Assembly (NCBI GenBank): GCA_913061095.1 | Contig: CAJXVM010000004.1 | Location: forward strand, 127,556-191,555 | DNA from: an uncultured Ignavibacteria bacterium | Lineage (GTDB): Bacteria > Bacteroidota > Ignavibacteria > SZUA-365 | Length of the DNA stretch: 64,000 bases | Reading direction: 5' to 3' | Shown: positions 1-64,000 of the stretch, in pieces | How the letters are laid out: each line of letters begins with the position of its first letter | How positions within the stretch are numbered: position 1 is the first letter of the stretch | Position numbers and translations under genes: made by a program | Notes under the pieces: generated by a model | What the model saw: the letters and a program-made list of their open reading frames with translations, nothing else | Told to the model about the DNA's origin: nothing | Databases searched by the model: none

Positions 1-260
1 ATGCATCGCCGGCCATCGGGGTTGCGGGCGTACCTCGCAATATCTCTCCGTATTCTCCGGCATTCGATCAGCTGCGGGAGTCCGGGAAATTCATCGCGAT
101 ATCCGCTGATGCCTGGTCCAGGGTGCGCCCTTGACATTACGGCGAATTTTCTGCAAATAGTGCGCATACACTGACAACTGGAAGAGATAATGCTGCTATC
201 CCGCCGGAAAATCCGGGTACGGGAGAGTATATCTTGTCTTCTAAAAAGGAGGAAGCGACC

Positions 261-776
261 ATGATCCTCAGAATTGGAAACCTGATTCCGGTGCTGTTCA
301 TCGTTGCCGTGCTGCTGAGTGGATGTGCGGAGGATCCGGCGGTACGGTACGAACCGCTGATGGACAAGCATCTATCCTACTGGAATACCGGAGCGTTTGA
401 GGGGATTGAGGACGTGCTTCACGAGGATTACGCCCTGCGAATGGTACCGCGTTACGAAGCGGAGAATGGCATCGATGCGTTCAAAGCGGAAGTGACACGG
501 TGGCGCGAAGCCTACCCCGATCTCAACGTGGTGGTTGACGAAGTGGTGTATGCCGACCAGGCTGCGACTCTGCGATGGACCATTACCGCAACCCACACCG
601 GCGAGGGCATGGGTACACCGAATGGAGAGAGTGTCGAAGTGCCCGGGATGAGTCTCATCCATTTTAAGGACGGGAAGATTTTCGACGAGTGGATAGCCGG
701 AAATGCCAGATACTGGATGGAACAGCTGGGATACCGGATGATGATGCCGGAAGCGGCAACGCCAACGGAGGAATAA
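261..776 (+). CDS. SnoaL-like/NTF2-fold (predicted ester cyclase family) lipoprotein
   Basis: ORF 234..776 is listed from a TTG. An internal ATG at 261 is preceded by AAAAGGAGGAAG. The N-terminus MILRIGNLIPVLFIVAVLLSGC is a lipoprotein signal. The remainder resembles SnoaL-like ester cyclases. The terminator hairpin at 803-834 follows. Confidence 0.6.
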   Translation: MILRIGNLIPVLFIVAVLLSGCAEDPAVRYEPLMDKHLSYWNTGAFEGIEDVLHEDYALRMVPRYEAENGIDAFKAEVTRWREAYPDLNVVVDEVVYADQAATLRWTITATHTGEGMGTPNGESVEVPGMSLIHFKDGKIFDEWIAGNARYWMEQLGYRMMMPEAATPTEE

Positions 777-802
777 TTTCGTTCAGCTGGAAAGAAAGGA
801 TG

Positions 803-834
803 GAAACACCCCGTCCGCTGGATGGGGTGTTTTA
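803..834. terminator. Bidirectional intrinsic terminator between convergent genes
   Basis: AAACACCCC-gtccgctggat-GGGGTGTTTT: perfect 9-bp stem flanked by an A-run and a T-run. Confidence 0.6.
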
Positions 835-869
835 TCTCGTATACGCAGGGGGAGGCTGTTCGGCCCGTT

Positions 870-2843
870 TCACCGAACGATCGTTACCTTCTTTGTCTGT
901 CTCCACAGCCCGGTGGAGAGGGTCACGAAGTAGGTCCCGGGTGCCAGTCTGGCTGTCGGTACCATCAGCGCGTGTGATCCACCCGCGAAAACCGCTGATT
1001 CACAGACGCTCAGAACCATGCGTCCAGCCATGTTGCAGAAGCGGATTGTCAGAGGACGCTCATGCGTCAGGGTGAATGGGATGAAGACGTACGCTGTACC
1101 GGGATTGGGGTACGGATCGAGCAGTATCGTTGCCTGCGTTCTCCCGACCGCTTCCACGCGCACGACGGGAGAGTACGTGAATGAGCCATCGAAGTCGATC
1201 TGCCGGAGGCGATAGAACAGGAGAGGGTGAGGCTTCACTTCTCCACTCTGCCTGTCCGTGAACGCATATGTCCCGCCTGTATTTCCATTGCCCCGCCCGT
1301 CGACGAATCCGATCTTTTGCCATACGCCATCCGTTTCGCTTCGACGCTGAATTTCAAATCCACGATTGTTGAGTTCGGCGACGGTTTCCCACCGGAGAAC
1401 GACATTTCCAGCGGCGGCAGTCGCGGAGAAAGCCGACAGCTCGACCGGTACGAGGGAACCCGAAGAACGGATCGCGGACGCGTAAATGTCGATCGTACTC
1501 CCGCGATCATCCCACCATGCGATGATGGCGCCCCCGCTGCCGTCCGCACAGATGGAAGGATTGTCCTGGAACCCTGTCGCCGTGCAGACAGGTGTGCCGG
1601 TGGCCGCCCACTGAATCGATCCGTTTCCGCTTATTCGCTGTGCGTATATATCCCAGTCCCCTCGGCCATCCTGCCAGGTGATGATGATGCCGCCGCTGCC
1701 GTCGTTACAGAAGCGGTGATCGGCCTGCCCTCCTGATGCGGTGCACACCCGTACCCCGTTGGTTGACCATAACAGTGTTCCTGAAGGATTCACTCGTTGC
1801 GCGATAAGACCGGTGCCATTCTCATGAAAGATGATGAACATTCCGCCAATTCCGTCACCGTGAACTCTCGCACCCGCCTGGTCCCCGGATGCGGCGCAGA
1901 TCGGGATTCCGCTTGCTGCCCAGAGGGATGATCCTGATCCATCGATTCGCTGCGCATAGATATCGGTACCGTTTGTGCTGATGTACCGCCGGTCCGTCCA
2001 CACGATCAACGCACCGCCACTTCCGTCATCACAGATCTCTGCGATCCATTGATGCTCGGGAGCGGTGCTGACGGGTATCCCATTTGCTGTCCATTGGACT
2101 GTCCCGCTTCCGGATATTCGCTGGGCATATATGTCGCTTTCTACCCCGCGTTCATCACTCCATGCGATGATGATTCCTCCACTCCCATCCGGACAGAGCT
2201 TCGGGTACTTTTGCACATCTGTTGCAGTGCAGACAGGGATGCCGTCTGCTGTCCACAGCGCTGCACCGCTTCCATTGATGCGTTGCGCGTATATGTCGAA
2301 ATCATTTCCGCGCTCATCCTGCCAGGCGATGAAAATGCCGCCGGTGCCGTCAGGATGCGCCGAGATCCATCGCTGTCTCCATCGAGCAGTGCACACGGGG
2401 ACGCCGTTCGCTGTCCAGAGAGATGTGCCAGAAGAGTTTATCCGCTGCGCATAGATATCATGTTCACCTGCACCTGCGCGGATGTCCGCCCAGATGAGAA
2501 ATGCTCCCCCGCTCCCGTCGCTAAAAATGACGAGATTCTGCACATCCCCGGGAGCGCCACATATCAGGACGCCATTTTGTGTCCACTGCGGTGCGCCGTA
2601 GGAATTGAAGTGCTGCGCGTAAATGTCCTTGCTTGTCCCCCGGGTATCCTCCCAGGCAATGATCGCGCCGCCGCTTCCATCGGTGCAGACAACCGGTGCG
2701 GACTGCATCTTCGGCGCGATACAGACGGCATTGTTGATAGTTGGATCACCGTACCATTGGGCCCGGGTTTCCGGGGACAGTATCATGACGAAGAAAGTAC
2801 TCAGTATCAGTAGACGATGACGGCAGTGATTGTTGCGGGACAT
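870..2843 (-). CDS. T9SS-secreted beta-propeller-like repeat protein (~11 repeats with DIYAQRI motif) with Por C-terminal sorting domain
   Basis: Signal peptide MSRNNHCRHRLLILSTFFVMILSPETRAQ. GGAGG lies 6 nt upstream of ATG 2843. ~50-aa repeats of G(G/A)xIIAWxDxRGxxxDIYAQRIxxSGxxxWTxNGVPV. The C-terminus LLDPYPNPGT...TYFVTLSTGLWRQTKKVTIVR matches the T9SS CTD. Confidence 0.7.
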   Translation of the reverse strand: MSRNNHCRHRLLILSTFFVMILSPETRAQWYGDPTINNAVCIAPKMQSAPVVCTDGSGGAIIAWEDTRGTSKDIYAQHFNSYGAPQWTQNGVLICGAPGDVQNLVIFSDGSGGAFLIWADIRAGAGEHDIYAQRINSSGTSLWTANGVPVCTARWRQRWISAHPDGTGGIFIAWQDERGNDFDIYAQRINGSGAALWTADGIPVCTATDVQKYPKLCPDGSGGIIIAWSDERGVESDIYAQRISGSGTVQWTANGIPVSTAPEHQWIAEICDDGSGGALIVWTDRRYISTNGTDIYAQRIDGSGSSLWAASGIPICAASGDQAGARVHGDGIGGMFIIFHENGTGLIAQRVNPSGTLLWSTNGVRVCTASGGQADHRFCNDGSGGIIITWQDGRGDWDIYAQRISGNGSIQWAATGTPVCTATGFQDNPSICADGSGGAIIAWWDDRGSTIDIYASAIRSSGSLVPVELSAFSATAAAGNVVLRWETVAELNNRGFEIQRRSETDGVWQKIGFVDGRGNGNTGGTYAFTDRQSGEVKPHPLLFYRLRQIDFDGSFTYSPVVRVEAVGRTQATILLDPYPNPGTAYVFIPFTLTHERPLTIRFCNMAGRMVLSVCESAVFAGGSHALMVPTARLAPGTYFVTLSTGLWRQTKKVTIVR

Positions 2844-3035
2844 AACGGCCTCCATGAGTGCAGGTGCGATGAACACGTACGACCGCACATCCCGGATGCG
2901 GGGAGCCGGTTGTGCGTTATAACGAGACATTGTTGTCTGAATAAATGAAATGTAGGGCCCCTCATCGGGAATGTCAAATTCCAACGAAAGAAAACGTGGA
3001 AAATGGAACGACAGGCCTGAAACGGCAGACCGGAA

Positions 3036-3064
3036 AAGAAAAACCGCCCGCGGTTGCGGACGGT
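3036..3064 (-). terminator. Putative intrinsic terminator downstream of tRNA-Glu
   Basis: On the minus strand CCGTCCGC-aac-CGCGGGCGG is followed by TTTTTCTTTTCC. Confidence 0.4.
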
Positions 3065-3075
3065 TTCAGGGGGTG

Positions 3076-3148
3076 TGCACCCAACGGGATTCGAACCCGT
3101 GTTTTCAGCGTGAAAGGCTGACGACCTAGGCCTCTAGTCGATGGGTGC
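3076..3148 (-). tRNA. tRNA-Glu (anticodon UUC)
   Basis: The minus-strand sequence GCACCCATCGACTAGAGGCCTAGGTCGTCAGCCTTTCACGCTGAAAACACGGGTTCGAATCCCGTTGGGTGCA has a 7-bp acceptor stem and an anticodon loop CTTTCAC (UUC). It is near-identical in D- and T-arms to E. coli tRNA-Glu. CCA is not encoded. Confidence 0.9.
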
Positions 3149-3158
3149 CAAGTCTTTT

Positions 3159-3189
3159 AATATACCAATATCAGTGCTTCCAAGTCAAG
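3159..3189 (-). promoter_or_regulatory. Sigma70-like promoter for tRNA-Glu (TTGACT-19nt-TATATT)
   Basis: Reverse complement of 3149-3189 reads TTGACTtggaagcactgatattggTATATTaaaagacttg. The -10 box is ~10 nt upstream of the tRNA 5' end. Confidence 0.4.
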
Positions 3190-3202
3190 AGCGCGGACCG
3201 TT

Positions 3203-3922
3203 CTAGGAAATCTTTCCGAGAATGCTCTGGAAACGCAGCCGCCAGACCATGGTGACGGCTTCGCGGACGATTTTCTTGGACATTTTCGAAATGCCGACCC
3301 GCCGGTCCATGAACACGATGGGGATTTCGTGAATGCGGAAGCCTTTCTTCCAAGCTTTGAAGCTCATTTCGATCTGGAAGGAATAGCCGTTGCTGTGTAC
3401 GCGGTCGAGATCGATGGCCTTGAGCACCTCGATGCGGAAACACTTGAAGCCGCCCGTGGCGTCCCGCACGGGCAGCCCGGTGACAATGCGCGTGTACTGG
3501 TTCGCGAAGTAGCTGAGCAGCAGCCGCTTCATCGGCCAGTTCACGACGTTGACGCCCTGGATGTATCGCGAGCCGAGGACGAGGTCGTATTCCTCGATGG
3601 ACTCCAGGAAGCGCGGAAGCGTACCGGGATCATGCGAGAAGTCGGCATCCATTTCGAAAACACAGTCATAACCCTTCGCGATGGCGTATTTGAATCCGGC
3701 CACATACGCTGTACCCAGCCCCATTTTCTTCTCGCGCTCGAGCAAATGTATGCGCTGATTCTGCTCCATCATCTCCTTGACCGCATCCGCGGTGCCGTCA
3801 GGAGAATTGTCGTCGACGACAAGCACTTCAAGACGATCGTCCTGCCCCAGAATCTCAGGAATGATATTCCGGATATTCTCCAGCTCGTTGTACGTCGGTA
3901 TGATGACCAGTGCGCGATTCAT
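3203..3922 (-). CDS. GT2 polyprenol-phosphate (dolichol-phosphate-like) mannosyltransferase family glycosyltransferase
   Basis: VIIPTYNE...VVDDNSPDGT...EMDADFSHDP motifs are typical of Dpm1/ArnC-like GT2 enzymes. Confidence 0.85.
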   Translation of the reverse strand: MNRALVIIPTYNELENIRNIIPEILGQDDRLEVLVVDDNSPDGTADAVKEMMEQNQRIHLLEREKKMGLGTAYVAGFKYAIAKGYDCVFEMDADFSHDPGTLPRFLESIEEYDLVLGSRYIQGVNVVNWPMKRLLLSYFANQYTRIVTGLPVRDATGGFKCFRIEVLKAIDLDRVHSNGYSFQIEMSFKAWKKGFRIHEIPIVFMDRRVGISKMSKKIVREAVTMVWRLRFQSILGKIS

Positions 3923-4114
3923 TTCTGCGGATTGCTTCCCGTCTGCGGTGCGTTCAAGATAGATTTCAAAATATCCGAAGAATTTGCGTCAACTCAAAGT
4001 AGGAGCAGGAGCACGTAAAGACTGAGGGTGAAGAAGGCGTGGAGCAGAGGGTTCGACCGTGCGGAGGCATTTTTCGTATATTGCCGGATACGTGTTACCT
4101 GAAAGGCAGAGACA

Positions 4115-7100
4115 ATGAGAATCACTCCATCCCTTCTTTATATCATTACGCTGTTTCTTCTCATCATGGATGCACAGGCGCAGGTCGCGGATCATGTCGT
4201 GATCAGCGAGTTCGCCACGCGCGGTGCCTCCGGCAACCAGGCTGGGGAGTTCGTGGAGATCTATAATCCCACCGGCGAAACCGTCGACATCTCCGGCTGG
4301 GAACTGCAGTATCAGTCCGCCAGCGGCTCGGCATATTCACGGCTCGCACGCATCCCCGACGGGACTGAGATGCGCCCGAAATCCTTCTACCTGATCACGG
4401 GTTCCTCGTGGAACGGAACCCCGGAAGCGGATGTCACCTGGCCCTCATCCGGGATGGCCGACAACGGCAACATCCGCATTACCGACGACAGCGGACGCCC
4501 CATCGACCGCGTCGGATACGGCTCGGGCAACAATCCCGAAGGATCCGCTGCGCCGAATCACGGGACGTCCGCCAACGATAACAGCGTCGAACGCAAGGCT
4601 TCCGCGACATCGACCGCGGCAACCCTCAGTACGGGCGGCACAGAGGAATTCGCCGGCAATGGGTGGGACGGCAATGACAACGGCGCGGATTTCATCGAGC
4701 AGACCAATGGCCGGAATCCCCAGAATTCCGCAAGCGCCGCGGAGCCCCCGTCGGCGGACGGCTCCGGCACGGCCACGACTTCCGTCCAGCAAGCCGGCGC
4801 CGGCGACACGCTCGACCTTCCCATCGAGTTTACTCCCTCCGCGCAGTTCACCATCTCCGCGATGAAAGTCGTGATTCCGTCCGGCTTTCTCTGGTCAGGC
4901 AATGCCGCGGATGTCACGCTCGACTCTCGCATCCAGGCCGAGGTCTCCGTCGATGCCGACACCGTGCATCTCGACCGACTGACATTCTCCGATGTATCTG
5001 CGACCATCACGGTGGAAAATCTGGTCGCGGCGTCCAGCACGGGCAGTTATCCGTTTGTCATTCTTACCTCCGGCGGCGAGAGTTTCCTGCCCATTCAGAA
5101 TCCCCCCGCCGTCTTCGTGCGCGGCGGACCCATCCCCATCGCCGAAGCGCGTGAAAACGACGCCAACGGTGTGCCGGTGCATCTCGGCGAAATCGTGACC
5201 GTCAATGGCATCGTGACCGTGGCGGATCAGTTCGGCGCGCCGGGCTATATCCAGGATCACACCGGCGGCATCGCGATCTACGACTTCGACTTCACCGAGT
5301 CCGTCAGCATCGGCGACGAGGTGACGCTGACCGGGGAGATCACGCATTTCAACGGACTCACTGAACTCGAAAGCGTGACCATCGAGTCCATACCCTCCAC
5401 GGGCAACACCGTGACGCCCGAGGTGGTGAGTATCGAGGCACTGCTCAATGACGGGCAGGGTGGCGACGAGCGCTATGAAAGTGAGCTGGTGCGCCTCAAC
5501 AACGTGACCGTGAATACGTCGGCCTGGACGGTCAGCGGTTCCGGCACGAATTACAAACTGTCGGACGGCACCTTCGCAATCGACGTGCGCATCGATAACG
5601 ATGTGCCCTTTGCGGGAGATCCGGCTCCCGGCGGATCCTTCGACATCGTGGGCGTGCTCAGCCAGTACAAGCGCGATGCGCCGTTCGCGGGGGGATATCA
5701 GCTCATGCCGCGCCTCGGCAGCGACGTGATCGCCACAGGACCGAGGATCATCGATGGTCCGAACGTGACGGATATTCAGTCCGACGCGGTCACGCTTTCC
5801 TGGAGCACCGGCGAGGAGGCCGAGGGATTCGTGCGTTACGGGGAAACCGCCGCGTTCGAACTCGGTGTGGCCGAGAGTGACGAAACCGCCGGCGGCAGGG
5901 AGAACAGCGCGCTGATCAGCGGACTCGACCCGGCGACGATTTACCGTGTACAGGCGTATTCCGTTGCGAATGCGGATACGAGCTTTTCCCAGCCCATGTA
6001 CGTGAGCACGTCGTCACTGAATTCCACCGGGGACATCAACGTGTACTTCAACCAGGAGGTCGACAACAGTATCGCCGGCGGTGTGGAAGCGCAGGGTGAC
6101 GTGCTGATCGCGAACAGGCTTATGGACCGTATCGATGCGGCGCAATACAGCATCGACCTCTGCTTTTACAGCCTCAGCGGCCGGCCGGGCGACGATATCG
6201 CAGAACGGCTGCTCGCTGCGCGGGATCGCGGCGTACGCATCCGCGCGATTTTCGAAACGGACAACGCAAATACCAATGCCATGCGCACGCTGCGCAACAA
6301 CGTGCCTGCCATCGTCGATAACTTCGACCGCACCAATGCCGGTGCCGGACTCATGCACAACAAGTTCGTGATCATCGACGCGCGTGACCGCAGCAGCGAC
6401 CGTGACGACTGGGTCATCATGGGCTCGTGGAATCCCACCGAGCCGGGTACCTTCGACGACGCGCAGAATGTCGTGGAAATCCAGGACCAGGCGCTGGCGA
6501 ATGCTTACACGTGGGAGTTTGAGGAGATGTGGGGCTCCGGCACCGACACGCCGAACAGCGCGGCGTCGCGTTTCGGCGCGCGCAAGCTCGACAACACGCC
6601 GCATCTGTTTTTCATCGGACAGGATGAGCCGAGAATCCCCATGGAGCTGTACTTCAGTCCCAGCGACCAGGTCTCCGCCCGTCTCGTCAATGCGGTGAAC
6701 GACGCCGGCACGTCGCTGTATTTCGCCACGCTGACCTTCACCCGCGACGACATCGCGCGCGCGCTGGTCGACCGGCACGACGAAGGAATCCCCGTGCGGG
6801 GTATCATGGATAATCGCACCGACCAGGGCAGTGAGTTCGATTACCTGCAGTCCAGCGGCGTGGATGTCTTTCTCAAGAAAGGCCTGAGCGGTTTCCTCCA
6901 TCACAAGTATCTCATCGTGGATGCGGAATCCCCGGTCGCGGATGCGCCGCATGTGATTACCGGCTCGCACAACTGGTCCAACGCCGCCGAGTTTTCCAAC
7001 AACGAGAACACGCTCGTCATCCATGACCGGGCGATCGCGGAGCAGTACCTGCAGGAGTGGTATACACGCTATGTCGATGCCGGCGGCACGGGCGTGATCG

Positions 7101-7405
7101 TTCTGGATGTGGAGGATGTCACAACGGTTCCGGTGGGATTTGACGTGGCAGTGTATCCGAATCCCATGACGCGAGGCGGCACGGTTGCCGTCGAGATGGG
7201 TGAGGCCACGTCGCTGACGGAGATCCGCGTGCTCGATCTGCTCGGAAGGGTGCGGCTCTCGCGCTCGCTGAGTGACTCGTCCGCTCCGTCACAGACGCTG
7301 CGGCTCGAGGCATCGGCGCTGGAGCCGGGCACCTACGTCCTGCAGCTGCAGCGGCGTGGCGGCAGCGTGCAGTTCGCCCGCTTCGTCATCGTACCGGCAC
7401 ACTGA
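4115..7405 (+). CDS. T9SS-secreted extracellular nuclease-like protein: lamin-tail domain + OB-fold + FN3 + PLD-superfamily (2x HKD) + Por C-terminal domain
   Basis: Signal peptide MRITPSLLYIITLFLLIMDAQAQ. The LTD is VVISEF...EFVEIYNPTGETVDISGWELQY. The OB-fold-like region is GEIVTVNGIVTVADQFGAPGYIQDHTGGIAIYD. The FN3-like segment is PNVTDIQSDAVTLSWSTGEEAEGFVRYG. Two HKD motifs are present (HNKFVIID and HHKYLIVD). The CTD VAVYPNPMTRGG...VQFARFVIVPAH is T9SS-type. Confidence 0.75.
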   Translation: MRITPSLLYIITLFLLIMDAQAQVADHVVISEFATRGASGNQAGEFVEIYNPTGETVDISGWELQYQSASGSAYSRLARIPDGTEMRPKSFYLITGSSWNGTPEADVTWPSSGMADNGNIRITDDSGRPIDRVGYGSGNNPEGSAAPNHGTSANDNSVERKASATSTAATLSTGGTEEFAGNGWDGNDNGADFIEQTNGRNPQNSASAAEPPSADGSGTATTSVQQAGAGDTLDLPIEFTPSAQFTISAMKVVIPSGFLWSGNAADVTLDSRIQAEVSVDADTVHLDRLTFSDVSATITVENLVAASSTGSYPFVILTSGGESFLPIQNPPAVFVRGGPIPIAEARENDANGVPVHLGEIVTVNGIVTVADQFGAPGYIQDHTGGIAIYDFDFTESVSIGDEVTLTGEITHFNGLTELESVTIESIPSTGNTVTPEVVSIEALLNDGQGGDERYESELVRLNNVTVNTSAWTVSGSGTNYKLSDGTFAIDVRIDNDVPFAGDPAPGGSFDIVGVLSQYKRDAPFAGGYQLMPRLGSDVIATGPRIIDGPNVTDIQSDAVTLSWSTGEEAEGFVRYGETAAFELGVAESDETAGGRENSALISGLDPATIYRVQAYSVANADTSFSQPMYVSTSSLNSTGDINVYFNQEVDNSIAGGVEAQGDVLIANRLMDRIDAAQYSIDLCFYSLSGRPGDDIAERLLAARDRGVRIRAIFETDNANTNAMRTLRNNVPAIVDNFDRTNAGAGLMHNKFVIIDARDRSSDRDDWVIMGSWNPTEPGTFDDAQNVVEIQDQALANAYTWEFEEMWGSGTDTPNSAASRFGARKLDNTPHLFFIGQDEPRIPMELYFSPSDQVSARLVNAVNDAGTSLYFATLTFTRDDIARALVDRHDEGIPVRGIMDNRTDQGSEFDYLQSSGVDVFLKKGLSGFLHHKYLIVDAESPVADAPHVITGSHNWSNAAEFSNNENTLVIHDRAIAEQYLQEWYTRYVDAGGTGVIVLDVEDVTTVPVGFDVAVYPNPMTRGGTVAVEMGEATSLTEIRVLDLLGRVRLSRSLSDSSAPSQTLRLEASALEPGTYVLQLQRRGGSVQFARFVIVPAH

Positions 7406-7474
7406 CGCCACCGCCGAACCAACGGCTCGGCCAATTTCCGGATACACAAAATTCGTTCCCTGTCGCGGGGAACA

Positions 7475-7503
7475 TGCACACTGCTTCCATCGTACAGTGT
7501 GCA
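7475..7503 (+). other. Perfect 9-bp inverted repeat hairpin (TGCACACTG-11nt-CAGTGTGCA) between nuclease and A2M genes
   Basis: Read directly from the sequence. There is no T-run after it, so it is not a canonical terminator. Confidence 0.4.
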
Positions 7504-7545
7504 TAATCACGCCTGCCAGAATCGATCAATATCCGGAGACCCGTC

Positions 7546-10500
7546 ATGCTGCTCAGCATCCGCCTCGCATTTCTGCTTCTGATCACGGCACCCGTGATAT
7601 TCCTTTCGACGGAACTGCTCGAAGGACTTTCCTACACCACGAACTGGAGCGTGTTCATGAAAGGCGACTACGAGGAACAATGGAAGGAAGTCGACAGGGC
7701 GCTCGATGAGGGACTGCCGAAAACCGCGCTTGAACTCGTGGAAAAGATTTACGAGCGAGCGCAGCGCGAGGGCAACCGTCCCCAGATCGTGAAAGCCATC
7801 TCCTACCGGGTCGCCCTGCATTCGGTCACCAGTGAGGAAGACGAAACCGTCCTCATCGACGATCTCGAAACGGAAATCGATGCGGCGGAGCAGCCGGTGC
7901 GCGCGATTCTCACATCCATGCTCGCCGACCTCTACTGGAATTATTATCAGCAGAATCGCTGGCGCATCCATGAGCGCACGCAGGTGGAAGACGATCCTGC
8001 AGCAGACTTCCGCACCTGGGACGCATCCGTGTTTTTCGACACGACGGCCGCACTGTATCTGCAGGCGCTCGAGCCGGCAGATCTTCTGAAAGACACGCCC
8101 GTTGAAGCGTATCGGGACATTCTGCATGCGGGGAAGGACGGTGAGCAGTACCGGCCGACGATGTACGATGTACTGGCGCATCGCGCGCTCGATTTTTTTG
8201 AAAACGATGAGACCGACCTTCCATCCCCGCAGCAGGATTTCGAGGTCACCGGGCTGGAAGCCCTCGCGCCGCTTGATGCATTCATCGCGACGGAGTTCAC
8301 ATCCCCCAATCCCTCCAACACGAAATACAACGCCATACTCCTCTACCAGGATCTCCTGCGTTTTCACCGCGACGGCGGCAGGGAGGAGGCCGTCATCGAT
8401 CTCGATCTGCAGCGGCTGGAATTCAGCCGGCGGATCACCTGGCATGAGGACGCCGACACGACGTTCTTCCAGGCAGTGGAATCCATCTACGGGAAGTATT
8501 CCTCCTCGCCGATGTCGGCCCAGGCGGGCTATGTGCTGGCGGATTACCATTTCGACGCCGGAAACTACGTGGAGGCGCTGGCTTGCTGCAGGAAGGAAAT
8601 CGAGCGCTTCCCCGAATCGCGTGGTGCGGTGAACTGCCGCGCGCTGGAGTCGCGGATCCTGCAGAAGGAGCTGTCACTGACGGTGGAGGAAAGCATGCCG
8701 CCGGACGCGCCCTTCCTGATCAGCGCGGGCTTCAGGAATATTCGCGATGTTCATTTTCGCATTGTGCGCATGCCCTCCGACGCGCTGTTTTCCGATCGAC
8801 GGGGCTATCGCAGTGCGCGTGAACGCCTCGAAGATCTGCTTGACGGAAATGTGGTGAAAGAGTGGTCGCAGACATTGCCCGTTACCGACGATTATAAAAA
8901 GCATCTGGTGGATCTGCGCGGTCCCGCGCTGCCGCTGGGTACGTACATGCTGTTTATGAGCCACGGCGCGGATTTCTCCCTCGACGAAAACGCCATCGCC
9001 TATGCCTGGCTGCGCGTGACACGCCTCAGTCTGCAGAGTCTCAATGAACAGCGTGGAGGACCAAACCGCTTTTTTGTGCTTGATGCGGTCAATGGCTACC
9101 CGCTGGAGGACGTGAAGGTGGAGATGTTCACCCAGCGATGGGAGTCGGGCAGCTACCGCTACGAGCGTGTCCCCATGGGGGACAGGCGGACAGATGCAAA
9201 CGGGTCGTTCACGCTTGAACCCGGAAGGGATCGCCAGGGACGCTTTTTCCGCCTTTCACTCGGGAAGGACACGCTCGCGATCGGACAGTCTTTCTACGCC
9301 TGGCAGCGCGGGAGCGAACGGGCGCAGCGCCGCACCATGTTTTTCACCGACCGCGCGATCTATCGTCCCGGACAGACCGTGCACGTGAAGGGCATTGTGC
9401 TTGAAGGCAGTTCGGAAAGGGCGGATTACGCCGTGGTGAAGAATGTGCGCAGCACCGTTGTGTTTTACGATGCGAACCATCAGAAAATTCATGAGACGGA
9501 TGTTCGCACCAATGAATACGGCTCGTTCAACACGGTGTTCACCGTGCCGTCGGGCGTGCTGACGGGAATGATGTCCATCCGCAACGAATGGGGATCGACC
9601 CCTCTGCGCGTCGAGGAGTATAAACGGCCGAAATTCGAGGTGGAGTTTGAGCCGGTGAAAGGCACCTACCGTCTCAATGAAACGGTGAACGTCACGGGAG
9701 TGGCAAAAGCCTATGCCGGCGCGAACATCGACGGTGCCGAGGTGAGCTGGCGCGTGGTCCGGCGTACACGCTACCCGTACTGGTTCTGGTGGTGGCGTCC
9801 CATCCCGCGCGGCGAGGAACGCGAGATCGCGCATGGCACGACCCGTACCGACGCCGACGGGCGCTATGAGATTTCGTTCGAGGCTTTGCCGGACAAATCG
9901 GTGGACAAATCGACGCAGCCGGTGTTTACCTATGAGATCTCGGCGGATGTGACGGACATCAACGGCGAAACGCACAGCGCCACAGCGAGTGTGAGCGCGG
10001 GATACACGTCCATCGAGCTCGGACTCCGCACGGCGGAAACCGTTGATGTGCACGAGGAAGCGAAGATCGTCATCACCGCGCGCAATCTGGGCGGCGAGCC
10101 GGTTGCGACGGATGGCACCATCGTCGTCGAACGCCTCGATGCGCCGGACCGGATTCTGCGTGATCGGGTCCTGCCGAAACCGGATACCTGGCTGCTCAGC
10201 GAAGCGGAATTCGTACGTGATTTCCCCCATGACGTGTACAGGGATGAGAATATTCCCGACACCTGGCCGGTCGCAGAGCGGGTCGTTGAGCGCCGCTTCC
10301 GCTGCGGTGAGGAGGGAGAGGATTCCCTGCGCCTCGCGGATCTCGAACCCGGCCGCTACCGCATCACAATCACGGCGAAAGATCCCTCGGGCGAGGATCT
10401 CGAGCTGAAGAAATTCATCACGGCCTACCGCGCGGAGGCGCCCGTGCCGTATGCCGCGCCGGAACTGTACGTCGAGAATTCGACGCACGTGGAGCCCGGC

Positions 10501-13500
10501 GAGACCACGCGCTTCCTTTATGGCAGTGCCTACCGCGACGTGCGCGCATTGTACCGTGTACTGCGCCGCGGCGAACCGGAGCGCGAGGAGTGGAGCGATT
10601 TCGATGGTGACCTGCGAACGTTCGAACTCACGGCACAGGAAAAACATCGCGGCGGTTTCGTTGCGCAGATTTTCTTCGTGCGAAATTACCGTCTCTACCA
10701 GAAGACTGTCATCATTTCCGTTCCCTGGTCGAACAAGGATCTCGCCATCGAGACCGCGACCTTCCGCGACAAGCTGCGTCCGGGAGAGAAGGAGGAATGG
10801 CGTATCACGATCAAAGGAGCGAAGCGTGATCAGGTGGCCGCCGAAGTGCTGGCCTCCATGTACGACGCGTCGCTGGATGCCATATACAGGCAGGAGTGGC
10901 CGCGCTTCTCCTGGCCGTTTTTCGCCTGGCACGTCCAGACCTCCGATCACAGCTTCGGCGGCGCATCCGGCCAGCTCTACATGGACGACTGGAATGAGAG
11001 TCAGCCGTCATGGAATCAGCAGTACGACCGGCTGAATCTTTTCCTGCTTGGTCGCGGCCGCTATTTCTACGGTCAGCGGGCGTACATGCTGAAATCCACT
11101 GCCGTTGAAGAGGGAAGCATGGCGTTCGCCATGGGAGGTGAAGCGCCCCCGCCAGCGGCGGAAGCGGAGGACCGCGCTGTTCGTCGGGACAAAATGGAAG
11201 CGGTGCTCGACGAAGAGGCCGAGGTCGAGGAGAAGCCCGCAGAGGAAGGATCCGGTGAAGGCGGCCTCGACATGGTCAAGGCGCGCACGAATTTTGATGA
11301 AACCGCGTTTTTCTATCCCGACCTGCTGACGGACGAAGAGGGGAATGTCGTTCTGCGCTTCACCGCGCCCGAAGCGCTGACGCGCTGGAAGCTGAGGCTG
11401 TATGCGCATACGCCGGATCTGAAAACCGGTTATCTCGAAAAGACGGCGGTCACGCAGAAAGAGCTGATGGTCATGCCCAACATGCCGCGCTTTTTGCGCG
11501 AGGGCGATCGCATCGTGCTCATGACCAAGATCACGAACCTCTCCGACACGACGCTCAGCGGCACGGCCGTGCTGAAACTCTTCGACGCGCTGTCGATGCA
11601 GCCGATCGACGGGAAGTTCAATCTCCGCGACGCCGAACGCAGCTTCACTGCCGAGAAAGGGCGCAGCACGACCGCGCGTTGGGAAATCAGTGTGCCGGAG
11701 GGTGTGTCGGCCGTAACGTACCGTATCGTCGCGAAGGCCGGCAGTTTCTCCGACGGTGAGGAGATGGCGCTGCCCGTGCTGCCGAATCGCATGCTCGTCA
11801 CCGAAACCATGCCGATGAATATCCGCGGGGGACAGACGAAGGAGTTCACCTTCGAGAAGCTGGTGAACAGCGGTGCGTCGTCCACCCTGCGTCATCATCA
11901 GCTCACGCTCGAGATGACATCCCAGCCGGCCTGGTACGCGGTGCAGGCGCTGCCCTACCTGATGGAGTATCCCTACGAATGCTCCGAGCAGGTATTCAAC
12001 CGCTACTACGCCAACAGCATCGCCGGGCATATCGCCAACAGCAACCCGAAGATCAAACGCGTCTTCGATGCGTGGAAAAATACCGACGCGCTGCTCTCCA
12101 ACCTGCAGAAGAACCAGGATCTGAAGATGCTGCTGCTCGAGGAAACGCCCTGGGTGATGCAGGGCAAGGATGAAAGCGAACGCAAGAAGCGCATCGCCCT
12201 GCTGTTCGATCTCAACACCATGGGCAACAATCTCGAGAGCGCCATGCTCAAGCTGGAGAAGGCGCAGGCGAGCAACGGCGGCTGGCCGTGGTTCCCCGGT
12301 CTGCCCGAGAGCCGCTACATCACGCAGTACATCGTGGCAGGATTCGGACACCTCGACGCGTTGGATATCACCGTCAGTGACGAACGCGTCGCGCGCATGA
12401 TTCGCCGAGCCGTGAATTTCATGGACGAGCGCATGCACGCCGACTACCTCGAACTCAAGCGGCGTGAGGATGACACCTTCGATCCGGAAAAGGACTATCT
12501 CAATTACCTCGCCATACAGTACCTCTACGCCCGCAGCTATTTCCTCGATCAGGAGATTCCGGATCGCTACGATGAGTCGGTGAACTTCTGGCTCGAGGAA
12601 TCCCGCAAGTGGTGGGTGCGCCGCAATCACATGGCGCAGGGCATGATCGCGCTTGCCCTGCACCGCTTCCGCGACAGCGACGTGCCGATGGCCGTTGTGC
12701 GCTCACTGAAGGAGCGCGCACTGCAGAACGAGGAGATGGGCATGTACTGGAAATACGACCGCGGCTGGTTCTGGTACCAGGCACCGATCGAAACGCAGGC
12801 CCTGCTCATCGAGGTATTCGATGAAGTGGCGAACGACATGAACGCCGTCGAGGAAATGAAGATCTGGCTGCTCAAGCAGAAGCAGGTGCAGGACTGGGGA
12901 TCTACCGTCGCAACGGCCGAGGCCTGCTACGCGCTGCTGCGCCGCGGCAGCAATCTGCTCGCATCGGACAAGCTGGTGGAAGTCAGCATGGGCGGCGAGC
13001 GCATCGATCCGAAAGCCATGGGCGCGGACATCGAGGCCGGCACGGGACATTACCGCGTGGATTGGCGCCGCGGCGAGATCGATCCCGACATGGGACGCGT
13101 CACGGTGAAGAAGGAAGACCAGGGCATTGCCTGGGGCGCGTTGTACTGGCAGTACTTCGAACAGCTCGACAAAATCACGCCCGCACAGTCTCCGCTGCAG
13201 ATCGAGAAAAAGCTCTTCCGCCAGCGCAACACGGAGAAGGGCGTGGTGCTCGAACCGATCACCGGGGAGAATGCCCTCGAGGTAGGCGACGTGCTGAAGG
13301 TGCGCATCACGATTCGCGTGGACCGCGACATGGAATACGTGCATATGAAGGACATGCGCGGCGCTGGACTCGAACTGATCGAACAGCTCTCCGGCCATCG
13401 CTATCAGGGCGGTCTCATCTACTACGAAGCCCCGCGCGACGCCTCTGTGAATTTCTTTTTCCACTGGCTGCGCAAGGGCGTGCACGTGTTCGAGTACCCG

Positions 13501-13614
13501 CTGCGTGTCTCCCACGAGGGCCGCTTCTCAAACGGCATCTCCAGCATCCAGTGCATGTACGCTCCCGAATTCGCCGCGCATACGGCGGGGGTGACGGTTA
13601 CCGTTAAGCCGTAA
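7546..13614 (+). CDS. Alpha-2-macroglobulin family protein (2022 aa) with thioester motif CSEQ
   Basis: Signal peptide MLLSIRLAFLLLITAPVIFLSTE with GGAGAC as RBS. The size and MG-domain-like repeats fit bacterial A2M. The thioester-type motif is PYECSEQVF (CxEQ). The C-terminal receptor-binding-like domain is present. Confidence 0.8.
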   Translation: MLLSIRLAFLLLITAPVIFLSTELLEGLSYTTNWSVFMKGDYEEQWKEVDRALDEGLPKTALELVEKIYERAQREGNRPQIVKAISYRVALHSVTSEEDETVLIDDLETEIDAAEQPVRAILTSMLADLYWNYYQQNRWRIHERTQVEDDPAADFRTWDASVFFDTTAALYLQALEPADLLKDTPVEAYRDILHAGKDGEQYRPTMYDVLAHRALDFFENDETDLPSPQQDFEVTGLEALAPLDAFIATEFTSPNPSNTKYNAILLYQDLLRFHRDGGREEAVIDLDLQRLEFSRRITWHEDADTTFFQAVESIYGKYSSSPMSAQAGYVLADYHFDAGNYVEALACCRKEIERFPESRGAVNCRALESRILQKELSLTVEESMPPDAPFLISAGFRNIRDVHFRIVRMPSDALFSDRRGYRSARERLEDLLDGNVVKEWSQTLPVTDDYKKHLVDLRGPALPLGTYMLFMSHGADFSLDENAIAYAWLRVTRLSLQSLNEQRGGPNRFFVLDAVNGYPLEDVKVEMFTQRWESGSYRYERVPMGDRRTDANGSFTLEPGRDRQGRFFRLSLGKDTLAIGQSFYAWQRGSERAQRRTMFFTDRAIYRPGQTVHVKGIVLEGSSERADYAVVKNVRSTVVFYDANHQKIHETDVRTNEYGSFNTVFTVPSGVLTGMMSIRNEWGSTPLRVEEYKRPKFEVEFEPVKGTYRLNETVNVTGVAKAYAGANIDGAEVSWRVVRRTRYPYWFWWWRPIPRGEEREIAHGTTRTDADGRYEISFEALPDKSVDKSTQPVFTYEISADVTDINGETHSATASVSAGYTSIELGLRTAETVDVHEEAKIVITARNLGGEPVATDGTIVVERLDAPDRILRDRVLPKPDTWLLSEAEFVRDFPHDVYRDENIPDTWPVAERVVERRFRCGEEGEDSLRLADLEPGRYRITITAKDPSGEDLELKKFITAYRAEAPVPYAAPELYVENSTHVEPGETTRFLYGSAYRDVRALYRVLRRGEPEREEWSDFDGDLRTFELTAQEKHRGGFVAQIFFVRNYRLYQKTVIISVPWSNKDLAIETATFRDKLRPGEKEEWRITIKGAKRDQVAAEVLASMYDASLDAIYRQEWPRFSWPFFAWHVQTSDHSFGGASGQLYMDDWNESQPSWNQQYDRLNLFLLGRGRYFYGQRAYMLKSTAVEEGSMAFAMGGEAPPPAAEAEDRAVRRDKMEAVLDEEAEVEEKPAEEGSGEGGLDMVKARTNFDETAFFYPDLLTDEEGNVVLRFTAPEALTRWKLRLYAHTPDLKTGYLEKTAVTQKELMVMPNMPRFLREGDRIVLMTKITNLSDTTLSGTAVLKLFDALSMQPIDGKFNLRDAERSFTAEKGRSTTARWEISVPEGVSAVTYRIVAKAGSFSDGEEMALPVLPNRMLVTETMPMNIRGGQTKEFTFEKLVNSGASSTLRHHQLTLEMTSQPAWYAVQALPYLMEYPYECSEQVFNRYYANSIAGHIANSNPKIKRVFDAWKNTDALLSNLQKNQDLKMLLLEETPWVMQGKDESERKKRIALLFDLNTMGNNLESAMLKLEKAQASNGGWPWFPGLPESRYITQYIVAGFGHLDALDITVSDERVARMIRRAVNFMDERMHADYLELKRREDDTFDPEKDYLNYLAIQYLYARSYFLDQEIPDRYDESVNFWLEESRKWWVRRNHMAQGMIALALHRFRDSDVPMAVVRSLKERALQNEEMGMYWKYDRGWFWYQAPIETQALLIEVFDEVANDMNAVEEMKIWLLKQKQVQDWGSTVATAEACYALLRRGSNLLASDKLVEVSMGGERIDPKAMGADIEAGTGHYRVDWRRGEIDPDMGRVTVKKEDQGIAWGALYWQYFEQLDKITPAQSPLQIEKKLFRQRNTEKGVVLEPITGENALEVGDVLKVRITIRVDRDMEYVHMKDMRGAGLELIEQLSGHRYQGGLIYYEAPRDASVNFFFHWLRKGVHVFEYPLRVSHEGRFSNGISSIQCMYAPEFAAHTAGVTVTVKP

Positions 13615-13659
13615 CCCGTGTAAGCGCAGACGCGAAATTCATCTCGCGCTGATCACGTA

Positions 13660-13739
13660 AGTGCAAAGTACAAAGTGCAAAGTGCAAAAGTCAGTCGACA
13701 CACACTCCGTTTTCCGGAAGTGTTTTGCACTTTGCACTG
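13660..13739. terminator. Bidirectional terminator hairpin with 16-bp stem plus GTGCAAAGT direct repeats
   Basis: gtgcaaagtacaaagtgcaaagtgcaaaag...tgttttgcactttgcactg. AGTGCAAAGTGCAAAA pairs with TTTTGCACTTTGCACT across a ~33-nt loop. It lies between the convergent A2M and hydroxylase genes. Confidence 0.6.
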
Positions 13740-13774
13740 TTGAATGATAGGTGCACTTCGAGACGGAGAGATAC

Positions 13775-14569
13775 TCATTCCCCCGAGTACACATCCCCCT
13801 TCAGCGGCCGGAAGGCGAACAGGTGTTGACGAATGTAGTTTTTCGGAAATTCAATTTCCCTGAGTCCGTAACCGGCGGGTTTTTTCCGCTCGGGAAGAAA
13901 GCCGGTGCCGAAGATCCAGTCCCATATCGCCAGCTTGGTGGCGAAGTTGTACGAGCCATCCGCGACGACATCGGAGTGATGCCAGCGGTGCATCTCCGGT
14001 CCGTTGATCACGTACTGCAGCTTGCCGGTGTGCACGTCGATATTCGAGTGAATCCACATCCCCCAGATCGCAGATATCATGCCTTTGTAGAGGGCGACCT
14101 CGGGCGCGGCGCCGAGCAGGACAATGGGAGCGAACTCGATCGTCTGATTGATCAGGATTTCCAGCGAATGGGAGCGCGATCCCGAGAGCCAGTCCACGTC
14201 TTTCGTGGAGTGATGCGCCTCATGGATGCGCCAGAGGCGAATCGAGCGGTGCTGGATGCGGTGGAACCAGTAGATGTACAGGTCATGCGTCACCAGGAAG
14301 AGCAGCACCTGCAGCCACACGGGCCAGTGGGAAATCAGATGCATCCGCGACAGCATCGTACTCGCGTCGATCCACTGGATCAGCCAGTTGATCAGCAGTC
14401 CCAGGAGATAGCTCTGGACAATGGAATACATGATCAGATCATTCCAGAATCCTTCGCGCAGAAACTTCTGCTGCTCCTCGTACGGGAACAGCCGTTCGAA
14501 TGTGACGATGATCGCCGCCGCGATCACGATGACGAACGGGGATATCAGTTCGAGGCTCATTGATTGCAC
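13775..14569 (-). CDS. Fatty acid hydroxylase / sterol desaturase superfamily membrane protein
   Basis: Histidine boxes HRIQH, HEAHH and HRWHH sit in a polytopic hydrophobic protein. Confidence 0.8.
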   Translation of the reverse strand: MQSMSLELISPFVIVIAAAIIVTFERLFPYEEQQKFLREGFWNDLIMYSIVQSYLLGLLINWLIQWIDASTMLSRMHLISHWPVWLQVLLFLVTHDLYIYWFHRIQHRSIRLWRIHEAHHSTKDVDWLSGSRSHSLEILINQTIEFAPIVLLGAAPEVALYKGMISAIWGMWIHSNIDVHTGKLQYVINGPEMHRWHHSDVVADGSYNFATKLAIWDWIFGTGFLPERKKPAGYGLREIEFPKNYIRQHLFAFRPLKGDVYSGE

Positions 14570-14668
14570 GCCATCCTGTATGACAACATTCTGTGTGACA
14601 TGGCAGAACCGGACTCCGAGGGGAATCCGGTCCTGCAGGAGGGGGAATTGGAATCAGGTGTGCGTCCG

Positions 14669-15574
14669 TTATGCGACTTCCGGTTCCTCCTGCTTCAGAT
14701 GCACACGGCGAAGTTTCTTGCGCGGTGCGAGCTCGCTCTCGTACACGCGCTTGATTCCGTCACCGAGTGACTTTTCGATATCTCGAATGTTGGCGACGAG
14801 TCGGTATAGACCGCCGATTTCGACTGATGCGGCATGATCGGAACCCCACATGGCGCGATCAAGCGTGACATGTCGCTCGATGAACGTGGCGCCCATGGCG
14901 ACGGCGGCCCAGGTCGGTGCGAGGCCCGTTTCGTGACCGGAGTACCCGATCGGGGTGTCAGGATATTTCTGCATCAGTGTGTTCAGCATGCGGAGGTTGA
15001 GCTCGTTCACATCACAGGGGTAGGCGGATGTTGAATGGGCGATGAGCAGATTGTCTGTGCCGAGAACTTCCACGGCAGCTGCGATTTCCTCTGTGGTGGA
15101 CATCCCCGTGCTGATCATCAGCGGCTTTCCGGTTTCTTTCATGTGCTTCAGCAGTGCATGGTCGGTCAGCGAGGCGGATGGCGCCTTGTAAACCGGCGGA
15201 TCGAATTTTTCGATGGCATCGACGGACGGTTCATCCCAGCAGGAGGCGAACCAATGAATGCCCTTCTCCCCGCAGTAGCGGTCGATCTCCGCGTATTCAT
15301 CTTCGCCGAATTCGATCAGGTGCCGGTAATCGATATATCGCATGCGACCCCAGAGCGTGTCGCGCTCGACATCCCATTGATCACGGGGCACGCACAGCTC
15401 CGGTGTGCGCTTCTGAAACTTGACTGCATCGCAGCCGGAGAGAGCGGCGCCGTCGATGAGCTTTTTTGCGAGGTCAAGAGAACCGTTGTGATTGATGCCG
15501 ATCTCGGCGATGACATACACGGGATGTCCGCTGCCGACGGTTTTCTCTCTGATCTGGCGTATGGGATTGCTCAT
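14669..15574 (-). CDS. N-acetylneuraminate/pseudaminate synthase (NeuB/SpsE) family PEP-condensing enzyme, without C-terminal SAF/antifreeze-like domain
   Basis: VYVIAEIGINHNGSLDLAKKLID...DAVKFQKR...GYSGHE is the NeuB TIM-barrel signature. The internal ATG at 15574 is preceded by AGGAGAAGG, whereas the ORF-track start at 15622 has no RBS. The protein is ~302 aa, too short to carry an SAF domain. Confidence 0.75.
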   Translation of the reverse strand: MSNPIRQIREKTVGSGHPVYVIAEIGINHNGSLDLAKKLIDGAALSGCDAVKFQKRTPELCVPRDQWDVERDTLWGRMRYIDYRHLIEFGEDEYAEIDRYCGEKGIHWFASCWDEPSVDAIEKFDPPVYKAPSASLTDHALLKHMKETGKPLMISTGMSTTEEIAAAVEVLGTDNLLIAHSTSAYPCDVNELNLRMLNTLMQKYPDTPIGYSGHETGLAPTWAAVAMGATFIERHVTLDRAMWGSDHAASVEIGGLYRLVANIRDIEKSLGDGIKRVYESELAPRKKLRRVHLKQEEPEVA

Positions 15575-15781
15575 GCGGTGATCCTTCTCCTGGTGCGGTG
15601 AATGTTTCCAGGAAAAGTACACGCGCTCCGTTACGGAAGATTGAGCGGTCCGTTAAAAGTGATGTAAGGATTGATGTGCCGAGGGTAAGCGCTGTGTTCG
15701 GGCTGTGTGAGGGGGATGGACTGCAGATGACAGATTGCGGATTTCAGATGTCGCATACCGCAATAATCAGTATCGACTATC

Positions 15782-15809
15782 TGCAATATGCAATTTGCAA
15801 TCTGCAATG
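15782..15809. repeat. 4x tandem 7-bp repeat TGCAATn in a 265-bp AT-richer intra-cluster gap
   Basis: ctgcaatatgcaatttgcaatctgcaatga, read directly. It sits between the KdsC-like and NeuB-like genes. Confidence 0.5.
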
Positions 15810-15839
15810 ACTGAGCAGGAATCGCAGGAGGGTGTTGGA

Positions 15840-16475
15840 TCAGGTCGACGTTTGTCGAAGTGTAATGATGGCCTCGGCGAAGTCACGAAATGCTCCATTG
15901 CCGCCGCGCCAGTGGCAGACGTACTGGGCGAGATCGTGAATCTGCGGCATGGCATCGGCCGGTGCGGCGGTGAATCCGCGTTCTCCGATCACGTCCATGA
16001 TGCCGATGTCGTTGACATCGTCTCCGATGTAGGCGATTTCCTCGGTGGAAAGGCCGGTTTCATTCCGAATGTGGCTGAGCGTTGCGATCTTGTCCCTGAC
16101 CCCGAGGTAAAGGTGTTTGAGTTTCAGCTTCTCGGCGCGCCGTTCGAGATTCGGTGACTGTTCTCCGGTGATGATGCCCGTCTCGATGCCGAGCAGTCCC
16201 AGGCGCTCCATGCCCATGCCGTCACGGATGCTGTAGCGCTTGACGAGCTCACCATCCGCGCCGTAGTACACGCCGGTGTCCGTGAGCACACCGTCGTTGT
16301 CGGTCAGGACAAGGCGGATGCGACGCGCCCGGCGCGCGGCTTCGTCATAACTCAAATGCTGCAGAGTGCCAAGCAGACTGGAGAGCACGGTGTTTGCGGG
16401 CAGAGTATGCATGCGGGAAACATACTTGTCACCTGAATGACTTCCAAAGCGGAGTTTACCACGCTGTCCAGCCAC
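15840..16475 (-). CDS. HAD-superfamily KdsC-like (3-deoxy-ulosonate-phosphate) phosphatase
   Basis: RLVLTDNDGVLTD (DxDGV motif I), GIITGEQS and IGDDVNDIGIM (motif III) resemble KdsC/YrbI. The start is ambiguous: GTG at 16475 overlaps the SDR stop, and the alternative ATG is at 16412. Confidence 0.65.
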   Translation of the reverse strand: MAGQRGKLRFGSHSGDKYVSRMHTLPANTVLSSLLGTLQHLSYDEAARRARRIRLVLTDNDGVLTDTGVYYGADGELVKRYSIRDGMGMERLGLLGIETGIITGEQSPNLERRAEKLKLKHLYLGVRDKIATLSHIRNETGLSTEEIAYIGDDVNDIGIMDVIGERGFTAAPADAMPQIHDLAQYVCHWRGGNGAFRDFAEAIITLRQTST

Positions 16476-17277
16476 CGTCGACCACCAGATTTGCTCCTGT
16501 CATGTAGCGGGACGCATCGCCGGCGAGAAATACAATTCCACCGCGGTAATCCGTCGGACGCGCCATCTCACCCAGCGGCGTGCGGCGCGAATAGTTTTCC
16601 ACGAAATGCCTGTCCTGACCGTTCTGCACTCCGCCCGGTGACAGCGTATTTACCCGCACACCGGCCGCTCCCCAGTACGATGCGAGGAAGCGTGTGAAAT
16701 TGATGATTGCTCCTTTGGCCGTCGGATAGACGGCGGATTTGTAAAACGTCTGCGTGCCGTCCTCATTCCGGTACAGCGACTGGTCCGGCGCAACCATCCC
16801 GTATGTCGATGCGATGTTGATGATGCTGCCGCCGCCCTGTTCAGCCATGTGCGCGCCGAACACCTGGCTGCAGATGAAGGCTCCGGTCACGTTGACGTCC
16901 AGGCAGCGCCGCCAGAGATCAATCGGATAGTTCTCGAATCGGGAGGCCTCCAGTGCGGATACGGGATCCTCCACCATGTCGTTGATCGCGGCGTTGTTGA
17001 CGAGAATGTGTACGCGGCCGAATGCCTCGACAGCAGCATCGAACAGTGCGCGGACGGAGACGGGATCGGTGATGTCCGCCGCCATGCCCATGCAGCGCCG
17101 ACCGCTTTCAGCGGAGAGCTCCTCCGCGAACGACGCGCAAGCTTCGGCGTCCAGGTCGGTGGCGATGACGCTGGCGCCCGCCTCGGCAAGTGCGCGGCAG
17201 TGCTCGCGGCCGATCAGACCGAGTGCCCCGGTGACCACCGCCGTGCGGCCCTCGAGAGAAAACATCGAAGAAGTCAT
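16456..17277 (-). CDS. SDR family NAD(P)-dependent oxidoreductase
   Basis: TGALGLIG Rossmann motif, NNAA, and catalytic YPTAK. Confidence 0.8.
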   Translation of the reverse strand: MTSSMFSLEGRTAVVTGALGLIGREHCRALAEAGASVIATDLDAEACASFAEELSAESGRRCMGMAADITDPVSVRALFDAAVEAFGRVHILVNNAAINDMVEDPVSALEASRFENYPIDLWRRCLDVNVTGAFICSQVFGAHMAEQGGGSIINIASTYGMVAPDQSLYRNEDGTQTFYKSAVYPTAKGAIINFTRFLASYWGAAGVRVNTLSPGGVQNGQDRHFVENYSRRTPLGEMARPTDYRGGIVFLAGDASRYMTGANLVVDGGWTAW

Positions 17278-17281
17278 GCTT

Positions 17282-18235
17282 TCAGTTGTTCCTTGTCTTC
17301 AGTTCAAGATCGGCATAGACGGGATAATGATCCGACAGGGTGAAATCGTGGAGCACGCCGTAGTCATGCACATGCCAGTGACGGCTGAACATGATGTAGT
17401 CGAGCGTCCGATTCGGCAGCCCGGTCGGATAGGTGTAGAACGGCAGCGAATCGTCGTGCGGCACCGTGCGCAGGCCCGTATCCTCGAGAATCCGCAGCGT
17501 ACTGTCGTCATGGTAGTTGTACCGGTCGATATCCCCCTTGCCGAATTTCTCGATACGGCAGCCCGGAGCGACGGTGTTGAAATCCCCCATGAATACGATC
17601 GGCACATCCCCGAGCTTTCGCAGTACCTGCGCGATGCTCCGGGCCTGGCGCATGCGGGATTCCGGACTGTACGCATGGAGGTGGGTGTTGCCGATCCAGA
17701 TGATGCTGTCCTTGAGGAGAAACGGCGCCAGCGTGAAACCGCAGGAGGCGAGAAAGAATACTTTCCCCGGCAGCAGGTGATTGTAGGCCTGCTCCGAAAG
17801 CTTGGGCAGCTGGCTGAGCATCAGGTTCTGGTAGCGGAAGCCCGCGAATCCGACACCGTGCTCAAGTACGGAGTCGAAGCCGCTGAGAACGCGGTAGTGA
17901 TCGCGCTGCCGGTATTTCCCGATGATTTTTTCACTGACACCCAGCACGCCGTTGAAGACTTCCTGCAGTGCGACGACGTCGTAGTTCTGCCGGTGGCGAT
18001 TCAGCCACTCCGAGATGAAATACGCGTAGGCACGCGTTTCATGCATCAACTCGATGCGCTGCGCTTCCTCCTCCTTCGCACCCGCGAGTGCGAACGGAAG
18101 CTTGGGACCCTGGCCGCGATGCGTGTTGATGGTGAGGCAGCGGAGTCGGTATTCACGCAGCAGCGGCTGTGTGTCATGCGATTGAAGCAGGGAGGAGCGC
18201 TTGCGCAGTGCTTCCGATGCTATCTGTGTGATCAT
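17282..18235 (-). CDS. Endonuclease/exonuclease/phosphatase (EEP) family protein
   Basis: The C-terminal SDHYPV motif and the GDFN and NTHL signatures match the EEP fold. Confidence 0.65.
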   Translation of the reverse strand: MITQIASEALRKRSSLLQSHDTQPLLREYRLRCLTINTHRGQGPKLPFALAGAKEEEAQRIELMHETRAYAYFISEWLNRHRQNYDVVALQEVFNGVLGVSEKIIGKYRQRDHYRVLSGFDSVLEHGVGFAGFRYQNLMLSQLPKLSEQAYNHLLPGKVFFLASCGFTLAPFLLKDSIIWIGNTHLHAYSPESRMRQARSIAQVLRKLGDVPIVFMGDFNTVAPGCRIEKFGKGDIDRYNYHDDSTLRILEDTGLRTVPHDDSLPFYTYPTGLPNRTLDYIMFSRHWHVHDYGVLHDFTLSDHYPVYADLELKTRNN

Positions 18236-18265
18236 GAGCCGGGTCCTCGCTGTTTCATGCTGGAA

Positions 18266-19606
18266 TCAGGCAAGGGGCTTTCTCGCCTTGGTGTGGAAAT
18301 TGCTTGTCTTACGGAACACCGGCTCAACCGGCTCGCCGCGCAGGCGCGCGGGAAGCTCGCCTGCATCAACGGCATCACGGAGCAGGCCGAGGACCTCGCG
18401 GTATGCCGACAGCGTGTACGCGACGTCGTCATCGCTGTGACTGAATGACATGTTGTGGAAACCGGACCACAGGATGCCACGTTTGATCATCTCCTGCTGC
18501 ACGTAGGATTTCTGCAGCAGTGGATCGCCGGCGGATGCATCGAAGGTGACGATGGTGCGGGGAGCGAAACCCTTGCATCCGACGTACGGCATGCTCAGCT
18601 CCGCGGCGATGGCATTGACACCGTCCCTGAGTTTTCGTCCCTGATGGAACAGATGTTCCTGCACGTTCCGGCGGCGCATCTCCTCGATCGTGGCTCTGGC
18701 CGCTGCCAGCGAGAGCGCCTCTCCTCCGAAGGTCGTGTAGAAGAAGACATCCTGCTCGCAGAGCTCCATGATGTCTTTCCGCCCGGTGAGGATGGATAAG
18801 GGCATGCCGTTTGCGACCGCTTTCGAGAAGCAGGCCAGATCGGCCTTGATCCCGAAGTATTCCTGTGCCCCGCCCAGTGCGAGACGGAATCCCGTCCACA
18901 TTTCATCGAAAATCAGCAGTGTGCCGTTGCGCTCGCAGGCATCTTTCAGCTCGTGCAGGAAGTTGTTCTCTGGCGCATCGAACACCACAGGTTCGAGAAT
19001 CACGCATGCCGTGTCCTCATCCAGCGAATCAATGACGGATTGAATGTCGTTGTAGTTCACCGTGTACGTGAGATCACGCACCGCCTGGGGAATGCCCCGG
19101 TTGCGGTCGGTCACGGCAATGTACCAGTCATGCCAGCCATGGTAGCCGCAGCAGAGCACCGTGCTGCGGCCCGTATACGCTCGCGCCAGGCGCACCGCGG
19201 CGGAAGTCACGTCGTTGCCCGACTTGGAATACCGCACCATGTCCGCATTGGGGATGACCTCGCGGAGCAGTTCGGCGACCTCCACCTCGAGAGGATGCAC
19301 GAGCGAAAAGGTGATCCCACGCTCGAGCTGCACGCGAATGGCATCATCGACGGCGTCGTATGCGTATCCGAGCGAGATGGGACCGATGCCCATGTTGTAG
19401 TCGATGTACTCGTTTCCGTCAACATCGACGATGTGCGCCCCCTTCGCGCGGTCGATGAACTTCGGAGCCGCGCCGCGCACATACTGACCGGGACCCTTGG
19501 CGAGTGTCTGCGTCTGGCTGGGGATCAGTCCGAGCGCCCGCGCATACAACGCGTCGGATTGTGTGATATCGGGATAGTCCTGGTTGAACGCAATGGTATT
19601 TGGCAT
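18266..19606 (-). CDS. Class-III PLP-dependent aminotransferase (glutamate-1-semialdehyde aminomutase-like)
   Basis: GNEYIDY...SGNDVTSAAVRLAR...LIFDEMWTGFR...FSKAVANG contains the PLP lysine. Confidence 0.8.
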   Translation of the reverse strand: MPNTIAFNQDYPDITQSDALYARALGLIPSQTQTLAKGPGQYVRGAAPKFIDRAKGAHIVDVDGNEYIDYNMGIGPISLGYAYDAVDDAIRVQLERGITFSLVHPLEVEVAELLREVIPNADMVRYSKSGNDVTSAAVRLARAYTGRSTVLCCGYHGWHDWYIAVTDRNRGIPQAVRDLTYTVNYNDIQSVIDSLDEDTACVILEPVVFDAPENNFLHELKDACERNGTLLIFDEMWTGFRLALGGAQEYFGIKADLACFSKAVANGMPLSILTGRKDIMELCEQDVFFYTTFGGEALSLAAARATIEEMRRRNVQEHLFHQGRKLRDGVNAIAAELSMPYVGCKGFAPRTIVTFDASAGDPLLQKSYVQQEMIKRGILWSGFHNMSFSHSDDDVAYTLSAYREVLGLLRDAVDAGELPARLRGEPVEPVFRKTSNFHTKARKPLA

Positions 19607-19612
19607 GGTGTC

Positions 19613-20578
19613 TCAGAGATAGGTTTTGAACAGACTGCTCGTGTGATTGAGCATGGGTTTTTTGTCTCGATCTCCCTCCAGTGCTCGCAGAATGCGCACG
19701 GCAATGGCGCTTCCGGTGAATCCCTCATGTTCGAGCACGCGGTCGAGCGTTGCCGGTGTGAACCAGCGATGCTTCAGCGCAATCGGAAGGACGTCGGCCG
19801 TGAGCTGCTGCTGCATCATCAGTTCGGCGAGGATGGTGGTCAGTCCGCCCGTGAGGAAATGATCCTCGAGCGTGACGACCAGCGAACAGTCGCGGACCGC
19901 GGCGGCGATGGTTTCTTCATCTATCGGTTTGAGGCTCCGCAGGTTGATGACGCGGCATGCGAGGCCCTCGGCGTTCAGAAGCGTTTCCGCCGCGAGCGCT
20001 TCGCGCAGCAGAAACCCGTAGGTGAGAATGGCGACGTCATTGCCGTCGGTGAGTGTTTCCGCCTTCCCGATTGCAAACGGCGCGTGCGCCGTGACGGCCG
20101 GGAGGGCGTTGAAGCGCACATAGGCGGGAAAGGGGGATGCGACGATCCGCGGCAGCGCTTCCAGCATGTCGTCGTTGTCCGCGGGCGCGAACACCTGCAT
20201 CGGCGGGATGCCGCGCATCAGTGCGATGTCTTCAACTGCCTGGTGTGTCGGACCGTTTCCGTCCGACAGGAATCCGGGGACGGCACCGATGAGTTTCACT
20301 GGGAGCCCAGGAATCCCCACATCCGTTCGGATGAATTCGAATGCGCGAAGTGTCAGGAAAGTTGCCAGCGCATGCACGATGGGGATTCGTCCCCGCAGGG
20401 CCAGTCCGGCAGAAGCACCGACCATTGTCATTTCACTGATACCGACATCAATCAGTCGATCGCCGACGTGAGGAGGAAGATTTCGGATTGCAGCGCGATT
20501 CTCCGCGGTCATGATGACCACACGCTCATTCTCTGTGGTCATCTCTCGAAGAAGTTCTTCGTATGTCATGGTATGCAT
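19613..20578 (-). CDS. Transketolase C-terminal section (pyrimidine-binding + C-terminal domain subunit)
   Basis: It resembles split-transketolase subunit B, with GISEMTMVGASAGLA and a PTHQAVEDIALMR-like region. Confidence 0.75.
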   Translation of the reverse strand: MHTMTYEELLREMTTENERVVIMTAENRAAIRNLPPHVGDRLIDVGISEMTMVGASAGLALRGRIPIVHALATFLTLRAFEFIRTDVGIPGLPVKLIGAVPGFLSDGNGPTHQAVEDIALMRGIPPMQVFAPADNDDMLEALPRIVASPFPAYVRFNALPAVTAHAPFAIGKAETLTDGNDVAILTYGFLLREALAAETLLNAEGLACRVINLRSLKPIDEETIAAAVRDCSLVVTLEDHFLTGGLTTILAELMMQQQLTADVLPIALKHRWFTPATLDRVLEHEGFTGSAIAVRILRALEGDRDKKPMLNHTSSLFKTYL

Positions 20579-20607
20579 TCAGCTGCTGGTGAAGGAGAAT
20601 GAGGAAT

Positions 20608-21465
20608 TCAGCGCACGTGAAGCGTGTCAGAAGTCAGGGCCGCATTGCCGATGCCATGCAGCTCATCGAGCAGCATGTCGACTTCCTCCGCGGTGAAATT
20701 GACGAACCACCGGTCCGCCCGCGCCTCGATGCTCGGAAGACCCTTGCCGCGCACGGTGTCGGCGATGATCATGCTTGGACGCCGCTTCTCAAGCGGCAGA
20801 TCGGAAAAAACCTCGTCCATTGCGTCGAAAGAATGCCCGTCGATCCGGCGCACCGCCCAGCCGAAGGAAGCGAATTTCTCCTCGAGCGGCTCCAGTGGAA
20901 TCAACTCCTCGGTGCGCATGTTCGCCTGGAACCCGTTGCGGTCAACCACCACCACGAGATTATCGAGCTTGTGCGCGCCGGCGACAAGGCAGCCTTCCCA
21001 GATCGATCCCTCGTTGAGTTCACCGTCACCGAGCATGACAAACACGCGGTTTGCGGCCTTGCGCAGCTTGATGTCCAGAGCAACGCCGATGCCCACCGAC
21101 AGCAGATGTCCGAGCGACCCCGAGTGGAATTCCACCCCCGGAATGTTCCGGTTCGGGTGCCAGTAGATCGAATCGTTCGTGCGCAGGTGATTGCCCAGCC
21201 GCGCTCCGTCGATGTATCCGAGTTCGGCGAAGGTCCCGTAAACAGCCGGGACATCATGCCCTTTCGAGAGCAGGAAGTAATCCCGGTCGGGATCGTCAAC
21301 GCGGTCCGGCGCGATGTTGAGAATCCTGCGATACAGGTAGACGATGAGATCCGCGCATGACAGCGATGCACCGATGAAACACCCTCCGTCGGTCGCCAGG
21401 CGGATGATGTGTTCACGGACCCGCATCGCGGTTTGCAGCAGTTCCTGTTTTTCAGATGCGTTCAT
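20608..21465 (-). CDS. Transketolase N-terminal section (TPP-binding subunit)
   Basis: GHDVPAVYG...GSLGHLLSVGIG...GDGELNEGSIWE is the TPP-binding motif. The likely start is the internal ATG at 21465; the ORF track extends to 21513. Confidence 0.75.
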   Translation of the reverse strand: MNASEKQELLQTAMRVREHIIRLATDGGCFIGASLSCADLIVYLYRRILNIAPDRVDDPDRDYFLLSKGHDVPAVYGTFAELGYIDGARLGNHLRTNDSIYWHPNRNIPGVEFHSGSLGHLLSVGIGVALDIKLRKAANRVFVMLGDGELNEGSIWEGCLVAGAHKLDNLVVVVDRNGFQANMRTEELIPLEPLEEKFASFGWAVRRIDGHSFDAMDEVFSDLPLEKRRPSMIIADTVRGKGLPSIEARADRWFVNFTAEEVDMLLDELHGIGNAALTSDTLHVR

Positions 21466-21484
21466 GGAGTTTCCCGTTTGCGTT

Positions 21485-22321
21485 TTATGAAATGGCGAGA
21501 GAGCCGCGTGCATCTCTCGACCGTGGTGTGCGTGTTCTGTTCGCGTCGATGGTCTTCAGCTCACTGAGATGGTGACGGTACCAGTTGACGCCTGCATACA
21601 CATCGTTGATGCGAGCCAGCTCGGGTTCGCGCTGCAGCAGCCCGAGAATGTCGTCAATGCCGAAGCGCGGTGCGCCCTCCGAATACAAGGCGTCGTAAAC
21701 CTTCCGGATAAACTGGTAATCTTCGGGGTAGTCGATGGTCCAGCGATGCGACATGGAATAATCGAAGCCGCTCTCCCATGTAACGTTCCCGATGCGGTAT
21801 CGATCGGGCTGCTCCCAGATGAACGGTGTGGTGTGTTCGCGCTCCAGCGGTCGGGAAGCCTTTTTCCACGCCTCATGCAGTATGGCGATCGGCATCACCT
21901 CGACGTCATTGCCGTCTGGCCAGCTCGCGGGATGAAGATTGCTGACATAGTCGTAGCTCCGGTGATGCGCGATCCAGTACGACAGCACCCGGTCGATGAC
22001 CGCAGGATCAATCAGGGGACAGTCGGACGGAATCTTTACGACGACGTCTGCGTCATAGAGCAGCGCTGCGCGATAGTGCCGGTCGAGCAGGTCGAACGGA
22101 TCACCGCTGTAACAGGGTATGCGCTGCTGGCCGCACAGCACCCGGATATCCGTGTCGTCGGGATCCGTCGTCGTCGCAACCACGACCGTCATTGGAGTCC
22201 GTGCCATTCGAACCCGCTCCACCATGCGCAGAAGCAGCGGTTTGCCCGCAAGGGGGAGCAGCACCTTGCCCGGCAATCGGCTGCTCCCCGTGCGTGCCTG
22301 AATGATGGTGATGATATTCAT
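21485..22321 (-). CDS. Acylneuraminate cytidylyltransferase family protein (SpsF/PseF/KdsB-like CMP-sugar synthetase)
   Basis: The true start MNIITIIQARTGSSRLPGKVL is the classic CMP-Kdo/NeuAc synthetase N-terminal motif. The upstream 81 codons of the ORF are a non-coding extension. Confidence 0.75.
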   Translation of the reverse strand: MNIITIIQARTGSSRLPGKVLLPLAGKPLLLRMVERVRMARTPMTVVVATTTDPDDTDIRVLCGQQRIPCYSGDPFDLLDRHYRAALLYDADVVVKIPSDCPLIDPAVIDRVLSYWIAHHRSYDYVSNLHPASWPDGNDVEVMPIAILHEAWKKASRPLEREHTTPFIWEQPDRYRIGNVTWESGFDYSMSHRWTIDYPEDYQFIRKVYDALYSEGAPRFGIDDILGLLQREPELARINDVYAGVNWYRHHLSELKTIDANRTRTPRSRDARGSLAIS

Positions 22322-22325
22322 GCTG

Positions 22326-23384
22326 TCAGCTCCGCATCGTGGAGAAAAGACGTGCAACGTACCGCAGGGGACGTACCCCGCCCTGATACAGCGGAGCATT
22401 GATCCAGCGGTCCGTCCGCCGTGATGTTGGTGTGTCTGCGAGCACGCTGCGGCAGACGTCGGCGATATTGCGTGCGGAAGTCCCGCCGTTCTGTATCGGT
22501 GTCTGCCGGCGCAGTTCCTCCATGTCGAATTCCGAGTACACTTCCTTGCCGAGTGCGAGGCCAATGTATACGACAGTGGAAAAGCGCGTGATGAGTACCT
22601 CGCAGTTTGCGATCATGTGCTCGATATTGCCATCGGTGAAGACGAGCGCGTCTGGGACTTCCTCTCGAATTTCCTGGATCGCGCGTGCATGATTCTCATT
22701 CGGGTGGAGCTTGAAGATAAGCTGCCGCCCGGCGGCGACCTCCCGGCTGCGCCGGATCAGCCTGCGCCTGTTTTCGAACTTGAAGGTTTCGCGCGCGTCA
22801 CTCGTCGCTACGAGCACGAAATCCCGATGCGGAAAATCGTTGTCATGGAACTGCGCGCAGTTATCGAAGTTGGGAATACCGGTCACTTCCAGTTTCTCCG
22901 GTGTTACCCCCTTGCGGATGAACAGGTCGCGGTATCCCTCGCTTGCGACGCAGAATTTTTCATATGTGTCGCTGAGTCCTGTCGTGGCCGTGCTCGCGAG
23001 ATACCGTGGCAGACGGAGATGCCTGACGAGATGATAGGCGAAGCCTTCCGGATCGGTCATCCCCTCCTGCACGAGCACGATCGGACAGCGGCGCGCGTTG
23101 CTCGGGACGATGAGATCACTGCAGGTGAGGACGAGGTCATAATCGTTGTTCATGCCGTATTCATCTATCTGCAGATCATGTGACCGCAGGTAACGCAGGG
23201 CACGATTGCGCAGCTTGTTGCCGAGGATCGTGAATTCCAGAAACCCGTTGCGGCTGAGCCAGCGCAGCAGCGCGTCACCGTAGAACGGCGTGAAGAAGTG
23301 CTCCGCCTCCGGCAGGTGCTGCGCGATCTGATGCATCTGTGACGTCTGGTTCAATGATCCGCATATATAGAGAATTCGAGGCAT
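22326..23384 (-). CDS. Hypothetical protein, possibly GT-B fold glycosyltransferase (TagF/KpsS-like) acting on the CMP-sugar
   Basis: Rossmann-like N-terminus MPRILYICGS and a KLHPNE segment. This is cluster context only; no firm family assignment can be made by eye. Confidence 0.3.
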   Translation of the reverse strand: MPRILYICGSLNQTSQMHQIAQHLPEAEHFFTPFYGDALLRWLSRNGFLEFTILGNKLRNRALRYLRSHDLQIDEYGMNNDYDLVLTCSDLIVPSNARRCPIVLVQEGMTDPEGFAYHLVRHLRLPRYLASTATTGLSDTYEKFCVASEGYRDLFIRKGVTPEKLEVTGIPNFDNCAQFHDNDFPHRDFVLVATSDARETFKFENRRRLIRRSREVAAGRQLIFKLHPNENHARAIQEIREEVPDALVFTDGNIEHMIANCEVLITRFSTVVYIGLALGKEVYSEFDMEELRRQTPIQNGGTSARNIADVCRSVLADTPTSRRTDRWINAPLYQGGVRPLRYVARLFSTMRS

Positions 23385-23391
23385 GTCGTTC

Positions 23392-24447
23392 CTACGCTTT
23401 CATGAAAGCGGGTTTGAAAGGATTGACGCGAAGATACGCGAACAGGCTGATGCCGCTGCAGGCCCACAGCAGCTCCTTCCCCCGACGGAGAATGATAAAC
23501 GCGGCCGCGATGGCGGCGGCTTCCGGAATTGCAAAGGCCGTCAGTATGCTGAGGATTCCGACCTCCTGCGCGCCGATGGCGGACGGGATGAAGAAAAAGA
23601 CAAGCTTGACCACGGAAAGCGTTGCCTCGAGAGCGATTGCCTGCATGATGCTCATGCCGGATCCCAGAAGTGCCAGGATCAGCCAGGTTTCGAACGCCAT
23701 GGCGAACCAGCTGAGCAGAAACAGCAGCAGGGCGCGCAGCAGTCGCGTGCGGTGATGGCGCGCGAAGCCCGTCACATACCGGTCGATGTCTGCGACGGCA
23801 TTGCGGATGCGCGCAGCACCGCGCTGCAGCAGGGGAATCCGAATGCGTCCGAGCAGCGCGGTGATCTGTGTCAGCCGCGCACCGCTGTATGGCAGAGAAA
23901 GCACGATCCCCGCGGAGGCGGCGAGCAGGAAGGTTCCGGCGATGGAGGATGGGGATGAAAACAGTCCCAGCTCCCCGAGCGATGACGCGTGAAGCGAAAA
24001 TGCGAAGATCAGCCCGGTGATGATGAAACCGATCTGCGCGACGGCGATGTTGATTTTCGACAGCAGCGTCGATGCCACGGCGTCGGTCATCCGCAGACCG
24101 AACCGATCACGCAGCAGCAGCGGACGCAGGGTTTCCGCGAATGCGACGCCGGCGGGGAAGGTGTTCATGACGGCATCTGTCGACAGTCGGATGACGAACA
24201 TCTCACGAAGCGGCACGTGCTCACTTCCTGTCACGCACTGGCGCCAGCCGGCCGCGTCCAGAAGGATGACGGTACCGTAAGGAAGAACGATCAGTGCTGC
24301 CGCACCGCCGATCCCCTCAAGCAGACGAAGCACCTGCGCACCGTCCAGTTCACGGAACTGGCTCCATATGAACCACGCGAGCACTGCCACAATGAACAGC
24401 CGGACCGCATTCAGGAGCATCGATCGTATGGATGGCCTGGATACCAT
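23392..24447 (-). CDS. Lysylphosphatidylglycerol-synthase-TM-region (UPF0104) flippase-like integral membrane protein
   Basis: ~8 predicted TM helices, 351 aa, with the typical LPG_synthase_TM architecture. Confidence 0.6.
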   Translation of the reverse strand: MVSRPSIRSMLLNAVRLFIVAVLAWFIWSQFRELDGAQVLRLLEGIGGAAALIVLPYGTVILLDAAGWRQCVTGSEHVPLREMFVIRLSTDAVMNTFPAGVAFAETLRPLLLRDRFGLRMTDAVASTLLSKINIAVAQIGFIITGLIFAFSLHASSLGELGLFSSPSSIAGTFLLAASAGIVLSLPYSGARLTQITALLGRIRIPLLQRGAARIRNAVADIDRYVTGFARHHRTRLLRALLLFLLSWFAMAFETWLILALLGSGMSIMQAIALEATLSVVKLVFFFIPSAIGAQEVGILSILTAFAIPEAAAIAAAFIILRRGKELLWACSGISLFAYLRVNPFKPAFMKA

Positions 24448-24541
24448 GGGGTGAAGCTACACCGCACATGTTCCGGGCGCATTAATTTCCGGTAAGTTTC
24501 TTGTAGCGTGAGGGAAACAGGATGCTAACAATCCGCTGTCG

Positions 24542-25342
24542 CTACCGCGGGGGATTAAGCATGGCGATCACCCTGGCGTGCAGGGCGGGATGGGCCGCGA
24601 CCAGACTGTTTGAGGAGAGAGGGTCGTCACCTTCCCATGACGTGATCATGCCGCCGGCACCGCGGACGATCGGGATCAGCGCGTGCATGTCCCAGGGATT
24701 GAGCAGCGGATCGGTCATGATGTCGGCGTATCCGGAAACCAGCAGTGTGTATCCATAGCAGTCTCCCCAGCTGCGGAAGATGCCGGCGGCGGCGGCGAGC
24801 CTGTCAAAGGCCTGTCCGTTCCTGTGTTTCCAGACATCCACGTGATCGGTCACCAGCACGGTCGCGTCACGAATGCCGCGTCCTGTCCGCATGCGGACGG
24901 GCGCACCGTTTCGGGTTGTCGAGTGTCCGTCACCGACGAAGCGCTGCTGCAGCCGGGGCATGTTGATGCAGCCAAGCAGCGGCTCTCCATCCGCGCAGAG
25001 AGCAATGAGAGTGCCGAACAGTGGTGTTCCGGAAATGAATGATTTCGTCCCGTCAATGGGATCCAGCACCCAGCGCAGGGTGGCGTCCTCCTGATGCGTC
25101 CCGAATTCCTCACCGAGGATGCCATGATCGGGATGTCTGTCCATGATGACATCTCGCATTGCCGTTTCCGCCTCCCTGTCAGCCGCAGTCACGGGTGAGT
25201 CATCTGTTTTCCTGACCACCGGAATCCGGTGATGGTCATACCGCCGGATCACGTCAGCACTGACATCCGCAAGGCGGTGCATCGTTTCGAGGTACGATGT
25301 GGTATCCGCTTCAGAGAGATGGTCACGTGTTGTCGATGGCAT
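24542..25342 (-). CDS. Inositol monophosphatase family protein (IMPase/HisN/CysQ-like)
   Basis: LDPIDGT, GEEF and WD...G motifs. Confidence 0.75.
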   Translation of the reverse strand: MPSTTRDHLSEADTTSYLETMHRLADVSADVIRRYDHHRIPVVRKTDDSPVTAADREAETAMRDVIMDRHPDHGILGEEFGTHQEDATLRWVLDPIDGTKSFISGTPLFGTLIALCADGEPLLGCINMPRLQQRFVGDGHSTTRNGAPVRMRTGRGIRDATVLVTDHVDVWKHRNGQAFDRLAAAAGIFRSWGDCYGYTLLVSGYADIMTDPLLNPWDMHALIPIVRGAGGMITSWEGDDPLSSNSLVAAHPALHARVIAMLNPPR

Positions 25343-25405
25343 CGTCCTTCCGGGGTACAGATGATTCAGGGGGCAGGAAACCCATGATGTCTCCGTGCGT
25401 GGGAA

Positions 25406-26017
25406 TCAGTTCGTGACGTCCAGCGACTCCACCCAGAACACTTCACAGGCGCCGTCACCGGTGTCATCGCGGGAAGTGGAGGAGATCCATCGCCAGCCGT
25501 CCGTTGTGGTGACCTTGACGAGATAACCCTTCATGCGCACGATGCTCCCTTCATGCACGTTGTCGAGCACATCGCGCACCGCGTCATCGGCGGGGAGGAT
25601 GTGCACGTTGGCGCTGGATGTCTCGATCTCCCGGCGCGGGATCGGCATCAGGTCGTTCACTTTCCATTTGTACCATCGATGCCCCTGCGAGATATCCAGC
25701 TTGTCGATCACAAAGGAGTCCGACATGCGGCCCCACCCGAGGGCCAGATCCACGGGAGACAGGTCCCCCTCGCGACCGCTGCTGTATTCCTCGCGACTCA
25801 GCACGCGGGCATGGATGTCGTAATCAGCGAGTGCGGTGACCATGAATTCCTCGTGCAACCACGGTGTTTTCCGGGAGGGCTCGGTCTGCAGGGGCACATC
25901 CGGACACAGGACGCCGACGTCATGCTTGATGACGGTCTCCGGCCAGAAATGTAATACTGAATAGCCCAGTGCGATCGCGATGATGCTCCACAGCAGAACA
26001 CGTTTCCAGATACTCAT
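25406..26017 (-). CDS. Hypothetical membrane-anchored protein
   Basis: N-terminal TM helix VLLWSIIAIALGYSVL. A 4-bp overlap (ATGA) with the upstream lipoprotein gene suggests an operon. Confidence 0.45.
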   Translation of the reverse strand: MSIWKRVLLWSIIAIALGYSVLHFWPETVIKHDVGVLCPDVPLQTEPSRKTPWLHEEFMVTALADYDIHARVLSREEYSSGREGDLSPVDLALGWGRMSDSFVIDKLDISQGHRWYKWKVNDLMPIPRREIETSSANVHILPADDAVRDVLDNVHEGSIVRMKGYLVKVTTTDGWRWISSTSRDDTGDGACEVFWVESLDVTN

Positions 26018-26505
26018 TCACGGTCCTTTCCGGTTTTTGTGGCTGCCTTGCTCTCCTGGAAGAAACGGTCCAGCCGTTCCGCATCGTCCTGCGAATCGGC
26101 AATGCCGGGGATGGTCACTATGAGGACTTCATTCTCAATCGGCATACCGGGATTCTCCACAGGGAAAGTGCGCACGATTGTCCCGTCGATCACCAGCGCA
26201 GCGGTCCTGCCCCGCGAACGTGCGAAACGCCGCCAGCGTGCGTCCTGTGAGCCGGTCAATGTCATATGAAGATCATACATGTCGTCCTTCCCGGGCTTGA
26301 TCTGAAGACGGGAAATATTTTTTCCCGAGACGACGGGATCCCCCAGATGATGCTGCTCGCCGTCCTCATCGGCGAAACGTGCGGCGAGCGGATCCTCGTC
26401 AACGACCTCACGGATTTCCATGAAGTCGGAAAAAACGGGACGTGGAGGAGTGGAAGAACAGGCGGCGATGAGCAGTCCGAGAAGAAGAAGGAACGGAGCT
26501 TTCAT
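26014..26505 (-). CDS. Hypothetical lipoprotein
   Basis: The internal start MKAPFLLLLGLLIAACSS is a lipobox. The terminator at 26578-26618 lies inside the longer ORF-track extension, so the extension is non-coding. Confidence 0.5.
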   Translation of the reverse strand: MKAPFLLLLGLLIAACSSTPPRPVFSDFMEIREVVDEDPLAARFADEDGEQHHLGDPVVSGKNISRLQIKPGKDDMYDLHMTLTGSQDARWRRFARSRGRTAALVIDGTIVRTFPVENPGMPIENEVLIVTIPGIADSQDDAERLDRFFQESKAATKTGKDRE

Positions 26506-26577
26506 AACTCTCCTCTTGGGTGGGACGATGCACGCCGGACCCTGCGTCCGGCTGACTCGCATGTTACGGAGTGGCGT

Positions 26578-26618
26578 GAAAAAAAACAACGCGGTGCGTC
26601 CCTGCGAACGCACCGCGT
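26578..26618 (-). terminator. Intrinsic terminator of metallophosphoesterase gene
   Basis: On the minus strand ACGCGGTGCGT-tcgcaggg-ACGCACCGCGT is followed by TGTTTTTTTTC. Confidence 0.65.
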
Positions 26619-26637
26619 GACATGTTCGACGGTATGG

Positions 26638-27987
26638 CTATTTCACCATTCCGCTTTCCAGATTGATCGTCAGTGTGTTGTCGGCCGGCGGCGGATCGCT
26701 GAACAGCGCTTCGAGAGCGGATGCCATGAACAGCGAGTTGGCATCACCGGCCTGCTTCAGTGTCGTGATCACTCCCTGCGCCTCCGCCGTCATGGTCTCA
26801 TCGCCCCGGTAATGCGTGACGAATGCTTCCGTCATGACCGGAGCAAGCATCTGTGCCGTCTGTTCATCCACGCCGAACTGGGAGGTCAGGATATACGTGC
26901 TCAGCCCCAGCATCCCGCTCTCCAGGTAGCCATAGGCATAATCCTGAAACGCGTCACCACCGGTGTCATACTGAATGTTCTCGATCACCGCCGTCGTGAT
27001 ATCAAGCGTGCGGTCGCTGTTGAGGCGCATGATGCGATACGGACATGGCCATGTCAGCAGTGAACCTGTCTCAATATCGAAGAGAAAGCTTTCGGAGGTG
27101 CGCTTCTCGACAACATCATTTGAGTGGAAATGACCGGTCAGGACGATATGCATGCCGAGATCAGCGAATTCGCCGGAGAGCCGGGCCCAGTCGTCCACCA
27201 CGTAATCAGCGGAGATGGGGTTGAGTTTCTGTCCCTGGAAATGCTCGAGCAGTCCGTGATGCATGACACCGAAAACGGTTTTCTCCTGTGCCTGCGCCTC
27301 CTGCAGGCGCGCCTTGATCCATCCCTCGGTCGCGGCGGATAAGCGCCCTCCGGTGACGGCGTGTCCTTCTCCCTCATTTTCGCTGTACCGGCAGGCATCC
27401 ATTCCGAGAACCCAGATGCCGTCAACGGGTTCGGCAACATAACTCAATGAGGCCGGATCGCGGGCGATTGCCTCATCATAGCCGTACTCCGCATAGATCT
27501 GGGCGAATTCCTGCTCTGTCACGCTGGCGACGGGCAGTGCCTGATTCCCCTCGTACCTCACCGCATGCGGATTGCGCACGTCATGGTTGCCGGGGACGAC
27601 AAAGACCGCCTTGCCTGCCTGCTCGAGCTGTGCGCAGAATGCCGCGAAGCGCTCATGACTGCTGCGTTCACCATCCTTCGTCAAATCACCCGGGACGATG
27701 ACAATGTTGGCATCGGTGCTGAGTATTGCGCTGACAGCGGCCTCGGTCAGGGCATGACTTTCGGCGATGAGCTTGCGGTCCATCGCGATATATGACTCGA
27801 ACGCACTGCCGCTGCTGCCGAGAGTCGGATCGAAATAATGCGGATCCGAAAATACGGCGATGACGGCCGACGGATTCTGATCGACCGGTGCGGCGGGGTC
27901 GTCATCTTCGGAGCAGGCGGTGAAAAGGATCATTCCCGCTGTCATCAGCAGGAACATGCGGCGCAGATGATGTGAAGAGAAGGTCAT
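26638..27987 (-). CDS. Calcineurin-like metallophosphoesterase lipoprotein
   Basis: Signal plus lipobox LFTAC. IVPGDLTKDGE, GNHD and GHFH are metallophosphatase motifs. Confidence 0.7.
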   Translation of the reverse strand: MTFSSHHLRRMFLLMTAGMILFTACSEDDDPAAPVDQNPSAVIAVFSDPHYFDPTLGSSGSAFESYIAMDRKLIAESHALTEAAVSAILSTDANIVIVPGDLTKDGERSSHERFAAFCAQLEQAGKAVFVVPGNHDVRNPHAVRYEGNQALPVASVTEQEFAQIYAEYGYDEAIARDPASLSYVAEPVDGIWVLGMDACRYSENEGEGHAVTGGRLSAATEGWIKARLQEAQAQEKTVFGVMHHGLLEHFQGQKLNPISADYVVDDWARLSGEFADLGMHIVLTGHFHSNDVVEKRTSESFLFDIETGSLLTWPCPYRIMRLNSDRTLDITTAVIENIQYDTGGDAFQDYAYGYLESGMLGLSTYILTSQFGVDEQTAQMLAPVMTEAFVTHYRGDETMTAEAQGVITTLKQAGDANSLFMASALEALFSDPPPADNTLTINLESGMVK

Positions 27988-28093
27988 TGTGGTGGTATCC
28001 GGTTATCAATGGAACAGCTGTGTGGTGAAGGTGGTCAGTGGATGTGAGCGTCGTATGAGGAACATATATGAAAATCATATGCGTGCCCGGTCA

Positions 28094-30613
28094 TCAGCGG
28101 TGTGTCCCGATACGCAGTGCGCGTGCACGCAGCTGACGGACAAGGAGAAGAATCACCCAAATCATGCCGAACAGAAGCAGGATGCCGCCCCAGAGCTCCG
28201 GAGAAATGGAATCGATTTCGTAAAACAGAATAATCCAGCGGAACAGCGGGATGTCCGCAGGGAGGAGAGTGAGCAGGATATATGTCCCGAGAATACCGGT
28301 GATGATCCATCCGTGCAGACGGATGCGGGATGCGCTTCCCCGTGCGACAATCCAGGAGACAAGCAGAAGGGCACCCGTGATCAGCGTTGTCTGAACGGCA
28401 CCCGCATGGATGTCGAGTGGAGAGTGCATGGGCAGCATGCCCCCGGCGATCGTGAACAGCAAGACGCATGCGGCAGCCGTGCCGGAGAATACGGTCAGTC
28501 TGCGGAAGAAACCATCCAGCGAGGCCGGACTGCCGCCGAGAGTGGAAATGACGTACGACGGAATGGCGACGGCCAGTGCCGATATCATCGCTTCTCGCCG
28601 TGGTGTCAGAAAAAACGACAGCATTCCTGCGGATGCCAGAATACCGAGCATCAGAACGACCGCGTTCTTCGTCAGATACAGTCTTGCGATGGAGAGCGTC
28701 GTTCCCATGACCTGCCGTCCCTGCTCGATTGCATCCGCAAGAACGTCAAGGCGGTTGCCAAGCAGCACCATGTCCGCCGCGCCGCGTGCGACACCGCTGC
28801 CGCCCTCCATGGCCACGCTGACGTCCGCCTCCTTCAGGGCCGGGACGTCGTTGACGCCGTCACCGATCATGGCGGTGCGCTCGCGGCTCTGTCGCAGCAG
28901 ACGAACGATGCGCTGCTTGTGCTCGGGGCGCAGGCGCGTGAACACATCCCGCTCAAGGAGCAGCGGACGCAGGCGATCGTCCGGCATCGTGTCCAGGTCG
29001 TCTCCGGATACACCGGTGCGCAGTCTCTCTTCCAGTCGCAGCGCACGCAGGGCGGCCGTCGTGGCCCGCTCGGAATCGCCCGTCAGAATCTTTACGCGCA
29101 CTCCCCTCCGGAGGAAGACATCGATGCCGGCAGATGCGTCGGACCGCATCGTGTCTGCCAGCGCCGCCAGGCCGATGGGACGCACGCGGCAGGACGACGA
29201 TTCCCCGGTGATATCATCGATCGCTGCCGCACTTTCCACGAGCAGCAACTGACGGTACGGTCCCAGCTCTTCACTCTGCATCAGGGCCGCAACGCGCTTC
29301 CGCGCATCCGTGCTCATCATGCGCATCAGTACCTCCGGGGCACCGAGCAGCAGGGTGCGGAACGCCCCGTCACACCGCACCATCACCGCACCATATTTCC
29401 GTGCAGAGCTGAACGGCAGCACCTCTGTGCAGATGGTCGCATCCGTGTTGCCGCCGAGTTCACGCAGTGCCGCAATGGTCGCGTTGCTGTCCGATGTCGC
29501 ATGTGCGTAGGCGGTAAACAGCTGCCGGATATCCGCATCCTGACAGTGATCCTCACAGGGAACGATTCGTGCGACACTGAACCGATCCTCGGTCAGTGTC
29601 CCGGTTTTATCCAGGCAGACCGTTGAAACGTTTGACAGCGCTTCGACCGTATTCAGCTTTCGGATCACAGCTCCCCGACGGCTCATTCTGTACATGGCCA
29701 TCGCCTGTGTGACGGAAAAGAAGAATACAAGTCCCTGAGGAATAAGTGCCAGGACAAGCGTTGCCATGGAGCGTAGTGCACCGACATCGCTCAGTTCCGC
29801 GTGCATGCCGACAAGGAGCTGTACGGCCACGAGGAGCAGTGCGCTGACAAACATGGCACTCACGAGGATATCAATCCGTCGCTGCAGCGGAGAGGCGCGA
29901 AGCTGGAATTTCCGTGCGGTATTGACCACACGGGCGGCGTGCCGGTTCTCACCGACGTGATGCACCGTCATCATGCCGCTGCCGCTGACGCAGAAGCTTC
30001 CGGAATGAACCGGATCTCCGCTGCGTTTGCGCACGGGGACCGATTCGCCCGTTAGCAGCGCCTCGTCAATTTCGAGACCGGTCGTCTTCAGGATGACTCC
30101 GTCAGCATGCAGCTGATCACCGTGTTCAATAACCACGGTGTCTCCGCGCACGATGTCGTCAGACGGAATCGTGCGGCGGATCCCGTCACGAATGACCGTT
30201 GCGGTGGCGGGAGCGAGCATATGGACGCGTTCCAGCGCCCGACGGGCCCGGATCTCCTGAACAACGGCAATACCGGTGTTGAACAGGGCCACAGTCACGA
30301 TCCCGACACAATCGAGCAGCAGACGCTCATCACCGGTTCGCAGGTAAAACCAGCCGAGCACGACGACAATGCCGGCGACGAGAACATTGAAGACCGAGAA
30401 GATGTGTTCCGCCATGATGCGGGGGAGCGGAATCCGTTGACGGATCCCTCCGCGGTTCGAAGCACCCTCGAGCATACGCGCCTTCGCTTCGGCGCTGCTG
30501 ATGCCGAAGGGTATGGCCACGTGGTCTGGAGACGCGCTCTCACCTGTACTCATGCGTGTACGGACATCTTGCATGCACAAAAGTACGATGCCTCTCGCAC
30601 GGTTTTCCAGCAT
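28094..30613 (-). CDS. Cation-translocating P-type ATPase (P2/P3-like)
   Basis: DKTGTLT phosphorylation motif, TGES, and GDGVNDVPALKEADVSVAM. Multiple TM segments. The start is uncertain; an alternative ATG is at 30553. Confidence 0.8.
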   Translation of the reverse strand: MLENRARGIVLLCMQDVRTRMSTGESASPDHVAIPFGISSAEAKARMLEGASNRGGIRQRIPLPRIMAEHIFSVFNVLVAGIVVVLGWFYLRTGDERLLLDCVGIVTVALFNTGIAVVQEIRARRALERVHMLAPATATVIRDGIRRTIPSDDIVRGDTVVIEHGDQLHADGVILKTTGLEIDEALLTGESVPVRKRSGDPVHSGSFCVSGSGMMTVHHVGENRHAARVVNTARKFQLRASPLQRRIDILVSAMFVSALLLVAVQLLVGMHAELSDVGALRSMATLVLALIPQGLVFFFSVTQAMAMYRMSRRGAVIRKLNTVEALSNVSTVCLDKTGTLTEDRFSVARIVPCEDHCQDADIRQLFTAYAHATSDSNATIAALRELGGNTDATICTEVLPFSSARKYGAVMVRCDGAFRTLLLGAPEVLMRMMSTDARKRVAALMQSEELGPYRQLLLVESAAAIDDITGESSSCRVRPIGLAALADTMRSDASAGIDVFLRRGVRVKILTGDSERATTAALRALRLEERLRTGVSGDDLDTMPDDRLRPLLLERDVFTRLRPEHKQRIVRLLRQSRERTAMIGDGVNDVPALKEADVSVAMEGGSGVARGAADMVLLGNRLDVLADAIEQGRQVMGTTLSIARLYLTKNAVVLMLGILASAGMLSFFLTPRREAMISALAVAIPSYVISTLGGSPASLDGFFRRLTVFSGTAAACVLLFTIAGGMLPMHSPLDIHAGAVQTTLITGALLLVSWIVARGSASRIRLHGWIITGILGTYILLTLLPADIPLFRWIILFYEIDSISPELWGGILLLFGMIWVILLLVRQLRARALRIGTHR

Positions 30614-30676
30614 CGGGGAAAAGCGAACACAATTCTAAAATTCCCTGAACACGAGTGAATCCGTGATGCCATATGT

Positions 30677-31348
30677 TTGGAAGGAAACAGCGTTGGCACC
30701 ATGACCATACTGCTCCATATTGTCGCCGGGATTTTTCTGTTCATCGTCCTCTTTCGGACTGGACGTTTCCTGACGACTCCCCTCCTGCGCAGGATCGGGT
30801 TCTATAAATATTATGCTCCACTGTTCCTGACCATGCCGGCGTTCCCGCATTTTCGCACACGTGAGATTCATCTCGGCACCAGCTTCGATTTCGTGAAAAA
30901 CGGTGCGCTGCATCCGCACGAAACGATGTGGCATATGGCCGAGGGGCTCGTGCATCTCGGGGAGGCGGTACGCCGGGGAGAGATACCGCGTGACATGATT
31001 TTCGAAGGAACGACGCATTACCTGACCGAACAGACGCTCGATCGATTCGGCTTCACAGTGCATCAGCTCACTGTGTTTCAGCGCATGCTGTTTGTGCTCA
31101 ATATTCCCGAACTCGTGATGTTGCAGTCCATCGCCCGACGCCGCCCCACCCTCATCCACATGAGACAGGCGCGTCGTATCACCATTGAAGCGGAAACACT
31201 TCTCCGGCATATGGAGGAATATGAAAAATGGCGGACGATATTCGCTCAGCGCACCAAAGCCTCACGGCAGCCGGTGCGACGGTCTGCCGGAAGGGGGGTG
31301 CACGCACTGCCAGCAGGTTCCGATCTGAGGATGAATGCGATGAAGTAA
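30677..31348 (+). CDS. Hypothetical protein with N-terminal TM helix
   Basis: Codon usage looks coding-like. A hairpin terminator sits immediately 3'. The opposite-strand ORF 30635..31210 was judged to be a shadow. Confidence 0.35.
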   Translation: MEGNSVGTMTILLHIVAGIFLFIVLFRTGRFLTTPLLRRIGFYKYYAPLFLTMPAFPHFRTREIHLGTSFDFVKNGALHPHETMWHMAEGLVHLGEAVRRGEIPRDMIFEGTTHYLTEQTLDRFGFTVHQLTVFQRMLFVLNIPELVMLQSIARRRPTLIHMRQARRITIEAETLLRHMEEYEKWRTIFAQRTKASRQPVRRSAGRGVHALPAGSDLRMNAMK

Positions 31349-31353
31349 ATAGA

Positions 31354-31376
31354 AAGGGCCGCTCAGCGCGGCCCTT
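31354..31376. terminator. Bidirectional hairpin terminator (AAGGGCCGC-tcagc-GCGGCCCTT)
   Basis: Read directly. It lies between convergent genes, with a T-rich tract on the gcvP side. Confidence 0.5.
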
Positions 31377-31398
31377 GCTCGTTGCAGCGGTGCAGGTC

Positions 31399-34284
31399 TC
31401 AGGAGTTTTCGTCGGAGTACGCCTCGATCGGTGGACAGGAACACATGATGTGCCGGTCGCCGTAGGAATTGTCCACGCGCGCTACCGGCGACCAGAATTT
31501 CCGCTCCTTGACGAAGGGAAGAGGATACACGGCCTTGAAACGCGTGTACGGATGCTCCCACGCCTCGTTCATTGCTTCCGCCGCCGTGTGCGGGGCATTT
31601 CTGAGCACATTGTCCTCGGCATCCGCCGTGCCGTCGATCACTTCCTGGATCTCCCGCCGGATCTCGATCAGCGCGTCGGCGAGGCGGTCGAGTTCGGCCT
31701 TGGACTCACTCTCCGTCGGCTCGACCATCAGCGTTCCCGCAACGGGGAAGGCCAGCGTCGGCGCATGGAAGCCGTAATCGACCAACCGCTTGGCGATATC
31801 TTCCGCCTCGATGTGATACTCCTTGAAGGGACGCAGGTCGATGATGAATTCATGCGCCACGCGCCCGTTCTTTCCCGCATACAGCACCCTGTAGTGCTTC
31901 TCGAGGCGAGCTTTCAGGTAGTTGGCGTTCAGGATGGCGAACTTCGTCGCCTCCGTCAGGCCGGGACCGCCGAGCATGCGAATGTACCCGTACGAAATCG
32001 GAAGAATGCTCGCGCTGCCCCATGCCGCGGCGGATACGGCGCGGATGGCTTTCTCGCTCTGTGAACCCGAAATCGGATGTCCCGGAAGGAAAGGAACGAG
32101 ATGCTCCGCGACGGAAATCGGTCCCATGCCCGGACCGCCGCCGCCGTGAGGGATCGCGAAGGTCTTGTGCAGGTTGAGATGGCACACGTCAGCACCGATC
32201 AGTCCGGGACTCGTCAGTCCCAGCTGTGCATTCAGATTCGCGCCGTCCATGTACACCTGCCCGCCGTTGTCATGGATGATCTGGCAGATCTCCTTGATAC
32301 GCGTCTCGAACACACCGTGTGTGGACGGATAGGTGACCATCAGCGCCGACAGACGGTCGCGGTATTTCTCCGATTTTTCGCGCAGGTCGTCGACGTCGAT
32401 GTTGCCGCCGTCGTCACAGGCGACGATGACGACCTCGGAGCCTGCCATGACGGCGCTCGCGGGATTGGTACCGTGCGCGGACGAAGGGATCAGCACGACG
32501 TTGCGCTGCGCATCGCCGTTCGCGTGATGATATGCGCGGATGACCATCAGTCCCGTGTATTCACCCTGCGCGCCGGAATTCGGCTGCAGCGAGGTGGCCG
32601 CGAAACCGGTCACGACGGAGAGTTGCTTCTCCAGCTCATCGAACAGCTGTCGATAGCCCTGCGCCTGGTCTTCCGGTACGAAGGGGTGCAGGGAGGAAAA
32701 TTCCGGCCAGGTGATCGGCAGCAGCTCGGTGGCGGCGTTGAGCTTCATCGTGCAGGAGCCGAGCGAAATCATCGAGTGTACAAGCGAGATGTCCTTGTTC
32801 TCGAGCGACTTGATGTAGCGCATCATCTCCGTTTCGGAGTGATTCATGTTGAAGACGGGATGCGTCAGAAAATCGCCTGTGCGTGTCAGCGCCTCGGGGA
32901 AACCAAGATCGAGCCCGTCGAACAGCGTATCATCGATGGTGATCTCGCGTTTCGCTGTTTCGGCGAACACGCGCAGGATGGCGGCGAGGTCGTCTTCGTC
33001 CGTCGTCTCGTCGAGGGCGATGCCGACACGGTTATCTCCCGCGTAGCGGAAATTGATGCGCGCATGTTCCGCCGCGGCGCGCACGGCACTGACATCCGCT
33101 TCCACGAGCAGCGTGTCGAAGTACACGTCGTTCAGCTGGGAGTACCCGAGATCACGCAGGCCTTTATCAAGCGCCACGGCCGCCTTGTGCACATTCGATG
33201 CGATGCGGCGGAGGCCGTCGGGACCGTGATAGACAGCGTACATGCCGGCCATGACGGCGAGCAGCGCCTGAGCCGTGCAGATATTCGACGTGGCCTTCTC
33301 GCGGCGGATGTGCTGTTCGCGTGTCTGCAGCGTCATGCGGCAGGCATTGTTCCCGTGACGATCGACCGATACGCCAATGATCCGTCCGGGCACCTGACGG
33401 ATATACTTCTGCTGCGTGGCGAAAAACGCCGCGTGCGGACCGCCGTAGCCCATGGGCACGCCGAAACGCTGGGAATTCCCCACGACGATGTCCGCGCCGA
33501 GTTCCCCGGGAGGCGTCAGCATCGTCAGCGCCAGCAGGTCGGTCGCGAACACGACCATCAGTCCCTCCGCGTGTGCCCGCTCGACAAATGCGCGATAGTC
33601 TTGAACCGCGCCGTCAATGTCGGGATACTGCACGATCGCGCCGAAGTACGAGTCATCGAGTTCCGCCGTGCGGTAATCCCCCACGACCAGTTCATACCCG
33701 AGCGGTTCCGCGCGCATGCGCAGCACGTCAATGCTCTGCGGGAAGAGTGTCTCGGAGACAAAGAATTTGATGCTGTGCTTGCGCTTCGCGCTGCGCTGCA
33801 CGATGCCGTGCGCCATGATCATGGCTTCCGCCGCGGCCGTGCCCTCATCGAGCAGCGATGCGTTGGCAATTTCCATGGCCGTCAGGTCGCTGACCATGGT
33901 CTGGAAATTGAGCATGGCCTCGAGGCGTCCCTGGGCCACCTCCGCCTGGTAGGGGGTGTAGGATGTGTACCAGCCTGGATTCTCAAGGATGTTGCGGCGG
34001 ATTACACTCGGGGTGCGCGTGCCGTAATACCCCAGTCCGATGTGGGATTGCCAGAGTTCATTGCGGGAGGCAAGCGCGGCGAGTTCCTTCAGGTAGCGAT
34101 GTTCACCGATCCCGTCGGGAAGGGCGAGTGTGCCTTCGGCACGGATGTTTTCCGGGATGGTCTGATCGATCAGTGCGTCGAGCGACGCAATGCCAAGTGT
34201 CTGGAGCATGTCCTGCTCCTCGGCAATACTCGGACCGATGTGGCGTGTTTCAAAAGAAGTCTCGGGAAGATGTGTGTGTTTCAT
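31399..34284 (-). CDS. gcvP: Glycine dehydrogenase (decarboxylating), single-chain P-protein
   Basis: 961 aa, and the conserved N-terminal FETRHIGPS matches the full-length GcvP. The PLP lysine lies in the ...[18 protein letters not shown]... region. Confidence 0.9.
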
Positions 34285-34392
34285 GGTGTGGACCGATTAT
34301 CGTGAGATTTCGGATAACGGATGGAATTCTATGTTCGGAAGGCAATCCGGGATCCCCGCAGGGGGATGGACGGCTCCGGGGCACGGGGCGCC

Positions 34393-35226
34393 TCAGTCTG
34401 TCTGCGGGCTCTGCCGCTCATCCCGGGATCGCAGATATTCCAACGCCTGCGATGCCGCCTTCTGTTCCGCGGTCTTTTTATTTCCCCCTGTCCCTGTCCC
34501 GGCGGGCACACCGCCGACCTGTACTTCGACGGTGAAGAGCGGGTTGTGATCGGGACCGGCTTCGTCGATCGTTACATAACGCGGTGTCCCGAGCCCCTTC
34601 CCCTGTGCGAACTCAAGCAGGAGGCTCTTGTAGTTCTCATCCCGGCTCATCAGTGACGCGCCGAGAGTCTTGAGCAGATGCCGGGAGATGAACCCCCGCG
34701 CTGCGTCGTAGCCACCGTCAAGATAGATGGCGGCTACGAAAGCCTCCACCGCATCGACGAGAATGGATTCACTGCCGTCCTTGATGGACTGATGGGCGCT
34801 CGGACTGAGCAGCAGGAAATCGACCAGTTCGAGCCGGCGGGCGCATTCCCCGAGGGCTGCCCGGCTCACCAGGCGGGAACGCACTTTCGAAAGCTCCCCC
34901 TCCTCCGCATCCGGGAAGCTGTGATAGAGATACTCCGCGACGATGAGGTTGAGCACGGAATCTCCCAGGAATTCCATGCGTTCGTTCGACTGCACCTGTC
35001 CCGGCGGACAGAGCTGCAGATAGGATCGGTGAATCACCGCCTGGAGAAAATACTCATCGTTCCGAACCGCGTATTGGGTGCGCCGGGTAAATTCTTCCCG
35101 GTCGAAGGTCGCGAACGCGGAAAGCACCAACCGTTCCTCTTCCTGATCCTGCTCAGGAAGAGAAACAGCGGTGTGCTTTTTCTGAATGCTCTGCGTCCCG
35201 AAAACGGAACGAAGAAATCGGAACAT
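34393..35226 (-). CDS. rnc: Ribonuclease III
   Basis: ERMEFLGDSVLNL RNase III signature plus a C-terminal dsRBD. The N-terminus may be shorter than annotated. Confidence 0.85.
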   Translation of the reverse strand: MFRFLRSVFGTQSIQKKHTAVSLPEQDQEEERLVLSAFATFDREEFTRRTQYAVRNDEYFLQAVIHRSYLQLCPPGQVQSNERMEFLGDSVLNLIVAEYLYHSFPDAEEGELSKVRSRLVSRAALGECARRLELVDFLLLSPSAHQSIKDGSESILVDAVEAFVAAIYLDGGYDAARGFISRHLLKTLGASLMSRDENYKSLLLEFAQGKGLGTPRYVTIDEAGPDHNPLFTVEVQVGGVPAGTGTGGNKKTAEQKAASQALEYLRSRDERQSPQTD

Positions 35227-35244
35227 AGGATATGTTGCAGAACA

Positions 35245-36495
35245 TCAATCGCCTGAGAATCGGCGGAAGACCAGGGAAACGTTGTGTCCGCCAAACCCGA
35301 GGGAATTGGAGAGGACGACGTCGACCTGGTGATCGATCGCGTGGTTGGGCACGTAATCGAGATCACACTCGGGATCAGGCGTGGTGTAGTTGATGGTCGG
35401 GTGAATTTTGTTTGTATGAATCATCAAGACCGATGCCATGGCCTCGACGGCGCCGGCGGCACCGAGAAGATGCCCGGTCATGGATTTCGTTGAATTGATC
35501 TTCAGCTTCTGTGCGGCCTCGCCGAAAACGGTCTTGATGGCGGCCGTCTCCGTGCGGTCGTTGTAAAGCGTGGATGTTCCGTGTGCGTTGATCACGTCCA
35601 CATCCGCCGGCGACAGCTCCGCGTCGCGCAGCGACTGCTTCATCGAGCGAACGATGCCTTCCCCTCCGGGAGCGGGCTCGGTGATATGGTACGCATCGGC
35701 GGTGAAGCTCATGCCGGTGAATTCCGCATAGATCGTCGCACCGCGCCTGCGTGCGTGTTCGAGTTCCTCGAGCACCAGCACGGCGCCGCCGTCTCCCATG
35801 ACGAATCCGTCACGGTCCTTGTCGAAGGGACGGCTTGCAGTTTTCGGATCATCGTTGCGTGTGGAAAGCGCGCGCGCGGAATTGAATCCCGCGACGCCCA
35901 TCGGACAGATGGCTGCCTCGGCACCGCCGGCGAGCATGACGTCAGCGTCGCCCCGTTCAATCAGCATCAGGGCATCACCGAGCGCATGCGCCGATGTGGC
36001 GCATGCCGACGTGGTCGCGTAATTCGGTCCCTTGAAACCATGCATGATGGAAACATGGCCTGCGGCGATGTCGGAAATGAGCATGGGGACGAAGAAGGGA
36101 CTGATGCGGCGAGGATTATTCTCCTCGACGAGAACATTCTGTTGTTCCCAGTTTGTCCACATCCCGCCGATGCCCGACCCGATAATAACGCCGATGCGAT
36201 CGTAATCCATGCCGTCCGGGTTCAGGCCGGCATCGTTCACTGCCATATTGGCGGCTGCGACGGCGTAATGTGTGAACTTGTCCATCCGCCGTGCCGCTTT
36301 GCGGTCCATGAAGTCCTGAGCGTCGAACCCTTTCACTTCGGCCGCGAACCGGGTCTTGTACTCGGATGTGTCAAACGCGGTGATGAAATCGACGCCGCTG
36401 ACCCCGGCGAGCGCGTTGTTCCAGAATTCCTGCACGGACAATCCGATCGGATTGACCGTGCCCAGACCGGTCACGACGACTCGTCGTTTTTTCAT
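35245..36495 (-). CDS. fabF: Beta-ketoacyl-ACP synthase II
   Basis: VVVTGLGTVNPIG, active-site C in ATTSACATS, and the HGTST/GH triad motifs. Confidence 0.9.
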   Translation of the reverse strand: MKKRRVVVTGLGTVNPIGLSVQEFWNNALAGVSGVDFITAFDTSEYKTRFAAEVKGFDAQDFMDRKAARRMDKFTHYAVAAANMAVNDAGLNPDGMDYDRIGVIIGSGIGGMWTNWEQQNVLVEENNPRRISPFFVPMLISDIAAGHVSIMHGFKGPNYATTSACATSAHALGDALMLIERGDADVMLAGGAEAAICPMGVAGFNSARALSTRNDDPKTASRPFDKDRDGFVMGDGGAVLVLEELEHARRRGATIYAEFTGMSFTADAYHITEPAPGGEGIVRSMKQSLRDAELSPADVDVINAHGTSTLYNDRTETAAIKTVFGEAAQKLKINSTKSMTGHLLGAAGAVEAMASVLMIHTNKIHPTINYTTPDPECDLDYVPNHAIDHQVDVVLSNSLGFGGHNVSLVFRRFSGD

Positions 36496-36569
36496 GTCGT
36501 ACCTCCAGAATGGATTCCCGCCCCCGAAAGGACGGGATAATAAACAGTCACTTGAGCAAGCGTGTCCGC

Positions 36570-36812
36570 TTACTTGTTGAGATTTTCGGTGATGTACTTG
36601 ACGGCATCGCCGACGGTCGTGATCTTTTCCGCATCCTCATCCGCGATGGTCAGGTCGAATTCCTTTTCGAACTCCATCACGAGCTCAACGGTGTCGAGCG
36701 AATCGGCGCCGAGATCGTTGGTGAAGGAAGCCGTATCGGTGATCTGGCTCTCTTCGACGCCGAGCTTGTTGACAATGATCTGCTTGACTTTCTGGGTAAT
36801 GTCTTCGGACAT
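36570..36812 (-). CDS. acpP: Acyl carrier protein
   Basis: 80 aa with the [13 protein letters not shown] phosphopantetheine site. Confidence 0.95.
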
Positions 36813-36869
36813 GAGATCCTCCAGTGAAAAATGAGTAGTTGATGTATGAAGTGATTCACAAAAAAGAAC

Positions 36870-37616
36870 TTACATGATCATGCCGCCGTCGACATTGAGA
36901 ACCTGACCGGTAATATAATCAGATTTTGCCGAAGCGAGGAAAACAACGGCGTCGGCGATTTCCGCCGGCGTGCAGCCGCGTTTGAGAGGGATGACAGAGA
37001 GGAACGCTTCGCGCTGCTCATCCGAAAGCACATGCGTCATTTCGGTTTCCACGTACCCCGGCGCCACGGCATTGACCGTCACGCTGCGGCCAGCGAGCTC
37101 CTTGGCGACGGATTTGGTCAGACCGATCATGCCGGCCTTTGAGGCGGCGTAATTCGCCTGTCCCGCGTTGCCCATCACACCGACGACGGAGCTGATGTTG
37201 ACGATTTTTCCCTTCCGCTGCCGCACCATGGTCTTCGCGACCGCGCGCGTCATCAGAAACGCACCCTTGAGATTGACCGTCATGACGGCATCCCAGTCCT
37301 CGGGCGTCATGCGCAGCAGCAGCTTGTCGCGGGTGATTCCTGCGTTGTTGACGAGAATGTTGATCGCGCCGAATTCCTTGGCGACCACCGCACACTGTTC
37401 CTCCACTGCCTGCTCGTCAGTGATGTCGACGGTGTAGGAGGAGATGTTCGTCCCCGCACTGCGCAGTCCCTCCTCGAAGGATGTGTAATCATCCGGGAAC
37501 GCCACGTCGAATACGGCGATGGAGGCGCCTTCCTCGGCGAACTGCTGCACGATGGCGCGACCGATGCCCCGGGCACCGCCGGTGACGATCGCGACCTGTT
37601 CTTTCAGCTGACTCAT
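36870..37616 (-). CDS. fabG: 3-oxoacyl-ACP reductase
   Basis: TGGARGIG, NNAGI and the YAASKAG catalytic motif. Confidence 0.9.
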   Translation of the reverse strand: MSQLKEQVAIVTGGARGIGRAIVQQFAEEGASIAVFDVAFPDDYTSFEEGLRSAGTNISSYTVDITDEQAVEEQCAVVAKEFGAINILVNNAGITRDKLLLRMTPEDWDAVMTVNLKGAFLMTRAVAKTMVRQRKGKIVNISSVVGVMGNAGQANYAASKAGMIGLTKSVAKELAGRSVTVNAVAPGYVETEMTHVLSDEQREAFLSVIPLKRGCTPAEIADAVVFLASAKSDYITGQVLNVDGGMIM

Positions 37617-37661
37617 ACTGTTTCTATGGTTGAATGGGACAACACGTGATTCCTGCAGATG

Positions 37662-38570
37662 CTATGCGCTGCCGCGCAGCTCATCGAGTGTGCCTGCGGT
37701 GCGGCAGGGCAGATCGGGATTGACGCGCTTGAGCAGTCCCTGGAGCACATTCCCCGGACCGCTTTCGATGAACTGTTCCACGCCGTCGGCGATCATGTTC
37801 TCCATGGATTTCTGCCAGAGCACCGGACTGGTCACCTGCCTGAGCAGGTTCTCGCGGATGTCCGCGGCGTCGCGTTCGGGTCCGGCCGTCACGTTGGAAT
37901 ACACCGGGAAGCGGGCATCGCTGATCGGGGTCTGCTCCAGCACCGCCCCCAGCTCATCCTGCGCGTACTGCATCAGCGGGGAATGGAAGGCGCCGGAGAC
38001 GGGCAGCTTCTTGACGATGCGCACGCCTTTCTCTTTCAGCAGTGCCATGGCGCGGTCCACACCGTCGATGCTGCCGGAGATGACGATCTGTCCGGGAGAA
38101 TTGAAGTTGGCGGGCTGCACGATGCCGGTGTCGGCTGCCTCGGCACAGACCTCCTCGACCAGCGCGGGCTCGGCGCCGATCACGGCGGCCATGGTGCCCG
38201 GTGAGCGCGTGCCGGATTCCTGCATCAGTTCCCCGCGCTTCCTGACAAGGCGCATGCCGTCTTCGAAGGTCAGCGCACCGGCGGCAACCAGCGCGCTGTA
38301 TTCCCCGAGTGAATGCCCGGCGGCGGCGCTGATATCCTCATCGATGAGTTCGGCGGCGATGACACTGTGTACGAAAATTGCCGGCTGTGTGTAGCGGGTC
38401 TGCTTGAGTTCTTCGGCGGGACCCTCGAAACAGATGCGCTTCAGATCCGTGCCCATGATGTCGTTGGCGATATCGAACAGTTCGCGCGCACGGGCGACGT
38501 CGTCGTGCAGATCCCTGCCCATGCCGACGTACTGCGATGCCTGTCCGGGAAAAAGCAGTGCGTTCTTCAT
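37662..38570 (-). CDS. fabD: Malonyl CoA-ACP transacylase
   Basis: GQGSQ-like N-terminus and active site GHSLGEYSAL. Confidence 0.9.
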   Translation of the reverse strand: MKNALLFPGQASQYVGMGRDLHDDVARARELFDIANDIMGTDLKRICFEGPAEELKQTRYTQPAIFVHSVIAAELIDEDISAAAGHSLGEYSALVAAGALTFEDGMRLVRKRGELMQESGTRSPGTMAAVIGAEPALVEEVCAEAADTGIVQPANFNSPGQIVISGSIDGVDRAMALLKEKGVRIVKKLPVSGAFHSPLMQYAQDELGAVLEQTPISDARFPVYSNVTAGPERDAADIRENLLRQVTSPVLWQKSMENMIADGVEQFIESGPGNVLQGLLKRVNPDLPCRTAGTLDELRGSA

Positions 38571-38579
38571 GTCACCTCC

Positions 38580-39566
38580 TCAGATCGACCAGCGGACGTA
38601 TGTGCCGCCCCAGGTGTATCCGGCACCGAATGCCGCGAGCACGAGGTTGTCGCCCCGCTTGAGGCGGCCGTCGCCGTAATACTCGGCGAGACAGCTCGGA
38701 ATGGTGGCCGCGGTGGTGTTCCCGTACCGGTCGATGTTGACCATGACGCGTTCCATCGGCAGGCCCATGCGGTCGGCGGTGGACTGAATGATGCGCATGT
38801 TCGCCTGATGCGGAACGAGGTATGCGACATCCTCGGATGTCAGATTGTTGCGGCGCATGATCTCGAGCGAAACATCGGCCATACCGACCACGGCGACCTT
38901 GAACACCGCGCGGCCGTCCTGGTAGATGTAATGCATCTTGTTGTCCACGGTATCATGCGTGGGTGGATTCCAGCTGCCGCCGCCTTTCATGTGCAGGGCT
39001 TCCATCCCGGACCCGTCGAGGAAATTGATGGCGTCCAGCACACCGTATCCCTCTTCCTCGCTCGGCTCGAGCAGCACGGCGGCCCCGCCGTCGCCGAACA
39101 GGATGGCGATGTTGCGGTCGCTGTAGTCGGTAATGGCCGACATCTTGTCGGCGCCGATTACCAGCACGCGCCTGTACCTGCCTGACTCGATGAACTGCAT
39201 GCCTGTCGTCAGCGCGTAGAGAAAACCGGAGCAGGCGCCGCTGAGATCGAATCCCCACGCATTTTTCGCGCCCAGCTTGTGCTGCACGAGCGCGGCGGTG
39301 CTGGGGAAGAACATGTCGGGTGTTACCGTGGCGATGATGATAAGATCGATATCTTCGGGACCGATGCCGCGCTGGTCGAGCGTGCGGCGCGCGGCTTCGA
39401 CGGCGAGATCGGACGTAGCGCCTTCTTCAAGAATGCGGCGCTCGCGGATCCCGGTGCGGGTGACGATCCACTCGTCGGTGGTGTCTAGATATGACTCGAA
39501 ATACTTGTTGTCCAGCACCTTGTCCGGTGCATAATGCCCTACGGCAGTGATGGCGGCAGTAATCAT
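38580..39566 (-). CDS. fabH: Beta-ketoacyl-ACP synthase III
   Basis: The true start [14 protein letters not shown] sits 19 nt after the plsX stop. The protein is FabH-like with the ACSGF active-site Cys. Confidence 0.85.
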
Positions 39567-39585
39567 GGGGTTTCCCGATTCCATT

Positions 39586-40587
39586 TCATGAGGTTGTGGC
39601 GGAGGCCATCGCTTCACGGATGGTCTCGTTGACACGGCGGTCGAGCATCTCCTTTGCGCGGAAAATCATGTTCATGATCGCTTTCGGCGTGGAGCTGCCG
39701 TGGCCGATAATGCTGATGCCGTTGACACCCAGCAGCGGCACGCCGCCGTGTTCCTGATAATCCCAGTCCCGGATCATTCCCTTGAGCGTCTTGCCCATCA
39801 GTCCGGCCCAGATCTTGTGCAGTGGACCGCGATCGGCGAATTCCAGGAATTTGTGCTTGAGCAGCCCGGGGAAGGATTCTGCGAATTTCAGTATGATGTT
39901 GCCCGTGAAGCCGTCGCACACGACGACATCGACGGTGCCCTTGAGAATGTCCCGTCCCTCCACATTGCCGGCGAAATTGATATCCGCCCGGTCCAGAAGC
40001 GGCCAGGCATCGATGGATACGTCATTGCCTTTACTCTTCTCCTCGCCGACATTCAGCAGTCCGACCTTCGGACGCGGGCGCTGCATCATGAGTTCGGTGA
40101 ACACGCTGCCCATGATGCCGAACTGTGCCAGGTGCGAGGGTTTGCTGTCGACGTTCGCGCCGGCGTCGATAAGCAGCACCGGGCCTTTCTGCGAAGGGAG
40201 GAAGGTCCCGATTGTCGGACGCTCCACGCCGGGCAGCCGTCCCAGGATCAGTGTCGAAAGCGCCATGACCGCGCCGGTATTCCCGGCACTGACGAAGCCC
40301 TGCACTTCTCCGTCGCGCTGTTTCTCGAGGGCGACGTACATCGATGACCCACGCTTCTGCTTCATGGCGACGGCAACGGAATCGTGCATCCCGACGGTCT
40401 CCACCGTTGACAGGATCTCGATTCCGTCGGGGATGGGAGAGGGAAGATGCCGACGGATCTCCGCGTCATCTCCTGCGAGCAGAACGCGGAAATCACATCG
40501 TGGATCGCGGATACAAGACAGTACTCCCTCGACGACGTTTCGAGGGGCATAGTCCCCGCCCATTGCGTCAACAGCAATTGTCACCAC
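39586..40587 (-). CDS. plsX: Phosphate acyltransferase
   Basis: [15 protein letters not shown] is the canonical PlsX N-terminus. Confidence 0.9.
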
Positions 40588-40626
40588 GACAGGCGCCTTC
40601 CGTCCTGACCGCGTAAGCGGCCGGGA

Positions 40627-40806
40627 TCAGAGTTTGGGAGTGATGATGGAACGGCCGTTGTAATATCCGCAGTTCGGACACACACGGTGCTGCAGCTTGG
40701 TCTCGCCGCAGTTGTCACACGTTGCCGTCGAAGCGGCCTTGGCCTTGTAATGCGTGCGGCGCTTGGCCGTGCGGGCCTTCGAATGGCGATGAGTGGGATT
40801 GGGCAT
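40627..40806 (-). CDS. rpmF: 50S ribosomal protein L32
   Basis: Not in the ORF track (59 aa). Reverse complement translates to MPNPTHRHSKARTAKRRTHYKAKAASTATCDNCGETKLQHRVCPNCGYYNGRSIITPKL, with GGAG upstream. It is in the conserved yceD-rpmF-plsX position. Confidence 0.9.
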   Translation of the reverse strand: MPNPTHRHSKARTAKRRTHYKAKAASTATCDNCGETKLQHRVCPNCGYYNGRSIITPKL

Positions 40807-40846
40807 GACAGTCTCCGAATAAGAATATTCTGTATTGCGTTACGAT

Positions 40847-41362
40847 TTATCTGTCGAGATCGAGTTTTTTCAGCGCATCCCAGCGGGGATCTTCGCGCGT
40901 CTGCTTTTCGGCGCGTATGGCGTCCGGGATCGGTTTGCGGCAGGTCGGATTCCCCTCGGCGTCTTCGCCACAAATGCGGCGCATGGGGATACAGAGCACC
41001 GCGGCGTCGCGCACATCCTCGGCGATGTCCACGGTGGGGTCATGCACCGGAATTTCCCGGATGTCGGATTCTCCATCCCCGGAACCGGAATTATCATGCG
41101 CGTATACCAGTACGAAATCCGTGGTCACGGGAATCCGCACGGGATCCAGGCATCGGTCACAGGGATATGTCGCCGCCGTTTCGACCTGCACATGCAGTGC
41201 GATCTGGCTGTGCGTCTTGTCGAGATCGACATGCACGGATACGGGTTCACCGAATTCCTCGGGCAAATCAATCTCATCGGGAGCCACGGAGTAATCGAGT
41301 TCGTGACGCCCGTCGACCAGACCGGAAAGGCGAACAGGAATATGTTTTTGCTTTTTGTTCAT
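40847..41362 (-). CDS. yceD: YceD/DUF177 family protein (large-subunit rRNA accumulation protein)
   Basis: Conserved position upstream of rpmF. The internal start is MNKKQKHIPVRL. The CxxC...CxxC pair CDRCLD...CRK is typical of DUF177. Confidence 0.7.
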   Translation of the reverse strand: MNKKQKHIPVRLSGLVDGRHELDYSVAPDEIDLPEEFGEPVSVHVDLDKTHSQIALHVQVETAATYPCDRCLDPVRIPVTTDFVLVYAHDNSGSGDGESDIREIPVHDPTVDIAEDVRDAAVLCIPMRRICGEDAEGNPTCRKPIPDAIRAEKQTREDPRWDALKKLDLDR

Positions 41363-41430
41363 GTCCGGTCCTTCCAAGTCATGCAATTTATGGAAATTCC
41401 GTGCATCGTGCAAGTTGCGGCGGTGCCGCG

Positions 41431-41459
41431 TTGCCTTCATTCCGAAAATCTTGTATATT
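41431..41459 (+). promoter_or_regulatory. Sigma70-like promoter for tRNA-His (TTGCCT-17nt-TATATT)
   Basis: ttgccttcattccgaaaatcttgtatatt lies ~15 nt upstream of the tRNA 5' end. Confidence 0.5.
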
Positions 41460-41474
41460 GTCATGCTTCAACAT

Positions 41475-41548
41475 GGTGAGCGTAGCTCAGTTGGTAGAGC
41501 ATCAGATTGTGGCTCTGAGGGTCGCGGGTTCAAGCCCCGTCGCTCACC
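41475..41548 (+). tRNA. tRNA-His (anticodon GUG) with encoded G-1
   Basis: GGTGAGCGTAGCTCAGTTGGTAGAGCATCAGATTGTGGCTCTGAGGGTCGCGGGTTCAAGCCCCGTCGCTCACC. The anticodon stem is TCAGA/TCTGA with loop TTGTGGC. The extra 5' G is characteristic of tRNA-His. Confidence 0.9.
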
Positions 41549-41558
41549 CCTCCAAACA

Positions 41559-41590
41559 AACGGTCCCGCCTCGCGGGACCGTCTGCTTTT
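41559..41590. terminator. Bidirectional intrinsic terminator (tRNA-His and nrfA)
   Basis: CGGTCCCGC-ctc-GCGGGACCG is flanked by aaacaaa and tctgctttt. Confidence 0.75.
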
Positions 41591-41650
41591 GATTTCCATC
41601 CGTGTCTTCGTGCCTTTGCGCCTTCGTGCTTCAAAGACACACATTATCAC

Positions 41651-43120
41651 TCAATACTTCGCCTGCCGTACCTCCGCCTGCTTGTCCCACTTCGGCACCA
41701 CCGTCTCCATGAATTCCTTCTTTTCCGCACGGAATTTCTCCATGTCCAGCCCCAGATACTCCTGGGCCTTCGCCTTCGTTGAAATATCCGGCAGTGGAAT
41801 TTCGTCAGTGTACCCGTGCCGTGCGAGCACGCGCACGATCTTCGTCCGTGCCCGTTCGGCTTTCTCGATCGACGCGCCCAGCGTCCGCGCCGCCTCGACC
41901 GGCGAGTGGAAGCCCATCGCGTTTGATGCCGAGACGTAATCCCAGCGCCATTGTGCGTGGCGGATCAGTGTGAGCACCGGCTCCATTTCCTGCCCGGTTG
42001 CGCCCTTATCCCAGGCAAATTTCGCCTCGATATGCGCCTTTGCCAGCGCGTCTTCGGCGCGTTCACGGAGCTCCTCGATATTGTCCTGCCGCTGATAGAC
42101 GTCCTTACGCAGCTGCTCCTCGCTCTCGCGATGACAGACCTGGCAGGATGTCGAGATGGTCGCGAGCGGACTCATGATCTGGTGATTGGTGAACTTGACG
42201 CCGCCCTCGCTGCGGTAGGGCATGTGGCAGTCGGCGCAGGAGACCCCGCGGCTGGCGTGAACGCCCGTCATGTAGATTTCATAATCGGGATGCTGCGCCT
42301 TGATGATGGGAGTCTTGCTGAGCGCGTGCACGAAATCCACGTGCTCGATCTCGTCGTAATACGTCTCCATGTTCTCCGCGCTGTAGCCGTTATCCCACGG
42401 GAAGGTGAGGTACTTCTCTTCCTTCCCCTTGAAATAATATTCCACATGGCACTGTGCGCAGACGAGTGAGCGCATCTCCTGATGGGATGCCTCCTCGATG
42501 CGTTTCCCCTGACGTTCGAAAGCCTCGATCAGCGCGGGACGCGTGATGCGGAGGTTCATCGTTTTGGGATCGTGACAGTCCTGACAGCCGATGTTGTTGA
42601 CGATCTCCGGACCGAGCTCTTCCCAGGAGGCCTTGTAGAATTCGCCGACGCCGCGTTCCTCCATGACGCGCGGCACATCGGTGCTCTTGCATGTCCAGCA
42701 TGTGGCTGGCTGCGAAACCCTCGTACGCAGCGTCTTGCGGATATCTTCGACGGCGTGGTAATGGCCGCGTCCCTGGTTGTAATCGTGGGAGAATGAATAC
42801 CCCGCCCAGAGAATGACGAGATTCGGATAGCGTTCGAGGTGGTCGATGACCGAATTCCCACCATGCCTGCTCGTAAAGCCGGTGTCGGCCGTGGCGGCAT
42901 AGGTTTCGTATTCACGGGGATAATTCTCTCCCCAGACCTCGTTACGCGGCTCCCATTCGTCGATGGGTTCCACCTGCACGACGAGATCCGCCTCGTCGCG
43001 GCGCTCGACAATCGATGCGGCGAGCAGCCCGATGAGAAAGACAACGACGACGGTTCCGAGGAAGAGCGTCCAGCCCAGCCAGGGCTTTTCCTGGACGATG
43101 TCCATGATGCGGCGTTTCAT
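41651..43120 (-). CDS. nrfA: Cytochrome c nitrite reductase (ammonia-forming) pentahaem subunit
   Basis: CWTCKS is the NrfA-specific CxxCK haem-1 motif. CQDCH, CAQCH, CADCH and CQVCH follow. The internal start MKRRIMDIVQEKPWLGW has an AGGAGAA RBS and sits 19 nt after the nrfH stop. Confidence 0.9.
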   Translation of the reverse strand: MKRRIMDIVQEKPWLGWTLFLGTVVVVFLIGLLAASIVERRDEADLVVQVEPIDEWEPRNEVWGENYPREYETYAATADTGFTSRHGGNSVIDHLERYPNLVILWAGYSFSHDYNQGRGHYHAVEDIRKTLRTRVSQPATCWTCKSTDVPRVMEERGVGEFYKASWEELGPEIVNNIGCQDCHDPKTMNLRITRPALIEAFERQGKRIEEASHQEMRSLVCAQCHVEYYFKGKEEKYLTFPWDNGYSAENMETYYDEIEHVDFVHALSKTPIIKAQHPDYEIYMTGVHASRGVSCADCHMPYRSEGGVKFTNHQIMSPLATISTSCQVCHRESEEQLRKDVYQRQDNIEELRERAEDALAKAHIEAKFAWDKGATGQEMEPVLTLIRHAQWRWDYVSASNAMGFHSPVEAARTLGASIEKAERARTKIVRVLARHGYTDEIPLPDISTKAKAQEYLGLDMEKFRAEKKEFMETVVPKWDKQAEVRQAKY

Positions 43121-43139
43121 GTGTTCTCCTGTAAGTGCG

Positions 43140-43736
43140 CTATTGATTCTGTGGTGTGTCTTCGAGATAGTCGCGCAGCCATTTCGGGGCGACCGGACCG
43201 GGCAACGGCACGCGCGCATACGGCGTGGATGCCAGACTGTTCACACGCCCGTGGGGTACCTCGCGGTGGCAATCCCAGCAGAGCAGCCCCTCTTTCGCGG
43301 CCGCATGCATCGCGGTTACGCTCGTGGCGGAAACCTCGTGCACGAGATCCCCGTGACAGCGGATACAGTTCTCCTGCACGACGTCGATGCCGGCCTGCTT
43401 GATGCGGATGACCTGCGGCTCGAGGCGCAGCGTGAACATCGTGGCGTGGCGGAGCCCGTCACTTGCCTTGAAGGCGTAGGTGCGCAGGGGGTTGTCATGC
43501 GGGACGTGACAGTCGTTGCAGGTGGTGCCGCGACCGTGGCTGCTGTTGCGCCAGGTCACGTACTGCGGCGCCATGACATGACAGTTGACGCAGGCGCGCG
43601 GGTCGTCGGACAGGTAGGATACCGCGTTCGAGATGTAAAGCACGAACGCGCCGAGACCCGCCAGGATGCCGACGATGATCAGCACCGGCAGGCGCCACTT
43701 CGGGGGAGGGATGAAGAATTGCAGGGGACGAAACAT
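43140..43736 (-). CDS. nrfH: Cytochrome c nitrite reductase small subunit, NapC/NirT-family tetrahaem quinol dehydrogenase
   Basis: N-terminal TM helix plus four CxxCH motifs (CVNCH, CNDCH, CIRCH, CWDCH). The gene is directly upstream of nrfA. Confidence 0.85.
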   Translation of the reverse strand: MFRPLQFFIPPPKWRLPVLIIVGILAGLGAFVLYISNAVSYLSDDPRACVNCHVMAPQYVTWRNSSHGRGTTCNDCHVPHDNPLRTYAFKASDGLRHATMFTLRLEPQVIRIKQAGIDVVQENCIRCHGDLVHEVSATSVTAMHAAAKEGLLCWDCHREVPHGRVNSLASTPYARVPLPGPVAPKWLRDYLEDTPQNQ

Positions 43737-43866
43737 GTCTTCTCTGTGCCTGTTTCACGTGTTCTCGGGAGCTGACGGCGACCGGGTGGATCGCGTATTC
43801 TCAAGTGGCAGCGTTCGCGTCAATCGCATCCCATTGGACGGAGGCGATCGACGCGAACACATGCTG

Positions 43867-45129
43867 TCAGAAATTGACCGTGGTCATCAGGTAGCCCCAG
43901 TTCGCCGCGTCGGCGGTACCGGGCAGAAGGGGACGGTTTTCGCTGCCGCTGAACATGGAATATCCGAGTGTCATGTTGACGGCATCGGCGATGGTCCATT
44001 TTGCGTATGCATCGATCTCGGTGCCGATGGATTGCTCGAATTCTGCGGACGACCCGCCGCGCTCCGCCGGATCGATCACCGTGGAGAACAGATGCACATC
44101 CGCACCGACGGTCAGTCCTCCGGCGGGAACAAGGCTCGCCTGCACGATGATGTTCTGCAGGCCGAGTTCATCGGTATGCAGCGGGATGTTCGTGAAGTAA
44201 TCCATGTGTCCGTAGGACCGATGATTCGAGGCGTACAGCGTGTTGAACGCGCCGTAGGTGTCCGGGTCATCGGGATCCTGACCGGAGAGGCGGTCGATGC
44301 CGGCGCCGAGACGGAGCTCCGCCAGGTTCTCAAAAGTATATCCGAGGCGCACGCCGATGAGGTTGGCGCTGATGTCGCGGCTCTCCGAACCGGGTGCGAG
44401 CGGCATGTAGTCACCGGTCTGCAGCGCGGCGTCGACTTTATAGTCGAAGTTCCCGGCCTGGCCGGCGGAATAGAAACCTGCCGTCATGCGGTTCTGGCGC
44501 ACCGTGCCGCCTTCGGGCACAGATGATCCCTCGGGATTATCGTAGAGCAGGAATCCCTCGACCGTGTAATCCCGCTCGGCGGGAGCCCAGACGGCCCAGC
44601 CGCCTGCGAGGAAGACGTCGCGCATGTAATCGGGATTGACGGGATTCCGCGTGACCGCGGCGCCGATGGCGTCGAAGCTGAATTCTCCCCCGGTGAGACG
44701 CAGCACGCCGGCGTCGAAGCTGCGGCTGAAGTTGTTCCACGGCGACTCGCCGAGCAGACGCTGATTGCCGTATGCCAGCACCTGGCGTCCGAGTTTGAAG
44801 GACAGCAGTCCGTCCGCAAGTCCGGTCACCTCGACGAATCCCTGGCGCAGATCGAAATGGGCCGCACCGGTATTGAGCACACTGGCTTCCTGCCCGAACG
44901 TGCGGGCGTCCTGCAGTTCGGCCACCACGCGTACCTGCTCGTTTACCTGCGCATCCGCGCGCAGGCGCACCCGCAGCACGTGGTACACGTCATGATGACT
45001 CTCCTCGAAAAAGCTTCTGTCGTCGAACTCGCTTCTCTCGCGGAAATGTCCGGAAAACTCGACGTTCTGCGCGGGAAGCACGGCGGTGGAGAAGAGAAAA
45101 ACGCAGAGAATCGCAAGTATGTGTTTCAT
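43867..45129 (-). CDS. Outer-membrane beta-barrel porin (alginate-export/AlgE-like family)
   Basis: Signal peptide MKHILAILCVFLFSTAVLPAQ. The pattern of alternating residues is beta-rich, and the protein ends in a C-terminal F. Confidence 0.55.
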   Translation of the reverse strand: MKHILAILCVFLFSTAVLPAQNVEFSGHFRERSEFDDRSFFEESHHDVYHVLRVRLRADAQVNEQVRVVAELQDARTFGQEASVLNTGAAHFDLRQGFVEVTGLADGLLSFKLGRQVLAYGNQRLLGESPWNNFSRSFDAGVLRLTGGEFSFDAIGAAVTRNPVNPDYMRDVFLAGGWAVWAPAERDYTVEGFLLYDNPEGSSVPEGGTVRQNRMTAGFYSAGQAGNFDYKVDAALQTGDYMPLAPGSESRDISANLIGVRLGYTFENLAELRLGAGIDRLSGQDPDDPDTYGAFNTLYASNHRSYGHMDYFTNIPLHTDELGLQNIIVQASLVPAGGLTVGADVHLFSTVIDPAERGGSSAEFEQSIGTEIDAYAKWTIADAVNMTLGYSMFSGSENRPLLPGTADAANWGYLMTTVNF

Positions 45130-45165
45130 GATCGGAGCCCTTTAAAATTGGTGATGATCGTACGT

Positions 45166-46308
45166 TTACCGGACGCCGCTTCCGGCGCCGCCACTGTTCT
45201 CGCGCCAGCGGGTCTGATCGACATCCCGCGAAGACCGGCCGTTCTGCCGGGCGGTGTTCTCCTGCGGAGCGCTGCCCTGATTGTGCCGGTAGATCGGATT
45301 GTCGATATCCTTGATGCGCCGCGAGTACTCGGCTTCACCGACGATGCTGTGCCAGTTGCCTGTCAGCATGGCCAGTCCGGTGACCAGAACGAAAACGCCG
45401 ACCACGGCGGCGGCGACCCAGGCCGGCCGCACGGCGCGGCGGCTTCTGCGCGATGCCTTCAGCTGCAGCGTTTCCCTGACGGGACACGCCGCGACACATG
45501 CCATACAGGTCGTGCATTCGTCCGACATGACCGTATGAACACGATCGACGGCAATACGGTTCGGACACACTTTCGCGCATTTCGAGCAGTCGATGCAGCT
45601 CTCCGCGTTGCGCGTGATGCGAAACGGGCTCAACAGGCCGGTGATGCCAAGCAGGGCTCCGTAGGGGCAGAGGTAACGGCACCAGAAATTCCGGATCACG
45701 AGCGAAAAGGCAACGAGCACTCCGATGACGATCAGGGAGAACTGACTGATATTCTTGAAAAACAGAAACATTTTTACGTCAGCGACGCGATTGTACGGAC
45801 TGTCGAGAAACATCCGCAGGGAGAGGGCGTCCATCTGGAAAAACACAACATATATAAGGAAGGCCAGCATGAGGTATTTCAGCGAGCGCAGCGGATAATC
45901 GAGCCACTTCCACACGCGGAAATTCCGGCCGAACAGCTTTTTCCCGAATTCCCCGATGTTCTCCGAAAGCGTGCCGACAGGACACAGCCAGCTGCAGAAG
46001 GATTTCTTCAGAAGAACGGACATCGCGATGATGGCGATGAGGATGGACAGTCCCGCCGGATGCACCGGGTGGATGCTGCCGTCCAGCATCAGATACCAGA
46101 GGCTCATCAGCGCGGAGATGGGGAGAAAGCCCTCCACGCCCGGGGGACGCGCAACCTGCACGGCGCCGCTGCCTTCGTGCCAGTAATACCACAGGGTGAA
46201 TTCCACACCGATCCAGAGGCAGAGCGCGATGAACGCCGCCTGCACCCAGAAGCGCAGCTGCTGACTGTCTGGCGTCTTCCATTTCCGTATGTGTATGTGC
46301 CACTTCAT
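45166..46308 (-). CDS. NapH/MauN-family membrane-bound polyferredoxin (two 4Fe-4S CxxCxxCxxxCP motifs plus two CX3CP motifs)
   Basis: CIDCSKCAKVCP and CTTCMACVAACP. CSWLCP and CRYLCPYG lie in TM regions. Confidence 0.7.
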   Translation of the reverse strand: MKWHIHIRKWKTPDSQQLRFWVQAAFIALCLWIGVEFTLWYYWHEGSGAVQVARPPGVEGFLPISALMSLWYLMLDGSIHPVHPAGLSILIAIIAMSVLLKKSFCSWLCPVGTLSENIGEFGKKLFGRNFRVWKWLDYPLRSLKYLMLAFLIYVVFFQMDALSLRMFLDSPYNRVADVKMFLFFKNISQFSLIVIGVLVAFSLVIRNFWCRYLCPYGALLGITGLLSPFRITRNAESCIDCSKCAKVCPNRIAVDRVHTVMSDECTTCMACVAACPVRETLQLKASRRSRRAVRPAWVAAAVVGVFVLVTGLAMLTGNWHSIVGEAEYSRRIKDIDNPIYRHNQGSAPQENTARQNGRSSRDVDQTRWRENSGGAGSGVR

Positions 46309-46351
46309 TATAGATACTCGACTCTAATATCGATTTTATGGATAAAAAAAC

Positions 46352-46804
46352 TCAGCCTTTCGCCGCGTATTCCGCGAGCACATGGGCGATTTTCTCGCGG
46401 GAGAGCGGGAGGAGGTCGGCGAGGCTGTCTTCCGAGAGCATGCCGCGGATCTGGTCGCGCACGGCGCCCCAGCGGTCGTGCACGGGACATGGTTTCCCGG
46501 TGCCGCATCCCGGGAAGCCGAGGACGCAGCTTTCGAGGAAGTCGAGTCCGTCAATGGCATCCACCACGTCGATCAGGCGAATCTTTTCCGGCGAGCGCTG
46601 AAGGGTGAATCCGCCATGCACGCCCTTGTAGGATTTCAGCACGTCTTTTTCGCTGAGTGCCTGCAGAATTTTCGCAAGGAAATGCACCGGGATGTTGAGT
46701 TCCGCCGCGATCTCCTTGATCCCCACGCGACGGTCCGGTTTCGTGGCGATGTACAATGTCGCCTGTATCCCGTATTCGCACGCCCGTGAAAAAATGATTG
46801 ACAT
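46352..46804 (-). CDS. Rrf2-family Fe-S transcriptional regulator (NsrR/IscR-like)
   Basis: N-terminal wHTH YGIQATLYIA...GIKEIAAELNIPVHFLAKILQAL, and a three-Cys cluster CVLGFPGCGTGKPC. Confidence 0.85.
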   Translation of the reverse strand: MSIIFSRACEYGIQATLYIATKPDRRVGIKEIAAELNIPVHFLAKILQALSEKDVLKSYKGVHGGFTLQRSPEKIRLIDVVDAIDGLDFLESCVLGFPGCGTGKPCPVHDRWGAVRDQIRGMLSEDSLADLLPLSREKIAHVLAEYAAKG

Positions 46805-46828
46805 GATTCAGAAACTCGACTCTGTTAT

Positions 46829-46867
46829 CTACATTCGTAATGTAGCGCTTCCGCGGACATGAGTCAA
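46829..46867 (-). promoter_or_regulatory. Sigma70-like promoter (TTGACT-17-TACATT) of the nsrR operon, overlapped at -10 by a perfect 7-bp inverted repeat CTACATT-cgt-AATGTAG (putative Rrf2/NsrR operator)
   Basis: Reverse complement reads cgcTTGACTcatgtccgcggaagcgcTACATTacgAATGTAGataac, ending ~25 nt before the ATG. The half-site ACATT/AATGT resembles NsrR-box half-sites. Confidence 0.55.
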
Positions 46868-46881
46868 GCGGAAATGGAAGC

Positions 46882-46960
46882 GTCATGCAGCTTCCCCGCA
46901 TCATGCAGCTTCCCCGCGTCATGCAGTACGCCCACGGGTCATGCTGAGCCCGTCGAAGCA
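46882..46960. repeat. Phased TCATGC-containing direct repeats (2 perfect 18-bp units + 3 degenerate, spacing 18-20 bp)
   Basis: gtcatgcagcttccccgc a tcatgcagcttccccgc g tcatgcagtacgcccacggg tcatgctgagcccgtcgaa gcatg. It lies upstream of the nsrR promoter. Confidence 0.5.
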
Positions 46961-46978
46961 TGTCGCGCCCTCGCCGCA

Positions 46979-48070
46979 TCACCGGGTAAACAGATCTTCC
47001 TGCAGTTCTTCATCGACCATGCGGTAAATGCCGTGCTCGAGTGTGACGGCGAACACGCGCACGGGGTAGCCGGGCGCGATGAGTACACGCATGACATCCG
47101 TGGTTGGAAGACCGTCGTTGATCTCTGTCCATGTGTTCCCGCCGTCAATCGATCGATGCACACCGCTGTGGATGGCCGAGAGGTAGATGATATCCTCGTT
47201 CCAGGGATGAATCGCGATCTCGGAGATCTCTTCGATGGCGTTGACCTGAGCCCATGTGAGGCCCGCGTTTGTGGACACGTACAGTCCCGCGCCATGCCCG
47301 GTGATCCCCGCATATACGACATCCGGATTCGAGGGAGAGAACGCCAGACAGCGCGCGCCGGTGAACTTGTCGCGATTGATGCCCTCCTGTGCCGGCTTCC
47401 AGGTATCTCCGGCATCATTCGACCGCAGAAGCGCCGTAATCGACGAGGCGCCGGCAAGCATAGTCCACGGCCGATCCGGATGGCTTGCCACACACTGGAT
47501 CCCGAGATCCGGCAGCTTCTGATTCCAGGTGCGACCGTCATCACGGCTGACGAAAATGCCATGGGCCCATCCGAGCCCGCAGACCAGCGCCGCATTGATT
47601 CCGTTCGTACGGAGAATATGAAGAATGCCCCCGGATGTCCAGTTGTTCGGCGTGTCGATGATGTCCCAGCTTTCGCCGGCATTCGTGCTGAGAAAGAGGT
47701 TCTTCACACTCTTTCGCCCGCTGAAGCCCGCGTACAGCCTGCTGCGGTCGGCGGGATCAATGCACAGCGCCGTGACGCGTTCTCTGCGGTAGGATTCCGG
47801 GATGCCGGTGTTGTGGAGAATCCAGTTGAAACCGCCGTCGACGGATTTGTACAGACGGCCGAAATCCGTGCCGCAGTACATGGTCAGCGAATCGGCGGGA
47901 TCGATGGCGATGGTGTACACGAGCGTGTGCTGCAGCCCGCGGTTCATGGGCTCCCAGGCGGATGTCTGCGCTCGAAGTCCGGAGGCGGTGAACAGCGCGG
48001 AATCCGCGAGCAGCACGACGGCTGCGATGATAATGATGACGGTGAATCGACGCATGTTGCTCCTCCTCAC
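46979..48070 (-). CDS. Secreted BNR/sortilin-like (Ycf48-like) beta-propeller repeat protein
   Basis: The signal peptide and repeated S/TxDxGxTW motifs (SVDGGFNW, STNAGESW, SRDDGRTW, SNDAGDTW, STNAGLTW, SIDGGNTW). Confidence 0.65.
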   Translation of the reverse strand: MRRSNMRRFTVIIIIAAVVLLADSALFTASGLRAQTSAWEPMNRGLQHTLVYTIAIDPADSLTMYCGTDFGRLYKSVDGGFNWILHNTGIPESYRRERVTALCIDPADRSRLYAGFSGRKSVKNLFLSTNAGESWDIIDTPNNWTSGGILHILRTNGINAALVCGLGWAHGIFVSRDDGRTWNQKLPDLGIQCVASHPDRPWTMLAGASSITALLRSNDAGDTWKPAQEGINRDKFTGARCLAFSPSNPDVVYAGITGHGAGLYVSTNAGLTWAQVNAIEEISEIAIHPWNEDIIYLSAIHSGVHRSIDGGNTWTEINDGLPTTDVMRVLIAPGYPVRVFAVTLEHGIYRMVDEELQEDLFTR

Positions 48071-50157
48071 TTCAGCAGTGTCATGGTGATGCTGCGCTGC
48101 AGTCCCCCGCGGGTCAGCACGCAGAAATACGTTCCCGACGGCAGCGCGATGCCGGCATCGTCCCGGCCGTCCCAGACGAGACTGTGCGTGCCGGGCGCGT
48201 AGTCACGGTCCGCCAGTGTGCGCACCAGCCGTCCCAGCGCATCGTAAATGCAGATGCGCACACGGGAATCACCGCTGCTGCGCGACGGAATGAAAAAGCG
48301 GATCGTGGTCGCGGGATTGAAGGGATTCGGGTAATTCTGCTCCAGCTCCAGGTCACGCGCCGCGGCGATCTCGCCGACGGCGTTCGCGTCCCCCGGATCC
48401 ACTTCCCGGTACGCGATGAACGCGGTGAACGGCGTCAGCAGATTGTACTTTTCACTCAGCCGGATTACCGCCTCGCGGATCTCCGTCGAATCCTCCACGT
48501 CGCGCAGGCGCACGAGCAGCTGATCAATGCGCTTCGATGCCCACAGCCGTGCGACCTGCACGAGCTCTGTCGTGTCTTCCCGCAGCAGCAGAGGACGCGT
48601 GGCGCGGTGACGGACCGAAAATCCCTGCGGGCGGTAGGAGAACGTGCAGGAATCCCGCACCGGGGACAGAAACCGTCCCGTTCCAGTCATGGCGGCCGGA
48701 TTCGTCACGAGCAGCGATGTGGCAGGAAAGATGTCGGCAACGCCGGCGGGGTATTCCAGCAGCGCATCCTGCACGAGCGTGTTCTCGAAGCTAAACGTCG
48801 TGCGGCGCAGCGCGTCGTCGAAATCCATCCCCTGTTCGAGCGCGCAGAGCCGGCCTCCCGTCATGCCCGCGAGATCATGCAGCAGTTCAAGGCGCTCGGT
48901 GAATATCGTGATGGGATAGAAACACACCGTGTGCGTTCCCACGCGCAGATGCGCCGCCAGCTCGCCTGCATCGGTTGCACCACGGTTCGGGAGTCCGTCG
49001 GTGATGAAAATGCAGCGCTTGTTCGCCTCCGGCCGCAGGGCGAGCCGGCCGATCGCTTTGAGCACGGCCTCGTAATCGGTGATGCCGCGCGGGGTGTATT
49101 TCAGCTGTAGAAATGTTGATGCGGTCATCCGCGCGGTGATGTTCGCGAATATCATTCCGGTGTCGGACGGAAAATGCAGGATGTCGCCGTTGAACAGAAG
49201 AATATGGCAGCGGTCGCTCGGCAGCAGGCGCGCCATGATGTTGGCCATTGCGGTCATGACCATCCCCTGGCGCAGTCCGGTCATGCTGCCCGACGCGTCG
49301 ATCGCAAAAATGAAATCGGTTTTGACATCCTGCGATACGTCGATCGTGTCCGGAAACCAGAGCATGAAAAAACTGCTGTCCGATGTCCCCGTCTCGGTAT
49401 GCGTCAGCACGAACAGTGAATCGCTCCATCCTTCCAGCGCGAAGGTCAGCGCGAAATCCTCCTCGATGAGCAGGTTCTCATGCTCGAGATCCAGCAGCTG
49501 CCGTCGGTCGCTGACATCGGTCCGGCTGAGCATCGTCGGACGATCGTCGAAGTTCGTCTTGCTCGACGTGATCGGTGCGTCCATCGCCAGCTCGACGCGC
49601 AGGGCGATGCGCTGCAGGGGGGCGGACTGGTAGCCGCTCATGTTCAGCGGATAGGTATACCGTAGCGTTCCTTCACGGTTCACCGGCAGCTCGTGGAAAT
49701 ATTCGATCTCGATGCGCCGCTCTTCGCCGGGACGAATGGGAAAAATGCGCAGCTGGAAACGGTTCGCGCTCATGGTTTCGAGGATGGCGGGATCGCCGAC
49801 GCCCTCTTGTTTGAGGGAGTCGTAGATCTGCTTCGCCTCCTCGAGCCGCTTGACCACGAAGCGGATACGCTCGCCGTCGACCCACATCCACAGGCCGTCC
49901 GCCCGCGCACCGTCGGGAAGCTCGAACACGTAGAATCCCTCCAGTTCATACGGGTGATCGTTGCGGAAGGTCTCGTCGACATGCGTCACGGCGAGGCGGT
50001 TGCGGATGATGACGTGAGAACGGACCTCCTGCTGCACGAGATTGTAGATGGGAGACGCCGTGCCGAGTTCGCGTGCGAAGAGCTTTCCGGCCTCCGCGGT
50101 TGCGCCCGCCGCGAGGAACAGGGTGAGCAGGATCAGAACGGAACGGATCATTTTCAT
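48067..50157 (-). CDS. VIT + von Willebrand factor A (MIDAS DASGSM) protein with T9SS C-terminal sorting domain
   Basis: The internal start MKMIRSVLILLTLFLAAGATAEA is preceded by GGAG. The N-terminal VIT-like region, the VWA DxSxS motif and the LEQNYPNPFNPATTIRFFIP...TLLK CTD are all present. A 4-bp overlap with the downstream BNR gene is noted. Confidence 0.7.
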   Translation of the reverse strand: MKMIRSVLILLTLFLAAGATAEAGKLFARELGTASPIYNLVQQEVRSHVIIRNRLAVTHVDETFRNDHPYELEGFYVFELPDGARADGLWMWVDGERIRFVVKRLEEAKQIYDSLKQEGVGDPAILETMSANRFQLRIFPIRPGEERRIEIEYFHELPVNREGTLRYTYPLNMSGYQSAPLQRIALRVELAMDAPITSSKTNFDDRPTMLSRTDVSDRRQLLDLEHENLLIEEDFALTFALEGWSDSLFVLTHTETGTSDSSFFMLWFPDTIDVSQDVKTDFIFAIDASGSMTGLRQGMVMTAMANIMARLLPSDRCHILLFNGDILHFPSDTGMIFANITARMTASTFLQLKYTPRGITDYEAVLKAIGRLALRPEANKRCIFITDGLPNRGATDAGELAAHLRVGTHTVCFYPITIFTERLELLHDLAGMTGGRLCALEQGMDFDDALRRTTFSFENTLVQDALLEYPAGVADIFPATSLLVTNPAAMTGTGRFLSPVRDSCTFSYRPQGFSVRHRATRPLLLREDTTELVQVARLWASKRIDQLLVRLRDVEDSTEIREAVIRLSEKYNLLTPFTAFIAYREVDPGDANAVGEIAAARDLELEQNYPNPFNPATTIRFFIPSRSSGDSRVRICIYDALGRLVRTLADRDYAPGTHSLVWDGRDDAGIALPSGTYFCVLTRGGLQRSITMTLLK

Positions 50158-50274
50158 CGTCGGTACTCCGCAGGATGGAACAGACATCATGATGACACGG
50201 CAATGTGGTGATCGTTCCCCCGACGGTTCTCCTTCGCTCTGTCTCGCATCCATCGGAGTATTTCATCTGCAATC

Positions 50275-51609
50275 GTGATGTTCTATATTCCGGCAGACAT
50301 CCTGAACCGATTCGCTTTCGTCATGCATCCGTTCCTCCTCTTCATTTCTGCCCCGCCGGCCGATTCGCTCCCCGTGCTCTTTCAGAAAGCCGCCGTCAGT
50401 CTGCTGGTCGGCGCGCTTGTCGGACTCGAACGCGAGCGCTCGCAGGATGAGCATCTGCGACTCTTCGCCGGCATCCGCACATTTCCGCTGATCGGTCTGC
50501 TCGGTTTCCTCGCCGCCCTGCTCGGTGCCGCATTCACGACGTGGATGCTCGGCATCGTCGCCGCCGGATTCATCGCCCTCGTGATCACCTCGTACTACCT
50601 CGAAGCGCGCGAAGGATCACACGGCGCGACCAGCGAAGTGGCCGCGGTGATCGTGTTCATTCTCGGCGCGCTGATCTACCGGGACTACTACGTCGTGGCC
50701 ATCGCCGCGAGCGTCGTGCTCACACTTTTTCTCTCGCTCAAGCAGCCGCTGCAGAACCTGATCGCGCATGTCCATGAGGAGGATATCTACGCGACACTCA
50801 AGTTCGCCATCATCACGGCCATCGTCCTGCCCGTACTGCCCGACACCACCATCGGTCCGCTCGACGTCCTCAATCCCCGCCAGGTCTGGTACATGGTCGT
50901 TCTCATCGCCGGCATCAGCTTCGCCGGCTACGTGCTCGTGAAGGTGTTCGGCTCGAAAAAGGGGCTCTCGCTGACGGGCATGATGGGCGGACTCGTTTCC
51001 AGCACCGCCGTCACGCTGTCATTCTCCCAGAAGAGCCGCGAGGCGCCGGAGCTCGGGAAAACCTTCGCCTCCGCCATCGTGCTTGCCTGCACCATCATGT
51101 ACCCGCGCATCCTGATCGAGATCGCAGTGGTTAACCGCTCGCTGCTCGCGCACATGTGGGTACTGATCGTCATCCTCACTGCGAGCGGACTCGCGGCCAC
51201 GGCGCTGCTGCTGTTCGGGAAACGCAAACAGACCACCGGCGAAGTGAAGCTCAAGAATCCCTTCGAACTGATGTCGGCCATTAAATTCGGTCTGATATTT
51301 GCCGTGATTCTCTTTGTCTCGAAAGCCGCCCAGCAGTACCTCGGCAGCGGCGGTGTGTACCTCGCGGCGGGATTGGCGGGACTGACAGATGTGGACGCCA
51401 TCACGCTGTCGATGGCTAATCTCGCGAAAGAATCCCTCAGTGAGGATACCGCCGCCATCGCCATTCTGATCGCCGTGGTCACCAACACCATTGTCAAGGC
51501 GGGAATCGCCTTTGTTCTCGGCGCCTCGGCTCTGCGCCGCTATACCCTGCCCGGCTTCGGACTCGTCGTCGTCACCGGACTCATCCTGATCGGCTGGATG
51601 CTGCTTTGA
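50275..51609 (+). CDS. MgtC/SapB + DUF4010 family integral membrane protein
   Basis: Polytopic, with the MgtC-like N-terminal region AAVSLLVGALVGLERE. An alternative start is at 50323. Confidence 0.65.
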   Translation: MMFYIPADILNRFAFVMHPFLLFISAPPADSLPVLFQKAAVSLLVGALVGLERERSQDEHLRLFAGIRTFPLIGLLGFLAALLGAAFTTWMLGIVAAGFIALVITSYYLEAREGSHGATSEVAAVIVFILGALIYRDYYVVAIAASVVLTLFLSLKQPLQNLIAHVHEEDIYATLKFAIITAIVLPVLPDTTIGPLDVLNPRQVWYMVVLIAGISFAGYVLVKVFGSKKGLSLTGMMGGLVSSTAVTLSFSQKSREAPELGKTFASAIVLACTIMYPRILIEIAVVNRSLLAHMWVLIVILTASGLAATALLLFGKRKQTTGEVKLKNPFELMSAIKFGLIFAVILFVSKAAQQYLGSGGVYLAAGLAGLTDVDAITLSMANLAKESLSEDTAAIAILIAVVTNTIVKAGIAFVLGASALRRYTLPGFGLVVVTGLILIGWMLL

Positions 51610-51833
51610 ACCCGCTGCGGCCGTCATCCTCTCCGCCTGGCGGCGTTTGACATCGCACCGGCCCAGCATGCTTCATCCCGCCGCTGAAAACAGGCAGTCA
51701 GTCTGTTGAACTCGTCAGTCAGAATTTGAACTGGAGAGTCAGTTTATTGTACTCGCCGGTCGCCGGTCCGCAGAAATGCCGTTTCCGGTGCGGAAATGCC
51801 TCTTTTCACGGTTTTTCGGGATGTTGTGCCCGA

Positions 51834-51953
51834 GGATGCCGGGCTGCGGGGATGCCGGGCTGCGGGGATGCCGGGCTGCGGGGATGCCGGGCTGCGGGGA
51901 TGCCGGGCTGCGGGGATGCCGGGATACCGGGATACAGGGATGCCGGGCTGCAG
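51834..51953. repeat. Tandem array of 16-bp unit GGATGCCGGGCTGCGG (5 perfect + ~2 degenerate copies), intergenic
   Basis: Read directly. The unit length is not a multiple of 3. It lies immediately 3' of the CHAD-domain gene stop (51958). Confidence 0.8.
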
Positions 51954-51957
51954 ACCC

Positions 51958-53628
51958 TCAGGCACGGAGCAGCGACTGCAGGAGGCGTCTGCGGAAGTCG
52001 CTGCCGGTGAACACCGCCCAGGTGCCGCCGAAGGATGTCAGCAGCGTGTGCTTGCGTGACTGCCGTTCGGCCAGGTAGGTGAGAAGGGGGGCGGTGTTGA
52101 GGCGCTCGGAGAGCGGGCGCGCGGACTGTCGGATATCGAGTTCATGCGTGAACGCGGTGATGAGCTCCATCGCCGTCTGGTCGTCCTGCAGGTTGCCGAG
52201 ATAGTCCTGCGCGTCGGTCACCTGCTTGATGACTTTCTTCGCCTGCGGACCGAGGATATCGACGAGAAACTCCATCGTGTAGCGCAGTTTCTTGAACTGG
52301 ATGCGCAGCTGATGCAGCTGGTCGAGCGTAGCAGTGTCGAGCTCCGCATCGAAGGCGAGCACGTCTGTGAAACGCTCGATGACAAGCACCGGAGCGATCT
52401 GGCCGATTTTCTTGGGGACGCCCTCGATGACCGCCGGCTCGGGCGCGGCGTTTCCATCCTCCGAAGCAAGGAAGTGCTCGAAGGCTGCGCAGAAGGACGT
52501 GTAGCTGTCCGACCGCAGGAACTCCCGCAGGGCGGCGAGATCCTTCTGCCGTTGCGCCTCCCACTCCTGGATCAGTGTCTCGAATGCCGGAGCGTCCTCT
52601 GCGGAGAGTCCGTCCGCGTACTCCCGCATATGCATGATAAGCACGTCGAGATCGCGCACGCGGCCGAGCACCCTCCCGACGCGCTTGAGGGATTTCCGAT
52701 GCGGTTTCGCTTTCTTGGGGATGAACGCCTGCGAGAACACGTCGAACGCGGAGCGCATCCGCCGGGTGGCGACGCGCATCTTGTGCACGACCTCGGGATC
52801 CTCGCCGAGCATGCCGCTCTCACCGTGCCGCAGCATTTCCTCGAAATGCATGCGGAGAACCTTACGTGCCGCCGTGTTGTAACTGTCCGAGGGCAGGAGT
52901 CCGGGGGATTTCTTCTTCGCGGATTTCGCTGCTTTTTTCCCACCGTCCGGTTTCCCGCCGTCCGGTTTCCCGCCGTCCGGTTTCCCGCCGTCCGGTTTCC
53001 CGCTTCTGCGGACATTCTCCCCGCCATCGGAGTCCTGACCGGATCGGACATCCTGCCCGCCGTCGGCATCCTTCCCACTGCCGGCGGTTTCCTGCCGCCC
53101 GCGCTCTCCGCGCTGCCGGAGGTCGAAGATGCGCATCCCATCCCGTTCGAACGCCTTGCGCCAGAAGCGGGTGCGGCTTTCCGACAGGCCGATTTCGCGG
53201 GCGATTTGGTTGGTGCTTTTTCCCGAGGAGTACGACAGGATCAGATGCACCCGTTTCTGCAGGTCCTCGCCGACATCGCCGTCGAGCATGCTGCGCAGCC
53301 GTGCCGCGTCGTCATCGCTGAGCAGGTGCGCCGGGTCGGGGCCGGATGCAGTGCTCTCGCGCGGTGCGCGCCGCTCGGGAGTGAAATCCTCCGAGAACAT
53401 GTCCATCCCGTGCCGCTCGAACACCTTGCGCCAGAAGCGGGTGCGGCTTTCCGAGAGTCCGACCGCGCGGGCGATGTCGCGCGTCTGCGCGCCGTCGGCG
53501 TACTGCAGCAGGATGCCGGCATTGCGCCGTGCCTCGTCGGTCGATGACGGATCCTCGATGATCCGTTGCAGGTGGATTCTCTGTTCGTCGTTCAGCTTCA
53601 TGGTGCCATCCCGCGCTGGTGTTCGCAA
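51958..53628 (-). CDS. Duplicated IS630-like HTH + (KPDGG)4 linker + CHAD-domain protein
   Basis: The HTH unit is TRDIARAVGLSESRTRFWRKVFERHGM, repeated as TNQIAREIGLSESRTRFWRKAFERDGM. The KPDGG x4 linker is low-complexity. The C-terminal ~300 aa carries the CHAD signature VVHKMRVATRRMRSAFDVF and conserved His/Arg. An alternative start is at 53601. Confidence 0.65.
   Translation of the reverse strand: MRTPARDGTMKLNDEQRIHLQRIIEDPSSTDEARRNAGILLQYADGAQTRDIARAVGLSESRTRFWRKVFERHGMDMFSEDFTPERRAPRESTASGPDPAHLLSDDDAARLRSMLDGDVGEDLQKRVHLILSYSSGKSTNQIAREIGLSESRTRFWRKAFERDGMRIFDLRQRGERGRQETAGSGKDADGGQDVRSGQDSDGGENVRRSGKPDGGKPDGGKPDGGKPDGGKKAAKSAKKKSPGLLPSDSYNTAARKVLRMHFEEMLRHGESGMLGEDPEVVHKMRVATRRMRSAFDVFSQAFIPKKAKPHRKSLKRVGRVLGRVRDLDVLIMHMREYADGLSAEDAPAFETLIQEWEAQRQKDLAALREFLRSDSYTSFCAAFEHFLASEDGNAAPEPAVIEGVPKKIGQIAPVLVIERFTDVLAFDAELDTATLDQLHQLRIQFKKLRYTMEFLVDILGPQAKKVIKQVTDAQDYLGNLQDDQTAMELITAFTHELDIRQSARPLSERLNTAPLLTYLAERQSRKHTLLTSFGGTWAVFTGSDFRRRLLQSLLRA
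52944..53003 (-). repeat. In-frame 15-bp tandem repeat x4 (CGTCCGGTTTCCCGC) encoding KPDGG x4
   Basis: Read directly. It lies inside CDS 51958..53628. Confidence 0.85.
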
Positions 53629-53707
53629 CGATTTCCGGCATTCGGAAGAATTCTATGTATAAAGAAAACGGCGGTGTAAATCAATCGTCTTTGCCGAGGA
53701 CGCAATT

Positions 53708-55108
53708 GTGCATACATTGAATCGATGCAGTACATTGCAATTACAGGACCAGAACCGGAGGTTACGATTGGTGCGATTGTTCATCCACGCCATGCTCCTG
53801 CTGACACTGTCGGGAGGCATGCTGATGGCTGAGTCCGGAGAGAACGGCGTGTTTCCTTACGCATACACGGTGGAAACGCTCGAAAACGGACTGACGGTCA
53901 TCATGATTCCGATGTCGGGAAGCGGATTGATGTCCTACTACAGCATCGTCCGCACCGGATCCCGCGATGAGTTCGAGGCCGGAAAGACAGGCTTCGCCCA
54001 CTTCTTTGAACACATGATGTTTCGCGGCACGAAGAATTATCCCGCCGCGATGTACGACCGCATGGTGACCGAGATGGGTGCCGATGCGAACGCCTACACA
54101 ACGGACGACTACACGGCCTACCACCTGTCGTTCGCCGCGGAGGATCTCGAGACCGTTGTGAAGCTCGAAAGCGACCGCTTTCAGAACCTCGACTACGAGG
54201 AGGCGGCCTTTCAGACAGAGGCCGGCGCGGTGTATGGCGAGTACCGCAAGAACATCAGCAATCCCTGGCAGGTGCTGTTCGAAGCGCTGCTCGGGAAGGC
54301 TTTCACGCGGCACACGTACGGACATACCACCATCGGCTTCGAGGATGACATCAAGGCCATGCCGCAGCTCTATGAATACAGCAAAGAGTTTTTCTCGCGT
54401 TACTATCGTCCCGACAACACCGTGCTGCTGCTCGCCGGCAATTTCAGGGAAGCCGACGCGATGGAGCTCATCCGCCGCCATTATGGCGACTGGGAGGCCG
54501 GTTATCAGATGCCGGATGTACTCGCGGAGCCCGCGCAGACCGAAGAGCGCAGTGTGGATGTGACCTACGAGGGAAAGACGCTCCCCCTGCTTGTCGTGTC
54601 GTACAAGGGTCCCGCCCTCGACGTCGGGGATCCGGTCATGGTCGCCGGCTCGATGCTCGAGGAGCTGCTCTTCGGCGAGACAAGCGACATTTACCGCACG
54701 CTCGTGCTCAAGGAGCAGAAAGTGCAGTTCATCAGCGCGGATTTCGGCTTCAACCGCGATCCGCGGCTATGGAGCATTTACGCGATGATCAAGGACGAGG
54801 CTGACATCGCATCGGTGCGCACGGAGATCGACCGCACTATCGCACAGTTCCGCAGCAGGACGGTCAGCGACCGGCAGCTCGCTGACCTGAAGAAGCGGCT
54901 GAAGTACAGCTTCCTCATGGGACTTGACACGCCAGACAAGGTCGCGGGGCGGTTGGCCCGGCTGACCGCGATCACCGGCGGCATCGACGTCGTCGATCGG
55001 CTGTACGTGGCGTACGACGCCGTGACGCCGGATGACCTCCGCGCTGCGGTCGAGCGCTATCTCGCCGACGAGCGGCGTACCATCGCAACACTGAAGGGGA
55101 GGGAGTGA
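53708..55108 (+). CDS. M16 family zinc peptidase (pitrilysin-like, active HxxEH subunit)
   Basis: HFFEHMMFRGT inverzincin motif and a signal peptide. Confidence 0.8.
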   Translation: MHTLNRCSTLQLQDQNRRLRLVRLFIHAMLLLTLSGGMLMAESGENGVFPYAYTVETLENGLTVIMIPMSGSGLMSYYSIVRTGSRDEFEAGKTGFAHFFEHMMFRGTKNYPAAMYDRMVTEMGADANAYTTDDYTAYHLSFAAEDLETVVKLESDRFQNLDYEEAAFQTEAGAVYGEYRKNISNPWQVLFEALLGKAFTRHTYGHTTIGFEDDIKAMPQLYEYSKEFFSRYYRPDNTVLLLAGNFREADAMELIRRHYGDWEAGYQMPDVLAEPAQTEERSVDVTYEGKTLPLLVVSYKGPALDVGDPVMVAGSMLEELLFGETSDIYRTLVLKEQKVQFISADFGFNRDPRLWSIYAMIKDEADIASVRTEIDRTIAQFRSRTVSDRQLADLKKRLKYSFLMGLDTPDKVAGRLARLTAITGGIDVVDRLYVAYDAVTPDDLRAAVERYLADERRTIATLKGRE

Positions 55109-56604
55109 TCATGACACGACTTCGTTCCATCATCATCCTTGCCGGCATGCTCATGAGCGCCTGTTCTCCTCCTCCATCCGAAAACGTCGTTCTCCTTCCC
55201 GTCGCAGACGATCCGACCATCAGCTTCCGTGTCTGGTTCAAAGTCGGCTCCCAGTGCGATCCGGCGGGCAAGGAAGGACTGGCCGCGCTGACCGCCGCGA
55301 TGATGACCGAGGGCGCGACCGAGGCACGCTCCTACGAGACCATTCTCGCGGAGCTGTACCCCATCGCGGCCTCGTATGGCGCCAGTGTGGACAAGGAGAT
55401 GACGATCATCAGCGGCCGCATCCACCGCGACAATCTCGATCCCTACTACGAGCTCTTCACCGATGCCATCCTGCATCCCGCTTTCGCGGAGGAGGACTTC
55501 GAACGCATCCGTACCGACATGATCAACAGTATCCGCAAGTCGCTCCGCTACGCAAACGACGAGGAGCTCGGCAAGGCGGTGCTCTACGACTTCATTTACG
55601 AAGGCACGCCGTACGGTCATCTCGACATGGGCACCGTCAGCAGTCTCGAGAATATTACGCTAGACGACGTGCGCAGCTTCTACCGCGCCTGGTTTACCGG
55701 GCAAAACCTGATCGTCGGACTTGGCGGCGGTTACCATGATACGCTTGTCTTCAATATCCAGGAGGACCTCGCGGCCCTGCCGGCCAGCGAGCCCACGCAG
55801 CCCCCGCCGCCGGAGCCCGCATCGTTCGAGGGACTGCACATGCGCATTGTCGAGAAGGACTGCAATGCCACGGCGATCAGTTTCGGATTTCCGATTGACG
55901 TGCTGCGCGGTGACGAGGATTTCTGGGCGCTGGCGCTGTTCAACTCATGGTTCGGCGAGCATCGCAACTCTTCGTCGCATCTCTACCAGGTGATCCGCGA
56001 GGCGCGGGGCATGAATTACGGCGATTACTCCTATATCGAGATATTCCCCAACGGCGGACGCCGCCAGATGCCGCCCACGAATCACGCCCGCCGGCAGCAG
56101 CTCTTCGAGGTATGGATTCGTCCCGTCCAGCACGCGCATCGCCACTTCGCGCTGCGCGCCGCGATCCGCGAGCTGCAGCAGGTGATCGAGAACGGCATGA
56201 CGGAGGAGCAGTTCGAGCTCACGCAGCGTTTTCTCGGCAAATACGCGCTGCATTACGCGACGACGACATCGCGGCGACTCGGGTATGCCATCGACAGCAA
56301 GTTCTACGGCATGCATGGCGAGTATGTCGAGCTGTTCCGCCGCGAGATCGCGAACCTCACGCTGGAGGAAGTCAACGCGGCGATTCGCAGGCATCTGCAG
56401 TTCAGCAACATCAGGATCGCGGCGGTGACATCAGGCGCGGAGGAATTCAAGCGCGATCTCATTGCGGATGTTCCGAGTCCGATCACGTACGAGACTCCCA
56501 AGCCGGAGGAGGTGCTCGAGGAAGACAGGGCGATCATGGCATATCCGCTGAACTTTACCGAAGACAGGATCACCATCATCCCCGTGGAGGATGTATTTGA
56601 TTGA
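55105..56604 (+). CDS. M16 family peptidase, second (non-HxxEH) subunit-like lipoprotein
   Basis: Lipobox LMSAC. It is homologous to M16 but lacks HxxEH. A 4-bp overlap with the upstream M16 gene is noted. Confidence 0.7.
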   Translation: MIMTRLRSIIILAGMLMSACSPPPSENVVLLPVADDPTISFRVWFKVGSQCDPAGKEGLAALTAAMMTEGATEARSYETILAELYPIAASYGASVDKEMTIISGRIHRDNLDPYYELFTDAILHPAFAEEDFERIRTDMINSIRKSLRYANDEELGKAVLYDFIYEGTPYGHLDMGTVSSLENITLDDVRSFYRAWFTGQNLIVGLGGGYHDTLVFNIQEDLAALPASEPTQPPPPEPASFEGLHMRIVEKDCNATAISFGFPIDVLRGDEDFWALALFNSWFGEHRNSSSHLYQVIREARGMNYGDYSYIEIFPNGGRRQMPPTNHARRQQLFEVWIRPVQHAHRHFALRAAIRELQQVIENGMTEEQFELTQRFLGKYALHYATTTSRRLGYAIDSKFYGMHGEYVELFRREIANLTLEEVNAAIRRHLQFSNIRIAAVTSGAEEFKRDLIADVPSPITYETPKPEEVLEEDRAIMAYPLNFTEDRITIIPVEDVFD

Positions 56605-58864
56605 ACGCATCGACACGCTGCGGGATCTGCAGCTGCCGGCTCATGCGGTGATCATCGCCGACCGGCAGCTCCCGCAGGAGTATCTCTCCCGCTTCCACGA
56701 TCCCATTCTCGTGGATGCGGGGGAATCGCTCAAGACGCTCGCGGCCGTCGAGGATCTCGCTGTCGCGGTGCTCAAGCGTCGGTCGAGCAAGCCGTTGACC
56801 CTGGTCGCATTTGGGGGAGGCAGCATCGGCGACGCGGTGGGGTTTCTCGCGAGCATTCTCTGGCGCGGGGTCGCGCTCTGGCATGTGCCGACAACGCTTC
56901 TGGCCATGGTCGATTCCGCGCACGGCGGCAAGACCGCCGTGAACCTCGGTGTCGCCAAGAATCAGCTGGGCACGTTTTATCCCGCGGAAAAAGTAGTATT
57001 CGTCTGGGAATTCCTGGCCACGCTGCCGGTGCATCAGCGGCGCGACGGCGTCGTGGAGCTTCTCAAAACCCTGTGGCTCGGCGATGCGGCCGGCAGCCGC
57101 GCCCTGCAGGCGCGCGACGTGGAAACGCTCGCGTTCGCACCGTTTGACGAGATCGCCCCGGCATTGACGCAGATGATCGATGCGGCCGTGCGCATCAAGC
57201 AGAATATTGTACACGAGGATCCACGCGAAGAGAAGGGCCTGCGCACAGTGCTGAATCTCGGGCATACGATCGGTCATGCGCTGGAACTGATTACGGGCCT
57301 CGGGCACGGAGCCGCGGTGGCCTGGGGCATGGCATCTTCGCTGGTCTTTTCCGAACGTGAAGGGATGGATGCGCCGGCGCTGCGGCACTGCCGTGAAACG
57401 CTGGCACCGCTTCTCGTACCGTTCGGCGCGATGCCCGCACGGGAGGTGCTGCGCGGCGCGATGGCACGCGATAAAAAGCGCAGTGACGATCAGCTGCGCT
57501 CCGTCGTTCTTCATGCGTTCGGCGCGCCGCATGTGCACGCCGACATCAGCGCCGATCAATGGATCGGAGCACTCGAGCAGGCCTACGACCATTTCTCCCG
57601 CTCACCGCTGCGGGTGCGTGTCGAACGCGAGCGTTCGGTGACGCTGGTCATCGACGCAAGCAAATCGGAGCTGAACCGGGCGCTGATCATCGCATCGCAG
57701 CGCATCGGTCGCACCTGCATCGTCGGGAAAAGTGAGGCGGAGGACGTCACGTTCATGCTGCGCGCCCTGCGTGGACTCGGGTATCCTGTCGAGGAGACGG
57801 CGAAGGGCTATGTGGTCGACAATCTCAACAGTGAACTCCAGCAGGATGAAGCAGGGGAGGGCCGGCGCATTTACGTGGGTGAGGGCGGCACGACACTGCG
57901 CTTCCTGCTGGCCCTGTGCGCAACGTCGGTGAAGCGCAGCAAAATCGTGGTCGCCCCTTCGCTGCTGCGCCGGCCGCATGAGCCGTTGCTCCGTGCCCTT
58001 CGCAGCGGAGGTGCGTCCATCGAACCCTTCGATGACCTTTCGGGACAGGGTTTCGTGCTGCGCGGCTGGGAGCGGATGCCGGAGGCATTCTCGGTTGAGA
58101 GTGACGCATCTTCGCAGTTCGCTTCGGCGATCGCGCTGCTGAGTGTCGGCGCGGAAGCGCCGTTCACCCTGCGCCTGCTCGGGGAGACCGTCAGTGAAAG
58201 CTATCTGCGCATGACGCTGTCGCTGCTGGAACTTGCCGGAGTTGAGCATATCCGGCACGAGGATTTGATTGCATTCAATCAGACGGAGCGCCTCAACGAA
58301 AAGCTGACGCTTGAGATGGAGCCTGATGCGAGTTCAGCCGCTGTATGGAGCGCAGCTCGTTTTCTCGGCCATCCCTGTGACCCCGGGAGAAAGGCGCGCG
58401 TGCCGCGTCAGCCCGACAGCGCCGTGGATCGCTTTCTTGCCCGGCTGCAGGAAGCGGATCGCGCGCCGCAGGACATCGATCTCTCCGAGGTGCCCGATCT
58501 GCTGCCCGTGCTGACCGTCGCCGCGCTGACGCGCAGGCATCCGGTCACCTTCACGGGGGTGTCGCATCTGCGGCACAAGGAGTCGAATCGTCTCGATGAT
58601 TTCGCGTCCTCTCTGCGTGATGTGGGCGCGAAGGTGGAAGCGAGTGCCGATGGACTGCAGGTGCGTCCCGGCACGGAGATCATGCCCGACACGCTGTTCT
58701 GTACACACGGGGATCATCGGCTGGTCATGGCCGCCGCACTGCTCGCATTTGCCGCCGCTGTTCCGTTGCGCATCGACTACGCCTGGAGCGTCAGCAAGTC
58801 CTATCCGCGTTTCTGGGACGATCTCCGCCGCGCTGGCTGGACGCTGCAGCTGCCGGAAGCCTGA
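56591..58864 (+). CDS. Bifunctional 3-dehydroquinate synthase / 3-phosphoshikimate 1-carboxyvinyltransferase (AroB-AroA fusion)
   Basis: The N-terminal part has FGGGSIGDAVGF, the GGK motif and NLGHTIGHALE (AroB). The C-terminal part has DASKSELNRALIIAS, GEGGTTLRFL and RHKESNRL (EPSP synthase). Confidence 0.8.
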   Translation: MYLIERIDTLRDLQLPAHAVIIADRQLPQEYLSRFHDPILVDAGESLKTLAAVEDLAVAVLKRRSSKPLTLVAFGGGSIGDAVGFLASILWRGVALWHVPTTLLAMVDSAHGGKTAVNLGVAKNQLGTFYPAEKVVFVWEFLATLPVHQRRDGVVELLKTLWLGDAAGSRALQARDVETLAFAPFDEIAPALTQMIDAAVRIKQNIVHEDPREEKGLRTVLNLGHTIGHALELITGLGHGAAVAWGMASSLVFSEREGMDAPALRHCRETLAPLLVPFGAMPAREVLRGAMARDKKRSDDQLRSVVLHAFGAPHVHADISADQWIGALEQAYDHFSRSPLRVRVERERSVTLVIDASKSELNRALIIASQRIGRTCIVGKSEAEDVTFMLRALRGLGYPVEETAKGYVVDNLNSELQQDEAGEGRRIYVGEGGTTLRFLLALCATSVKRSKIVVAPSLLRRPHEPLLRALRSGGASIEPFDDLSGQGFVLRGWERMPEAFSVESDASSQFASAIALLSVGAEAPFTLRLLGETVSESYLRMTLSLLELAGVEHIRHEDLIAFNQTERLNEKLTLEMEPDASSAAVWSAARFLGHPCDPGRKARVPRQPDSAVDRFLARLQEADRAPQDIDLSEVPDLLPVLTVAALTRRHPVTFTGVSHLRHKESNRLDDFASSLRDVGAKVEASADGLQVRPGTEIMPDTLFCTHGDHRLVMAAALLAFAAAVPLRIDYAWSVSKSYPRFWDDLRRAGWTLQLPEA

Positions 58865-58881
58865 ACCCGCCCGGCCGCCTT

Positions 58882-60126
58882 ATGCGCATCCTCCTGCTGA
58901 CAGACCGATACCCGGAAGATCCCCTGCACGCCGCGACGGGATGGCTGGCGTCGCATGTGCGGTCACTACGCACCTTCGCGCACGTGGATGTCGTCAGCTT
59001 TCAGCGTGTCTTCCCTCGCGTGAAAAGCATGCTGTCCCGCCGCGCGGCGGAAGGAAGCCAGCGCCCGCGCGTCTTTCCGCTCTCGCAGGTGCGTGACGAA
59101 CAGGGGGGACGCGTGTTTCTGCGCCGCGCCTTCACACTTCCGGATTCCCTATCATGGGGATTGACCACACGCCTGATTTCCCTGCAGCACGGACGCTTTC
59201 TCCACCACCTTTGCCGCGATCACCGCCCGGACATAATCGTGGTGCATTTCACCCATCCGTCCGCGGATATCGCGCTCGCAAGCGGTCGCCGATTCGGCAT
59301 CCCTGTCTGCATCGCGGCAAACGACACCCCTGCCGTTTACTCCGCGGAAGGGAAGCACCGGGCGGTACGGTGGATGCGGCGCCGGCTCAAGCATGCAGAT
59401 CAGGTGGTCACGCAGTGCGAATCGCATGCGCGGGCAGTCGCGCGTGTCATCGGGCACGATCGCATAACAATCATCCCGCTCGGGATCGATGCGCATTTCA
59501 CTCTCTCGATGTCCGCCGATCCGAAGGCGTCAGCCCCGGTTGACTCATCCTCTGCCGGAATCCAGTCCGGTCCGTTTCACTGCCTGTTCGTCGGACGTCT
59601 CGACGATCCGCTCAAGCATCTCGACGTCGTGCTTCGGGGGATCGCAGCGGCTCGGACGCAGACCGGGGCCGATATTCGCCTGACCGTTGCCGGTGACGGG
59701 ATTCTCCGCAGACATTTCGAGCGACTGGCACGCTCTCTCGGTGTCTCGGGCGCGGTGGATTTCCCCGGCTGGGTCTCCCGGGATGACCTCCCCGCGCTGT
59801 ACCGTCATCACCACCTGTTTGTCTTCCCCTCGGAAATCGAATCTTTCGGTCTCGTCTACCTTGAGGCAGCGGCTGCTGGATTGCCTGTCGTCGCGCGCGC
59901 GGGCACGGGTATCGTACCGGAACTTGGCGATTGCGGTGCCGCGCTTCGGCTAATCGACGAAAGCAGCACCACCGCCCTGAGTGCGGCGATTGTCGACTGT
60001 GTCGGGCAGTATGAAAGATTCTGCGCGAAAGCGCGTCTCGCCGTACCTGTCGTGATGAGGCGGTTTTCATGGGAGGAGCATGCGCGGCGCTGGAAGGAAC
60101 TCCTGGAGGAGACGAGCAAGGAGTAG
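58882..60126 (+). CDS. GT4 family glycosyltransferase
   Basis: The EIESFGLVYLEAAAAGLPVV (ExFG...E) GT4 motif. Confidence 0.8.
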   Translation: MRILLLTDRYPEDPLHAATGWLASHVRSLRTFAHVDVVSFQRVFPRVKSMLSRRAAEGSQRPRVFPLSQVRDEQGGRVFLRRAFTLPDSLSWGLTTRLISLQHGRFLHHLCRDHRPDIIVVHFTHPSADIALASGRRFGIPVCIAANDTPAVYSAEGKHRAVRWMRRRLKHADQVVTQCESHARAVARVIGHDRITIIPLGIDAHFTLSMSADPKASAPVDSSSAGIQSGPFHCLFVGRLDDPLKHLDVVLRGIAAARTQTGADIRLTVAGDGILRRHFERLARSLGVSGAVDFPGWVSRDDLPALYRHHHLFVFPSEIESFGLVYLEAAAAGLPVVARAGTGIVPELGDCGAALRLIDESSTTALSAAIVDCVGQYERFCAKARLAVPVVMRRFSWEEHARRWKELLEETSKE

Positions 60127-60163
60127 CCCCGAATGGTCGTCATTCCATTCATGTGCAGAACAC

Positions 60164-60203
60164 AAAAAAACCGTCATGCTTCGACAGGCTCAGCATGACG
60201 GTT
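60164..60203 (-). terminator. Intrinsic terminator of glyA (also hairpin 3' of GT4 gene)
   Basis: CCGTCATGCT-11nt-AGCATGACGG, with TTTTTTT on the minus strand. Confidence 0.65.
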
Positions 60204-60262
60204 CCTGTATAAGTGGCGGAAGATAGCCGCCGGATTTTCAACGTTGCGGGTGAGCGCTCAGC

Positions 60263-61570
60263 TCAGTCCTCCAGTTCCGTGTACAGAGGAAACTTCGAAC
60301 AGTATTCCTTAACATCCGTGCGGATGCCGTCGAGCACCGCGTCCTTGCCGATGTTGTTGATGACGCTGTCGATGGTGTCGGCGATGAAGGTCATGTCTTT
60401 CTCGCGGAAGCCGCGCGTGGTCACGGCCGCCGTCCCGATGCGGATGCCGCTGGTCACGAAGGGCGAGCGGTCATCGAAGGGAACCATGTTTTTGTTGAGC
60501 GTGATGCCGGCCTGCTCCATTGCGTTCTCGGCGTCCTTGCCGGTGACGTCCTTGTTGTGCAGGTCGATGAGCATGAGGTGGTTGTCCGTACCGCCCGAGA
60601 TCAGGTTGAATCCCTTGTCCGCGAGCAGTTTCGCGAGCGCGGCCGCGTTGGCCTGCACCTGCTTCTGATAGGTGACGAACCCGGGCGCGAGCGCCTCGCC
60701 GAAGGCGACGGCCTTCGCGGCGATGACATGCATCAGCGGCCCGCCCTGCACGCCGGGCATGACCATGCTGTCGAGCACCTCCGACATCATGCGTGTGCGA
60801 CCGGACTTGCGCGCGACGATGCCGAACGGGTTTTCCCAGTCCTTGCCCATCATCAGGATGCCGCCGCGCGGCCCGCGCAGCGTCTTGTGGGTCGTGGACG
60901 TCACGACGTGACAGTGCGGCAGTGGGTCGTTGAGCAGTTTGGCCGCGATCAGTCCGGAGGGGTGCGCGATATCCGCCCACAGCCAGGCGCCGATCCTGTC
61001 CGCGATTTCGCGAAAGGCCTTGTAGTCGATGTTCCGCGGGTACGAACTGGCGCCCACGATGATCATTTTCGGCTTCTCGCGCGTGGCCGCATCCTCGACC
61101 TGGTTCATGTCGATGGTGCCTGTTTCTTTGTCGACGCCGTACGAAACGATGTCGTACAGTTTCCCGGAGAAATTCACCGGTGATCCGTGCGTCAGGTGGC
61201 CGCCGTGCGCGAGGTCCATGCCGAGCACCTTGTCGCCCGGATTGACGAAGGTGAAATACACGGCCTGGTTGGCGGTGGCGCCGGAGTGGGGCTGCACGTT
61301 CGTGTATTCCGCCCCGAACAGCTGTGAAAGCCGCTCGCGCGCGAGGTCCTCGGCCTGGTCGACGAATTCGCAGCCGCCGTAATAGCGCTTGCCGGGATAT
61401 CCCTCCGCGTACTTGTTCGTCAGGACGCTGCCGGTGGCTTCGAGCACTGACGGACTGGCATAGTTTTCCGAGGCGATCAGCTGCAGCTTGTTGATCTGCC
61501 GTTCGACCTCGTGATGAATGATGTCATGGATTTTTGGATCGGATTGAGCTAGGTAAGACATGATGTGCAC
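60263..61570 (-). CDS. glyA: Serine hydroxymethyltransferase
   Basis: The [16 protein letters not shown]...[16 protein letters not shown]...[12 protein letters not shown] motifs, including the PLP lysine. Confidence 0.95.
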
Positions 61571-61630
61571 TCTCGGGTGGTGAACAATTGCCGTGTTCGG
61601 ATTCTCAAAATACGAAATGTTGCAGGCTGG

Positions 61631-61657
61631 AAAAAAAACGGCGGGATGTACCCGCCG
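61631..61657 (-). terminator. Intrinsic terminator of T9SS-secreted protein gene
   Basis: On the minus strand CGGCGGG-tacat-CCCGCCG is followed by TTTTTTTT. Confidence 0.7.
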
Positions 61658-61682
61658 CTAGTAAGAGTTTCCGGTGTCCGTG

Positions 61683-62915
61683 TCAGCGAATAAGTGCGAT
61701 CTGCCGGTTGGCGCTGACCTGCTCTCCACCGCCGATGCCGGCGCTGAAACGCACGAAATAGACGCCCGCGGGAAGTGCTTCTCCGCTGGAAGAACGCGCA
61801 TCCCACTGGAGCACGTGGCGTCCGGCCTGGCGGGATTCACCATCGAGCAGCGTCGCGACACGCTCTCCGATGGCATTATACACATGGAGATGAACATTGC
61901 CGGGCACCGCGAGCGTGAAGGGGATGCTTGCGCCCGTACCGACCCGCACCGGGCTGGGATACGTCTGCTCCAGTCCGATAACGGAAGGCAGAATCTCCGC
62001 GGAAAGAATCTCGCTGTAGGAATGCGAGCCGTCGGTATCCACCTGTTTCAGCCGGTAAAACACGAGGTTGCCTTCCCGTTCGGCGACAGGATTGTCATCG
62101 ACGAATGTATATGTGTGCGGTTCCGTCGTTGTCCCGCGGCCGGGCACGAATCCGATGCGTTCGAAGTGTTCACCGTCACCGCGCTCGATCTCAAAACCGA
62201 GGTTCGAAGTCTCCGTCGCCGTATGCCAGCTGAGCAGCATGCTGCCGTCGGGTCGTCCGGTGACATTGAACGCGGAAAGCTCCACCGGGACGAGCAGGTT
62301 CTGCACGATGATGATCGAGTCATTCACGTTTGTCGTCAGATCGGCGCTGAAGATCGCGGTTGTCTGCTGATTCTGGATGCTCTGGAAATCCTTGGTGCCG
62401 TAGGGCTCAACGCTGAACAGTCCGAGTGTGACCGTGCCGGGAGCGGTGGGCATGATGTTCATACTGTACCGCATGATTTCGTAGTAGTCGTCATTGAGCG
62501 GATTCCCCTGACAGTCGCTCGAGGGAGTAAAATTCTGATCGTTCACCGGCAGGGCGTATGAAGGATTGCCATGATGACCGTCCTGATTGAACCATGCAGA
62601 CGCACCGAAGTTTGTGCTCCGGTAGGGATATGCCCAGGCCCCGGCGTTATAGCGCTGGGCTGCACCCTGGAAGACGAGTTTGGAGCTTGTATACGTGAAA
62701 ACGACGCTGTATCCGCCGATGGCGCCATACGGCGGGGCCCATTGATTTGACAGCGGTTTGATCTCGAACGCCGCGATCAGCGCACCGCCCTGTCCCTGAT
62801 TGCAGACGGCGCGAACACGCATGATGACATTGTCCGCGGTGATGACCTGCGCCCGTGTGCTATGGGCGAGGAGAACAAAAACAGCCACTGTCAACAGTGT
62901 ACCAATACTGCGCAT
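61683..62915 (-). CDS. Secreted protein with T9SS C-terminal sorting domain and a ~95-aa pre-CTD module shared with CDS 870..2843
   Basis: Signal peptide MRSIGTLLTVAVFVLLAHSTRAQ. The shared module runs VPVELSAFNVTG...NLGFEIER...FYRLKQVDTDGS. The CTD ends YFVRFSAGIGGGEQVSANRQIALIR. Confidence 0.6.
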   Translation of the reverse strand: MRSIGTLLTVAVFVLLAHSTRAQVITADNVIMRVRAVCNQGQGGALIAAFEIKPLSNQWAPPYGAIGGYSVVFTYTSSKLVFQGAAQRYNAGAWAYPYRSTNFGASAWFNQDGHHGNPSYALPVNDQNFTPSSDCQGNPLNDDYYEIMRYSMNIMPTAPGTVTLGLFSVEPYGTKDFQSIQNQQTTAIFSADLTTNVNDSIIIVQNLLVPVELSAFNVTGRPDGSMLLSWHTATETSNLGFEIERGDGEHFERIGFVPGRGTTTEPHTYTFVDDNPVAEREGNLVFYRLKQVDTDGSHSYSEILSAEILPSVIGLEQTYPSPVRVGTGASIPFTLAVPGNVHLHVYNAIGERVATLLDGESRQAGRHVLQWDARSSSGEALPAGVYFVRFSAGIGGGEQVSANRQIALIR

Positions 62916-63259
62916 AGAAAACCTCCGATTGACAGACAGGATCTGAGTTTTATTATATCACATTTTTCAGCCAGATGCACCCCCGCACCCGGGGAAGCCG
63001 GAAAAATGTTCTTCATGTGAGACGCATTCTGCGGACCCCTGAATTGGGGAAGTCATTCTGTCCGGACGTGGAAATAGTTCACGCGCTGTTCAGATTCTTC
63101 ACACCATTGAGAGAGTCATCCGCGCTAACTGCAGCAATTTTGGGGCTTCCTTTTTCGGCGCGATATTTGCATCGCGACACAGCAACAGGAATCGCATTGA
63201 GCAATACAGCTGACCGGGCTGTTCCGTTCAGCATTCACTCTCCAGTTTCGTGAGTGATT

Positions 63260-64000
63260 ATGCAAGAAGAGCCACTCCCCAAAGACGCAACCTCCCCTGT
63301 ATTTCTTCGTCCGCAATTTGAATTCAAGCTTCTTCGCCAGATGGGCCTTGCTGCCTACGGTGGTTCGACATTCGGGGAATGCTACGCCGTCGCACTGGAA
63401 ATGCAGGAGTGGGATCCGTTTACGTGGGCCGAAAAATGGGCTGAACTCGCTACCACCGTCGAGACCCAGGGGGATCAATCCTCCCGGGCGGGACATGAAA
63501 TCAGCGCGCGGGAGGCATACTCACGAGCCGCGAATTATTTCCATGCCGCCGAGTATTATGCGACGATCGCAGGGACAGAGTTCGTGCAGTACGGGGGAAA
63601 GTGTTCTGCCTGTTTCGAAAAGGCGATGGAACATTCACAGCATCACTGGGAGCCCGTTGATATTGAGGCTGATCATCGCGTCTATCCATGCCACTTTTTC
63701 GCGCCTGATCATTCCGGCCACAAGCGCAGGACAGTTGTTATCATCCCCGGCATCGAAAGCTGTGCGGAGGAGCAGTACTTTTACGCCGGTATCGCGGCTT
63801 TGAAACGCGGGTACAATGTCTTTGTCTTTCAGGGCCCCGGTCAGGCGGGTATGATGCGGAAGCACCCCGAGAGTTATCTGCGAAACGATTACGAAGTGCT
63901 GCTGCAGGATGTACTCGATGTTCTGTACAATCGCGAAGATGTGGATCCTGATCATATCGCGGTCATGGGCAACGGTCTCGGCGGCTATTTTGCCGCGCGC
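63260..64000 (+). CDS. Alpha/beta hydrolase (FrsA/DUF1100-like esterase), 5' partial running off window end
   Basis: Not in the ORF track, presumably because there is no stop before the window edge. The frame is open from ATG 63260 and contains FVFQGPGQAG and MGNGLGGYFAA (GxSxG-like nucleophile elbow region). Confidence 0.5.
   Translation, partial: MQEEPLPKDATSPVFLRPQFEFKLLRQMGLAAYGGSTFGECYAVALEMQEWDPFTWAEKWAELATTVETQGDQSSRAGHEISAREAYSRAANYFHAAEYYATIAGTEFVQYGGKCSACFEKAMEHSQHHWEPVDIEADHRVYPCHFFAPDHSGHKRRTVVIIPGIESCAEEQYFYAGIAALKRGYNVFVFQGPGQAGMMRKHPESYLRNDYEVLLQDVLDVLYNREDVDPDHIAVMGNGLGGYFAAR

Follow-up and report, generated by a model that had tools for sequence, protein, structure and literature searches.

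An alpha-2-macroglobulin with a thioester motif, a TPR-like front end and no pbpC partner: a likely stand-alone protease trap beside a lineage-specific nuclease neighbour

Work on bacterial alpha-2-macroglobulins (A2Ms) rests on two proteobacterial models, ECAM and Sa-A2M, which are studied together with PBP1C, and MagD, which is studied together with the mag operon. Type I proteins are defined by a thioester and an accompanying pbpC gene, while Type II proteins have no thioester and are part of the mag operon. The idea that bacterial A2Ms provide periplasmic defence plus repair leans on the linkage to pbpC. In ECAM, residues Arg923-Leu942 of the bait region are disordered, and the role of a lock tyrosine and of a Met-Tyr motif in the C-terminal MG domain (CTMG) has been described for the thioester pocket (PMC4498604). 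Type II A2Ms carry no CxEQ motif and depend on their operon partners MagA-F (PMC5764988; PMC3735191). Here we describe an A2M encoded within a 64-kb window (the whole stretch of DNA analysed), whose family fits neither of these published classes.

The open reading frame is present exactly as the original prediction gave it, a 2022-aa thioester A2M, and Pfam recognises MG2, A2M and bMG10 domains in it (Table 1). A single-sequence phmmer search of the protein against the PDB returned no match, and its remote homology was established instead through a family profile and hhalign. The domain order of the superfamily is present in the ORF, comprising MG domains, a bait-region domain, CUB, a thioester domain (TED) and a C-terminal MG domain. 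The MG2 domain gives profile matches to ECAM, A2ML1 and A2M, and a sub-threshold Pfam match to A2M_BRD covers residues 978-1110. Structural models agree with this arrangement: in the N-terminal model (pLDDT 83), NIE-MG1-like domains come after a TPR-like domain, and the C-terminal model (pLDDT 78.7) shows the order MG-CUB-TED-CTMG, with Salmonella A2M and ECAM as its best PDB matches. The top Foldseek matches of the TED are again Salmonella A2M (4u48, E 2.4e-28) and ECAM (4ziu, E 7e-28).

Table 1. Features of the A2M locus and its neighbours, with positions counted within the window.
Feature	Position	Strand	Remarks
Family-2 glycosyltransferase (GT2), divergent	3203..3922	-	Travels with the PLD-A2M pair in a narrow clade
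T9SS-tagged LTD + DUF5689 + fn3 + PLDc_2 x2 protein, 1096 aa, probable secreted nuclease	4115..7405	+	Directly upstream of A2M
Two adjacent stem-loops in the 140-bp nuclease-A2M spacer	7452..7503	+	RNA fold -50.2 kcal/mol, z -4.16
Thioester-containing A2M family protein, 2022 aa	7546..13614	+	Whole ORF, ATG start
N-terminal hydrophobic helix, residues 1-28	7546..7629	+	Putative Sec signal or uncleaved signal-anchor
All-alpha TPR-like solenoid domain, residues 43-372	7672..8661	+	Family-specific; no ECAM counterpart
Two beta-sandwich domains, residues 375-580	8668..9285	+	Equivalents of ECAM NIE-MG1
MG2, residues 598-680	9337..9585	+	Pfam PF01835 E 1.4e-17; invariant DRxxYRPGQ motif
Bait-like hypervariable segment, residues 1171-1240	11056..11265	+	Gap-rich, acidic/Ala/Pro-rich; just before the A2M domain
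A2M (MG7-like) domain, residues 1253-1339	11302..11562	+	Pfam PF00207 E 4.6e-17; aligned to ECAM 989-1058
Thioester domain (TED), helical, residues ~1463-1806	11932..12963	+	AF2 helices, Foldseek, hhalign
CSEQ thioester motif, C1479...Q1482	11980..11991	+	ECAM-position alignment; family invariance
TED insertion, family-specific, highly conserved, residues 1496-1560	12031..12225	+	Directly after the thioester helix
C-terminal MG domain (bMG10/CTMG), residues 1884-2008	13195..13569	+	Pfam PF17973 E 3.2e-30; RVDRD and QCMY motifs
Fatty acid hydroxylase family gene, convergent	13775..14569	-	Downstream of A2M

Judged by sequence alignment, the CSEQ motif occupies the thioester position. When a 40-member family alignment was compared with E. 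coli ECAM/YfhM by hhalign (probability 99.7%), the check that the original prediction had proposed, LMEYPYECSEQ aligned with ECAM LKAYPYGCLEQ and C1479 fell on ECAM C1187. The motif, which begins at nucleotide 11980, is the sole CxEQ within the gene; its C, E and Q are invariant across the 40 family members, and 79 of the 81 full-length copies recovered from genome loci retain CxEQ. The AF2 model places CSEQ at the N-terminus of a helix. The residues associated with the thioester pocket are also present: Y1464, an invariant residue, pairs in the same alignment with the ECAM 'ARY' tyrosine, and M2004-Y2005 of the C-terminal MG domain, likewise invariant in the family, aligns with ECAM ESMY at 1632-1635. 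Conservation within the family is highest in the TED and the CTMG.

The lowest conservation of the protein is found at residues 1171-1240, with a top-residue frequency of 0.19-0.25 and 22-28% gaps. This segment aligns with the bait region of ECAM and is a putative protease-sensitive site. We consider it likely that the protein is a stand-alone, Sec-exported protease trap of the A2M type, a member of a large FCB/PVC family that acts uncoupled from the neighbouring nuclease. By analogy with known A2Ms, an attacking protease would cut the exposed hypervariable segment, which would free the TED both from the lock tyrosine Y1464 and from the C-terminal MG domain, whose Met-Tyr pair would shield the thioester. 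The protease would then be captured covalently by reaction with the C1479-Q1482 thioester, and the TPR-like domain presumably serves as a protein-docking surface. Counting against this proposal, the identity between the A2M and ECAM is only ~20%.

The family-specific insertion in the TED is highly conserved (0.74-0.77) and mostly gapped in the hhalign alignment against ECAM, and residues 1514-1533 within it are modelled with pLDDT below 50. Together with the TPR-like domain, it could be indicative of a modified mechanism or a different target. Neither element has a counterpart in characterised bacterial A2Ms, and the structure also matches C3, C5 and TEP1 strongly, which would suit a protein that is not a protease inhibitor and whose thioester tags other targets, such as envelope polymers or foreign cells, in a complement- or TEP-like manner, with the TPR-like domain recruiting partners. 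We regard such a tagging role as very unlikely, since the protein carries a hypervariable bait-like segment at the usual bait position and is closest in structure to bacterial protease-trapping A2Ms, and no convertase-like or receptor-like partner was found in the conserved context of the A2M loci.

The proposed trap would probably operate in the periplasm. The original prediction described a signal peptide without a lipobox, and this is supported by the sequence, in which C347 is the first cysteine and a strongly hydrophobic stretch (KD19 maximum 2.4) spans residues 2-20. Residues 1-28 contain no cysteine and no evident small-x-small cleavage site, the AF2 model shows a helix at residues 3-28 followed by a disordered linker, and close homologues keep the hydrophobic N-terminal segment. 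From these features we infer that the A2M probably remains periplasmic, held at the inner membrane by an N-terminal helix that stays uncleaved. Export by the type IX route was also considered: the Pfam search found no T9SS sorting domain in the A2M, whose C-terminus is bMG10, and the idea of a T9SS cargo was rejected on this ground.

The family to which the A2M belongs is represented in more than 593 species genomes and forms ~3200 clusters at 50% identity. It ranges across Bacteroidota, Ignavibacteriota, Verrucomicrobiota, Planctomycetota and others, and its cultured carriers include Aquimarina, Dyadobacter, Chitinophaga, Fulvivirga and Limnoglobus. Members are ~2000 aa long, nearly always carry CxEQ and share the family-specific TPR-like N-terminal domain of ~330 aa; a plausible lipobox is absent in most of them. 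Several database entries of the family are labelled with the generic COG name 'YfaS'. Our literature search on macroglobulins in the context of Bacteroidota/Bacteroidetes, Flavobacterium or T9SS found nothing on the family. Unbiased clustering of 1069 flanking ORFs revealed no conserved partner, the top neighbour family occurring at no more than 11 of 87 loci, and around the clustered A2M loci the orientation of neighbours is near random, with median gaps above 100 bp. These analyses describe a very large and unstudied family with an extra helical front end and without a fixed partner gene.

The absence of a pbpC partner, a central claim of the original prediction, is borne out both in the window and at the 87 A2M loci screened in relatives. 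A tblastn search of the 64-kb window with E. coli PbpC as query gave a best E-value of 4, and a regular-expression search of all six frames for the GT51 motif ED..F..H.G found none. A 704-aa T9SS protein at 870-2984 was examined as a hidden PbpC and rejected, its match to BiPBP_C being weak (17 bits against a cut-off of 26.8, over 28 residues) and transglycosylase and transpeptidase domains both being absent. Among the relatives, tblastn located a class A PBP within 10 kb at 2 of the 87 loci; neither is adjacent, each being separated from the A2M gene by over 3 kb, and the copy examined, at locus L087, is without the PbpC C-terminal domain BiPBP_C. Without a lipoprotein anchor and without a pbpC neighbour, the A2M is, as predicted, not of the canonical ECAM type.

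These results also bear on whether this could be an ordinary Type I A2M whose PBP1C is encoded elsewhere in the genome, with defence and repair paired in trans. The thioester motif, bait-like segment, lock tyrosine and CTMG motifs are all ECAM-like, as such a reading would expect, and the pbpC search in this organism covered the 64-kb window. We nevertheless find it quite improbable: beyond the empty window and the distant class A PBPs just described, none of the 87 screened loci has an adjacent pbpC, the A2M has no lipobox and a different N-terminal architecture, and a relationship in trans would leave no genomic signature in its support.

The gene directly upstream of the A2M had been proposed to encode a T9SS nuclease, and its domain content, two PLDc_2 modules and a T9SS type A sorting domain (PF18962, E 7.2e-8; TIGR04183, 37.3 bits against a cut-off of 23), agrees with this. 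The HxK(x)4D motifs read HNKFVIID and HHKYLIVD in the sequence, and the PDB matches closest to the catalytic modules are the Nuc endonuclease 1byr (E 4.8e-12), Zucchini/MitoPLD and NucT; NCBIfam NucT scores were all far below the curated cut-offs. The protein is a probable Nuc/NucT-like PLD nuclease. On the other side, because the fatty acid hydroxylase gene converges on the A2M gene, the transcription unit ends with the latter. A scan of positions 3900-14000 for sigma-70 promoters and terminators, which did not include Bacteroidota-type promoters, gave results no better than those of shuffled sequence.

The co-occurrence of the two genes in relatives was proposed as a further check. The PLD-A2M pair, with its divergent GT2 gene, is found at 5 of the 90 relatives' A2M loci (L002, L003, L004, L009 and L089), a narrow clade in which A2M identity is at least 59% throughout, and none of the other A2M loci examined in relatives has it. 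No A2M stands alongside PLD orthologues at 54, 53 and 42% identity, and in GCA_016218045.1 the A2M and PLD orthologues lie on separate contigs. Where the genes are paired, the gap that separates them is anything from 40 to 924 bp long. The trio of GT2, PLD and A2M genes persists in L003 and L089 despite rearranged outer flanks, a pattern compatible with a measure of local co-regulation in the narrow clade. We read the adjacency as ordinary lineage-specific synteny confined to a small lineage and not as functional coupling, and the coupling originally suggested is not upheld. Of the two proteins, only the nuclease has a T9SS tail, so that the final locations of the two proteins differ, which argues against the accompanying suggestion that the A2M protects secreted cargo.

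Within the narrow clade, the two genes could still be imagined as a functional unit in which, for example, the nuclease is protected while crossing the periplasm. They share a strand and are separated by 140 bp, with the A2M last before a convergent gene, and five relatives, with A2M identities as low as 59%, keep the trio, two of them with differing outer flanks. A functional unit of this kind seems to us rather improbable, given the absence of the pair from the remaining A2M loci, the PLD orthologues that have no A2M nearby or sit on a different contig, the variable spacer with two strong hairpins here, and the sorting tail found on the nuclease and not on the A2M; moreover, a broad-spectrum trap needs no dedicated client.

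Taken as a stand-alone trap, the protein points beyond the two established models. A very large family strongly conserves the thioester machinery without a link to pbpC and adds a TPR-like module, which means that partnership with pbpC does not hold for thioester A2Ms in general. It is possible, and we put it forward only tentatively, that the family constitutes an undescribed third class of bacterial A2M, one that keeps the thioester, has neither pbpC nor mag partners, is usually unlipidated, carries a TPR-like docking domain and predominates among the A2Ms of Bacteroidota and other FCB/PVC phyla. The TPR-like domain and the conserved TED insertion would provide such a class with a mode of anchoring, regulation or targeting not seen in ECAM or MagD, for instance as a guard of the periplasm in heavy exporters of proteases. 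The cultured carriers of the family could serve as accessible systems for studying the role of a stand-alone A2M.

Comparison with known systems places both genes of the locus. The upstream neighbour resembles the Nuc/NucT/Zucchini PLD nucleases in its two HKD-type PLDc_2 modules and differs from them in being a tandem pseudo-dimer embedded in a 1096-aa protein with LTD, DUF5689, fn3 and a T9SS sorting domain. With the eukaryotic thioester proteins (A2M, A2ML1, CD109, C3/C4/C5 and insect TEP1), the window A2M shares the MG/CUB/TED fold and, as predicted, the thioester chemistry; it has no anaphylatoxin, C345C or receptor-binding module, and none of them shares its N-terminal TPR-like domain. 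Like the Type II proteins (P. aeruginosa MagD and E. coli YfaS, of the six-gene mag operon), it is a large MG-domain protein that has a bait-like region and whose putative signal peptide is not of the lipoprotein type, but it retains CxEQ and has no conserved partners, and its flanks, a PLD nuclease upstream and a convergent fatty acid hydroxylase downstream, are not a mag-type operon as judged by the neighbour families. The likeness to Type I (E. coli ECAM/YfhM and Salmonella Sa-A2M; PDB 5a42, 4ziq, 4u48) extends to CxEQ at the same TED position, the conserved lock tyrosine and CTMG Met-Tyr, a bait-like variable segment at the corresponding site, the domain order NIE-MG1...MG-BRD-A2M-CUB-TED-CTMG, and Sec export, predicted for the window A2M. 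At ~20% identity, however, the window A2M differs from Type I in lacking a lipobox and, as in relatives, a neighbouring pbpC; it is also ~370 aa longer, with a TPR-like solenoid of ~330 aa in place of the lipid anchor and MG0, and a conserved insertion of ~50-65 aa after the thioester helix.

The alpha-2-macroglobulin (A2M) gene is the only one in the 64-kb window, and its sole CxEQ motif is CSEQ at C1479. A single-sequence phmmer search against the PDB returned no match because the protein is too distant from solved structures, and an alignment of 40 homologues and profile comparisons were therefore used, with yfhM (ECAM) and pbpC of E. coli K-12 (NC_000913.3) as comparison sequences. The family aligned to ECAM with hhalign probabilities of 98.8% (local) and 99.7% (global). 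In this alignment LMEYPYECSEQ pairs with LKAYPYGCLEQ of ECAM, and C1479 falls on C1187, the thioester cysteine of ECAM (PMC4498604), which bears out the original prediction that CSEQ occupies the thioester position. Y1464, invariant in the family, lies on the tyrosine of the ECAM ‘ARY’ motif, and M2004-Y2005 (QCMYAPEF) on the ESMY motif of the C-terminal MG domain. In ECAM this tyrosine and the ESMY residues form the pocket that shields the thioester (PMC4498604).

The AlphaFold model of residues 1240-2022 (pLDDT 78.7) displays the expected domain order, a beta-sandwich followed by a CUB-like domain, a helical thioester domain (TED) and a C-terminal beta-sandwich, with C1479 opening a helix. 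In the PDB it is matched best by Salmonella A2M (4u48, E 2.4e-28) and by the ECAM fragment from MG7 to the C-terminus (4ziu, E 7e-28). The protein probably follows the canonical A2M mechanism, in which a protease would cut the bait, the TED would be freed from the C-terminal MG domain, and covalent capture would occur via the thioester.

Features of the A2M gene and of the region upstream of it
Feature	Nucleotides	Residues	Strand	Details
Nuclease gene	4115..7405		+	1096 aa; lamin-tail domain, DUF5689, fn3, two PLDc_2, T9SS type A sorting domain
Two adjoining stem-loops	7452-7503			in spacer 7406-7545 (nuclease stop to A2M start); GTTCCC...GGGAAC and GCACACTG...CAGTGTGC
A2M ORF	7546..13614		+	ATG start, 2022 residues
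MG2		598-680		Pfam, E 1.4e-17
Bait-region domain		978-1110		Pfam, sub-threshold
A2M domain		1253-1339		Pfam, E 4.6e-17
TED insertion	12031-12225	1496-1560	+	directly after thioester helix; largely gapped versus ECAM
Bacterial C-terminal MG10 domain		1884-2008		Pfam, E 3.2e-30

The protein was also predicted to carry a signal without a lipobox, and its earliest cysteine is indeed residue 347. Hydrophobicity is strong over residues 2-20 (mean Kyte-Doolittle 2.4); the model shows this segment as a helix, with a disordered linker after it. Since inspection of the sequence near this helix revealed no apparent small-x-small cleavage site, the helix is possibly an uncleaved signal-anchor. With a Sec signal present and a T9SS tail absent, this mechanism is expected to act in the periplasm. 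Targeting differs among family members: most start with an ordinary signal peptide or an anchor-like helix, and a minority show a plausible lipobox. One homologue from a 13-kb JGI metagenome contig (P0117, 2248 aa) places an ECF-type sigma-70 domain (residues 1-190) and a hydrophobic segment ahead of the TPR-like domain. Either two genes were merged in the gene call, or the sigma/anti-sigma-like fusion is genuine; if genuine, it would imply a cytoplasmic N-terminus and a membrane-spanning helix.

A search of 5.8 billion proteins with the A2M sequence gave 384 matches among the candidates scored. Full-length matches are nearly all 1980-2130 aa long, and those with a name are annotated as ‘alpha-2-macroglobulin family protein’ or ‘YfaS’. 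With one genome scanned per species, relatives are present in at least 593 genomes. Among the matches listed, the family occurs in Bacteroidota (Aquimarina, Arenibacter, Dyadobacter, Chitinophaga, Fulvivirga, Dawidia and Saprospiraceae) and also in Ignavibacteriota, Cloacimonadota, Calditrichia, Verrucomicrobiota and Planctomycetota (Limnoglobus roseus). CxEQ is kept in 79 of the 81 full-length copies from the relatives’ loci. Conservation peaks in the thioester region, the remaining TED and the C-terminal MG domain and, among internal stretches, is lowest at residues 1171-1240. This gap-rich, acidic/Ala/Pro-rich segment stands directly ahead of the A2M domain and aligns with the ECAM bait region.

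Two further features mark the family. The first is a TPR-like N-terminal domain at residues 43-372, for which Pfam and NCBIfam hold no model. Searched exhaustively with HMMER, residues 40-375 matched 3217 clusters at 50% identity (E up to 0.001). In all 150 clusters listed the match starts early in the protein, usually in the first 70 residues and always by about residue 170, and the host proteins are about 2000 aa long or shorter, the latter probably fragments. This placement indicates that the domain is specific to this A2M family. The second is the TED insertion: compared with ECAM, the family has a conserved insertion at about residues 1496-1560 that lacks an ECAM counterpart in the alignment. 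Few parts of the family alignment are better conserved (top-residue frequency 0.74-0.77); in the model, residues 1514-1533 have pLDDT below 50. The insertion may form a family-specific interface.

The gene upstream of the A2M encodes two PLDc_2 modules bearing HNKFVIID and HHKYLIVD. As these catalytic modules are nearest to the Nuc endonuclease (1byr, E 4.8e-12), Zucchini/MitoPLD and NucT, its product can reasonably be called a putative secreted nuclease. The nuclease family reaches into Ignavibacteria and ‘Eisenbacteria’. In four genomes the spacer between the two genes is 40, 140, 258 and 924 bp long. In the window, the 146-nt region with the two strong stem-loops has a folding energy of -50.2 kcal/mol (z -4.16), and the second hairpin is also found in the locus of a 93%-identical relative (L002). 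The stem-loops could be a terminator or leader element. The 924-bp spacer, in a relative 63% identical (L004, 9077-10000), contains a long run of tandemly repeated 7-nt units (CTTTACT / CCTTTAC).

To the A2M and this nuclease the original prediction assigned a functional pairing, perhaps with the A2M protecting secreted cargo. We compared the window with 90 relatives’ loci, 86 of which were covered in one tblastn and ORF-clustering pass, whose count of 87 includes a 6-kb duplicate contig of the homologue P0013. Two loci (L089 and L090) were judged from called genes, and the set also contains the tandem copy of L008 and the duplicate contig L007. The pair was found in only five of the 90 loci, L002 (93% A2M identity), L003 (68%), L004 (63%), L009 (62%) and L089 (59%), each time with a divergent family-2 glycosyltransferase (GT2) gene upstream. 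It is absent at 55% identity (L006/L007 and L090), and at 45% a second, tandem A2M copy takes the neighbouring place. This locus, L008 from a Kapaibacterium MAG, holds two full-length A2Ms of 2071 and 2066 aa with the same Pfam domains (10001-16216 and 16389-22589); no other examined locus showed a tandem duplication. Around nuclease orthologues at 54, 53 and 42% identity, no A2M lies within 8 kb (three loci), and GCA_016218045.1 carries its A2M (P0020) and nuclease (P0303) orthologues on separate contigs. The adjacency is ordinary synteny, and the proposed functional pairing is not supported. Cargo protection is unlikely, since the nuclease is tagged by T9SS for outer-membrane export while the A2M has no T9SS tail, and the context statistics argue against it. 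The GT2-nuclease-A2M trio is kept in one clade through flank rearrangements (L003 and L089), and local co-regulation within that clade is therefore conceivable.

No conserved partner gene emerged from the loci screened. As predicted, the A2M has no pbpC partner within the window, where tblastn with E. coli PbpC gave a best E of 4. A T9SS-tagged protein of 704 aa (870-2984, minus strand) matches PF06832, the family of the PbpC C-terminal domain, over 28 residues, with a score of 17.4 bits that falls short of the 26.8 cut-off; it is not PbpC, having no transglycosylase or transpeptidase domain. Among the relatives, the tblastn pass placed a class A PBP within 10 kb of the A2M in only two loci, adjacent in neither; one that was examined is encoded on the other strand at a distance of 3.3 kb and has no PbpC C-terminal domain. 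In an unbiased clustering of the 1069 ORFs flanking the A2M genes, no family reached more than 11 of the 87 loci, with neighbour orientation near random and median gaps above 100 bp. The commonest neighbour, a DAO-type FAD oxidoreductase of about 355 aa (11/87 loci, Chitinophagales and Saprospiraceae), directly adjoins the A2M on the same strand, upstream or downstream, for example in L061 (8707-9777), L030 (16257-17312) and L067 (15760-16833). The remaining recurrent neighbours are housekeeping genes. In several Flavobacteriaceae a Mur-ligase gene, whose three Mur ligase domains make it Mpl-like, stands divergently just upstream (for example L038, 8288-9679; L058, 8156-9517; L079, 8348-9700), often with a DUF4136 lipoprotein gene just downstream of the A2M. 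Though peptidoglycan-related, this Mur-ligase neighbour is lineage-specific synteny.

In the window, a one-direction cluster (13775-22564, minus strand) encodes a fatty acid hydroxylase, a NeuB-family synthase, a HAD hydrolase, an SDR, an EEP-family phosphatase/nuclease, a class III aminotransferase, a split transketolase (N and C halves) and a CTP_transf_3 cytidylyltransferase. Its gene content resembles that of a nonulosonic-acid or modified-sugar pathway, and the cluster is syntenic in L002 and L004 and absent from L003.

The superfamily is well known, the gene is already generically annotated in public databases, and the long A2M form may have been noted in earlier work. These analyses point to a large A2M family with an extra TPR-like domain that is so far unstudied, and imply that partnership with pbpC is not general to thioester A2Ms. 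In the literature consulted, two classes of bacterial A2Ms are recognised: Type I has a thioester and a gene adjoining pbpC, and Type II lacks the thioester and belongs to the six-gene mag operon (PMC5764988, PMC3735191). For the window A2M, the most fitting description is a stand-alone thioester A2M with a TPR-like domain. It shares the thioester chemistry of Type I but neither a lipoprotein anchor nor adjacency to pbpC, and it fits neither feature of Type II, the absence of the thioester or the mag operon.

Follow-up and report, generated by a model that had tools for sequence, protein, structure and literature searches.

In Shewanella, the KdnB oxidase and the KdnA aminotransferase act on Kdo in the formation of Kdo8N, and in the yersiniose pathway YerE, a ThDP enzyme of the acetolactate-synthase family, adds a two-carbon unit from pyruvate onto a CDP-4-keto sugar. 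Kdn is made via Kdn-9-phosphate (Kdn-9-P) in Bacteroides thetaiotaomicron (BT1713/BT1714), Prymnesium parvum, and Streptomyces (SCO4873-4882) (PMC6200933, PMC13011467), and the Streptomyces genes produce the Kdn teichulosonic acid of the cell wall (PMC11481543, PMC13011467). The locus described here lies on the minus strand of a 64-kb window, i.e., the whole stretch of DNA that was analyzed. In common with the Kdn-9-P pathway, it encodes a synthase of the NeuB family, a HAD phosphatase of type C0 that has Glu56 and Lys67, and a cytidylyltransferase of the CTP_transf_3 family, but its proteins score under the curated equivalog cut-offs. It also encodes an SDR and a class-III aminotransferase, an atypical ThDP enzyme, a di-iron hydroxylase, and two further proteins, an orphan with a GT-B fold and a flippase-like membrane protein. 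We read the core of the locus (13775–24447) as an operon-like cassette that would place a cytidine-activated, aminated 3-deoxy-2-ulosonic acid on a membrane component, and we give this reading a probability of roughly 0.45. Judging from the gene families, the product appears to be a Kdn-type nine-carbon sugar acid that is CMP-activated and aminated. No description of such a pathway was found in the literature searched.

The initial annotation proposed twelve co-directional genes, and the ORF listing of the window does contain twelve consecutive minus-strand ORFs at 13775–25342, whose families were borne out by Pfam and NCBIfam profile assignments. Intergenic spacing is 4 to 43 nt, except for 94 nt between the IMPase and LPG_synthase_TM genes, 265 nt between the HAD and NeuB genes, and ∼100 nt between the NeuB and hydroxylase genes. 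The unusually long 265-nt gap (15575–15839), which may be a sub-operon boundary, matches no Rfam family and includes a run of TTGCAnn heptads at 15782–15807; within the 64 kb this pattern recurs only just past the hydroxylase gene (0.01 matches expected). Two of the twelve genes do not belong to the general unit. The IMPase-family gene (Inositol_P; 24542–25342), formerly counted as a cluster member, is present in 0/22 cassette loci of other lineages and occurs only where the entire neighborhood, flanking housekeeping genes included, is syntenic, i.e., in this lineage. Its product, which scores 270.9 bits with the HisN model TIGR02067 (cut-off, 275.15), is most likely a histidinol-phosphatase of the HisN type and probably acts outside the pathway. 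The EEP-family phosphoesterase (Exo_endo_phos; 17282–18235; PF03372, 6.1e-15), which carries a C-terminal SDH motif and has no informative relative in the PDB, does lie inside the cluster but is an optional, lineage-restricted member, its occurrence there being confined to this lineage (L092 and L093) and Chloroherpeton (L001; 59% identity).

The remaining genes, in a cassette of ∼11 tightly packed genes, recur in the same order in bacteria of at least eight phyla. The order, namely GT-B orphan, cytidylyltransferase, split transketolase (TK)-like pair, class-III aminotransferase, SDR, KdsC-like phosphatase, SAF-less NeuB, and fatty-acid hydroxylase, is repeated at 50 to 76% identity in Ignavibacteria, Bacteroidota, KSB1, Nitrospirota, Myxococcota, and Chloroflexota, with Chitinophagales, Saprospiraceae, Hymenobacter, Polyangiaceae, a "delta proteobacterium" MAG, and Promineifilum among the carriers. 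Of the independent loci outside Streptomyces, 22 extend 7.5 kb or more upstream of the NeuB homolog; in these, the same-order presence was 18/22 for the SDR, 17/22 for both the GT-B orphan and the HAD, 16/22 for both the aminotransferase and the cytidylyltransferase, and 14/22 for the split TK. Downstream sequence is available for 34 loci, and in 23 of them the hydroxylase comes after NeuB; it is missing from the Nitrospirae, Chloroflexi, and Lewinellaceae versions. These counts take the grouping far beyond chance, and the gene order is conserved in >15 independent loci; the cluster is functional and conserved, and its order is no accident. Gene fusions tie its steps together: cytidylyltransferase::TK-N in L014 (4628–6307, 559 aa) and L030, and TK-C::aminotransferase in L010. 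The TK genes are therefore not an unrelated insertion, the objection raised when the cluster was first noted. A minimal variant in Lewinellaceae (L017) consists of HAD, NeuB, GT-B orphan, a GFO/IDH/MocA oxidoreductase, cytidylyltransferase, and LPG_synthase_TM genes, which shows the core to be synthase, phosphatase, cytidylyltransferase, GT-B, and membrane protein. In Chloroflexi and Acidimicrobiia loci a GNAT gene lies after NeuB, which would fit the formation of an amine.

The synthase (14669–15574) matches PF03102 only (1.6e-73), hence its SAF-less designation, and falls below the equivalog cut-offs of both the NeuB (243.5 versus 399.7 bits) and PseI (186.3 versus 340.3 bits) models. It is 72 to 76% identical to homologs in Chlorobi, Kapabacteria, and KSB1 and 65 to 67% identical to the NeuB proteins of ∼45 Streptomyces loci built as a DUF6716 GT, a NeuA::phosphatase (CTP_transf_3::HAD) fusion, and NeuB; going by architecture rather than by a direct match, we take these loci to be probable equivalents of SCO4879-4881. 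The enzyme is a probable ulosonate-9-phosphate (Kdn-9-P type) synthase. The HAD phosphatase (15840–16412; type C0, KdsC subfamily) exceeds the TIGR01670 cut-off (134.9 versus 106.95 bits), finds its best model in the KDN-9-P phosphatase NF058599 (143.2 bits, below the cut-off of 180), and matches 3e81 best in the PDB (112 bits; best KdsC, 103.7). In an alignment of 63 HADs adjoining the SAF-less NeuB family with 3e81 as the reference, Glu56 and Lys67 (3e81 numbering) are invariant (64/64 sequences). The SpsF/KdsB-family cytidylyltransferase (CTP_transf_3; PF02348, 3e-23; 21485–22321, the listed ORF over-extending to 22564) has weak KdsB and PseF matches and a best PDB match in 6oew (115 bits), and its gene always neighbors the GT-B orphan. 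The earlier suggestion that this triad mirrors Kdn-9-P logic is thus upheld, and synthase and phosphatase both look Kdn-9-P-type.

The split transketolase departs from its annotation. Both subunits are indeed present, the diphosphate-binding TK-N (Transketolase_N; 20608–21465; PF00456, 1.5e-28) and the pyrimidine-binding TK-C (19613–20578; PF02779 [Transket_pyr] and PF02780 [Transketolase_C]), and the fold and two-subunit split are shared with the Carboxydothermus hydrogenoformans split transketolase (6yaj/6yak), 6yaj being the structure nearest to TK-C. The ThDP/metal motif (GDG...N), His66, and His100 are retained in TK-N of every ortholog that covers them, as are Glu411, His461, and Asp469 (E. 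coli numbering) in TK-C of the window and 14 aligned orthologs. However, every TK-N ortholog covering the positions has SGHPGG changed to GGCF(I/T/L)GAS (His26 to Cys) and EWHG to DRWF(V/C/S) (His261 to Phe), so that both histidines holding the donor hydroxyl are replaced, and neither TK-C of the window nor any of its 14 aligned orthologs has the three sugar-phosphate ligands Arg358, Ser385, and Arg520. By its residues, the pair is not canonical and cannot be a normal transketolase. Four cassettes that are complete in other respects (L013, L022, L028, and L066) lack the TK-like genes, and the step is thus dispensable or supplied in trans.

The classical SDR (16456–17277; PF13561, 7.3e-49), for which gluconate 5-dehydrogenase is the best NCBIfam model (179.5 bits) and KduD matches too, presumably makes or reduces a carbonyl on the sugar acid. 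The class-III, GSA-like PLP aminotransferase (Aminotran_3; 18266–19606; PF00202, 1.3e-46) reaches 391.8 bits with PRK06209 (cut-off, 486) and has GSA aminomutases, FumI, and C-6′ aminotransferases of aminoglycoside pathways as PDB relatives. In the proposed pathway, NeuB would join PEP to a hexose 6-phosphate (mannose-6-P being the likeliest) to form a nonulosonate 9-phosphate; the HAD phosphatase would remove the phosphate; the cytidylyltransferase would form the CMP-sugar; and the SDR would create a carbonyl on the sugar. Where present, the TK-like enzyme would then catalyze a C-C step at this carbonyl, most likely one in which pyruvate donates a two-carbon unit; the residues for a 1-hydroxy-ketose donor and a sugar phosphate are lost from this enzyme. 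The aminotransferase would convert the carbonyl to an amine. We infer the sugar and its substrates, the order of the third to sixth steps (cytidylylation to amination), and the aminated position. The proposed logic resembles that of Kdo8N, in that a hydroxyl of a finished 3-deoxy-ulosonic acid is oxidized and then transaminated, but the families differ (classical SDR and class-III aminotransferase versus an iron alcohol dehydrogenase and another aminotransferase subfamily), the backbone here is probably a nine-carbon one, a ThDP step is added, and LPS is not known to be the target. Likewise, the putative ThDP reaction would parallel YerE and DXP synthase in forming a C-C bond on a cytidine-linked sugar carbonyl from a donor without a ketose 1-hydroxyl, although the cassette enzyme, unlike YerE, belongs to the transketolase family.

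In a final step, the orphan GT-B protein (22326–23384; 352 aa; no Pfam match) would presumably transfer the activated sugar onto an acceptor in the membrane. The polytopic LPG_synthase_TM/HpnL-like protein with a flippase-like domain (23392–24447; PF03706, 3.5e-22; TIGR03476, 92.3 bits), or an SMR protein in other genomes, would handle or translocate the product, and the membrane di-iron hydroxylase (13775–14569; PF04116, 1.6e-29) would modify the lipid partner or head group. The latter has the His boxes HRIQH, HEAHH, and HRWHH, and its best NCBIfam model is the ornithine-lipid hydroxylase OlsE (136.5 bits versus a cut-off of 475). LPG_synthase_TM adjoins the GT-B orphan in L010, L086, L087, L091, L092, and L093, adjoins the cytidylyltransferase within the minimal L017 cluster, and forms a stand-alone pair with the GT-B orphan in Chloroherpetonaceae; in other loci an SMR gene takes its place after the hydroxylase. 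A bona fide OlsF follows the hydroxylase in L009 (731 bits; cut-off, 620), and homologs in L007, L045, and L076 bring the Ignavibacteria loci with adjoining OlsF to four. The flippase-like/GT-B pairing, the OlsE-like hydroxylase, and these OlsF genes make a link of the product to a membrane lipid plausible. The 64-kb window itself has no OlsF, sphingolipid, or pst genes; pst and phoU lie close by in L017 and L091. As in PlcP-Agt lipid-remodeling operons, a phosphoesterase (EEP here, a metallophosphoesterase adjoining the cassette in four other loci) neighbors a GT-B-type enzyme, but there is no sequence-level orthology with PlcP, Agt, or OlsE, and the donor would be a CMP-ulosonate instead of a UDP-hexose.

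The annotation of the GT-B orphan as a GT-B-like hypothetical holds for the fold, but the nearest structures are NDP-sugar 2-epimerases, including hydrolyzing NeuC/LegG types, so the protein could supply an aldose instead of transferring the product, and we infer the transferase role. The cassette might then encode a variant nonulosonic-acid pathway whose product ends up on an ordinary surface glycan (LPS, capsule, or protein O-glycan) rather than a lipid, with the hydroxylase, LPG-TM, and SMR genes as neighbors doing separate jobs. We consider this unlikely: the Kdn-9-P phosphatase residues imply a phosphorylated aldose, which a hydrolyzing epimerase would not deliver, and the LPG_synthase_TM and GT-B genes exist as an isolated pair. 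Moreover, no cassette contains a polymerase, Wzx/Wzy, another glycosyltransferase, or an acetyltransferase, and the 60 to 76% conservation across phyla is unlike that of variable surface-glycan loci.

Still less probable is a phosphodiester-linked aminopolyol head group, for which the TK-like enzyme would decarboxylate the NeuB product, a 2-oxo acid, the aminotransferase would turn the resulting aldehyde into a primary amine, and the cytidylyltransferase would use the retained phosphate to give a CDP-aminopolyol, from which a TagF-like GT-B orphan would transfer aminopolyol-phosphate to a lipid or polymer. The GT-B family profile does match TagF-like Cps3D through a cdvLITrfSS motif, 30 of its 35 members weakly match Glyphos_transf, class-III aminotransferases favor aldehydes, and loss of the donor-hydroxyl and sugar-phosphate ligands is expected if only CO2 leaves. 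However, the dedicated phosphatase would remove the very phosphate that CDP activation requires, KdsB/NeuA/SpsF-family enzymes activate the anomeric hydroxyls of ulosonic acids, and the aminotransferase is kept in TK-less cassettes. The cytidylyltransferase::TK-N fusion, furthermore, suggests that cytidylylation precedes the ThDP step, by which time C2 has ceased to be a free ketone.

Export of a soluble small molecule (for instance, an amino sugar acid serving as osmolyte, siderophore part, or signal) by the SMR or LPG-TM proteins is more doubtful again. The SMR proteins beside at least seven cassettes score best against SugE/Gdx small-molecule exporters (below cut-off), not lipid flippases, and no obvious acceptor-building gene is found in the cassette, but cytidine activation and a GT-B partner would be pointless for a free metabolite, and the integral-membrane hydroxylase and adjacent OlsF point to a lipid. 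Finally, it is scarcely credible that the genes form one of the known clusters for legionaminic, pseudaminic, or N-acetylneuraminic acid with unrelated insertions, or that they lie together by chance; the cluster does not map to these routes. It does have a NeuB family domain and a cytidylyltransferase, but a 4,6-dehydratase, a DegT-type aminotransferase, and an N-acetyltransferase are missing, the NeuB and PseI equivalog scores are far under cut-off, the TK-like genes are joined to genes of the pathway by fusions in other genomes, and the gene order is conserved in >15 independent loci.

Twelve consecutive genes occupy the minus strand of the window between positions 13775 and 25342 in its ORF listing, and HMM assignment with Pfam and NCBIfam bore out the gene families named for all twelve in the initial annotation. 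In the direction of transcription, they encode an IMPase-family protein (24542-25342), an HpnL-like membrane protein of the flippase-like LPG_synthase_TM family (23392-24447), a 352-aa protein without a Pfam match (22326-23384; here termed the GT-B orphan), a CTP_transf_3 cytidylyltransferase (21485-22321), the two subunits of a split transketolase-like enzyme, TK-N (Transketolase_N; 20608-21465) and TK-C (Transket_pyr plus Transketolase_C; 19613-20578), a GSA-like class-III aminotransferase (18266-19606), an EEP phosphoesterase (17282-18235), a classical SDR (16456-17277), a KdsC-subfamily HAD phosphatase (15840-16412), a NeuB-domain protein devoid of a SAF domain (14669-15574), and an FA_hydroxylase-family membrane protein (13775-14569). 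Intergenic gaps are mostly 4 to 43 nt, with longer ones after the IMPase gene (94 nt), between HAD and NeuB (265 nt), and between NeuB and the hydroxylase (about 100 nt). Rfam searches for a regulatory RNA in the 265-nt gap returned none, and scans of the same gap for sigma-70 promoters and terminators stayed at background level. Two plus-strand ORFs antisense to the cluster (16976-18448 and 18953-20602; 490 and 549 aa) were treated as probable shadow ORFs of this 60% GC region. Runs of four TTGCAnn heptads occur at 15782-15807 and 13662-13687, the sole two places in the 64-kb window (0.01 expected). The former falls within the gap before NeuB and the latter directly past the hydroxylase gene, so that the runs bracket this gene pair. 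The downstream run, near which inverted AGTGCAA copies occur (13724-13738), forms a hairpin between convergent genes. A relative from the same lineage (locus L092 in our numbered set of loci holding homologs of the window NeuB) carries a different palindrome, CAGGGCGGATTCATGAATCCGCCCTG, in two copies at each of the same two positions, and a second relative (L093) has other short repeat arrays past the hydroxylase.

To delineate the conserved unit, one genome per species was scanned with a NeuB alignment, and the resulting 80 loci were searched by tblastn with the twelve window proteins. Homologs of the window NeuB reach 72 to 76% identity in Chlorobi, Kapabacteria, and KSB1. Genes for the GT-B orphan, cytidylyltransferase, TK-N, TK-C, aminotransferase, SDR, HAD, NeuB, and hydroxylase recur in this order, at 50 to 70% identity, in Ignavibacteria, Puia and other Chitinophagales, Saprospiraceae, Hymenobacter setariae, H. 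negativus, Polyangiaceae, a "delta proteobacterium" MAG, and KSB1; Promineifilum has the cassette without the hydroxylase, and separate look-ups added Nitrospirae and two more MAGs as carriers. Each biosynthetic gene is present in 14 to 18 of the 22 non-Streptomyces loci with enough upstream sequence, and the hydroxylase follows NeuB in 23/34 loci. Two Chlorobiaceae loci (L020 and L023) are restricted to HAD and NeuB; Chlorobium is said to contain a neuraminic-acid aminoglycosphingolipid. Gene fusions further tie the pathway steps together: cytidylyltransferase and TK-N form a single 559-aa ORF in L014 (4628-6307) and are likewise fused in L030, both being Chitinophagales loci, and TK-C is joined to the aminotransferase in one ORF of the "delta proteobacterium" MAG (L010, 5657-8674). 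These fusions dispose of the idea that the transketolase is an unrelated insertion, and the recurrence of gene order over phyla, along with the per-gene counts, establishes the cluster as a conserved unit. The KSB1 locus L002 has, back to back with its main cassette, a paralogous mini-set (1-3986, minus strand) in which a further GT-B orphan and a further CTP_transf_3 protein are combined with a metallophosphoesterase, a GFO/IDH/MocA oxidoreductase, and an SDR; this set is similar to the minimal Lewinellaceae variant L017.

Not all genes that the initial annotation had assigned to the cluster belong to this unit. The IMPase is absent from all cassettes outside the lineage of the window, an uncultured one within Bacteroidota, and scores just under the TIGR02067 (HisN) equivalog cut-off (270.9 versus 275.15 bits). 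In the two same-lineage relatives, it is kept along with its surroundings, namely fab, rnc, gcvP, and alpha-2-macroglobulin genes, and its adjacency is thus simple synteny. The EEP phosphoesterase is an optional member, shared only with the same-lineage relatives and Chloroherpeton thalassium; a PDB search with this protein was uninformative. Just upstream of the IMPase gene, 25406-27987 (minus strand) encodes 203-aa and 199-aa hypothetical proteins and a 449-aa secreted-looking metallophosphoesterase, and both relatives have two hypotheticals of similar size at the matching position. These genes and an upstream P-type ATPase gene were discarded as members, since homologs were lacking at every other cassette locus searched.

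The synthase, phosphatase, and cytidylyltransferase triad had been likened to Kdo/Kdn-9-P logic, and the Kdn-9-P side of this comparison is supported. The HAD passes the KdsC subfamily model and scores best in NCBIfam against NF058599, the model for Kdn-9-P phosphatase (143.2 bits, under the cut-off of 180). Its best PDB match is 3e81 (112 bits, versus 104 for the best KdsC), which we take to be BT1713, the Kdn-9-P phosphatase of Bacteroides thetaiotaomicron, with Glu56 and Lys67 presumably acting as specificity residues; KdsC enzymes have Arg in place of Glu56. Both residues are invariant in 64/64 aligned sequences, i.e., the 3e81 reference and 63 HADs adjoining this NeuB family, Streptomyces included; the window enzyme is a type C0 HAD phosphatase with the Glu56/Lys67 pair of BT1713. 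The cytidylyltransferase, a candidate CMP-ulosonate synthetase of the KdsB/NeuA family, passed PF02348 and none of the equivalog models. Together with the established Kdn-9-P route (PMC6200933), the HAD match and its invariant residues suggest that the first three steps would proceed from a hexose-6-P, such as the mannose-6-P of the Kdn-9-P route, and PEP to a nonulosonate-9-P, the free acid, and the CMP-sugar, the nature of the substrate being deduced. About 45 Streptomyces species encode a NeuB 65 to 67% identical to that of the window in a simpler context, which consists of a DUF6716 putative glycosyltransferase, a CTP_transf_3::HAD fusion, and NeuB. Streptomyces walls contain a Kdn-containing teichulosonic acid made by SCO4873-4882 (PMC11481543, PMC13011467), and the architecture of these NeuB loci suggests that they correspond to that cluster.

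The Leg, Pse, and Neu5Ac pathways do not account for the cassette. NeuB remains below the PseI/LegI/NeuB equivalog level (186.3 against a cut-off of 340.25 for TIGR03586; 243.5 against 399.65 for TIGR03569), and the NDP-hexose 4,6-dehydratase, DegT-type aminotransferase, and N-acetyltransferase of the Leg and Pse pathways are absent among the twelve proteins, which places the cluster outside these routes. The cassette would work like a Kdn pathway with an oxidation and a transamination added, in the same style as in Kdo8N formation, plus a ThDP step and a dedicated membrane module. A full-text literature search for a description of this gene combination found none. We regard it, with high confidence, as a genuine, conserved, and previously undescribed ulosonic acid cassette.

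The proposed ThDP step is unprecedented. The structures nearest to TK-N and TK-C are the two chains of the Carboxydothermus split transketolase, and the window proteins were aligned with 13 (N-subunit) and 14 (C-subunit) cassette orthologs, with residues numbered as in E. coli. The ThDP/metal motif GDGELNEG...N, His66, His100, the cofactor-activating Glu (GISE), His461, and Asp469 are kept. In transketolase, His26 and His261 contact the donor ketose at its C1 hydroxyl, and Arg358, Ser385, and Arg520 bind the substrate phosphate. The window protein and every ortholog covering these positions have Cys for His26 (SGHPGG to GGCF[I/T/L]GAS) and Phe for His261 (EWHG to DRWF[V/C/S]); the TK-C subunit starts past the Arg358 position; and Ser385 is replaced by Ala (DADLSKST to TAENRAAIR) and Arg520 (YIRLGRSG) is missing with no exceptions in the alignment. 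Thus, compared with transketolase (EC 2.2.1.1), the cofactor motif is retained but the donor-hydroxyl and phosphate ligands are lost, which argues for a neofunctionalized ThDP enzyme from which ordinary ketol transfer between sugar phosphates cannot be expected. By these residues, the split transketolase of the initial annotation is not a canonical transketolase. The donor pocket is hydrophobic, and the TK-like genes are missing from four otherwise complete cassettes (L013, L022, L028, and L066) that keep SDR and aminotransferase. Along with the fusions to cytidylyltransferase and aminotransferase, these features fit best with an optional C-C step, in which the enzyme would use pyruvate or a similar donor and act at a CMP-sugar carbonyl; YerE, from yersiniose synthesis, offers a precedent only in kind.

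The remaining biosynthetic enzymes are compatible with amine formation. According to NCBIfam, the SDR resembles gluconate-5-dehydrogenase and KduD, which oxidize secondary alcohols of sugar acids (its PDB search was uninformative), and the aminotransferase falls in a GSA-like group, some members of which have aminoglycoside and polyol aldehydes and ketones as substrates. The aminotransferase would use the ketone arising from the TK-like step or, where this enzyme is missing, the SDR product directly. Chloroflexi and Acidimicrobiia versions have a GNAT gene directly 3′ of NeuB, as expected if the amine needs acylation. We assign the full proposed mechanism a probability of roughly 0.45.

The GT-B orphan family, annotated only as hypothetical, shows 57 to 78% identity across phyla. 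Its AF2 model predicts a GT-B fold (pLDDT 81), but assignment by sequence or fold failed, the protein being no closer to epimerases than to TagF-like enzymes or lipid glycosyltransferases. Weak matches to Glyphos_transf, the Pfam family of TagF-like CDP-alditol phosphotransferases, were obtained for 30/35 members (best, 5.8e-7), and the match of the family profile to Cps3D (4e-5) spans just the C-terminal 80 residues. Gene context favors a putative transferase: the orphan always adjoins the cytidylyltransferase, it is kept in the Lewinellaceae variant reduced to HAD, NeuB, GT-B orphan, oxidoreductase, cytidylyltransferase, and LPG_synthase_TM, and it forms a stand-alone pair with LPG_synthase_TM in Chloroherpetonaceae.

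A lipid-linked product, as initially suggested, is plausible. The best model for the hydroxylase is OlsE of ornithine lipid synthesis (NF052566; 136.5 bits, cut-off 475), which marks it as homologous rather than orthologous. The gene next to the hydroxylase is OlsF or a close homolog in four Ignavibacteria loci, that of L009 passing the equivalog model (731 bits, cut-off 620). A 313-aa metallophosphoesterase flanks the cassette in four loci, and the lipid-remodeling phospholipase PlcP belongs to the metallophosphoesterase family (PMC8231724); identification of the 313-aa proteins as PlcP was rejected, as the similarity is at the family level only. Furthermore, pstSCAB or phoU-pstBAC lie ≤10 kb away in L017 and L091. 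These neighbors are leads that may point to a phosphorus-free lipid. On the other side, SMR proteins follow the hydroxylase in place of LPG_synthase_TM in other genomes and by score lie closest to SugE-type exporters, making the flippase reading less secure. Searches of the window for OlsF or pst genes found none. Phosphate uptake genes (pstS, pstC/A, pstB, phoU, and Pst-like permeases) occur ≤10 kb from NeuB in several unrelated genomes: L017 (14682-18090), L091 (14681-17922), L019 (18341-19075), L076 (8093-8884), and Streptomyces L037/L041 (about 12660-14750).

A bolder proposal, which we consider unlikely, is that the cassette makes a phosphorus-free charged glycolipid replacing phospholipids under phosphate limitation in the FCB group, Nitrospirota, Myxococcota, and Chloroflexota. 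The lipid would carry as head group a novel Kdn-derived amino-ulosonic acid, possibly extended by two carbons through the ThDP reaction on the CMP-sugar, and the acceptor might be diacylglycerol, a hydroxylated aminolipid, or a ceramide-like lipid. If true, the proposal would introduce both a membrane lipid class not seen before and a type of reaction new to the transketolase family.

The main reading, if right, would itself disclose an undescribed envelope component built on a sialic acid-like sugar in a large, ecologically important set of bacteria, among them Ignavibacteria, many Bacteroidota, KSB1, Nitrospirota, and myxobacteria. It would add to the Neu, Leg, Pse, and Kdn routes of nonulosonic acid biochemistry and give a function to a highly conserved orphan GT-B family and to a transketolase family enzyme with replaced catalytic histidines. 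Some of the unidentified polar lipids of environmental bacteria, and some "Kdn-like" signals reported from them, might be accounted for as well. The full cassette is present in cultured Hymenobacter strains, which makes the question directly testable.

Elsewhere, the window contains housekeeping genes (gcvP, rnc, fabF/G/D/H, plsX, and nrfA). A 2022-aa bacterial alpha-2-macroglobulin (MG2, A2M, and bMG10 domains; 7546-13614, plus strand) is convergent with the 3′ end of the cluster and is kept as a neighbor in L092 and L093. Finally, an unusual trio at 41651-46308 (minus strand) encodes an NrfA-like cytochrome c552 nitrite reductase (522 aa), an Alginate_exp-family outer membrane protein, and a polyferredoxin.

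Follow-up and report, generated by a model that had tools for sequence, protein, structure and literature searches.

A NeuB-family synthase without a SAF domain and a small KdsC-like phosphatase, encoded next to each other in a 64-kb stretch of DNA from an uncultured Ignavibacteria bacterium (the window), probably make a Kdn-type nonulosonic acid through a phosphorylated intermediate, the one by condensation and the other by dephosphorylation; further enzymes of the same gene cluster would then modify the acid. Both genes lie on the minus strand where the initial annotation had placed them, and their pairing is not a matter of chance, as the phosphatase gene is found directly upstream of the synthase gene, on the same strand, in 63 of the 79 loci that carry the synthase family at a minimum of 60% identity with enough upstream sequence. 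That annotation nevertheless overlooked the wider conserved cluster, with its product-modifying enzymes, in which the pair is embedded. Nine genes, in the order GTx-CTP-TktN-TktC-AT3-SDR-HAD-NeuB-FAH, are kept at 50-70% identity in Bacteroidota, Ignavibacteriota, Myxococcota, Chloroflexota and Calditrichota. This cluster probably makes an amino-modified acidic cell-surface sugar, and its product is likely to be a CMP-activated, aminated Kdn-type sugar.

The synthase gene (14669..15574, minus strand) encodes 301 aa from the ATG at 15574, which is the start in public gene calls, within a longest open reading frame of 14669-15622. The protein matches the whole of the Pfam NeuB model PF03102 (1-241/241, 247.6 bits, E 1.6e-73), and no Pfam match to a SAF domain was obtained. 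It falls below the cut-offs of both the NeuB/NnaB equivalog TIGR03569 (243.2 bits against 399.65, covering model positions 1-278 of 329 only) and the PseI model TIGR03586 (186 bits against 340.25). The absence of SAF had been read from the sequence at the outset and is borne out across the family: the best 120 homologues are 290-337 aa long with PF03102 as sole domain, the median over 66 orthologues from the fetched loci is 298.5 aa, and in alignment A3 the family C-terminus ('..KKLRRV') lies exactly at the start of SAF in the likely BT1714 orthologue ('KLERSI..'). A frameshift hiding the domain, a caveat raised at that time, was looked for and rejected, since a gap of only 99 bp separates the stop codon from the next gene (FA_hydroxylase, 13775-14569), public gene calls on 10 independent contigs give an identical 301-aa product, and the orthologues are all of about 300 aa.

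The lack of SAF had also been taken as a hint at a different acceptor substrate, and this did not hold. The synthase adjoining a 99%-identical copy of BT1713, which is the likely BT1714 orthologue, is 346 aa long with SAF present, the proven Kdn-9-P synthetase of Prymnesium parvum (312 aa) is without it, and so are approximately 30% of 13,941 catalogued NulO synthases (PMC8208679). SAF presence therefore does not track the use of phosphorylated versus free substrate, and the idea that SAF loss marks phospho-substrate use was dropped once the likely BT1714 orthologue turned out to carry the domain.

Alignment of the synthase to NeuB and to Kdn-9-P synthases, the check proposed in the initial annotation, gave conserved catalytic residues and a match to the Kdn-9-P synthases at K55, R56 and R84. 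The full-length NeuB barrel has its metal, PEP and aldose ligands intact, with E24, K52, Q54, K130, S133, S155, Y185, S212, H214, E233, H235 and D246 corresponding to E25, K53, Q55, K129, S132, S154, Y186, S213, H215, E234, H236 and D247 of N. meningitidis NeuB; H214 and H235 are the metal-binding His pair. An AF2 model gives a TM score of 0.81 to 6NCS and 1XUU, and of 0.76-0.81 across NulO synthases. The basic K55-R56 pair and R84 lie in the motif 'K-x-Q/T-K-R' and in the beta2-alpha2 loop, as the Arg of 'Y..[YH]R..LE[FL]', respectively. The likely BT1714 orthologue has them as well, as does the P. parvum Kdn-9-P synthase; residues of this type are missing from NmNeuB, SpsE, PseI and 6NCS (alignment A3), and all three are invariant across 12 diverse members of the synthase family; we suggest that they bind the substrate phosphate. 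Overall identity to the two proven Kdn-9-P synthases is only 34-35%, which barely exceeds the 29-33% to PseI, SpsE and NeuB and so counts against the assignment. The position of N. meningitidis Glu134 is Ser in the synthase family, as it is in the P. parvum enzyme. N. meningitidis NeuB uses the SAF-borne Arg314 of its partner subunit on ManNAc (PMC8208679), and the window synthase has no SAF domain that could provide this Arg.

The phosphatase gene (15840..16412, minus strand; longest open reading frame 15840-16475) encodes a KdsC-like HAD-IIIA enzyme of 190 aa, which we propose to be a nonulosonate-9-phosphate phosphatase. It passes the KdsC-subfamily (YrbI/KdsC) model TIGR01670 with 134.9 bits against 106.95. 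Among NCBIfam models it scores highest with NF058599, the equivalog of KDN-9-P phosphatase, although its 143.2 bits are under the cut-off of 180; with the KdsC equivalog NF007019 it reaches 133 bits, below the required 208. The nearest PDB relative is the KDN-9-P phosphatase BT1713 of B. thetaiotaomicron (40% identity), with whose 'TGEKT' and 'AEKLK' the 'TGEQS' and 'AEKLK' of the window phosphatase align, so that Glu56 and Lys67 are kept. The BT1713 variants 4HGQ and 4HGR carry mutations at these positions, and E56 and K67 were reportedly described by Daughtry et al. in 2013 as specificity determinants. In the KdsC structures 7T35 and 3IJ5, by contrast, Arg and Thr ('TGRK/TGRR', 'TLG') stand where the window phosphatase has Glu and Lys ('TGEQ', 'KLK'). 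The DxD nucleophile motif, the Glu and the Lys are all present in 70 of 70 phosphatase homologues of the fetched loci, 68 of them beside a SAF-less NeuB and two beside a Bacteroides SAF-containing synthase.

The synthase family has more than 600 matches among GTDB species genomes, with 66-76% identity across phyla. Among cultured organisms, the full cluster occurs in Hymenobacter setariae Fur1, part of it in Chloroherpeton thalassium ATCC 35110, and the phosphatase-synthase pair in Chlorobaculum thiosulfatiphilum DSM 249; a Chlorobiales MAG has a minimal HAD-NeuB-FAH triad. Five loci have a complete-looking cluster without the phosphatase, and the transketolase-like pair is missing from eight otherwise complete Ignavibacteria clusters. 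Within the 64-kb window there is no second NeuB, KdsC or cluster paralogue save an unrelated SDR (36879-37622, 30% identical). Nothing relevant to the nine-gene cluster was found in the searchable literature, and it has apparently not been described before.

The Kdn pathway of B. thetaiotaomicron (synthase BT1714, phosphatase BT1713) resembles the window in that a NeuB-family synthase, a small HAD-IIIA phosphatase and a cytidylyltransferase adjoin; the phosphatases are 40% identical with Glu56 and Lys67 in common, and the synthases share the K-R pair and the loop Arg. It differs in that the likely BT1714 orthologue has 346 aa and a SAF domain where the window synthase has 301 aa and none, at 35% identity, and in that the Bacteroides loci are ordinary polysaccharide clusters without aminotransferase, SDR, transketolase-like enzyme or FA hydroxylase. 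The P. parvum enzyme, SAF-less like the window synthase and 312 aa long, has the sequence KFQKR and the loop Arg, with Ser in place of Glu134, but is eukaryotic, is 34% identical to the window synthase and has no downstream modification enzymes. Man-6-P is the substrate of both proven Kdn-9-P synthases, BT1714 and the P. parvum enzyme; the latter uses Man-6-P and PEP and does not convert free Man, and no cognate phosphatase was found in P. parvum (PMC6200933). The SCO4879-SCO4881-type locus of Streptomyces has an orthologous SAF-less synthase (66-68% identity) adjoining a KDN9PP-type phosphatase domain. There, however, the phosphatase is only about 33% identical and is fused to a NeuA cytidylyltransferase beside the 67%-identical SAF-less NeuB, the acceptor is a Gram-positive wall polymer, and aminotransferase, SDR, transketolase-like enzyme, GTx and FA hydroxylase are all lacking. 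Streptomyces, being Gram-positive, are not known to make Kdo or LPS, and on this premise the phosphatase-NeuA fusion excludes a housekeeping Kdo role in these organisms. Their walls contain Kdn teichulosonic acid, and SCO4880/4881 have been described as NeuA/NeuB.

The vertebrate NANS/NANP route likewise joins PEP to a 6-phosphorylated hexose and then uses a dedicated phosphatase, and human NANS keeps an antifreeze-like (SAF) domain. The substrate of NANS is ManNAc-6-P (PMC8208679), and in L. interrogans NeuB is fused to an 'endonuclease-like' phosphatase domain (PMC3438082). The Leptospira fusion is alike in its use of PEP and a 6-phosphorylated hexose and in its dedicated phosphatase step, but that phosphatase is endonuclease-like and not of the HAD type, whereas the window has a separate EEP gene in addition to the HAD gene. 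For Shewanella Kdo8N, Gattis et al. in 2013 reportedly described the sequence KdsC, KdnB dehydrogenase, KdnA aminotransferase and KdsB. In that pathway an ulosonate phosphate is also dephosphorylated, the freed terminal hydroxyl oxidised and transaminated, and the product CMP-activated; KdnB (an Fe-ADH) and KdnA (of DegT type) are from protein families other than those of the window enzymes, the sugar is C8, and no transketolase-like enzyme is known to take part. The BT1713-type Glu and Lys in all 70 homologues, the 63/79 adjacency, K55/R56/R84 and the Streptomyces NeuA fusion together support a phosphorylated-intermediate route as in B. thetaiotaomicron, which the initial annotation had proposed and which very probably operates here.

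The remaining genes of the cluster are all on the minus strand. The SDR (16456..17277; Pfam adh_short_C2, E 7e-49) is syntenic in about 40 loci at 52-70% identity, and its nearest NCBIfam models are of the gluconate 5-dehydrogenase and KduD types, all under cut-off. The class-III (GSA-aminomutase-like) PLP aminotransferase (18266..19606; Pfam Aminotran_3) is syntenic at 57-72% identity and scores 391.8 bits with NF004856, under the cut-off of 486; in the PDB it is related to GSA aminomutases, aminopentol aminotransferase and aminoglycoside C-6' aminotransferases, among others, and some of these relatives, e.g. the C-6' aminotransferases, work on a terminal aldehyde or amine. The CTP_transf_3 (SpsF/KdsB/NeuA-type) cytidylyltransferase (21485..22321; Pfam E 6e-23) is syntenic at 52-66% identity, with 6OEW ('Cytidylyltransferase') as its top PDB match, followed by CMP-Kdo synthetases. 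Directly downstream of the synthase lies an OlsE-like membrane di-iron enzyme of the FA_hydroxylase family (13775..14569; Pfam FA_hydroxylase E 1.6e-29, 103.5 bits against 31), whose top NCBIfam model, the ornithine-lipid hydroxylase OlsE NF052566, gives 136.5 bits against a cut-off of 475; such a gene directly follows the synthase in 40 of 75 loci, the triad of the Chlorobiales MAG among them. Two other genes are accessory. An endonuclease/exonuclease/phosphatase (EEP) protein (17282..18235; Pfam Exo_endo_phos, E 6e-15), for which no PDB sequence relative was found, is encoded in the window and Chloroherpeton only, with L004 alone among the other loci. An LPG_synthase_TM/HpnL-like membrane protein with a flippase-like domain (23392..24447; Pfam E 3.5e-22; 92 bits with TIGR03476 HpnL, under cut-off) is encoded in the window and in Myxococcota loci, with 28-32% identical homologues upstream of GTx in L007, L013, L019 and L030.

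Between phosphatase and synthase is a spacer of 265 bp (15575..15839, minus strand) in which TGCAAT-type repeats recur with a period of 7 nt and which also contains a long imperfect hairpin (inverted repeat 15722-15749 / 15779-15806); the RNA fold has an energy of -38.1 kcal/mol (z -3.47). It is possibly an internal regulatory element. No Rfam family was detected in the spacer, and scanning 13500-16600 for promoters and terminators yielded no signal over shuffled background. The entire 64-kb window contains only two tRNAs.

A split transketolase-like enzyme, presumably ThDP-dependent, is encoded by genes for an N-terminal subunit (20608..21465, minus strand; Pfam Transketolase_N) and a C-terminal subunit (19613..20578, minus strand; Pfam Transket_pyr and Transketolase_C), and it is non-canonical. 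SKGH, [G/W]HP, GDGE..EG and D.N are ThDP-binding motifs in transketolases, and the N-terminal subunit keeps SKGH, WHP, GDGE..EG and DRN in the window and in 20-22 orthologues. In the transketolases of yeast, E. coli and human, the His pair of 'sgHpG' and 'wHg' binds the donor C1-OH, and 'tHaG..GEDG' and 'KST' provide the phosphate-binding His and Ser and the acceptor Asp. In 22-24 orthologues Phe occupies both positions of this His pair ('GGCF.GASLS', 'RWF.NF'). In the C-terminal subunit, compared with the split transketolase of C. hydrogenoformans, V/F takes the place of the 'tHaG' His and Asn that of the 'GEDG' Asp, 'DADLSKST' has become 'TAENR..RNL' and the 'KST' Ser is Ala, and these changes are kept in orthologues. 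Having lost the residues for the donor C1-OH and for sugar phosphate, the enzyme is unlikely to perform ordinary ketose-phosphate chemistry, and a canonical transketolase supplying pentose-phosphate-pathway sugars is, given these substitutions, an unlikely role for it.

GTx (22326..23384, minus strand) is a GT-B-fold protein of an unnamed family and a candidate transferase for the CMP-activated sugar. Its closest folds are NeuC-type epimerases, a fold search alone having no power to separate epimerase from transferase, and the cluster may consequently hold no transferase. Profile comparison gives no support to GTx as a true epimerase: it scores 14.7 bits with Epimerase_2 (PF02350), below 30.6, only the C-terminal domain aligns in hhalign, with a probability of 1.3%, and the UDP-binding 'DSGG..EE' stretch of the epimerase is 'TRFSSVVY' in GTx. 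GTx may still be a NeuC-like epimerase.

From this gene content, conservation and synteny, and from the intact catalytic and specificity-type residues, we infer a substrate, an order and position of amination, a transketolase-like reaction and an acceptor as follows. The SAF-less synthase would form a 3-deoxy-non-2-ulosonic acid 9-phosphate by condensing PEP and a hexose 6-phosphate, of which mannose 6-phosphate is the likeliest, and the KDN-9-P-phosphatase-like HAD enzyme would take off the 9-phosphate. The SDR would oxidise a sugar hydroxyl to a carbonyl, which the class-III aminotransferase would then aminate. C9 is an attractive position, as its hydroxyl would be the one exposed by the phosphatase, in parallel with Kdo8N; SDRs more often oxidise secondary alcohols, which counts against fixing the amination at C9, and amination at C5 would instead yield neuraminic acid. 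The non-canonical transketolase-like enzyme may also act in most lineages. The SpsF/NeuA-type cytidylyltransferase would convert the product to a CMP-sugar, and the GT-B protein would move this to an acceptor, possibly a membrane lipid.

Other readings of the cluster were considered. If amination came first, the transketolase-like enzyme, aminotransferase and SDR would build an amino-sugar 6-phosphate (e.g. mannosamine-6-P from a ketose phosphate), from which the synthase would make neuraminic acid 9-phosphate or an analogue with PEP, the phosphatase acting last before CMP activation. On chemical grounds a transketolase and a transaminase could in principle convert a ketose to a 2-amino polyol, the enzymes are all conserved together, the transketolase-like enzyme would gain a role, and a neuraminic-acid-containing aminoglycosphingolipid has reportedly been found in Chlorobium, for which our literature search returned nothing. 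We nevertheless think this order rather unlikely, as the transketolase-like enzyme is without the donor C1-OH and sugar-phosphate residues and eight complete clusters are without the enzyme. Moreover, the same synthase family occurs in Streptomyces and Chlorobiales (66-74% identity), where neither an aminotransferase nor an SDR is encoded nearby, which argues that the synthase substrate is an ordinary metabolite. An animal-like Neu5Ac route, with GTx as a divergent hydrolysing UDP-GlcNAc 2-epimerase of NeuC/GNE type, a kinase elsewhere supplying ManNAc-6-P, Neu5Ac-9-P as the intermediate to Neu5Ac, and no transferase, would accord with the NeuC-type fold of GTx. It is improbable in view of the sub-threshold epimerase score and hhalign probability and the changed UDP-binding stretch, and also because the cluster has no kinase or acetyltransferase, the aminotransferase, SDR and transketolase-like enzyme would be left without a role, and the nearest organisms of known chemistry (Streptomyces) make Kdn.

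The arrangement might also be an ordinary one, a canonical NeuB acting on free ManNAc whose neighbour is, by coincidence, the housekeeping KdsC of the Kdo pathway, a possibility that the initial annotation had itself raised for the phosphatase. Although the phosphatase passes TIGR01670 and the 64-kb window has no second KdsC-like gene, we rejected a housekeeping KdsC on the basis of Glu/Lys in place of the KdsC Arg/Thr, the equivalog score (133 against 208) and the conserved synteny. With the 63/79 adjacency across phyla, the Streptomyces NeuA fusion, the synthase score (243 against 399.65 for NeuB) and the lack of the SAF Arg314, this arrangement is highly improbable. We give equally little credence to a synthase acting on another chain length, with pentose-5-P or heptose-7-P as substrate and a C8 or C10 ulosonate phosphate as product. 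An unusual sugar phosphate could in principle come from a dedicated transketolase-like enzyme, and the Glu134 position is Ser, but the P. parvum Kdn-9-P synthase has this Ser too, the Streptomyces that carry the 67%-identical protein produce Kdn, and the phosphatase resembles the 9-phosphate-specific KDN9PP rather than an 8-phosphate enzyme.

The phosphorylated sialic-acid-type route is usually pictured as special to animals, bacterial cases being few. The SAF-less synthase with its KDN-9-P-type phosphatase is instead a very widespread and unusually conserved bacterial module, and the K-R pair and loop Arg of the synthase and the Glu/Lys of the phosphatase are sequence markers for predicting this route from genomes. 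While the phosphorylated-intermediate pathway is of a known kind, the surrounding nine-gene cluster, carried by environmental Bacteroidota, Ignavibacteriota, Myxococcota, Chloroflexota and others, is apparently new, and with its ThDP-type enzyme of rebuilt active site and its unnamed GT-B family it is a lead to a new amino-ulosonic acid and possibly to a new class of surface glycolipid. In one speculative and, in our view, unlikely form of such a sugar, the dephosphorylated Kdn-type acid would be oxidised at C9, extended by a two-carbon unit in the lineages with the transketolase-like pair (Phe at both donor-hydroxyl His positions suggesting an acetyl-type donor, e.g. pyruvate, over a glycolaldehyde donor), transaminated, CMP-activated and lipid-linked by GTx, with OlsE-like lipid modification and MprF/HpnL-like flipping, the product being a zwitterionic C9 or C11 amino-ulosonic acid. 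If true, this would represent a bacterial 'sialo-lipid' head group common to Bacteroidota, Ignavibacteriota, Chlorobiota and Myxococcota.

The NeuB-like synthase and its neighbouring phosphatase lie within a row of eleven minus-strand genes running from 24447 down to 13775. The synthase gene (longest reading frame 14669-15622) is called at 14669-15574 (-), with its start at the ATG at 15574 in public gene calls on identical DNA, and encodes a NeuB-family protein of 301 aa. Pfam NeuB covers this protein fully (1-241/241, E 1.6e-73) and a SAF match is absent; against TIGR03569, the NeuB equivalog, it scores 243 bits (cut-off 399.65) over model positions 1-278 of 329 only, and it does not reach the cut-off of the PseI model. 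The phosphatase (longest frame 15840-16475, called 15840-16412, minus strand) is a HAD-IIIA protein of 190 aa that passes the YrbI/KdsC subfamily model. It scores highest against the KDN-9-P phosphatase equivalog (143 bits, under a cut-off of 180), and the KdsC equivalog gives 133 bits, under a cut-off of 208. These reading frames and domain matches bear out the initial annotation of a NeuB-like and KdsC-like pair at 14669-16475, including the lengths it quoted.

The closest solved relative of the phosphatase is BT1713, the KDN-9-P phosphatase of Bacteroides thetaiotaomicron, at 40% identity. In the deposited BT1713 variants 4HGQ and 4HGR the changed residues are E56 and K67, which Daughtry and colleagues are said to have shown in 2013 to set specificity for 9-phosphates versus 8-phosphates. 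At the two positions the window phosphatase carries Glu ('TGEQS') and Lys ('AEKLK'), and Arg and Thr occupy them in the KdsC structures 7T35 and 3IJ5. The DxD motif, the Glu and the Lys are kept in all 70 phosphatase homologues from the fetched loci, 68 of which lie beside a SAF-less NeuB (loci L001-L003 of the window organism included) and two beside a Bacteroides SAF-containing synthase.

At its active site the synthase agrees with N. meningitidis NeuB (NmNeuB), a comparison raised with the initial annotation: window residues E24, K52, Q54, K130, S133 and S155 align to NmNeuB E25, K53, Q55, K129, S132 and S154, and Y185, S212, H214, E233, H235 and D246 align to Y186, S213, H215, E234, H236 and D247. 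For those other than E25 and E234, roles are taken from the NmNeuB structure. NmNeuB E25, E134 and E234 have been described as potentially catalytic (PMC8208679), and in the window synthase NmNeuB F112 is replaced by Trp and E134 by Ser. An AF2 model of the synthase (pLDDT 83.5) forms a complete barrel, with low confidence in the last ~30 residues, and superposes on PseI, 6NCS (a SAF-less Leptospira enzyme) and NmNeuB with TM 0.76-0.81. Two Kdn-9-P synthases were compared: the biochemically characterised P. parvum synthetase, which condenses Man-6-P with PEP and leaves free Man unconverted, and whose sequence was taken from the supplement to its description (PMC6200933), and a likely orthologue of BT1714, the B. 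thetaiotaomicron Kdn-9-P synthase, taken as the gene adjoining a 99%-identical BT1713. Identity to the window synthase is only 34% and 35%, respectively, little more than the 29-33% for PseI, SpsE and NeuB. The motif 'K-x-Q/T-K-R' is common to the window family, a Streptomyces protein, the likely BT1714 orthologue and the P. parvum enzyme, and the same four share an Arg of the beta2-alpha2 loop in 'Y..[YH]R..LE[FL]'; NmNeuB, SpsE, PseI and 6NCS have neither. Twelve synthases of the family from different phyla, when aligned, all keep the corresponding K55, R56 and R84. The alpha2-beta2 loop of the human enzyme favours phosphorylated substrate (PMC8208679). These shared basic residues may bind the substrate phosphate.

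A SAF domain hidden by a frameshift can be dismissed: the gap between the synthase stop and the FA_hydroxylase gene (13775-14569) is only 99 bp, an identical 301-aa protein is called on ten contigs of independent origin (ENA, JGI and others), and orthologues are of ~300 aa (median 298.5 aa for 66 from the fetched loci). The best 120 database homologues are of 290-337 aa with PF03102 only, and in alignment with a SAF-containing Bacteroides enzyme the family ends ('..KKLRRV') exactly where the Bacteroides SAF begins ('KLERSI..'). The missing domain had been read as a hint of a different substrate, but this does not stand: the likely BT1714 orthologue (346 aa) contains SAF, the P. parvum synthetase is without it, and so are ~30% of 13,941 catalogued NulO synthases, chiefly from environmental bacteria (PMC8208679). 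Absence of SAF thus has precedents and does not indicate a phosphorylated substrate.

Scanning GTDB species genomes with the synthase gave at least 600 matches, the best 80 of which were fetched as loci. These come from Chlorobiota, Ignavibacteriota, Bacteroidota, Myxococcota, Chloroflexota, Calditrichota, a Methylococcaceae MAG and Actinomycetota, with 64-76% identity to the window synthase; at 66-76% identity across phyla, the family is remarkably conserved. The phosphatase gene lies directly upstream on the same strand in 63 of the 79 loci, among these best 80, with enough upstream DNA. The Streptomyces loci encode the phosphatase as a domain of a fusion with the NeuA cytidylyltransferase; a SAF-less NeuB of 67% identity follows immediately, and a GT2 protein is encoded nearby. 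This arrangement fits the description of SCO4878-SCO4881 (PMC3479208). We infer orthology of these loci to SCO4880/4881. A Kdn-containing teichulosonic acid is present in Streptomyces walls (PMC11481543). The BT1713-like phosphatase with its Glu and Lys, the conserved adjacency, and the K-R and Arg markers of the synthase all support the phosphorylated-intermediate route proposed initially, and the window pair appears to be a further member of the Kdn-9-P synthase and phosphatase type.

In tblastn searches with the window proteins, the order GTx (a GT-B-fold protein, 22326-23384, minus strand), cytidylyltransferase, transketolase-like N and C subunits, class-III aminotransferase, SDR, HAD phosphatase, NeuB and FA_hydroxylase protein was kept at 50-70% identity in many loci of several phyla. 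Of the best 80 loci among at least 600 matches, 57 reach 7.5 kb or more upstream. All seven upstream genes are present in 16 of these, all but the transketolase-like pair in eight (Ignavibacteria), all but the phosphatase in four, and all but the phosphatase and SDR in one; the phosphatase alone precedes the synthase in 21 (Streptomyces, Chlorobiaceae), and the other seven matched in part or not at all. A minimal triad of phosphatase, NeuB and FA_hydroxylase is kept in a Chlorobiales MAG, and Chloroherpeton has EEP-SDR-HAD-NeuB-FA_hydroxylase, where EEP is an endonuclease/exonuclease/phosphatase-family protein; aminotransferase, GTx and cytidylyltransferase genes were not found within 10 kb of this block in Chloroherpeton thalassium (L004). 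An NTP_transferase/hexapeptide sugar-1-phosphate nucleotidylyltransferase follows the block there (L004 11884-12861), replacing the CTP_transf_3 enzyme. The window EEP-family protein occurs elsewhere in Chloroherpeton only, among the fetched loci, and as a separate gene may parallel the endonuclease-like putative phosphatase domain fused to NeuB in Leptospira interrogans, from which an animal-like route was inferred (PMC3438082). An LPG_synthase_TM/HpnL-like membrane protein is shared by the window and Myxococcota loci, and all-against-all clustering of flanking ORFs in the fetched loci gave no further widely conserved neighbours.

The cytidylyltransferase is of the CTP_transf_3 family, with 6OEW as top PDB match followed by CMP-Kdo synthetases. 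Relatives of the aminotransferase include GSA aminomutases, aminopentol aminotransferase and aminoglycoside C-6' aminotransferases; the SDR is nearest to gluconate-5-dehydrogenase and KduD-type models, all under cut-off, and the FA_hydroxylase-family membrane protein has the ornithine-lipid hydroxylase OlsE as best named relative, far under cut-off. The phosphatase-synthase spacer (15575-15839) is of 265 bp, other gaps in the operon being 4-43 bp; TGCAAT/ATCTGCA repeats recur within it every 7 nt, together with an inverted partner (15722-15749, 15779-15806), its minus-strand RNA is predicted to form an imperfect ~90-nt hairpin (-38.1 kcal/mol, z -3.47; 0/200 shuffles as stable), and it has no Rfam match. 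Directly upstream of the cluster, an inositol-monophosphatase-family gene (24542-25342, minus strand) scores 270.9 bits against HisN (histidinol-phosphatase; cut-off 275); this is probably a housekeeping gene with no link to the cluster, and its adjacency is not conserved elsewhere. Immediately downstream, on the opposite strand, two adjoining genes encode a 1096-aa protein with LTD, DUF5689, PLDc_2 and type-IX secretion (Por_Secre_tail) sorting domains (4115-7405, plus strand) and a 2022-aa bacterial alpha-2-macroglobulin-like protein (MG2, A2M, bMG10; 7546-13614, plus strand). Elsewhere in the window are a 449-aa metallophosphoesterase-like ORF (26638-27987, minus strand) with a weak 'DS9_1 anti-phage phosphoesterase' NCBIfam match (E 6e-14, far under cut-off), a 757-aa AroB-AroA fusion (56591-58864, plus strand) with the N- and C-terminal domains of 3-dehydroquinate synthase and an EPSP synthase domain, and a cytochrome c552 gene (NrfA-type nitrite reductase; 41651-43219, minus strand), unrelated to the cluster, which fits a Bacteroidota-like organism living as a facultative anaerobe.

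The transketolase-like pair (19613-21465, minus strand) was compared with human transketolase, with the C. hydrogenoformans enzyme, a proven split transketolase, and with orthologues from loci L007-L086. The N subunit keeps SKGH, WHP, GDGE..EG and DRN, which we take to be ThDP-binding motifs, and has Phe at both His of 'sgHpG' and 'wHg' (giving 'GGCF.GASLS' and 'RWF.NF'), as do 22-24 orthologues. In the C subunit the His of 'tHaG' is V/F, the Asp of 'GEDG' is Asn and the Ser of 'KST' is Ala, and 'TAENR..RNL' stands in place of 'DADLSKST', all conserved in orthologues. In the yeast, E. coli and human enzymes these replaced residues contact the C1-hydroxyl of the donor, the phosphate of the substrate and the C2-hydroxyl of the acceptor; because donor-, phosphate- and acceptor-binding residues are replaced, ordinary ketose-phosphate glycolaldehyde transfer is probably not performed. 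The pair appears to form a separate subfamily, so far uncharacterised, of transketolase-like enzymes that presumably depend on ThDP, and we speculate that its hydrophobic donor site would suit a donor of the acetyl type, for example pyruvate, as is the case for DXS. In the Polyangiaceae locus L030 the cluster is without this pair, and another split pair, 33% identical and possibly canonical, lies downstream of the FA_hydroxylase gene at 11783-13800. Homologues of GTx are all annotated 'hypothetical', with weak Epimerase_2 or Glyphos_transf matches in some, and AF2 predicts a GT-B fold for it (pLDDT 82.5). Profile comparison with a Bacteroides epimerase aligned the C-terminal domain only (probability 1.3%); the His of 'KLHPNE' is retained and the UDP-binding 'DSGG..EE' stretch is replaced. 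A transferase for a CMP-sugar is favoured over an epimerase-like role; the invariant 'QEG' and 'HP' motifs are similar to the D/E-D/E-G and HP motifs known from bacterial sialyltransferases. Descriptions of the nine-gene cluster, of the rebuilt transketolase-like enzyme and of the GTx family were looked for in the searchable literature and not found.

In the proposed pathway the synthase would condense PEP with a hexose-6-phosphate, probably Man-6-P, to a nonulosonate-9-phosphate, from which the HAD phosphatase would remove the 9-phosphate; these two steps are well supported. For the later steps we infer that the SDR would oxidise a hydroxyl, a ThDP-dependent step would follow where the pair is present, the class-III aminotransferase would carry out transamination, and CMP activation would precede transfer. 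Oxidation and amination may occur at C9, on the hydroxyl freed by the phosphatase, mirroring the synthesis of Kdo8N; retention of the phosphatase would thereby be explained. Alternatively, KduD-like oxidation at C5 would lead to neuraminic acid. A Chlorobium aminoglycosphingolipid containing neuraminic acid has reportedly been described. A lipid acceptor is hinted at because two membrane proteins, the OlsE-like hydroxylase and an MprF/HpnL-like protein, flank the cluster. The K-R motif and loop Arg of the synthase, together with the Glu and Lys of the phosphatase, may serve as markers for annotation.
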